From the NCBI RefSeq assembly GCF_000091665.1, contig NC_000909.1:628485-652484 (forward strand): a stretch of 24,000 nucleotides of DNA, given 5' to 3'. Below, in pieces: positions 1 to 24,000 of the stretch. Position 1 is the stretch's first letter, and each line of letters starts with the position of its first letter. Below the pieces are notes generated by a model, which had not been told where the DNA came from, did no database searches, and saw only the letters and a list, made by a program, of their open reading frames with translations. The stretch comes from Methanocaldococcus jannaschii DSM 2661 (GTDB taxonomy: Archaea; AGJL01; Methanococci; Methanococcales; Methanocaldococcaceae). Both the position numbers and the translations under genes were made by a program.

Positions 1-1349
1 CTGAGAGGGCTAAAAGATATGAACACATAACAAAAATAAAAGAGAGTGTAAATAGTAGAATAAAATGGATAGCTAAAGACATCGATGCCGTGATTGAGAT
101 ATATGAAGATTCAGACGTGTCTGGAAAATCCACATGCACTGGAACTATTGAGGACTTCGTTAAATACTTTAGAGACAGATTTGAAAGATTAAAGGTTTTT
201 ATTGAGAGAAAAGCTCAAAGAAAGGGATATCCTCTAAAAGATATAAAGAAAATGAAAGGACAGAAGGATATTTTTGTCGTAGGAATCGTTAGTGATGTTG
301 ATAGTACAAGAAATGGGAACTTGATAGTTAGGATTGAAGACACCGAAGATGAAGCAACGTTAATTCTGCCAAAAGAAAAAATCGAAGCTGGAAAAATACC
401 TGACGATATTTTGTTAGATGAAGTTATTGGAGCTATTGGGACTGTTAGCAAATCTGGAAGTTCAATATACGTTGATGAAATTATACGTCCAGCATTACCA
501 CCAAAAGAACCAAAGAGAATTGATGAAGAGATATATATGGCATTTTTATCTGATATTCACGTTGGAAGTAAGGAGTTTTTGCATAAAGAGTTTGAAAAAT
601 TCATCAGATTTTTAAATGGAGATGTTGATAATGAATTAGAGGAAAAGGTCGTTAGCAGATTAAAATACATCTGCATAGCTGGGGATTTAGTTGATGGGGT
701 TGGTGTCTATCCAGGGCAGGAAGAGGATTTGTATGAGGTAGATATTATTGAGCAGTATAGAGAAATAGCAATGTATTTAGATCAGATTCCAGAGCATATA
801 AGCATAATCATCTCCCCAGGAAACCACGATGCTGTTAGACCAGCAGAACCTCAACCAAAACTGCCAGAGAAAATAACTAAGCTATTTAATAGAGATAACA
901 TCTACTTCGTTGGAAACCCATGCACTCTCAACATCCATGGCTTTGATACTCTATTATATCACGGCAGAAGCTTTGACGACTTAGTTGGACAAATAAGGGC
1001 TGCAAGTTATGAAAATCCAGTAACTATTATGAAGGAGTTGATAAAAAGAAGGCTATTATGTCCAACTTATGGAGGAAGATGTCCTATAGCTCCAGAACAT
1101 AAAGATTACTTGGTTATAGATAGGGATATTGATATTTTACACACTGGGCATATACACATCAACGGTTATGGAATTTATAGAGGAGTTGTTATGGTTAATA
1201 GCGGGACATTCCAAGAGCAAACAGATTTCCAGAAGAGGATGGGTATTAGCCCAACACCTGCAATAGTTCCAATAATAAACATGGCTAAGGTTGGGGAGAA
1301 GGGGCATTATTTAGAATGGGATAGGGGAGTTTTAGAGGTTAGATATTAA
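1..1349 (+). CDS. polB: DNA polymerase II (PolD) small subunit DP1, 5'-truncated by the window edge
   Basis: The frame of ORF 90..1349 stays open back to position 3, so the gene enters from the left. Mre11/calcineurin-like phosphoesterase motifs are present (FLSDIHVGS, AGDLVDG, GNHD, GHIH), typical of archaeal DP1. Confidence 0.9.
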   Translation, partial: ERAKRYEHITKIKESVNSRIKWIAKDIDAVIEIYEDSDVSGKSTCTGTIEDFVKYFRDRFERLKVFIERKAQRKGYPLKDIKKMKGQKDIFVVGIVSDVDSTRNGNLIVRIEDTEDEATLILPKEKIEAGKIPDDILLDEVIGAIGTVSKSGSSIYVDEIIRPALPPKEPKRIDEEIYMAFLSDIHVGSKEFLHKEFEKFIRFLNGDVDNELEEKVVSRLKYICIAGDLVDGVGVYPGQEEDLYEVDIIEQYREIAMYLDQIPEHISIIISPGNHDAVRPAEPQPKLPEKITKLFNRDNIYFVGNPCTLNIHGFDTLLYHGRSFDDLVGQIRAASYENPVTIMKELIKRRLLCPTYGGRCPIAPEHKDYLVIDRDIDILHTGHIHINGYGIYRGVVMVNSGTFQEQTDFQKRMGISPTPAIVPIINMAKVGEKGHYLEWDRGVLEVRY

Positions 1350-1373
1350 TAAATAATAATTTAGAGGGAAACT

Positions 1374-2054
1374 ATGAAAATAATCCCAGTCATTGATTTA
1401 AAAGACAAAATAGCTGTGCATGGAAAGAGTGGAAATAGAGATGAATATAAGCCATTAGAGTCAGTTATCTGCAAATCATCAAATCCTATTGAAGTAGCAA
1501 AAGCCTACAAAGAAAGAGGAGCTAAAACTATCTATATTGCTGACTTAAACTTTATAATGGGCAATGGAGATAATTTTGATATTATAAAAGAGATAGATTT
1601 TATAAACAAGATTGTTGATATTGGAGTAAAGAGTAGAGAGGATTTAGAAACTATCAAAAAAGTTTTAAATAAAGATGATAGGGCAATTGTAGCAACAGAG
1701 ACATTAAAAGATATTGAATTGCTTAAAGAAAAAGATATAGTTGTTAGCTTAGATTTTAAGAATGGGAATCTTTTAAACTACAGCTTGGATGAGATTTTAT
1801 CTTGTGTTAGAGATGATACACCACTAATAATCTTAGATATCTCTTCAGTTGGAACTCAAAGAGGGGTTAATGCAGAGCTTATAAAATATGTTTTAGATAA
1901 AACTAACAATCCGGTGTATGTTGGTGGTGGAATTAAAGGAATGGAAGATTTAGAGCTATGCTATAACTTAGGAGTTGATGCTGTTTTAATAGCAACGGCA
2001 ATACATAAAGGGGTTTTAGATTTAGAGGAGATTATTAATAAGTTTGGTGATTAA
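1374..2054 (+). CDS. HisA/HisF-family (beta/alpha)8-barrel protein
   Basis: 226 aa. N-terminal IIPVIDL strand and C-terminal phosphate-binding GGGI(K)..DL motif as in HisA/HisF. GGAAAC-type RBS region lies before the ATG. Confidence 0.75.
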   Translation: MKIIPVIDLKDKIAVHGKSGNRDEYKPLESVICKSSNPIEVAKAYKERGAKTIYIADLNFIMGNGDNFDIIKEIDFINKIVDIGVKSREDLETIKKVLNKDDRAIVATETLKDIELLKEKDIVVSLDFKNGNLLNYSLDEILSCVRDDTPLIILDISSVGTQRGVNAELIKYVLDKTNNPVYVGGGIKGMEDLELCYNLGVDAVLIATAIHKGVLDLEEIINKFGD

Positions 2055-2191
2055 TAAAGTTCTATCAGTTGATGAATTCAATCTAATGAAAAAATAAACA
2101 CTACTTTTTACAGAAACATATTTAAAAGATGGTGTTATAGTTGGATGAAGTTGAGGTATAGAACTATTTTATTATTTTTTTGGTGGGTAAT

Positions 2192-2488
2192 ATGAATATT
2201 AGAGATAAAATTAAAAGCATTAAAAATTGGATTAACTTTATTAAACCAATAATTACAATCGTTGGTATTGTTATCAGTGCCGTTGCATTTACAATTTCAA
2301 TTTTATGGGGTATGTTATTTTTAATTCTGTTTTTAATATTAATTACTTTTTCTAAAACCATTAGAAAAATATTAAGTAAAAAAGAACGTTCATATCAAGG
2401 TCTTATATTATCAATAATTGGGTCCATAATTATTATATCAATTATCGTATATTCACACTGTTATATAGAGTTTAAGCTATTAATATAA
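2192..2488 (+). CDS. small hypothetical membrane protein (3 predicted TM helices)
   Basis: ORF 2180..2488. The ATG at 2192 follows a GGTGG RBS. Long hydrophobic runs. No recognisable family. Confidence 0.45.
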   Translation: MNIRDKIKSIKNWINFIKPIITIVGIVISAVAFTISILWGMLFLILFLILITFSKTIRKILSKKERSYQGLILSIIGSIIIISIIVYSHCYIEFKLLI

Positions 2489-2583
2489 TTAAAAAAATTA
2501 TTATAACTACAATATTCACATTATTTGTAGGAGATTTTAATAAATGGATATCTATTCTCTTAATTGCTTATGCTTTTCTTTAC

Positions 2584-3717
2584 ATGTTTGCATTTGAAGG
2601 TTTTAAATGGGAAATTGTTGAAATATTTGATTGGAAAGGGCTTAAAAAATTGCAAACAACTTTTCAAAACTATCTTCTCATTCTCTCTATGATTGTGTCT
2701 ATAGCAGTGGTTGTTGCAATAAAAAATTATGATTCATTATGGTCTTTAATAACCAATAGCAGTGACAGCAGTAATTTCCTTACAGTAGGGAGTATTTTAG
2801 CAACTATCTCAGCACTACTTGTATCAATATCTTGGGTTATTATTCAGACATCATCAGATAGATTAAGTAATATCTTAATGTGGATATGGGTTAGAGATGT
2901 AAGATTTTTAACTTTTGTAGTAATTTCTTTCACAACTGTGTTTTTATTTATTCTTATTTCATTAACACATGTTCAATTGCATGTAATTGACTATGGAATT
3001 ATTTATTACGTTATAATGTTAAATTTCTTAATGTATGCTTTATATATAAAAGCATTTGCAAATGTTATAAATCCAAAATATGCAGTCGATTTAATTTTGA
3101 GAGATAAAGATATAGGAGATAAATCAGGAGGCTATGGTGATTTAACTGATGCTGAATCGAGATTATTCGCAGTCTATGAAATTATTGAGAAGAGAATTAA
3201 AGTGGGAGATGTTTATGCAGTAATAAAATGCTTAAATATGATTAACAAAAACTTTAATAAATACTGGATGTTTATTAAAGATGAAAAACGTGAAAAATAT
3301 CTTAGGGATTTTTTAAGAATTCTTAGTAAATTAAGAGTTGAATATAGAAAAAATTGTTTAAATAGGAAAAATAAGCCATACTCTAAAAAAGGTTTGGAAG
3401 CTTTTAAGAAAACAGAATTTATAGTTTCATTTTACAAAACTATCGAAGAAAAAATTAAAACAAGAGACATTAATAGTATTAATAAATTTTTAAGTGAAAC
3501 ATACAACAACATTAGCAATTATGAGATGTTCAACGATAAAACATACCTTGAAATATTTGTGCATCATTTAAAAGAATTATTAGAGAAATATGAAAAAGAA
3601 AAGAATGAGAATAAGTTAGATGAAGAGATATTCAACGAACTAAAAGATGAACTCGAAAAACTAATTAATAAATGCAATAATAAACTAAGAGAACTTGAAT
3701 CACAAAATAACAACTAA
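2584..3717 (+). CDS. hypothetical protein: N-terminal multi-TM domain plus K/E/N-rich helical C-terminal half
   Basis: 377-aa ORF. About 5 hydrophobic helices in the first 170 aa, then a charged, probably coiled-coil region. No family recognised. Confidence 0.6.
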   Translation: MFAFEGFKWEIVEIFDWKGLKKLQTTFQNYLLILSMIVSIAVVVAIKNYDSLWSLITNSSDSSNFLTVGSILATISALLVSISWVIIQTSSDRLSNILMWIWVRDVRFLTFVVISFTTVFLFILISLTHVQLHVIDYGIIYYVIMLNFLMYALYIKAFANVINPKYAVDLILRDKDIGDKSGGYGDLTDAESRLFAVYEIIEKRIKVGDVYAVIKCLNMINKNFNKYWMFIKDEKREKYLRDFLRILSKLRVEYRKNCLNRKNKPYSKKGLEAFKKTEFIVSFYKTIEEKIKTRDINSINKFLSETYNNISNYEMFNDKTYLEIFVHHLKELLEKYEKEKNENKLDEEIFNELKDELEKLINKCNNKLRELESQNNN

Positions 3718-3734
3718 ACTAATCTGGTGATAAA

Positions 3735-4952
3735 ATGGAAAATTATAATGACATCCTTGAAAAAATGTTAAATGGAGAAATAAAGCCATATCAATTAGAT
3801 AAAATGTTTGGTTCAAAAATAGCAACTGAAATTAGAAGAAAATTTATTGAAAAAAAGGTTGGGATTGAATTTAAGCATATATGCAATTACTCAATAGATG
3901 AAGAAATGGCTATGAAGAAGAATATAGAAAATATGATTGGAGCTATACAGATTCCATTGGGTTTTGCTGGGCCTTTAAAGATAAATGGGGAATATGCAAA
4001 GGGAGAGTTTTACATCCCATTGGCAACAACTGAAGGAGCTTTGGTGGCATCGGTTAATAGGGGTTGCTCAATAATAACAAAATGTGGGGGGGCAACTGTT
4101 AGGGTTATAGATGATAAGATGACAAGAGCCCCTTGCTTAAAAACAAAGAGTGTTGTAGATGCAATAAAAGTCAGAGATTGGATTAGAGAAAACTTTGAGA
4201 GGATAAAGGAAGTTGCTGAATCAACAACAAGGCATGGAAAGCTAATAAAGATAGAGCCAATTTTAATCGTTGGAAGAAATCTATATCCAAGATTTGTATT
4301 TAAAACTGGAGATGCCATGGGCATGAATATGGTTACAATTGCAACAGAGAAGGCATGTAATTTTATAGAGGGGGAATTAAAAAAAGAAGGCATATTTGTT
4401 AAAACAGTTGCTGTCAGTGGAAATGCATGTGTAGATAAAAAGCCTAGTGGAATGAACTTAATTAATGGTAGAGGGAAATCTATTGTAGCAGAGGTATTTT
4501 TAACTGAGAAGGAAGTTAATAAATACCTAAAAACCACTTCCCAAGCTATAGCTGAAGTAAATAGGTTAAAGAATTATATAGGTTCAGCAATAAGCAATTC
4601 AATGGGATTCAATGCCCATTATGCAAATATCATTGGGGCAATATTCTTAGCTACTGGGCAAGATGAGGCACATATAGTTGAGGGTAGTTTAGGAATTACA
4701 ATGGCTGAAGTTGAAGATGATGGATTATATTTTTCAGTAACTCTCCCAGATGTTCCTATTGGGACTGTTGGAGGAGGAACAAGGGTTGAAACACAAAAAG
4801 AGTGCTTAGAGATGCTTGGTTGCTACGGAGATAATAAAGCTTTAAAATTTGCTGAAATTGTTGGAGCTGCAGTTTTAGCTGGGGAGTTATCTTTATTAGG
4901 AGCTTTAGCAGCTGGACATTTAGGAAAAGCTCATCAAGAACTCGGTAGATAA
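3735..4952 (+). CDS. hmgA: 3-hydroxy-3-methylglutaryl-CoA reductase (class I)
   Basis: 405 aa with motifs EGALVAS, DAMGMNM and GTVGGGT, plus the C-terminal GHL(G)KAH catalytic His region. GGTGAT RBS precedes the ATG. Confidence 0.95.
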   Translation: MENYNDILEKMLNGEIKPYQLDKMFGSKIATEIRRKFIEKKVGIEFKHICNYSIDEEMAMKKNIENMIGAIQIPLGFAGPLKINGEYAKGEFYIPLATTEGALVASVNRGCSIITKCGGATVRVIDDKMTRAPCLKTKSVVDAIKVRDWIRENFERIKEVAESTTRHGKLIKIEPILIVGRNLYPRFVFKTGDAMGMNMVTIATEKACNFIEGELKKEGIFVKTVAVSGNACVDKKPSGMNLINGRGKSIVAEVFLTEKEVNKYLKTTSQAIAEVNRLKNYIGSAISNSMGFNAHYANIIGAIFLATGQDEAHIVEGSLGITMAEVEDDGLYFSVTLPDVPIGTVGGGTRVETQKECLEMLGCYGDNKALKFAEIVGAAVLAGELSLLGALAAGHLGKAHQELGR

Positions 4953-4954
4953 TT

Positions 4955-5599
4955 ATGAGAGATGCTTATTTAATGATGGTGCTAATGGACGCATTGAAAG
5001 AGATATTTGATTTAAAAGAAATTCTAAAAAGCCCTATAAGAAATAAGAAAGTTATTTTATTTGTTAGTTTGGTTTTTATCTTATCTTTAGTATTATTATA
5101 TATTTTGGTAGTTAATATAAAGTATTTCTCATATTTAGGAGATATCATCTTCCAAAATTTTCAAAAACATGTTGAAAATCTAAAAATTACGTTAAATGAG
5201 GATAACTTACATATAATATTAGCAATTTGGAAAAATAACCTAACCGTATGTATTTTAAACTATATCCTTGGGATTTTTTCACTATTTGTTATTGCAGTTA
5301 ATTCCTATATCTTATCATACGTGCTTTACAAATTTGGTGCTGAAAGCTTTATCTATTTAGTTTTACCACATGGAATCATTGAAATTCCAGCTTTAATACT
5401 TTCAGCATCAGGTGGGGTTTTATTTAACATGGGATTAGTTAATTTCTTAATAAATATCAAATTTGGAACTAAAAGAGAGGTTTTATATTACATAAAAGAG
5501 TCTTTAAAGTTGCTCATACTCTCTATAATACTATTCATAGTTGCTGGAATTGTTGAAGGGACTATAACCTTTAAAATAGCCAAAATCATGTTTTCTTAA
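4955..5599 (+). CDS. SpoIIM/DUF95-family integral membrane protein
   Basis: 214 aa, multi-TM, with the LPHGIIEIPALILSASGG signature typical of the stage II sporulation protein M-like family. Confidence 0.7.
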   Translation: MRDAYLMMVLMDALKEIFDLKEILKSPIRNKKVILFVSLVFILSLVLLYILVVNIKYFSYLGDIIFQNFQKHVENLKITLNEDNLHIILAIWKNNLTVCILNYILGIFSLFVIAVNSYILSYVLYKFGAESFIYLVLPHGIIEIPALILSASGGVLFNMGLVNFLINIKFGTKREVLYYIKESLKLLILSIILFIVAGIVEGTITFKIAKIMFS

Positions 5600-5643
5600 T
5601 TGAGTTTTAAGATATAAAAAAGAATAAACAAAAAGTAGCTCGC

Positions 5644-5787
5644 TTATCCTCTTGGTTCTTTTGCTTTTGGTCTTAAACCTTTGTATCCACACTTTCTACA
5701 CTTTGTAGCTCTCCAAGGGTTTCTTGCATTACATCTCATACAAATCTTTTTCATAAATAACCTTTTCATTGCTTCTTCAAATGGCAT
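5644..5787 (-). CDS. rpl40e: 50S ribosomal protein L40e (zinc ribbon)
   Basis: Not in the ORF track (47 aa). Reverse-strand translation: [47 protein letters not shown]. CxxC...CxxC ribbon. AGGTGAG RBS (5791-5797) upstream. Confidence 0.9.
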
Positions 5788-5936
5788 TCTCTCACCTACA
5801 GATTTTTAATAAACATATTAAAACTTTTTAAAACTTTTTATATGTTTTTATGTTTTTTGACAGATTTAAATTTTAGTTATATATTTTACTTTTGGAACTT
5901 TAGATGCCCTTTAGGCAGCAATAATCAATAGAATAT

Positions 5937-6446
5937 TTATTTCCTGAGAAAGTCCTGCTGAATTTCCACAACTTCCATTGAATTTTTAGCATTTGAGTAT
6001 CTTTCTAATAATTCATAATTAACCTTTATAAATGTTTCTGCCCATTTAAAACAGGAGGTTAAATCCCAAGCTTCATCCTTAAAGTTAGTTATATATAAAG
6101 CGGCAATAAAAGCTTCCAATGTTGAAAGCATGCATGGCTTTCCATAATTTATAGGGTTGCATGCAACTAAAAACGGTAGAGACCTTTGATTTTTAAATTT
6201 AAATTTCTTAAACATTAACTCCGCTTCTTTCCATGAACAATCTAAAGCAGTTATTCCAAACTTTTCCACTATCTCTTTATCTTCTGGAGATAGAGCTTTT
6301 TCAGCGTAAGGATTCAGTATTAAAGAGTTTTTTGGAACTTTATAAGGATTTTTTAACAAAATGGCTTTATTCATCTTAGCCATTTTTAAGGATGTGCATT
6401 TTTTTGGATTGCACTGATTTGCATGATATATGAAAAGCTTCGGCAT
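5937..6446 (-). CDS. tsr3: 16S rRNA aminocarboxypropyltransferase Tsr3 (DUF367)
   Basis: The ORF 5937..6455 start is a GTG. The ATG at 6446 (MPKLFIYH...) follows a GTGA RBS. N-terminal CNPKKCT RLI-type motif and LDCSW motif are characteristic of Tsr3. Confidence 0.85.
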   Translation of the reverse strand: MPKLFIYHANQCNPKKCTSLKMAKMNKAILLKNPYKVPKNSLILNPYAEKALSPEDKEIVEKFGITALDCSWKEAELMFKKFKFKNQRSLPFLVACNPINYGKPCMLSTLEAFIAALYITNFKDEAWDLTSCFKWAETFIKVNYELLERYSNAKNSMEVVEIQQDFLRK

Positions 6447-6530
6447 TGTTATCACAATTTTGTGAAATGGTAAAGAAAATTAAGTTGTATAAGTAGTATT
6501 TATTTTTTACTGTTATTGTGGTGATAGACG

Positions 6531-7883
6531 ATGAAAAATGTTGAAATATTGTTGGATGACCCAAAAAAAGCAGTAATTGAAGTATCAAAGCCAATAATTG
6601 TTGCTACATTCATTGAATCAATCTATAGCTTAGTTGATAGTATCTGGGTTTCTGGATTGGGGGCAGATGCATTAGCTGCTGTGGGAGCGAGTTTTCCAAT
6701 ATTAATTAGCATATATGCAGTTAGTTGGGGTTTGAGTATTGGGATTAGCTCTGGAATAGCAAGAAGAGTTGGAGCAAAAAATAAAGAAGAAGCTGATAAA
6801 GTAGCAAATCATGCAATTATTTTAGCTTTAATTGCTGGAATTTTGTATATTATAGCTGTATATCCAAATCTTGATACGCTATTTAGCTTAATGGGAACCT
6901 ATGGAGATTGTAAGTCATTAGCTATAAAATACTCCAGCATACTGGTTTTAGGAACTGTTATATTTACAATCTGCGATGCGTTATATGGGATATTTAGGGG
7001 GGAGGGAAATACAAAGATAGTTATGATAGCAAGCGTTATAGGCACTTTAACAAACATCATCTTAGACCCGATATTCATCTATATGCTAAATTTAGGGATA
7101 AGTGGGGCAAGTTATGCTACTTTGATAGCTATAATTATATCTCTCTTAATTTTAGCTTATGAGCTGTTTATAAAAAAATCATGTTATGTTACAGTTAAAT
7201 TATCAAAATTTAAACCTGATTTAAAGATTATAGCCGATTTAATTAGAGTTGGAATTCCTTCAGCATTGATAGAGATTACTGTTGCAGTATCATTTTTTAT
7301 AATGACTTCAATAATTATGATGGTTGGAGATAGTAGAGGTTTAGCTGTCTATACTGGAGCTTTAAGAATAACAGAGTTTGGCTTTATTCCAATGTTAGGT
7401 TTGGCAAGTGGAGCTACTTCAGTTATAGGAGCCACTTACGGAGCAAGGAGTTTTGAAAAATTAAAAACAGCTTATTTTTACACAATAAAAATTGGGGTTT
7501 TAATGGAAATTATTATAGTTGCTTTAATAATGCTCTTATCCCCAATCTTAGCTTATCTATTTACTTACACAAAAACCTCAATGGGAATTCATGAAGAACT
7601 TGTTAAAGCTTTAAGAATAGTTCCATTATATTTACTATTTACACCATTTATTTTAACAACATCCGCAATGTTCCAAGGAATTGGTAAAGGAGAAAAATCA
7701 TTAATAATTTCCATATTTAGGTCGCTAATATGTCATATATCCTATGCTTATCTATTTGCAGTAATATTGGGATTAGGAATGTTTGGAATATATAGCGGCT
7801 TAGTGGTTGGAGAATTTACAGCTGGAATTTTTGCATTTCTATTTGGAGTTTTAGCTATAAAAGCATTAATAAAATCTAAATAA
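6531..7883 (+). CDS. MATE-family efflux transporter
   Basis: 450 aa, about 12 TM helices with duplicated 6-TM architecture. GGTGAT RBS before the ATG. Confidence 0.85.
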
Positions 7884-7909
7884 AATTAAAAATATTTTGA
7901 GGGGTAATT

Positions 7910-8965
7910 ATGATTGGATATGTTTTAAATGGAGAGCATGAAGAAATCCCTTATGGAGAACTTATGGCATTATTAGAAATTTTTAATTACAATGGAAGTG
8001 TTGAGAGATTAAAAAGATACGTTATAACTGAAGATAGTCCTGCCAAAGATATCGTTAAAAGAAGTGGGTATATAGATGAGGGGCATAGGATAATATTTAG
8101 ATACAATTTAGAAGAAAAAAGTGTAGATTTAGTAGATAAAATTGTCAATGATTTTATAAACTCATTTAAAGATTTTGTAGCAAATATTGATTATCCAGAT
8201 ATTGATGAGAGTAAATCTTATGCCGTTAGAGTTTTAAAACTTCATAAAGATGAATTTACAAAATCTATAGACTCATTAAGAATTGAGAAGGAAATTGGAG
8301 GGATTATAAAATTAAAAACCAATGCAAAAGTAAATTTAACAAAACCAGATATATTAGTTAGAGTTGTTATTTTAGAAAACACATTTTTTATTTCCAATGT
8401 ATTAGAGATGAGAGATAGGGAATACTTCCAAAAGAATAGGCCACATTTAAGAAAATACTTCCATCCGGGTTGTATGCTTCCAAAACTTGCAAGAGCTATG
8501 GTAAATCTAGCAAGAGTTAAAGAAGGAGATATTGTCTTAGACCCATTCTGTGGGACTGGAGGGTTTTTAATTGAGGCTGGTTTAATCGGAGCTAAGCTTA
8601 TTGGTTGTGATATAGATTGGAGAATGGCTTCTGGAACTTTAATCAACCTTGAAGAATACAACCTATTAGATAAAGTGATAAAAGTTAAAAGATTAGATGC
8701 CAAATACGTAAAAGAGTTTTTAAATGAACTAAATATAGAAAAAGTCGATGCCATTGTAACAGACCCGCCTTATGGAATATCTACAGCAAAAAAGGGAGAG
8801 ATTGAAAAGATATTAGAAACTCTTCCAGAGGTCATTAAAGATAACGGCTACTTTGTTTTTGCATACCCAAAAAAGATAGAGCTTGATATGGAATTAGAGG
8901 GACTCTACAAGGTATATATCCATAAAGGGCTGATTAGACACATCCATGTTTATAAGAAAATCTAA
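7910..8965 (+). CDS. THUMP-domain tRNA (guanine-N2)-methyltransferase (Trm-G10/Trm11 family)
   Basis: 351 aa. N-terminal THUMP-like region, then SAM motif I VLDPFCGTGGFLIEA and catalytic DPPYG. Confidence 0.85.
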   Translation: MIGYVLNGEHEEIPYGELMALLEIFNYNGSVERLKRYVITEDSPAKDIVKRSGYIDEGHRIIFRYNLEEKSVDLVDKIVNDFINSFKDFVANIDYPDIDESKSYAVRVLKLHKDEFTKSIDSLRIEKEIGGIIKLKTNAKVNLTKPDILVRVVILENTFFISNVLEMRDREYFQKNRPHLRKYFHPGCMLPKLARAMVNLARVKEGDIVLDPFCGTGGFLIEAGLIGAKLIGCDIDWRMASGTLINLEEYNLLDKVIKVKRLDAKYVKEFLNELNIEKVDAIVTDPPYGISTAKKGEIEKILETLPEVIKDNGYFVFAYPKKIELDMELEGLYKVYIHKGLIRHIHVYKKI

Positions 8966-9053
8966 TATTATTACATTTACTAAAAATATTTATGAAAATT
9001 TATGAAAAATTAATTAAATTGTAAGTCAAATATTTAAATACCTAACCGAAAAG

Positions 9054-9061
9054 TTTATATA
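9054..9061 (+). promoter_or_regulatory. TATA box (TTTATATA) with purine-rich BRE-like CGAAAAG upstream; candidate promoter of the tRNA cluster
   Basis: Matches the consensus methanogen box A. tRNA-Phe begins 38 nt downstream of the box, so a short leader is expected. Confidence 0.6.
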
Positions 9062-9098
9062 CCTGAAATGTAATGCATAATTATGCAAACATTTGGGT

Positions 9099-9175
9099 GC
9101 CGCGGTAGTTCAGCCTGGGAGAACGCTGGACTGAAGATCCAGTTGTCGGGTGTTCAAATCACCCCCGCGGCACCA
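9099..9175 (+). tRNA. tRNA-Phe (GAA), CCA encoded
   Basis: Acceptor GCCGCGG/CCGCGGC. Anticodon stem CTGGA/TCCAG with loop CTGAAGA. T-arm GGGTG-TTCAAAT-CACCC. Confidence 0.95.
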
Positions 9176-9182
9176 TTGATGT

Positions 9183-9258
9183 GCCCCCATAGCTCAGATG
9201 GTAGAGCGACGGACTGTTAATCCGTAGGTCGCAGGTTCGAGTCCTGCTGGGGGCGCCA
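9183..9258 (+). tRNA. tRNA-Asn (GTT), CCA encoded
   Basis: Acceptor GCCCCCA/TGGGGGC. Anticodon loop CTGTTAA. T-loop GGTTCGAGTCC. Confidence 0.95.
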
Positions 9259-9287
9259 TTAATTTTTTATTTTTTTATACCCAATAT

Positions 9288-9365
9288 GGGCCCGTAGCTC
9301 AGCCTGGTCAGAGCGCTCGGCTCATAACCGAGTGGTCAAGGGTTCAAATCCCTTCGGGCCCACCA
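9288..9365 (+). tRNA. tRNA with CAT anticodon (elongator Met or Ile2), CCA encoded
   Basis: Acceptor GGGCCCG/CGGGCCC (G1:C72, so not an initiator). Anticodon loop CTCATAA. Met and agmatidine-modified Ile2 cannot be told apart by eye. Confidence 0.9.
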
Positions 9366-9383
9366 TATTAAAATCACTAATTA

Positions 9384-9458
9384 GCTCCGGTGGTGTAGTC
9401 CGGCCAATCATGCGGGCCTTTCGAGCCCGCGACCCGGGTTCAAATCCCGGCCGGAGCA
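9384..9458 (+). tRNA. tRNA-Glu (TTC), no encoded CCA
   Basis: Acceptor GCTCCGG/CCGGAGC. Anticodon stem CGGGC/GCCCG with loop CTTTCGA. Confidence 0.93.
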
Positions 9459-9497
9459 TCATTCGTCCTATTTTAAGATAATTAAGAATATATATGT

Positions 9498-9585
9498 GCA
9501 GGGGTCGCCAAGCCTGGCCAAAGGCGCTGGGCCTAGGACCCAGTCCCGTAGGGGTTCCAGGGTTCAAATCCCTGCCCCTGCACCA
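9498..9585 (+). tRNA. tRNA-Leu (TAG), long variable arm, CCA encoded
   Basis: Acceptor GCAGGGG/CCCCTGC. Anticodon loop CCTAGGA. 88 nt with a class II variable arm. Confidence 0.93.
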
Positions 9586-9595
9586 TAGGTAAAGT

Positions 9596-9668
9596 GGCCG
9601 GGGTGGGGTAGTGGCCATCCTGGGGGACTGTGGATCCCCTGACCCGGGTTCAATTCCCGGTCCCGGCC
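9596..9668 (+). tRNA. tRNA-His (GTG) with encoded G-1
   Basis: Extra 5' G before acceptor GCCGGGG. Anticodon stem GGGGA/TCCCC with loop CTGTGGA. Discriminator C. Confidence 0.9.
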
Positions 9669-9669
9669 C

Positions 9670-9684
9670 TTTTTTATTTTTTTT
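9670..9684 (+). terminator. oligo-T tract (TTTTTTATTTTTTTT) after tRNA-His
   Basis: Archaeal intrinsic terminators are oligo-T runs. This one starts 2 nt after the tRNA. Confidence 0.6.
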
Positions 9685-9738
9685 CAACCTTAATTGTTCT
9701 ATTCCTAAAAACGTTGCATGTAACAACCTCCTGTTATT

Positions 9739-9859
9739 GGATGCACTTGAAATAGGGCTTACGCGGGTAAGTTTCCTATTGGAATAAATGATGCCCTTTA
9801 GGGCTTCAAAATTCCAAATTCAATAAAATAATGCGTAAGCCCTATTTAAGGATGCGTCC
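9739..9859 (+). repeat. nested-hairpin repeat element, copy 2 (upstream of the 16S leader)
   Basis: Perfect 15-bp inverted repeat AAATAGGGCTTACGC (9750-9764) / GCGTAAGCCCTATTT (9833-9847), imperfectly extendable to 9739/9859. 68-nt AT-rich loop with inner hairpin GATGCCC-TTTA-GGGCTTC. Shares TGATGCCCTTT and AAATTCCA anchors with copy 4. Confidence 0.7.
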
Positions 9860-9879
9860 CCAATCCGAAGGGTTGGGGC

Positions 9880-9923
9880 TGAGGCAAGCCCACGACTGGT
9901 GGTGAAACCCCGCAGCAACCAGC
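9880..9923 (+). other. 16S processing stem, 5' strand
   Basis: Complementary to 11458-11500 as 20-bp and 16-bp helices separated by an internal loop. This is the expected site of a bulge-helix-bulge endonuclease substrate. Confidence 0.85.
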
Positions 9924-9967
9924 CGCAAGAAAGGTTTATCCTTTCTTGCGACCGTACCTCCCACTTA

Positions 9968-11446
<1,479 letters not shown>

Positions 11447-11457
11447 GAGAAAAAAGC

Positions 11458-11500
11458 GCTGGTTGCTGCGGGGCACCAAACCAGTCGTGGGCTTGCCTCA
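11458..11500 (+). other. 16S processing stem, 3' strand
   Basis: Reverse complement of 9880-9923 apart from the central internal loop. Confidence 0.85.
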
Positions 11501-11510
11501 TAGGGAAAGT

Positions 11511-11583
11511 GGGCCCGTAGCTCAGCTGGGAGAGCGCCGGCCTTGCAAGCCGGAGGCCGTGGGTTCAAATCCCACCGGGTCCA
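11511..11583 (+). tRNA. tRNA-Ala (TGC) in the 16S-23S spacer, no encoded CCA
   Basis: Acceptor GGGCCCG/CGGGTCC gives the G3:U70 alanine identity pair. Anticodon loop CTTGCAA. Confidence 0.95.
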
Positions 11584-11632
11584 CTATATATGCAGCCTGC
11601 AACTCCAAAGAGTTGCAGGTGAAGGGCCTGAT

Positions 11633-11724
11633 ACGGGACTTTCGCAGGAAATAATTTTTATTTGGTAATTGATGCTTTCAGCATCTCACTACCTTATAAA
11701 TATTACAAACTGCGAAAGTCCCGT
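11633..11724 (+). repeat. nested-hairpin repeat element, copy 3 (between tRNA-Ala and the 23S processing stem)
   Basis: Perfect 15-bp inverted repeat ACGGGACTTTCGCAG (11633-11647) / CTGCGAAAGTCCCGT (11710-11724). 62-nt AT-rich loop with a T-run (11655-11663), inner hairpin GATGC-TTTCA-GCATC (11671-11685) and TATA-like TTATAAATATT (11694-11704). Confidence 0.75.
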
Positions 11725-11734
11725 AAAAACATGA

Positions 11735-11759
11735 GGGCCATGCATAGGCTTCCACATCC
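11735..11759 (+). other. 23S processing stem, 5' strand
   Basis: Perfect 25-nt complement of 14798-14822. Confidence 0.85.
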
Positions 11760-11770
11760 CGGTGAAATCT

Positions 11771-14786
<3,016 letters not shown>

Positions 14787-14797
14787 AGACACTAAGC

Positions 14798-14822
14798 GGA
14801 TGTGGAAGCCTATGCATGGCCC
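14798..14822 (+). other. 23S processing stem, 3' strand
   Basis: Perfect reverse complement of 11735-11759. Confidence 0.85.
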
Positions 14823-14846
14823 AAAAAAAGGCACCATTTATTTCTT

Positions 14847-14965
14847 GGTACGGCGGTCATAGCGGGGGGGCCACACCCGAACCCATCCCGAACTCGGAAG
14901 TTAAGCCCCCCAGCGATGCCCCGAGTACTGCCATCTGGCGGGAAAGGGGCGACACCGCCGGCCAC
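14847..14965 (+). rRNA. rrf: 5S rRNA
   Basis: GGTACGGCGGTCATAGCGGGGGGGCCACACCCGAACCCATCCCGAACTCGGAAGTTAAGCCC... with terminal helix to ...ACCGCCGGCCAC. About 119 nt. Ends approximate. Confidence 0.92.
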
Positions 14966-14979
14966 TTTTTATTATTTTA
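14966..14979 (+). terminator. oligo-T tract (TTTTTATTATTTT) after 5S
   Basis: T-rich run directly after the 5S terminal helix. Confidence 0.6.
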
Positions 14980-14989
14980 GAAAATAACA

Positions 14990-14997
14990 TTTATATA
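14990..14997 (+). promoter_or_regulatory. TATA box TTTATATA; candidate dedicated promoter of RNase P RNA
   Basis: The box lies about 19-26 nt upstream of the P1 5' end at 15016, the canonical archaeal TATA-to-start spacing. Confidence 0.65.
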
Positions 14998-15015
14998 TTC
15001 AAATCTTAAAGTTAA

Positions 15016-15281
15016 GCGGGTAAGGGGGCTGGTGACTTTCCCCTCTTTAAGAGGGGAGGAAGTTCCGCCCACCCCATTTATGGGCAGCGTCCCCTGAGAA
15101 GGGGCGGGAGATGCAGCAGAAACGACACGGCTCCGGAAGAGATGACGATGATAGTGAAAGTTGAGGACTTCCGGAGAACCGGTGAAACGGGCATCTCCCC
15201 TGCCCGGGGTGCAAGCCGGTTTCGGCGCTTAGCCGAATGTCACCGAAATTACAGAAGGCGGGCTATAGCCCCCATACCCGC
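15016..15281 (+). ncRNA. rnpB: RNase P RNA (archaeal, Methanococcales-like reduced type)
   Basis: P1 pairs GCGGGTAAGGGGG (15016-15028) with CCCCCATACCCGC (15269-15281). CR-I-like GAGGAAGTTCCGCC and CR-V-like ACAGAAGGCGGGCTATA form P4. GC-rich island in AT-rich DNA. Followed by T6 at 15286-15291. Confidence 0.9.
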
Positions 15282-15285
15282 ACTA

Positions 15286-15291
15286 TTTTTT
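15286..15291 (+). terminator. oligo-T tract after RNase P RNA
   Basis: TTTTTT lies 5 nt after the P1 3' strand. Confidence 0.5.
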
Positions 15292-15293
15292 AT

Positions 15294-15383
15294 AGAATTT
15301 TCGCAGTTTTATATTAACTTCGTGGAATTTAGATGCTCAAAGGGCATCAATTTTCTCTAAAATTTTATTCCTGCAAAAGTTCT
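15294..15383 (-). repeat. nested-hairpin repeat element, copy 4 (inverted orientation, downstream of RNase P RNA)
   Basis: 13-bp outer stem AGAATTTTCGCAG (15294-15306) / CTGCAAAAGTTCT (15371-15383) with 1 mismatch and 1 wobble. 64-nt loop. Its reverse complement aligns with copy 3 (TTGATGC..TTT.AGCATCT, flanking GCAG|GAATAA and AAA|CTGCGAAA) and with copy 2 (TGATGCCCTTT, AAATTCCA). Confidence 0.7.
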
Positions 15384-15509
15384 ATATTTTTTTAATTATT
15401 AATCAATGAACTTAAATTAATAAATATAAATTATTTTATCTAAATTAAAGGTTTTTATATATCAAAAAGTAAAATTAAATTTAAAAAAGAGATTAAAAAT
15501 TGGGAGAAA

Positions 15510-16478
15510 ATGGATAGTGTTCTAAGTGGTAAGATTGTTCAAATACTTGTGGGGTATTTAAAAGAAAATATCTATTCTGAACAAATGATAAAACTTAGGA
15601 TGAAGAGAATTTGTAGCTATGAGGAGTTTTTACCAACATACTCTTTAATAGAAAGGATTACTGAAGAAAGTAAAGAGATAGCAATAAAAGTATATGAAAA
15701 GAACATTATCGTAGAGATTGTTAAAGATTTTAAAAATAAGGATTTAATAGAACTATTTGAACTTAAAGAAGAGCTATTTGATGAAGCTTTAAGCTATTTA
15801 AAAAAATATAATGCAGATAAATTCTTAGAGAGCTACACTTTATACTGCTTTAGTGAGTATTCAGACCCTGACTCATTTATCAAGGAAAATAAGAGTATAT
15901 TAACAAAACTTCTTAGAAATCAGTATGAAGAAGTTCCAGAGGAATATATAAATGAATTATTAAAAAGCAAAATAAAGTATTCAACAAAAGATTTAATAAT
16001 TTTGGATTGGGATAATGGAATAATCTTAGATAAAAATGAAGATTTCTGGGAAGAAGTTGATATTATCGAACTTGCCTGTATTAGAGTTTTGAATTTAAGA
16101 GTATTTGACAGTATGCTAAGTGAAGCAATACAATATTTCACAAGATTACAGTGGGAAAAACTTGGATATTTTAAGCTAAAAAAACTATCTAAGGATTTAT
16201 ATCTACAAAGAATCAGCTATATATCATATTTTGATAGCATTGAAAATGTCCTTATGTTGTATGGAGACAGATATTATGCTGAGTTGTATGAAAGATTATG
16301 TAAAATATTCTACGTCTCAGAATGGATTAAAAGAGTAGAGAAAAAAATGGAAATGATTAGTGATATATACACAATGACAAGGCAACATTTAACTGAGTTT
16401 TATGGATTATTGTTGGAAGGAACAATTGTTGCTTTAATACTATTGGAGATAATTTTAGCTTTAGCAAAGATTGTTTAA
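15510..16478 (+). CDS. hypothetical protein, probably RMD1/DUF155 family, with a single C-terminal TM helix
   Basis: 322 aa. The C-terminal pattern (helical region, then [22 protein letters not shown]) and overall layout resemble DUF155. Family assignment is from memory of the profile only. Confidence 0.5.
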
Positions 16479-17482
16479 ATAACTCCTGTTTCTTCAGCCA
16501 GTTTCCTTGCCTCTTCTCTACTTAACCCATCTCTTAATATAGTCCATCTATTTCTTATTTTATGAGCCATAGTTAATGCCTCAATAATGATATCTTCATC
16601 AAATCCAAGTTCTTTGGCAGTTGTTGGAGCATCAACCTTTTTTAAACTCATTTTAATCTTTTCATGTAATCCAGATAACTTTTTATTCTCTTTCTCATGT
16701 AGATAGCTCATCATTATTGTTCCTATTCCACACTGTTCTCCATGTAAGGAATTTATATTTAAGTTATACTCCTCTTTTAACTTATCCAAAGCATGAGAGA
16801 AGAGATGCTCACTTCCGGAGGCGGGTCTTGAAGAATTTGCTATAGCTATCGCTATACCACTCCCAACTAATGCTTTTACAAGTTTATTATGATACTCTGA
16901 CAAATCTGAATTTAAAACATAACTTATTAATTCTTTAGCTATTGTTTTTGAAAATATAGCAGAGCTCTCACTGTATTTTTCCCCTTTCTCTTTATAAGCC
17001 AATTTCCAATCTAAAACAGCTGTTATATTTGAAACAATATCCCCCATTCCTGCACTTAACAATCTCCTTGGAGATTTTTTTATTATCTCTGTATCAGCAA
17101 TTATGGCTATTGGGGCATCAACCATAAATGAGGGTTGTCTTATAGAAACAATTGGTGAGGCAATGCCATCATTTGACGCAGTTGTGGGCACACTAATAAA
17201 TGGAATACCTAATTTATAAGCTAAATATTTACCAGTATCTATTGATCTTCCTCCTCCAATACCAATTACACAATCATAGGCAGTATATTTTTTAAGTTCA
17301 ATTTCAAGATTGTTTAAAATTTCATCATAATATACAATATCATAGAAAAATCTACAGTATTTTTTTGTATTTTTTCCGGTAATCACTAATGGATTTTTTA
17401 AGTTGAGTTTTTTCAAAATTTCCTCTATTTTATTAATTGCTCCATCTTCTATAATTGTATATCTTGGTGTGACTATAATCAT
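16475..17482 (-). CDS. egsA: sn-glycerol-1-phosphate dehydrogenase
   Basis: 335 aa. [12 protein letters not shown] nucleotide-binding loop, [14 protein letters not shown], and His-rich metal site ([19 protein letters not shown]) of the G1PDH/DHQS-like superfamily. Confidence 0.92.
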
Positions 17483-17534
17483 CCTACCCCTCTTTTAAAA
17501 TATAAGCTATTCCTTGTCCAAAACTAATCCCGCC

Positions 17535-17597
17535 CCATAGGGCTCTGCCTATTGGGATACCCGTTATCCATTAAGTTGGGGCTTTCAGCCCCAATTA
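17535..17597 (+). repeat. GC-rich structured insert abutting the hypF stop codon (possible degenerate copy 5 of the hairpin element)
   Basis: Hairpins CCATAGG-GCTCTG-CCTATTGG (17535-17555) and TTGGGGC-TTTCA-GCCCCAA (17576-17594). The latter shares the loop and TAA.TTG..GCTTTCAGC..C context of the copy 3 inner hairpin. ATAGGGCT and CCTATTGG also occur in copy 2. Confidence 0.4.
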
Positions 17598-19868
17598 ATA
17601 TCCATTTTTTAAGATATAGGCAACACCTTGCCCAAAACTAATTCCCCCATCTCCATTAGGAACTCTTTGATGATAAATAAAATTAAAACCCTCCCTTTTT
17701 GCATTATTCATAATTCTTTCAGTTATTATTTTGTTATATGAGACTCCTCCAGTAATGCCTATAGTATTTATTCCAAATTTATTCGATATTTTCTTAGCAA
17801 TCTCAAATAATCCATCTGCTATATAAATATGGGCAAAATGTGCTATTTTTTCTTTATTTTCGTTATTTAATAGCATCTCATAAGATTTGTAAATAAGTTC
17901 TGTAGTATTTAAGATGTTATTTTTTATTTTTGGCTCTATATTAATATCTCCTTTAAACCTATTTGCCACTGGCTCTAATCTTATACTCGGCTCTCCATCG
18001 TAAGTTTTTTCAAAGCAAATTCCTAATAAAGCTGAAACAGCATCTAAAACTCTACCAGTGGATGTAGTTATTGGACAGTTAAGTTTTTTCTCAAGTTGGA
18101 ATTTTAATAATCTAAGTTCTTTTTCTGAGAAGAAATTATATCTTTTTATAAAATCAAATGCCTCCTCACCAATGGCTTTATATAATATAGAAAGTAGCAT
18201 CCTCAAAGGATACTTAGTTGCTAAGTCCCCTCCTAACTGATACTGTTCCTCCAAATGCCCTACTCTCTCCATCTTGCCATCTTTAAATAACAAAACCTCC
18301 CCTCCCCAAATATTCCCATCCAATCCATAACCTACCCCATCCAACGACAAAATTATTGCATCATCGAAATAGTTGTTGTCCCCTAATAAGCTATAAGCAT
18401 GTGCAAAATGATGCTGAACTCTAAAAATCTCAGCCCCAAATTTTTCTGATAATTCCTCAGCTAATTTTGTTGAATTAAACTGAGGATGCAAGTCACAAAC
18501 AATAGCATCAATTTTATTTGTGTTTGTTAATCTTAAAATGTTGTTTATCGCATCTCTTAGATAGCAGAATGTCTCATACTTTGAGGTATTTCCTATATAC
18601 TGGGTTAGATAAAACTTATCTCTCTTTACAATACAAGCGGTTGAGTTTAGCTCAGCCCCAACACATAGGATATTTTTATTATTGTTTATATTAACCTTTA
18701 CAGGCTCTGGAGCAAATCCCCTTGACCTCCTTAAAAAAACTAATCTATCAGCTACCTTTTTAACAACACTGTCATCACATCTATTCACTATCCTTCTATT
18801 ATGCAATAAGAAGTAGTCAGCAATACCGTTAAGTTTTTTTAATATCTCATCATTATCCTTAACCATTGGTAATCCTGGCAGATTAGCAGAGGTCATAACA
18901 TAAGCAATCTCTTTATCAAATAAGAGATAATGCAACCCACTGTATGGAAACATAACTCCAATAGTGTCTAAATTAGAAACATACTTTGAAAAATATTTAT
19001 CATAATCTTGGCTCTTTTTTAAAACAACTATTGGTCTTCTTAAAGATAACAAAGCATTTTTTTCATCTTCGTCAAATTCAGCAAACAGCTCTGTATATTC
19101 TATTTTACTCATTACTGCAAATGGTTGAGTTGGTCTTCCCAATCTCTTCCTTAATTCTAAAACTACATCATCCTCTCCTACTTTACAAGCTAAGTGAGTC
19201 CCTCCAATTCCTTTTATAGCTAATATATGACCCTCTTCCAATAATTTAACTGTTTCTCTAATTGCTTCATCTTTTTCAGCTATAATCTCTTTTCCATCAC
19301 TCAAAAATACCTTAGGACCGCAAATTGGGCAACAAGTGGCTTGAGCATGAAATCTCCTATCTAAAGGATTTTTATATTCCTCCAAGCACTTTTCACATAA
19401 AGGAAAATCTCTCATTGATGTATTTTCTCTATCATAGGGAAGTTTTTCAACTATTGTAAATCTCGGCCCACAATTTGTGCATGCAATAAATGGGTATCTG
19501 TATCTCCTATCATTTTTATCAAGCATTTCTTTTAAGCAGTCGTCACATATTGCTACATCAGCTGGTATAGTGCCTTCTTCCTCATCTTTAGCGTTTTCAC
19601 TCTTTATAATATAGAAGTCATCAAATTCTTCAATTCCTTTAATTTCCTCAATATCCAATTTATCAATTCTTGACAATGGCGGTTTCTTATTTTTTAAATC
19701 ATTGATAAAATTTCTTATATCCTCTTTTTTTCCTTCAATAAGAATTTCCACATAATTCCCCATGTTTTTTACATAGCCCTTTAAATTATTTTTTTTAGCT
19801 ATTCTATAAACAAAAGGTCTAAACCCTACACCTTGAACTATACCTTTAACTTTAATTCTTACCTTCAT
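17595..19868 (-). CDS. hypF: [NiFe]-hydrogenase maturation carbamoyltransferase HypF
   Basis: Acylphosphatase domain (VKGIVQGVGFRPFVYRIA), two CxxC-x18-CxxC zinc fingers (CDDC..CTNCGPRF, CEKC..CPICGP), and YrdC-like and Kae1-like domains. Start probably MKVRIKV at 19868 rather than 19895. Confidence 0.93.
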   Translation of the reverse strand: MKVRIKVKGIVQGVGFRPFVYRIAKKNNLKGYVKNMGNYVEILIEGKKEDIRNFINDLKNKKPPLSRIDKLDIEEIKGIEEFDDFYIIKSENAKDEEEGTIPADVAICDDCLKEMLDKNDRRYRYPFIACTNCGPRFTIVEKLPYDRENTSMRDFPLCEKCLEEYKNPLDRRFHAQATCCPICGPKVFLSDGKEIIAEKDEAIRETVKLLEEGHILAIKGIGGTHLACKVGEDDVVLELRKRLGRPTQPFAVMSKIEYTELFAEFDEDEKNALLSLRRPIVVLKKSQDYDKYFSKYVSNLDTIGVMFPYSGLHYLLFDKEIAYVMTSANLPGLPMVKDNDEILKKLNGIADYFLLHNRRIVNRCDDSVVKKVADRLVFLRRSRGFAPEPVKVNINNNKNILCVGAELNSTACIVKRDKFYLTQYIGNTSKYETFCYLRDAINNILRLTNTNKIDAIVCDLHPQFNSTKLAEELSEKFGAEIFRVQHHFAHAYSLLGDNNYFDDAIILSLDGVGYGLDGNIWGGEVLLFKDGKMERVGHLEEQYQLGGDLATKYPLRMLLSILYKAIGEEAFDFIKRYNFFSEKELRLLKFQLEKKLNCPITTSTGRVLDAVSALLGICFEKTYDGEPSIRLEPVANRFKGDINIEPKIKNNILNTTELIYKSYEMLLNNENKEKIAHFAHIYIADGLFEIAKKISNKFGINTIGITGGVSYNKIITERIMNNAKREGFNFIYHQRVPNGDGGISFGQGVAYILKNGY

Positions 19869-19999
19869 TTTAACACCAAAAAATAATATCTCCATTTAAT
19901 TTTAAATTTGATTATTATTTAATTTTTTAATATGTAGTTTTGAAAATCTAATTGATATTATTAAAATTTTTAATATACATATTAAATTTTATGATAAAG

Positions 20000-20007
20000 T
20001 TTATATA
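20000..20007 (+). promoter_or_regulatory. TATA box TTTATATA (AAAGTTTATATA); candidate promoter for the roadblock-hmd paralog-V4R genes
   Basis: Same BRE/TATA string as the tRNA promoter. Lies about 47 nt upstream of the ATG at 20054. Confidence 0.55.
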
Positions 20008-20053
20008 AAACAAATTCAAACATAATTAAACGTAAAAAATTTTGGTGGAGAGT

Positions 20054-20398
20054 ATGATTGACAGAGTTTTATTAGAGCTAAATAGAACCGATGGAGTTAA
20101 AGGTTCAATGGTTGTTGGGAAGGATGGGTTAGTTATAGCCTCTCAATTGCCAGGAAATGTAGATGCTGAATTAGTTGGGGCTATGGCTTCAGCAGCATTT
20201 GGGGCTGCTGAGAGAACCTCTTCCGAGATTGGGTTAAGTGGTTTAGAACAAACAATGATTGAAGGAGAGCATGGGAAAACATTAATGGTCGATGCAGGAG
20301 AGGGAATTTTAGTAGTCTTAACTGACGCAAAAGTTAATTTGGGTTTAATTAGAATAACAATGAAAAGAGCGGCAGATAAGATAAAAGCAATGTTTTAA
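20054..20398 (+). CDS. Roadblock/LC7 (MglB-like) domain protein
   Basis: The ORF-track start at 20042 is TTG. The ATG at 20054 follows a GGTGGAG RBS. About 114 aa with [17 protein letters not shown] and GILVVLTD strands typical of the family. Confidence 0.8.
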
Positions 20399-20439
20399 AT
20401 AAATTCTAATCCTTCAAAATTTACAATGAGGGATTTGGA

Positions 20440-21456
20440 ATGAAAATATCAATATATGGAGCTGGGAATCAGAGGCTTTATTTAGAACAGTTGAAAGTTC
20501 CAGAAAAGTTTGGTGGGGAGCCACCTTATGGAGGAGCTGGAATGGCTATTGAATTTGCTAAGGCAGGACATGATGTTGTTTTATCTGAACCAAATAGGGA
20601 TGTTATGAGTGATGATTTATGGAAGAAGGTTGAGGATGCTGGAGTTAAGGTTGTTAGTGATGATATCGAAGCTGCAAAGCATGGGGAAATTCATGTTTTA
20701 TTTACACCATTCGGAAGAATAACATTAAACATTGCAAATACAATTATTGAACATGTTCCAGAGAATGCAATTATTTGTAACACTTGTACTATCCCAACTC
20801 CTGTTTTGTATAGGTCGTTGGAGGGAATTTTAAGATTAAAGAGGAGAGATGTTGGTATTAGCTCAATGCACCCAACAGGAGTTCCTGGAACTCCTTCTCA
20901 AAAATATTACACAATTGCAGGAAAAGCTTTGGAAGGAAAAGAGTATGCAACAGAAGATCAGATAAATAAATTAGTTGAATTGGTAAAAAGCGTTGGAAAG
21001 ATTCCTTATGTAACTCCTGCAGATGTTGTTCCTGCAGTTGCGGATATGGGGGCTTTAGTCACTGCAGTTGCCTTAGTTGGAGTTTTGGATTATTATAGGG
21101 TTGGAACGCAGATTATCAACGCTCCAAAGGATATGATAGAAAAGCAAATATTGATATCTTTACAAACAATTGCTTCAATTATTGAAACTTCTGGAATGGA
21201 GGGATTAATGAAAGTATTTAACAAAGACGCTTTACTTTCATCTGCAAAGAACATGTTAATTGATGAAAGACAGGAGGATTTAAATTTAGCTTTAAAGATT
21301 ATTGAAGAGTTTGATAAATCAACTATTGGAGAGAAAGATATCAGCCAGACCTATTTAGTAGCTCCACAGGCGCTAATAAAAGAGGCAGTATCATTAATTG
21401 GAAAGAGTGCTGTTGAGGGGATGATTAGAAGAAGTTCAAATAAATTATTCAAATAA
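20440..21456 (+). CDS. H2-forming methylene-H4MPT dehydrogenase-related protein (HmdII/III-type paralog)
   Basis: 338 aa. N-terminal Rossmann MKISIYGAGNQ and GGEPPYGGAGMAIEFAKAGHDVVL, and central CTIPT motif. This matches the Hmd paralogs rather than catalytic Hmd. Confidence 0.85.
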   Translation: MKISIYGAGNQRLYLEQLKVPEKFGGEPPYGGAGMAIEFAKAGHDVVLSEPNRDVMSDDLWKKVEDAGVKVVSDDIEAAKHGEIHVLFTPFGRITLNIANTIIEHVPENAIICNTCTIPTPVLYRSLEGILRLKRRDVGISSMHPTGVPGTPSQKYYTIAGKALEGKEYATEDQINKLVELVKSVGKIPYVTPADVVPAVADMGALVTAVALVGVLDYYRVGTQIINAPKDMIEKQILISLQTIASIIETSGMEGLMKVFNKDALLSSAKNMLIDERQEDLNLALKIIEEFDKSTIGEKDISQTYLVAPQALIKEAVSLIGKSAVEGMIRRSSNKLFK

Positions 21457-21527
21457 TCATAATAAAGTAATACTTATACTGAATATTCGAAATTATTATT
21501 TTGGAATTTTACAATATAGGTGATATT

Positions 21528-21974
21528 ATGGCATTAAAATTCACCATTGAAGAGTTATCAAATCAAAAAAGAGATACATTAGGAAGAAATATTGACGTAA
21601 CTGTTTTTAGATTAATAAGATTTATGGATTTGGAAAGATATTTAGGAAGAGGGGCTCATGGAGTTATTTACGAATGTGGAAGAGAGCTTGGACTGGCATT
21701 AAATCCAAAAACTGTTGAAGATGTAGTTAAGTTTTGTGAGGAATATAAAATTGGAAAGGTGGAGATAGTTAATAAAGAGCCATTGTAAATTAGGGTTTAT
21801 GAATGTATCTCTTGTTCTGGACTTCCTGAGGTTGGAGAGACATTATGTTGGTTTGAAGGAGGCTTTATTGCTGGATGCTTAGAAAAAATATTAAACAAGA
21901 GAGTTAGAGTGAAAGAAACTCACTGTGCAGGTTTGGGGCATGATTTCTGTCAGTTTGAGGTAAAAGTCCTTTAA
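21528..21974 (+). pseudogene. V4R-domain protein interrupted by an in-frame TAA at 21786-21788
   Basis: ATG at 21528 after an AGGTGAT RBS. The first part ends ...VEIVNKEPL*. The same frame continues IRVYECISCSGLPEVGETLCWFEGGFIAGCLEKILNKRVRVKETHCAGLGHDFCQFEVKVL*, which is the Cys-rich core of the V4R fold. Confidence 0.7.
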
Positions 21975-22330
21975 TGATATTTTTTCATCTCATTTATTAT
22001 ATATTCTAAAGCTTCAAAACCCTCTTTTCTATGTCTTGCAAAAACGGCTATTGAAGCAATCCTCTCCCCAATACTTAAAAATCCAGTGTTGTGGTAAAAT
22101 AAGATATCAATAACATCAAACTTATTTTTTGCCTCCTCAATAACTAACTTCAACTTTTCTAAGATGTCTTCATCTATCTTCATTCCTTTTGATGGAACTT
22201 TTTCTCCATCTTTTAAATCATACTCCCTAACAAATCCATTGAAAGTTACAATACATCCAAATTTCCCTTTGTATTTTTCAATACATTCATCCATCTTTTT
22301 GCAAAACTCTTCATACTCGTTAAAAATCAT
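21971..22330 (-). CDS. MoaE-like protein (molybdopterin synthase catalytic subunit family), short form
   Basis: 119 aa. GCIVTFNGFVRE and ..FYHNTGFLSIGERIASIAVFARHRKEGFEALEYIINEMKK align with E. coli MoaE GAVVTFTGKVRN and ..IHRIGELWPGDEIVFVGVTSAHRSSAFEAGQFIMDYLK. Lacks the usual C-terminal roughly 30 aa. Confidence 0.75.
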   Translation of the reverse strand: MIFNEYEEFCKKMDECIEKYKGKFGCIVTFNGFVREYDLKDGEKVPSKGMKIDEDILEKLKLVIEEAKNKFDVIDILFYHNTGFLSIGERIASIAVFARHRKEGFEALEYIINEMKKYH

Positions 22331-22349
22331 TTTCTCACCTAAAAATGTT

Positions 22350-23516
22350 TTATAATATTAAATATCCCAAAACTAAGCTTAGTAATACAACTAATAACAT
22401 ATTATATTTTTTATACAACAATAGAAATGATACAATAAATATTATTAATGCCTGTATTGACCAATCAACTAAGAGTGCAAATCTTATAGTTACTGCTACC
22501 AGCAAGCCAACGAATGATACTAATATCATATGTAAAATATTCTTGAAAATGGTATTATGTTTTAAACTGTCAAATATTGGAATTGAAGATAACAATATTA
22601 TGAACGAAGGTGTAAAAACGCTTATAGTAGAAATAATACTTCCAATAAAACCTCCAACAATATATCCTACAAATGTGGCAGTTATTACTATGGGTCCTGG
22701 CGTTATTTGCCCTAATGCAATTCCATCCATAAAGGTTTTAGCATCCATTAGATTGTATTTATCTACAACCTCATGCAACATAAAGGGAACTGACCCATAT
22801 CCCCCACCAAAAGCAAAAACATCAACTTTCATCATAAGTGTTGAAAGTAGGAATAATTTTGAATCAATCATATAAAGAATTAAATTAAATAAAAACACTC
22901 CAAATAACAGATAAGCCACATATTTATATATTCTTAACTTTTCTCTTGGTATATCTATCTTTAATGAAAGTTTTGTAATATCACGCCTATACATTAAAAA
23001 TCCAATAAATATCGATACAAAGATAACAATAAACGGACTAAATTTTAAAATAAATAATAATGCCGATATTAAAAGTAAAAAAACATCCCCGATAGTTCTA
23101 ATATTTTTTTTACTAAAGTTTAGTGTTCCATTAGCAGCTAATGATACCACAATAATTCTTAAAGCCTCAAAAATTGAAACAGTTTTTGGCAAAGATTTAA
23201 CATGCATATATATAATTGTTAAAAATAACATGATTAAAAACGCAGGCAATGCATAAGCCATAAAAGCAGCAAAAGCTCCTACAATCCCTCTAAGATAAAA
23301 CCCAACATAAGCCGCTACTTGCATCACAGAAGCTCCAGGAATTATTTGAGCTAAAGCAACTCCATTATTAAAACTTTTTTCATCCATCCATTTTTTCTCA
23401 TCTACTACCATTTCTCTGACATAGGCAATTGCTGTTGGTCCCCCAAATGCTACCATCCCAAGTTTTAAAAAAGACATAAAAATATTTAAAGCAGAAGGAT
23501 TATTCCTTTTTTCCAT
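22350..23516 (-). CDS. chrA: chromate ion transporter (CHR) family protein, duplicated-domain type
   Basis: Two CHR repeats (AFGGPTAIAYVRE... and AFGGGYGSVPFMLHE...) with IPG/TPGP motifs. Start probably MEKRNNP at 23516. The upstream MMMHPMNK extension overlaps an intergenic hairpin. Confidence 0.85.
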   Translation of the reverse strand: MEKRNNPSALNIFMSFLKLGMVAFGGPTAIAYVREMVVDEKKWMDEKSFNNGVALAQIIPGASVMQVAAYVGFYLRGIVGAFAAFMAYALPAFLIMLFLTIIYMHVKSLPKTVSIFEALRIIVVSLAANGTLNFSKKNIRTIGDVFLLLISALLFILKFSPFIVIFVSIFIGFLMYRRDITKLSLKIDIPREKLRIYKYVAYLLFGVFLFNLILYMIDSKLFLLSTLMMKVDVFAFGGGYGSVPFMLHEVVDKYNLMDAKTFMDGIALGQITPGPIVITATFVGYIVGGFIGSIISTISVFTPSFIILLSSIPIFDSLKHNTIFKNILHMILVSFVGLLVAVTIRFALLVDWSIQALIIFIVSFLLLYKKYNMLLVVLLSLVLGYLIL

Positions 23517-23583
23517 TTTATCCCTTTTATTAGTTTTATTCATTGGATGCATCATCATCGCTTCGCTCGATGATGCCTCTTAG

Positions 23584-24000
23584 TTATTCATCAACATAAT
23601 AATACTCTCCTTTTTCCTTCTGCATAATATCTCTTTGACTTCCTTCTTTATTAGCTCTTGGCCTTCCTGTCTCTGGGTCTCTTCTAAATGTAATTTGCAT
23701 TTCTTTTAAGAATTTGTTAGCTCCATCTCTCTTATTCATTGGACTACTACCAACTCCAAACTTCCCTGGCTCTCCACTGAATACAATAAATCTATCTGAA
23801 ATGTAGTCTTGGAATAGTATGTCGTGGTCAACAACAAACATTCCAGCCTCTTTTTCATCTGCAATTCTTCTTATTACTTTTGAAACTCTCAATCTCTGCT
23901 CAACATCTAAAAATGCAGATGGCTCATCCAATAAATAGATATCAGCGTCTCTACTTAAGCAGGCAGCAATAGCAACCCTCTGCAACTCTCCACCTGACAA
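23584..24000 (-). CDS. ABCE1 / RNase L inhibitor-type ribosome-recycling ATPase, C-terminal part (gene continues beyond the window)
   Basis: (L)SGGELQRVAIAA ABC signature, Walker B IYLLDEPSAFLD, H-loop VVDHD, and the conserved C-terminal RPRANK...YYY tail. Confidence 0.9.
   Translation of the reverse strand: MSGGELQRVAIAACLSRDADIYLLDEPSAFLDVEQRLRVSKVIRRIADEKEAGMFVVDHDILFQDYISDRFIVFSGEPGKFGVGSSPMNKRDGANKFLKEMQITFRRDPETGRPRANKEGSQRDIMQKEKGEYYYVDE

Follow-up and report, generated by a model that had tools for sequence, protein, structure and literature searches.

The rRNA operon of Methanocaldococcus jannaschii carries several copies of a nested hairpin, which raises the question of whether these structures serve the expression of the operon or are repeats that settled in its spacers. 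The 24,000 nucleotides that we analyzed (hereafter, the window) belong to M. jannaschii DSM 2661, as the ORFs at 7910–8965 and 15510–16478 are identical to MJ0710 (tRNA G10 methyltransferase) and MJ0711, respectively. Between these two genes lie, in this order, a cluster of six tRNA genes (9099–9669) and the genes for 16S rRNA (9968–11446), tRNA-Ala (11511–11584), 23S rRNA (11777–14780), 5S rRNA (14849–14963) and RNase P RNA (15020–15277). In Methanococcus maripaludis, the 16S-tRNAAla-23S-5S-rnpB operon is a single transcript, whose spacers are removed once EndA cleaves the bulge-helix-bulge motifs in the processing stems (PMC10515664).

Three elements of approximately 95–100 bp share terminal inverted repeats (TIRs) of 13–16 bp and a central hairpin. 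We refer to them as c1 (9750–9847, + strand), c2 (11632–11725, + strand) and c3 (15293–15384, − strand). They are 92–100 nt long, A+T-rich (27–36% G+C) and devoid of an ORF of their own, and they align with 73–76% column identity. Their predicted folds are more stable than those of shuffled sequences, both as RNA (z = −8.8, −10.8 and −5.5 for c1, c2 and c3) and as DNA (z = −6.9, −10.9 and −4.0). c1, an insertion of 98 nt (AAATAGGGCTTACGC...GCGTAAGCCCTATTT), occupies the spacer that separates tRNA-His from the 16S leader and has covariance model (CM) scores of 93 bits (R1) and 77 bits (R2). A repeat search confirmed the perfect 15-bp inverted repeat that the preliminary description had assigned to it, with 100% complementary arms 68 nt apart (left TIR, variant TAGGGCTTACGC, 9750–9764; right TIR, 9833–9847). 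The inner hairpin given there for c1 (GATGCCC at 9790–9796, a TTTA loop and GGGCTTC at 9801–9807, + strand) is also present, but it is not fully paired, having a T.T mismatch at the third pair. c2 is a 94-nt block (TACGGGACTTTCGCAG...CTGCGAAAGTCCCGTA, + strand) in the spacer between tRNA-Ala and 23S, also matched by the CM. Its layout and 62-nt loop are as first described, but the perfect stem is 16 rather than 15 bp long (11632–11647 with 11710–11725); its central hairpin is GATGCT-TTC-AGCATC (11671–11685, + strand). c3 (TAGAATTTTCGCAG...CTGCAAAAGTTCTA), another CM match, is indeed inverted and has the same layout, with a central hairpin GATGC...GCATC (15332–15348, − strand). Its stem of 13–14 bp is imperfect, with one G:T and one C:A pair, so the statement that each outer stem is self-complementary holds for c1 and c2 and is slightly overstated for c3. 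c3 sits within a T-run just past the RNase P RNA and has TA at both flanks.

Within the window, a CM built from c1–c3 returned just three strong matches, those to c1–c3 themselves, and one weak match near 5866–5958. The latter corresponds to a decayed member of the family, c4 (5857–5960, − strand), located in a convergent intergenic region (15 bits in R1; 29.5 bits, E = 4e-5, in R2). c4 has kept the left TIR (CAGGACTTTCTCAGGAA, a match with one mismatch) and lost the right one. The retained TIR encodes the last codons (...QQDFLRK*) and stop of the ORF at 5937–6455 (− strand). A better preserved orthologue scores 56 bits in M. bathoardescens (L217, 7942–8040). Another weak match at 7488–7585 of the window, with an M. 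fervens counterpart inside a MatE gene, was rejected as a chance hit because its fold has a z-score of −0.8.

Comparison of the operon among relatives indicates that c1, c2 and c3 are insertions. Syntenic loci collected through the homologues of MJ0711 and MJ0710 have the same order (tRNA cluster-16S-tRNAAla-23S-5S-RNase P-MJ0711) in six relatives: M. fervens, M. vulcanius, M. bathoardescens, FS406-22, sp. 16A and the metagenome-assembled genome L130. CM searches and spacer comparisons detected no element at the c1, c2 or c3 site in any of the six. In the alignments, the M. jannaschii copies stand out as clean insertions of 92–98 nt within conserved flanks. For example, the c1 site is empty, with a sharp edge (CACTTG^AAGGATGCG), in M. 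fervens, M. vulcanius, sp. 16A and M. bathoardescens. The empty c2 site reads GGGCCTGA^AAAACATG and the empty c3 site ATTTTTTA^TTTTTT in sp. 16A and M. bathoardescens, and both sites are also empty in M. fervens, M. vulcanius and L130. FS406-22 lacks all three copies, with spacers of 199, 101 and 139 nt and no CM match at those sites. The three spacers measure 299, 193 and 233 nt in M. jannaschii versus approximately 200, 100 and 123–143 nt in four relatives that have no other spacer insertions.

Since the operon of six close relatives works without the elements, they cannot be signals that its promoter, processing or termination requires. This finding, together with the occurrence of the family at unrelated sites and in both orientations, gives no support to the options of the preliminary description that are tied to rRNA (a promoter or regulatory cassette, a processing structure or a terminator) as necessary functions. 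A role in processing or termination, in which c2 would guide spacer cleavage and c3 would terminate the operon after the RNase P RNA, has some positional appeal. c2 ends 10 nt before the 23S processing stem, and c3 places a hairpin in the T-run immediately after rnpB, a gene that is within the rRNA transcript in Methanococcus maripaludis (PMC10515664). However, the 23S processing stem (11735–11787 with 14770–14822) and the stem flanking 16S are separate from the elements, and both are conserved in relatives that lack them. The elements pair only with themselves and not long-range around 16S or 23S. Furthermore, the T-run is intact in relatives without c3, and c3 is oriented opposite to c1 and c2. 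We therefore consider a processing or terminator function highly improbable.

The search beyond the window revealed a dispersed family and supports the small MITE-like repeat that the preliminary description had listed among its options. The model from three copies, a search recommended there, matched independent copies in further Methanocaldococcus genomes as well as metagenomes, with E values of 1e-10 to 1e-18. The consensus of the family is (A/T)ATAGGACTTTCGCAGGAA ... AAACTGCGAAAGTCCTAT (also given as ... TAATATATAAACTGCGAAAGTCCTAT), with TIRs of 13–17 bp (TIR consensus TAGGACTTTCGCAGGAA; shorter form, TAGGACTTTCGCAGG). The interior is A+T-rich and asymmetric, with a short central hairpin (GATGCC-N3-4-GGCATC and co-varying versions) and TAATATATAA beside the right TIR. 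Intact copies occupy unrelated intergenic sites in sp. 16A, sp. 10A, sp. 28A, M. bathoardescens and vent-type metagenome contigs. A DNA pattern scan across genomes found at least four intact copies, plus partial ones, at three or more loci of sp. 16A, and a tighter scan of the metagenomes added six copies. The loci compared for synteny yielded others in spp. 10A, 28A and 16A and in M. bathoardescens. The count thus stands at four copies in the 24-kb window and at least about 20 across spp. 16A, 10A and 28A, M. bathoardescens and the metagenomes. Density varies among genomes. The improved model detected no intact copy in approximately 100 kb of M. fervens, M. vulcanius, L130 and FS406-22, where the sole match was a degenerate remnant in FS406-22. 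We also found no match in the plasmid collection and no element in viral contigs, which had 74 chance matches to the 15-mer TIR.

The genomic contexts of the family are diverse. Copies lie between ordinary protein genes, beside a tRNA and at the 3′ ends of genes, in both orientations relative to their neighbors. The copy at 4889–4986 of locus L026 resembles c4 in that its TIR ends an ORF (2933–4912), providing the last codons and the stop. No copy internal to a gene and in-frame with it was seen among those examined. Copies also insert into or beside each other. One copy of the family (family-1) in sp. 16A is broken up by a related palindrome that has another terminus (ACAGTCTGAATGCAT) and TA/TA flanks, and another copy is nested within a copy. 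A second related type (family-2, TIR TAGCTTTGTGCAAAAGTAT) abuts family-1 copies twice. In total, three related TIR types were seen in the relatives.

Filled and empty sites also inform on how the copies are inserted. sp. 16A has an independent copy elsewhere in the RNase P-MJ0711 spacer, at a site that is empty in M. jannaschii. TTTAA flanks this copy on each side, whereas M. jannaschii and M. bathoardescens, where the site is empty, have it once. Filled/empty comparisons did not yield a single target-duplication length: the duplication is TA for c3 and TTTAA for the copy of sp. 16A, c2 shows one nucleotide or none, and c1 has an imperfect TTGAA/TTTAA. A target duplication of TA only suits c3 and the nested copy at locus L008 but is at odds with c2, whose empty site (CCTGAAAAAC) contains no TA. 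The inserted block extends beyond the TAG...CTA core by 2 nt (c3), 4 nt (c2), 6 nt (c1) or 5 nt (sp. 16A), and the added bases are always A or T and mostly lengthen the palindrome. A site at cofE was dropped as a filled/empty pair, as the upstream region of FS406-22 is rearranged and cannot be aligned. We did not find an autonomous element sharing the family TIRs, or a pair of family TIRs flanking an ORF, in approximately 330 kb of Methanocaldococcus DNA. The IS beside cofE in sp. 10A (L214, 8415–9501) was discarded as a mobilizing partner, having an unrelated TIR (GAGTTTGGWCAWAAAG) and a 9-bp duplication.

The pairing within the elements is conserved beyond what shared ancestry explains. Across 13 copies, 95.7% of the outer stem is paired, with double changes at 6 of its 16 pairs; for the central hairpin, the paired fraction is 92.3% and each of the six pairs shows double changes. 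None of 500 shuffles attained the observed values, and slid controls reached only 30–41% pairing. These results uphold the earlier observation that the inner hairpins change while still pairing. However, kept pairing does not in itself imply an RNA function. Stem mismatches are divided equally between G:T (six, a G.U on the element strand) and A:C (six, a G.U on the opposite strand). Together with the presence of copies in both orientations, this balance points to the symmetry of a DNA palindrome rather than to a strand-specific RNA. The pattern fits a palindrome maintained at the DNA level, be it as terminal repeats that are recognized symmetrically or as a hairpin of single-stranded DNA.

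The same data bear on the idea that the copies are small, independent genes for structured RNAs. The strong predicted hairpins and the genuine covariation would suit such a gene, but wobble-type mismatches without strand bias and an orientation that is random relative to the neighbors would not. Furthermore, the G+C content of the elements (27–36%) contrasts with the G+C-rich structured RNAs of this hyperthermophile. No family in Rfam 15 matched at its gathering score; the only hits were to generic models of miRNA-precursor hairpins, which scored 12–23 bits against cut-offs of 53–140. We give the RNA gene hardly any credence.

Could c1 nonetheless be, or add to, the promoter of the rRNA operon? 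Stable-RNA genes of Methanococcus have an ATGC-type start box with a TATA box (consensus in M. jannaschii, TWTATATA) 23 ± 2 nt upstream (PMC2699501). The TATA-like AATAAAATAA noted in the preliminary description forms an A/T box (9822–9831) located approximately 24 nt upstream of a conserved host ATGC (9851–9854), a spacing that agrees with this rule (PMC2699501). It lies in the right interior, the best conserved interior part of c1 in the comparison with its orthologue described below, and the family consensus also has TAATATATAA beside the right TIR. No TATA matching at least seven of the eight positions is found between tRNA-His and 16S in M. jannaschii, and M. fervens, which does not have c1, has TTTATATC directly after tRNA-His. 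Against these points, the c1 box matches TWTATATA at only 4–5 of the eight positions. Relatives keep the same ATGC yet have no TATA at the required distance, suggesting that this ATGC is probably not a start site. Moreover, a perfect and conserved promoter is already present upstream of the tRNA cluster. This textbook stable-RNA promoter, 5′ of tRNA-Phe (9054–9086), comprises a BRE (CCGAAAAG), a TATA box (TTTATATA, 9054–9061) and a T-G-C located 23 nt downstream, and is identical in M. fervens and M. vulcanius. The more general notion of a portable promoter based on the TAATATATAA box was abandoned, as the right end faces the start of a gene in only about 4 of 9 family contexts, that is, with no bias. 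Thus, a contribution of c1 to transcription is unlikely, and its service as an rRNA promoter, alone or alongside another, is quite improbable.

A more demanding observation came from metagenome contig OFAY01001198 (L139), whose 16S is 98.9% identical to that of M. jannaschii. c1 and c2 each have an orthologue in L139, located at precisely the same site and with the same site-specific repeat variants. The four TIRs of c1 and c2, among them the left TIR of c1, are identical at 63 of 63 positions, whereas the interiors are identical at 43 of 61 and 38 of 60 positions (63–70%), with indels, and the unconstrained upstream leader at 39 of 50. Where the central hairpins differ, they do so by paired changes: the c1 hairpin of L139 is GGTGCCT-TGA-AGGCACC, and its c2 hairpin, GATGCC-TTT-GGCATC, has a double change from T-A to C-G. 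By contrast, c3 and c4, the copies outside the rRNA transcript, have decaying TIRs. Invariant repeats next to drifting interiors are unexpected for plain junk and count against the reading of the copies as functionless insertions. As L139 is, by 16S, no closer to M. jannaschii than M. fervens is, the history of these copies also requires either loss by precise excision or unresolved branching.

The contrast between the invariant stems of c1 and c2 and the decaying repeats of c3 and c4 suggests that stem closure could be under selection in the two copies that are probably co-transcribed with the pre-rRNA. According to this explanation, c1 and c2 began as repeats, and their stems would now be selected as hairpins whose closure joins the flanks of the leader or spacer or avoids mispairing with rRNA. 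The host sequence around c1 is compatible with such a role. A small, conserved hairpin of the host (GGATGC...GCGTCC) harbors c1 in its loop, and its 5′ half (GGATGCACTTG, 9739–9749, + strand) pairs in the minimum free energy fold with its 3′ half (AAGGATGCGTCC, 9848–9859, + strand), both outside the element. In relatives without c1, the two halves are contiguous (GGATGCACTTGAAGGATGCGTCC). Because c1 lies in this loop, the host flanks pair only if the element folds. On the other hand, there is one orthologous pair per copy, six relatives do without the elements and the transcription of c1 is itself presumed. Stem conservation could instead stem from hairpin-templated repair or from a continued competence for mobilization. 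As the comparison involves a single pair of lineages, we retain selection on the stems as a minority reading, and we regard the domestication of c1 and c2 as pre-rRNA structures as unlikely. A broader version, in which the copies within the operon were co-opted in the jannaschii/L139 clade either as clamps of the pre-rRNA or through c1 supplying or repositioning the rRNA promoter in lineages without the TATA box that follows tRNA-His in M. fervens, is also on the improbable side, though it deserves a little more weight. If it were true, a mobile palindrome would have rewired how an archaeal rRNA operon is expressed or folds.

Weighing this evidence, we consider it likely that the hairpins are copies of a selfish, MITE-like family of palindromes of approximately 95–100 bp, very probably the MJRE elements, that inserted in the spacers of one rRNA operon and have no function in rRNA expression. 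The elements are a repeat family that has spread, with sharp-edged insertion/absence polymorphism, nested copies and no strand bias. We infer that some enzyme mobilizes them in trans. Copies would insert at A/T-rich spots of non-coding DNA, and three would have done so around one M. jannaschii rRNA operon: in the 5′ spacer, in the 16S-23S spacer and in the T-run past the RNase P RNA. They may persist there because these stretches are excised or do not form part of the mature RNAs, and because a hairpin that closes on itself leaves the folds of its neighbors undisturbed, even if c1 and c2 are, as we presume, co-transcribed with the pre-rRNA. The matched changes in the arms would reflect a palindromic design that propagation requires at the DNA level, as well as descent from variant source copies.

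The insertion of selfish palindromes has practical and broader implications. The hairpins should be annotated as repeat elements, rather than as promoters or processing signals of the rRNA or as novel genes for RNA. An operon that is essential and highly expressed tolerates three selfish insertions in its spacers. The family also departs from the textbook MITE, for its target duplication has no fixed length, it lacks a visible transposase partner and its central hairpin co-varies. As filled and empty sites are now available in several complete Methanocaldococcus genomes, the question of how the elements move can be addressed.

Several groups of short repeats offer points of comparison. Like REP/BIME sequences with their RAYT proteins and the PATEs derived from IS200/IS605, the family consists of short repeats that form hairpins and may act as single-stranded DNA. 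However, REP/BIME and PATE repeats are short imperfect palindromes or have sub-terminal hairpins, without long TIRs, and no linked RAYT or TnpA gene was seen with the copies described here. The Rickettsia palindromic elements (RPEs) and comparable selfish repeats are, similarly, palindromes of approximately 100 bp that tolerate insertion in functional transcripts and gene ends, and the insertion of repeats into RNA genes has been reported (PMC2229807). RPEs differ in sequence and belong to another domain of life; they are typically in-frame in proteins, whereas the copies of the archaeal family are mainly intergenic.

The resemblance to MITEs is closer. Archaeal and bacterial MITEs have been reviewed and include, for example, Sulfolobus SM1-4, the Neisseria Correia elements and the pneumococcal RUP (PMC2229807). 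As in these, the family members are small, non-coding and A+T-rich, have TIRs and often TA at the ends, occur as many dispersed copies with insertion polymorphism and nesting, and would form long hairpins if transcribed. Canonical MITEs, driven by a transposase, measure less than about 300 bp and have one target-duplication length. The family has neither such a single length nor a matching autonomous IS (in the approximately 330 kb searched), and its conserved, co-varying central hairpin is not a general feature of MITEs.

The closest likeness is to repeats of M. jannaschii itself. The preliminary description did not recognize a named family, a view that is probably wrong, as the MJRE1-3 elements fit by description. 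These palindromic elements of M. jannaschii were reportedly described by Suyama, Lathe & Bork (FEBS Lett 2005; 579:5281) as 141 elements in three groups, making up 14.3 kb (approximately 101 bp each). Judged by description, they share with our family the organism, a palindromic structure, a mostly extragenic location and a length of about 100 bp, and their three published groups parallel the three TIR types that we saw in the relatives. Their occasional overlap with coding sequences may find a parallel in c4 and the L026 copy, each of which provides a gene with its terminal codons and stop. From the description, organism, length and number of groups, we take our family to be, very probably, the MJRE elements. 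The comparisons with the empty sites of relatives sequenced later, and the contrast in conservation between stem and loop, may go beyond the 2005 paper. The hairpins of the M. jannaschii rRNA operon are thus objects of an already known kind and very probably members of a published family.

The palindromic repeats around the rRNA operon (family 1) are associated in related genomes with other elements of similar architecture. We identified a second type of palindromic repeat, about 110 bp long, with the terminal repeat TAGCTTTGTGCAAAAGTAT and a central hairpin of its own. Copies of this repeat are found in sp. 10A (L214 9757–9867) and in four further places (L095 2064–2174; L026 from 7095; L219 4365–4478 and 7878–7991), and in two cases the second type directly abuts a family-1 copy. 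A third type (L008 2531–2628, sp. 16A), with the terminal repeat ACAGTCTGAATGCAT, lies inside a family-1 copy (L008 2486–2690), which it splits with a TA on either side. The same locus carries a second nested arrangement of repeats at 7600–7770.

Repeats of this kind also adjoin the 3′ ends of genes. In all species, the Fer4_RLI/Ribo_biogen_C gene ends at its 3′ side in sequence similar to the family terminal repeat (window 5937–5960), even where no element remains, and sp. 28A carries a family-2 repeat at the same place. This gene end is either a very old insertion that was recruited as coding sequence or a hot spot for insertion. In sp. 16A, the MJ0711 homologue (L216 17414–18381) is divided into two ORFs of 281 and 43 amino acids by an apparent frameshift, and half a repeat copy (L216 18355–18412) lies just 3′ of it.

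Two family copies in sp. 10A (L218 16698–16794 and 19284–19380) are inverted relative to each other and have a TrkH gene between them. The copies are identical, and the identity extends 30 nt into the flanking sequence at both ends, so the pair arose by segmental inverted duplication and not by two insertions. Elsewhere in this genome, the repeats associated with cofE adjoin an insertion sequence of about 1.1 kb (L214 8415–9501) that encodes DDE_Tnp_1 and DUF772 proteins and has terminal repeats (GAGTTTGGWCAWAAAG) and a perfect 9-bp target duplication (CGATTTTAC). Immediately after the tRNA cluster, sp. 10A has an integrase-MCM-TnpB gene block (L218 11838–15188), whereas the rRNA operon occupies this place in other species. 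Its appearance suggests that an element integrated, or that the DNA was rearranged, at the tRNA-His end.

Among the metagenome contigs, L121 is chimeric (2890–3215): a G+C-rich RNase P RNA from a different organism is fused, through the conserved 3′ end, to the M. jannaschii region from c3, the family-1 copy after the RNase P RNA, to MJ0711. A G+C-rich stretch (GCCTCTCGGGTCCCTTTCGG) lies 3′ of orthologous metagenome copies (L131, about 1370–1400; L137, about 2229–2260). This stretch may encode a small RNA that has escaped annotation, although it matches no Rfam family at that family's cut-off.

Upstream of tRNA-Phe is a consensus stable-RNA promoter (window 9045–9086) with the BRE CCGAAAAG, the TATA box TTTATATA (9054–9061) and, after a spacing of 23 nt, T-G-C at 9084–9086. 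M. fervens and M. vulcanius have the identical promoter. Nothing comparable is visible upstream of 16S, and the tRNA cluster might therefore be transcribed together with the rRNA operon. In M. vulcanius, an unrelated block of about 125 nt that is missing in the other species (L129, about 4414–4540) separates tRNA-His from the 16S leader and contains two good TATA boxes, TTTATATC and TTTATATA. Immediately 5′ of the 16S processing stem, the leader hairpin CCCCAATCC-GAAG-GGTTGGGG (window 9858–9880) is conserved, and its M. vulcanius version carries the paired changes CCCAATCC/GGATTGGG.

Follow-up and report, generated by a model that had tools for sequence, protein, structure and literature searches.

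The 3′ end of hypF in Methanocaldococcus jannaschii DSM 2661 carries an inserted 72-nt hairpin element that belongs to a multi-copy repeat family of the genus, and the 42 nt of hypF that precede the element are present a second time directly behind it. We consider it reasonably probable that the element inserted with a long duplication of its target, and that recombination with live copies of the gene has since kept the displaced, untranslated copy under indirect selection. The locus was analysed within a window of 24,000 nt (NC_000909.1, positions 628,485 to 652,484), to which all coordinates below refer.

The hypF locus and its empty sites

On the minus strand, the order is hypF ending in 42 nt (copy A), the element, a further 42 nt (copy B), GAGGGGTAG and egsA (Table 1). 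Copy A reads GGGGGAATTAGTTTTGGGCAAGGTGTTGCCTATATCTTAAAA, is translated as GGISFGQGVAYILK, and is followed by AAT GGA TAT TAA; the last three codons of HypF and its stop codon (NGY*) are therefore supplied by the element. Copy B reads GGCGGGATTAGTTTTGGACAAGGAATAGCTTATATTTTAAAA and is followed by GAG GGG TAG, a single G and the ATG of egsA. The G-rich run in GAG GGG TAG lies where, judging from the sequence only, the ribosome-binding site of egsA would be expected. HypF itself matches its profile over residues 14–760 of 766, and the best match of the downstream open reading frame is an NAD(P)-dependent glycerol-1-phosphate dehydrogenase. For annotation, this means that the NGY* terminus of HypF is element-derived and that the second 42-nt copy is no gene. 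Realignment of the two copies gave 34 identities in 42 positions, with seven third-position differences (codons 1, 2, 6, 8, 9, 10 and 12) and one first-position difference (codon 9, V/I), exactly as an earlier sequence-only reading had counted. The alignment score of this flank repeat is 26, against a 99th percentile of 17 for random sites in the M. jannaschii genome.

Table 1. Features of the hypF–egsA junction, in window coordinates.
Feature	Position	Strand	Evidence
hypF, carbamoyltransferase HypF, 766 aa	17595..19895	-	ORF list; TIGR00143, 1162 bits
Copy A, live 42-nt hypF end (GGISFGQGVAYILK), left flank repeat of the element	17607..17648	-	alignment
72-nt hairpin repeat element of a multi-copy family, probably MJRE, AATGGATATTAATTGGGGCTGAAAGCCCCAACTTAATGGATAACGGGTATCCCAATAGGCAGAGCCCTATGG	17535..17606	-	genome matches; fold
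Hairpin 1, TTAATTGGGGC-TGAAA-GCCCCAACTTAA; 5′ arm contains the hypF stop TAA (17595-17597)	17571..17598	-	fold; covariation
Hairpin 2, CCAATAGGCAGAGCCCTATGG	17535..17555	-	fold; solo matches elsewhere
Copy B, displaced, untranslated 42 nt, right flank repeat; would encode 14 codons	17493..17534	-	alignment
Ancestral hypF tail GAG GGG TAG, now outside the hypF frame	17484..17492	-	single-copy relatives ending (K/R)EG*
egsA homologue (glycerol-1-phosphate dehydrogenase), intact	16475..17482	-	ORF list; NF002022, 344.6 bits (below the curated cut-off of 413)

The empty site was found in at least nine related species or sister genomes and contigs (G001, G013, G014, G006, G011, L067, G005/G009 and others), each with a single 42-nt copy followed by a short tail and the egsA ATG, and the duplicated flanks of the hypF element align with this one copy. 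Relatives thus do not all share the tandem arrangement, a state that would have spoken against the sequence-only reading. In the single-copy relatives, HypF ends in (K/R)EG* with the stop codon about 1–4 nt before the egsA ATG, and the downstream copy of M. jannaschii thus sits in the ancestral junction context, as that reading had supposed.

Metagenome lineages M1 (four contigs), M2 and L063 also carry the insertion, with both of its boundaries unchanged; these represent at least two lineages beyond M. jannaschii. Because these independent metagenome assemblies of other lineages also have it, the arrangement is no assembly artefact. In the lineages with the hypF insertion, the element has a common linker motif, ACGGG, that is absent from other copies of the family. 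It measures 73 nt in M1 and 173 nt in M2, neither of which is a multiple of three, and this places copy B outside the hypF reading frame there. In the hypF tree, the insertion lineages are not monophyletic: G006, which lacks the insertion, is sister to the M clade with support of 100/100, and M. jannaschii lies outside. In G012, two contigs (C35 and C69) both end at the junction with an overlap of 35 nt, as might be expected of a filled site, but among its contigs there is neither an element junction nor a second copy. The insertion is old; uncultured lineages have it too, and most named species lack it.

A repeat family with long flank duplications

The 72-nt insert is a member of a multi-copy family of Methanocaldococcus hairpin repeats. 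It has 41 matches in its own genome, in which 23 core copies were counted, and dozens more copies occur across 16 sister genomes; the proposal that a hairpin element had been inserted was essentially right, with more than 20 family copies in this genome and more in its sisters. Hairpin 2 is in addition found as a solo module at many places in M. jannaschii and the sister genomes. The fold of the insert consists of two GC-rich hairpins, the first of them taking in the hypF stop codon, and a small 5-bp stem. Analysed as DNA, the element has a fold z-score of −3.5, and an equally good fold arose in 0–1 of 200 shuffles; it is the element alone that stands out from the junction. Across 19 family copies, hairpin 1 is 100% paired, with compensatory changes at 6 of its 11 pairs, and none of 500 shuffles matched this. 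The insert contains no open reading frame. A structured RNA gene was considered and rejected, because Rfam covariance models run over positions 17000–18100 gave no relevant match at E ≤ 10 and the 181-nt region, folded as a whole, does not stand out (z = −0.55).

Long duplications at the flanks characterize this repeat family. Among the core copies, 11 of 17 have a flank repeat scoring at least 16 (random 99th percentile, 17). A score of at least 18 was reached by 39 of 95 GC islands of the repeat family (41%), whereas random sites did so in 1.15% of cases and non-repeat islands in 19 of 1,795; CRISPR repeats were removed from the family counts, and one element copy (G011:C119), the apparent flank repeats of which are CRISPR repeats, was excluded. 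At the core copies, the right flank copy starts 0–4 nt from the end of the element and the left one about 40 nt upstream (range 26–70). The repeat is 42 nt long at hypF and about 20–70 nt elsewhere, and at other family copies it is perfect over 35 nt and 21 nt, which argues that the two flank copies were probably identical at birth. The repeated sequence is locus-specific and differs at every family copy, and it is therefore a target duplication and not an att site borne by the element. The sequence-only suggestion of an integrative element carrying its own copy of the gene end is thus unsupported: only 72 non-coding nucleotides lie between the repeats, no integrase is present, and the repeat is not constant across copies.

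How might such a duplication have arisen? We propose that the hairpin element, most likely an MJRE palindromic repeat, inserted 9 nt ahead of the old hypF stop codon and duplicated 42 nt of target on its left side. The first bases of the element would then have become the new HypF tail, NGY*, and egsA would have retained its old upstream sequence. A staggered break or a template switch, followed by fill-in, might have produced the duplication. Several observations count against this account of insertion and subsequent recombination. First, no enzyme or pathway for a duplication of 20–70 nt was found: searches of the genome for the Y1 transposase (PF01797, positive in control genomes) and for reverse transcriptase (PF00078) gave no match, and the only two DDE_Tnp_1 genes in the genome have no visible link to the element. 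Second, the element has no terminal inverted repeats, since by alignment its ends, AATGGAC... and ...CCTATGG, show no inverted-repeat relationship. Third, a sliding comparison of identity (300 nt) against 11 sister sequences revealed no sharp recombination breakpoint at the junction within hypF–egsA. A template switch would be expected to leave microhomology linking the 3′ end of the element to what lies upstream of the left repeat, and none was seen (mean score 3.73 observed, 3.87 permuted).

Coding-like divergence of the displaced gene end

Copy B is untranslated, and it has diverged as a coding sequence does. Differences between A and B at first, second and third codon positions number 1/0/7 in M. 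jannaschii, 0/0/6 in M1 and 0/0/5 in M2, so that 18 of 19 are at third positions, and comparison of the three B copies among themselves gives 1/0/9 (P = 3.6e-4), with the reservation that counts from the three lineages are not fully independent, owing to shared ancestry. Over 30 flank pairs of the family, the differences are 25/10/70 with about 315 sites per position; second positions thus account for 10 of 105, where about 27% would be expected. None of the B copies at hypF contains an indel or a stop codon. The same silent-site pattern is seen at the duplicated starts and ends of many unrelated genes, an example being the flank pair C1:33325/33441, which has kept its stop codon despite 13 differences over 50 nt. 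Read-through of the element into B was rejected as a cause, because two in-frame TAA codons precede B in M. jannaschii and the lengths of the M1 and M2 elements are not multiples of three.

These data sustain the claim of the sequence-only reading that both copies bear the mark of coding evolution, in the three lineages as well as across the family, and the codon-position bias supports its view that no recent slippage duplication has been decaying neutrally. That reading had further placed the coding evolution before the copies were juxtaposed. The coding signature stands; the timing is one possible reading, and continued recombination after juxtaposition fits at least as well.

We infer that B continues to exchange sequence with the neighbouring A and with the single-copy alleles of element-free lineages, the exchange including excision and re-acquisition of the element through its repeats. 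By such exchange, variants harmful to HypF would be purged from B by selection, and silent allelic variants would be imported. Traces consistent with this are found in the copies themselves. At codon 3, M. jannaschii has ATT in A and B alike, which is also the state of G001; in M1 and in M2, A and B alike have ATA, the state of G006. Markers adjacent to the element have remained linked to it: codon 1 is GGC in all B copies and codon 10 is GCC in all A copies, and neither state occurs in any single-copy allele. The lack of monophyly of the insertion lineages in the hypF tree is a further trace of this kind. For most of the variable A–B sites, both states are present among the live alleles of other species. 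Efficient gene conversion has been documented in polyploid methanogenic archaea (PMC8223754, citing Hildenbrand et al. 2011). The case for recombination is indirect, and 42 nt hold little phylogenetic signal. Conversion between A and B is not distinguishable here from exchange with single-copy alleles.

A one-step import that required no integrase might also have produced two differing copies. In this scheme, a foreign hypF end together with the element recombined into the resident hypF by a homologous left join and an illegitimate right join just upstream of the resident last 42 nt, so that A is foreign, B is the displaced resident end, and the two were different from the start. The allele-like character of the A–B differences is what such an import predicts, and the scattered distribution of the insertion in the hypF tree and the recurrence of the pattern at other loci (e.g., C1:33325/33441) also speak for it. 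We nevertheless judge it unlikely, on several grounds. First, A ends at the first base of the element and B starts at its last, and the same exact target-duplication geometry is seen at many unrelated loci, a regularity that illegitimate joins would not yield. Second, the flank repeats at other copies can be perfect over 21–35 nt. Third, the private GGC at codon 1 is common to B in three lineages, and these copies are therefore not independently displaced resident ends. Two further negative results weigh against import, namely the absence of an identity breakpoint in hypF near the junction and the absence of the microhomology sought above.

Far less probable still is plain decay in place, by which 42 nt were duplicated, A stayed under selection, B drifted neutrally and the third-position excess is due to chance. 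M. jannaschii taken alone offers only eight differences, for which the chance probability is about 0.02 (an estimate from site counts); this explanation is strongly disfavoured by the third-position share in three lineages, by the comparison of the B copies with each other, by the deficit of second-position differences in the family and by the intactness of every B copy. The least probable explanation is that B is itself functional, the element being removed by programmed DNA excision through the repeats, by RNA processing or by translational bypass, so that some members of the population would express B or the old KEG* tail and direct selection would act on B. GC-rich hairpin inserts are bypassed in gene 60 of phage T4 and in Magnusiomyces mitochondria, B is intact in three lineages and compensatory changes maintain the hairpins. 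Against this, a bypass or an excision at the repeats would bring out no more than a part of B, or just the tail, rather than its full 14 codons; B lies outside the hypF frame in M1 and M2, and in M. jannaschii two in-frame stop codons come before it. Moreover, the silent-site pattern at the duplicated ends of many unrelated genes is better explained by general recombination than by dozens of special expression devices.

Relation to known systems and significance

Insertion with target duplication, followed by recombination, can be compared with several known systems. Palindromic repetitive elements of M. jannaschii, MJRE1-3, have been described (Suyama, Lathe & Bork, FEBS Lett 2005, cited in PMC2229807). 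They resemble the hypF element in being palindromic, hairpin-forming, multi-copy and about 70–75 nt long in the same organism, and in being mostly intergenic and sometimes fused into coding sequence, as the hypF element is in supplying NGY*. By its likeness to this description, the element is probably an MJRE. The description of MJRE1-3 is not known to report long target duplications or coding-like displaced gene ends.

MITEs, REP/BIME sequences and the Rickettsia palindromic elements are likewise small, structured, non-autonomous prokaryotic repeats, and the Rickettsia elements also enter coding sequence. A classical MITE was rejected for want of terminal inverted repeats and of a short duplication of fixed length, and the REP/RAYT system because REPs depend on a Y1 (RAYT) transposase, absent from this genome by the PF01797 search, and make no duplication. 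For a retro-inserted, SINE-like small RNA, the genome offers no match to the reverse transcriptase profile. Insertion sequences of the IS1634/IS1549 type generate long, variable direct repeats, compared with the usual 2–14 bp. The IS1634-type case is alluded to as 'the transposon of Mycoplasma' in PMC2853133. Such insertion sequences are autonomous, with a DDE transposase and inverted ends, whereas the hypF element has neither, and no IS1634-like transposase is linked to it. The e14 prophage at icd of Escherichia coli K-12 and other integrative elements carry a replacement 3′ end of the target gene. There, as at hypF, the gene end occurs twice around the inserted DNA, the differences are mainly silent and the gene remains intact; in contrast, the second copy of e14-type elements is element-borne (attP) and acted on by a site-specific integrase, whereas here the repeat is locus-specific at dozens of element copies and nothing is encoded between its two copies.

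In geometry, the hypF element resembles the 'insertion with long target duplication' of bacterial restriction-modification units (Nobusato et al. 2000; Furuta et al. 2010, PMC2853133). Those inserts also lack a transposase or integrase, have a long and variable direct target duplication (46–423 bp) that is single-copy in a related genome, and often lie at gene 3′ ends. With its 42-bp duplication and 72 nt devoid of an open reading frame, the hypF element shares with them a duplication of more than 30 bp and the lack of any other mobility gene in the insert. Theirs are kilobase gene units of bacteria, archaea having contributed no case that passed the screen, whereas here a 72-nt hairpin repeat has duplications of about 20–70 nt; the insert is no restriction-modification unit, and the resemblance is in geometry only.

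We offer, more tentatively than the account of the hypF locus itself, the wider suggestion that these hairpin repeats insert by a new, transposase-independent route that duplicates 20–70 nt of target sequence. The gene end so copied might then act as a homology arm for precise loss, regain and transfer of the element between diverged lineages, and gene conversion alone might preserve an untranslated 'shadow' of coding sequence under indirect purifying selection. If this is true, the movement of an entire family of small archaeal repeats is unlike known prokaryotic transposition. For its study hypF is a clean locus, since sites with and without the element, three lineages and a protein motif that is strongly conserved are all at hand. 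An untranslated DNA copy that evolves like a gene bears on the detection of pseudogenes and on the dating of insertions by the divergence of their repeats, as well as on estimates of recombination among Methanocaldococcus lineages at hydrothermal vents.

The hypF-egsA junction in the window and in relatives

The end of hypF stands twice in the window, and its two 42-nt copies, the live copy A and the displaced copy B, are identical at 34 of 42 bases; seven of the differences fall at third codon positions and one at the first position of a V/I codon. In the protein, this 42-nt stretch corresponds to the conserved ...GDGGISFGQG... motif. On the minus strand, the hypF codons CCT AAT GGA GAT precede copy A, which is followed by AAT GGA TAT TAA TTGGGGCTGAAAGCCCCAA CTTAATGGATAACGGGTATCCCAATAGGCAGAGCCCTATGG and then by copy B, and this in turn by GAG GGG TAG G ATG, where ATG is the egsA start. 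The 72-nt insert between the copies folds into a long GC-rich hairpin, a small stem and a second GC-rich hairpin (z-score -3.5), with the hypF stop in the 5′ arm of the long hairpin. The sequence-only reading had described the duplicate, its third-position differences and the folded insert correctly. Farther along, downstream of egsA, positions of about 1-15,300 are 94-100% identical among Methanocaldococcus species over several kb, in contrast to 80-90% for protein genes; this stretch is presumably a ribosomal RNA operon.

Features of the hypF-egsA junction, with copies A and B written as codons
Feature	Coordinates	Strand	Evidence or sequence
hypF	17595-19895	-	ORF list; TIGR00143, 1162 bits, residues 14-760 of 766
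Copy A	17607-17648	-	GGG GGA ATT AGT TTT GGG CAA GGT GTT GCC TAT ATC TTA AAA
Element	17535-17606	-	
Hairpin 1	17571-17598	-	
Hairpin 2	17535-17555	-	
Copy B	17493-17534	-	GGC GGG ATT AGT TTT GGA CAA GGA ATA GCT TAT ATT TTA AAA
Gene after hypF (egsA)	16475-17482	-	ORF list; best match glycerol-1-phosphate dehydrogenase, under the curated cut-off

Which end is ancestral was to be judged from relatives, and the junctions read in a search of 16 sister genomes include the single-copy state: G001, G013, G014, G006, G011, G005/G009 and more distant species have one 42-nt copy, a short tail ((K/R)EG* or a variant) and the egsA ATG directly after it. Copy B therefore occupies the ancestral junction context. 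Searching metagenomes with the HypF C-terminus revealed the insertion at the identical two boundaries in two lineages, M1 (four contigs from different samples, element of 73 nt) and M2 (element of 173 nt, enlarged by another module, nested inside, whose inverted ends are perfect). It is also carried by L063, a contig that ends inside the element, while the contigs L065/L066 and L067 are empty sites. The hypF element copies have in common a linker, ACGGG, that is absent from other family copies, and all B copies have GGC at codon 1; these shared sequence features point to a single origin. In a phylogeny of the 3′-most 1.3 kb of hypF, M1, M2 and L063 group together, with the empty G006 as sister to their clade (100/100 support), and M. 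jannaschii falls outside this clade. The distribution of the insertion therefore reflects either several precise losses or transfer between lineages by recombination.

At L042 in the sister genome G002 (G002:C1), only a 20-nt hairpin-2 module with the sequence of that in M1, AATAGGGCGGAGCCCTATGG, is present at the same left boundary, after ...TTAAAG, and is followed by TT AGA GAG GGA TAA; the flank repeat is therefore just about 5-6 nt, and its sides differ in allele type (K vs R). This solo module could have inserted independently, at a hot spot, or could be what a deletion left of the same old insertion. In G012 (L045/L046), the draft assembly breaks exactly at the junction: contig C35 ends in ...ATATCTTAAAA and C69 starts with TTAGTTTTGGG...TTAAAAGAGGGG, with an identical 35-nt overlap, as would result from a filled site whose repeats are nearly perfect, or from a mixed population. 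No G012 contig was found to carry an element junction.

The inserted element and its family

The search for further copies of the insert that the sequence-only reading had suggested was productive. Compared with the M. jannaschii genome, the 156-nt region gives 41 matches, all of which, except the self-match, are confined to the insert; a 41-nt core, AATGGACATTAATTGGGGCTGAAAGCCCCAACTTAATGGAC, occurs 23 times, and many further copies are present in the 16 sister genomes searched. Because the family matches start at AAT after ...TTAAAA and finish at ...CTATGG, the 72 nt are exactly one element, from which the last codons and stop of HypF, NGY*, come. In 19 family copies, hairpin 1 is paired throughout, and both sides have changed at 6 of its 11 pairs, a level reached by 0 of 500 shuffles; therefore, the hairpin itself is maintained, as DNA or RNA. 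No Rfam family matches the insert. In its described features, the element fits the MJRE palindromic repeats of M. jannaschii as cited in PMC2229807 (Suyama et al. 2005), and it is probably a newly described instance of an already known repeat family.

In M1 (L059-L061, L064), the hairpin 1 stem is swapped (TTGCCCCTAAAAGGGGCAA in place of TTGGGGCTGAAAGCCCCAA): at a single orthologous site, four pairs have changed in a compensatory manner, either because the hairpin is selected for or because another family copy overwrote the stem. In M2 (L062, contig OFDI01001341.1, on which egsA has an in-frame stop and a frameshift), the nested module of about 100 nt has perfect 16-nt inverted ends, TAACCAATTATCAAAG...CTTTGATAATTGGTTA, and has hairpin 1 on one side and the second AATGGAC on the other. 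Four M. jannaschii sites (C1:143707, 453111, 726182 and 1248652) hold this composite as well; thus, a classical inverted-repeat element seems to target the hairpin element. Element cores also adjoin CRISPR repeats at L053 (G012:C147), L054 (G012:C183) and L050 (G011:C119), for example GTTAAAATCAGACCTCTTTGAGG-TTAAAA-CTTGGACGTTAATTGGGGC... and ...CCCCTATGG-AAATCAGACC..., and hairpin elements thus also lie inside CRISPR arrays or at array ends, and there the apparent flank repeats are CRISPR repeats.

When flanks were read, many other element copies proved to be abutted by locus-specific direct repeats. The flank-repeat score was at least 16 in 11 of the 17 copies with a definable end (random 95th and 99th percentiles, 12 and 17), the right repeat beginning 0-4 nt from the element end and the left about 40 nt upstream (range 26-70). 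A family-blind screen gave scores of at least 18 in 39 of 95 repeat-family GC-rich islands, against 1.15% of random sites and 19 of 1795 non-repeat islands. The hypF duplicate is therefore the family's usual long target-type duplication and no special scar. The sequence-only reading had proposed either a scar from the recombination of incoming DNA into the gene or insertion of the hairpin element with end repair. It is supported in part: the coding-like divergence and the insertion of the element stand, whereas the integrative-element scar is not supported.

Coding-like evolution of the displaced copy

Recomputed by first, second and third codon position, the third-position bias persists: A and B differ by 1/0/7 in M. 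jannaschii, 0/0/6 in M1 and 0/0/5 in M2, and comparison among the three B copies gives 1/0/9 (P=3.6e-4 if all positions are equally free). Copy B is nevertheless untranslated; two in-frame TAA codons lie upstream of it in M. jannaschii, and in M1 and M2 the element length sets it out of frame. Among 30 ungapped flank-repeat pairs with one copy of each in a gene, the differences amount to 25/10/70 at equal site numbers. The multi-lineage and family-wide counts rule out chance. Under purely silent change in the live copy and neutral change in the displaced one, we estimate that about 45% of differences would be at third and 27% at second positions; the observed 67% and 10% therefore reject plain decay. 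The strongest other example, outside the window, is a duplicated gene end at G000:C1:33325-33374 and 33441-33490 in M. jannaschii (KEIEHRKELGLPIPY* and ...V.Y*), where 13 of 50 nt differ (3/0/10) and the displaced copy retains its stop codon.

What might keep copy B coding-like? First, codon 3 reads ATT in both M. jannaschii copies, like that of the neighbour G001; in M1 and M2 it reads ATA in either copy, like that of their sister G006. Copy B therefore follows its lineage. Second, the element-nearest markers, GGC at B codon 1 and GCC at A codon 10, are linked to the element in all three lineages and absent from every single-copy allele. Third, all states at the remaining variable sites occur among live alleles of other species. 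These sequence patterns point to continuing recombination, although a sliding-window comparison revealed no breakpoint. Both repeats would keep exchanging sequence with live copies, namely the partner repeat and the single-copy alleles found in lineages that lack the element, so that linkage to the element would decay with distance; in a large population, any route of B sequence into a live copy would expose B to HypF selection. Exchange of this kind, A-B conversion and between-lineage exchange taken together, may hold copy B under that selection. Efficient gene conversion is documented in polyploid methanogens (PMC8223754).

Origin of the duplication

The flank geometry matches the 'insertion with long target duplication' of bacterial restriction-modification units (46-423 bp, mechanism unknown, no archaeal case; PMC2853133). 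A search of the M. jannaschii genome for a mobilising enzyme found no Y1 transposase or reverse transcriptase, the only candidates being two DDE_Tnp_1 genes. Nor did a test reveal microhomology linking the 3′ end of the element to the bases upstream of the left repeat. The duplication could have arisen through a staggered break or a template switch with subsequent fill-in. We consider element insertion with long target duplication, followed by recombination of the displaced copy with live copies, to be the probable explanation. That a foreign hypF end arrived together with the element in one step would account for the allele-like A-B differences, but is unlikely, as it leaves unexplained the exact target-duplication geometry recurring at many loci, the perfect flank repeats (35 nt and 21 nt) at other copies and the marker common to all B copies. 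A functional copy B, reached through excision, removal from RNA or bypass of the element, is highly improbable, since function would not constrain all 14 codons and would need to apply to dozens of unrelated genes.

What is noteworthy is a variant feature of the family, namely long, variable target duplications in which the displaced copy stays coding-like. To this the hypF locus adds one insertion in three diverged lineages, by which the displaced copy's own evolution becomes directly measurable.
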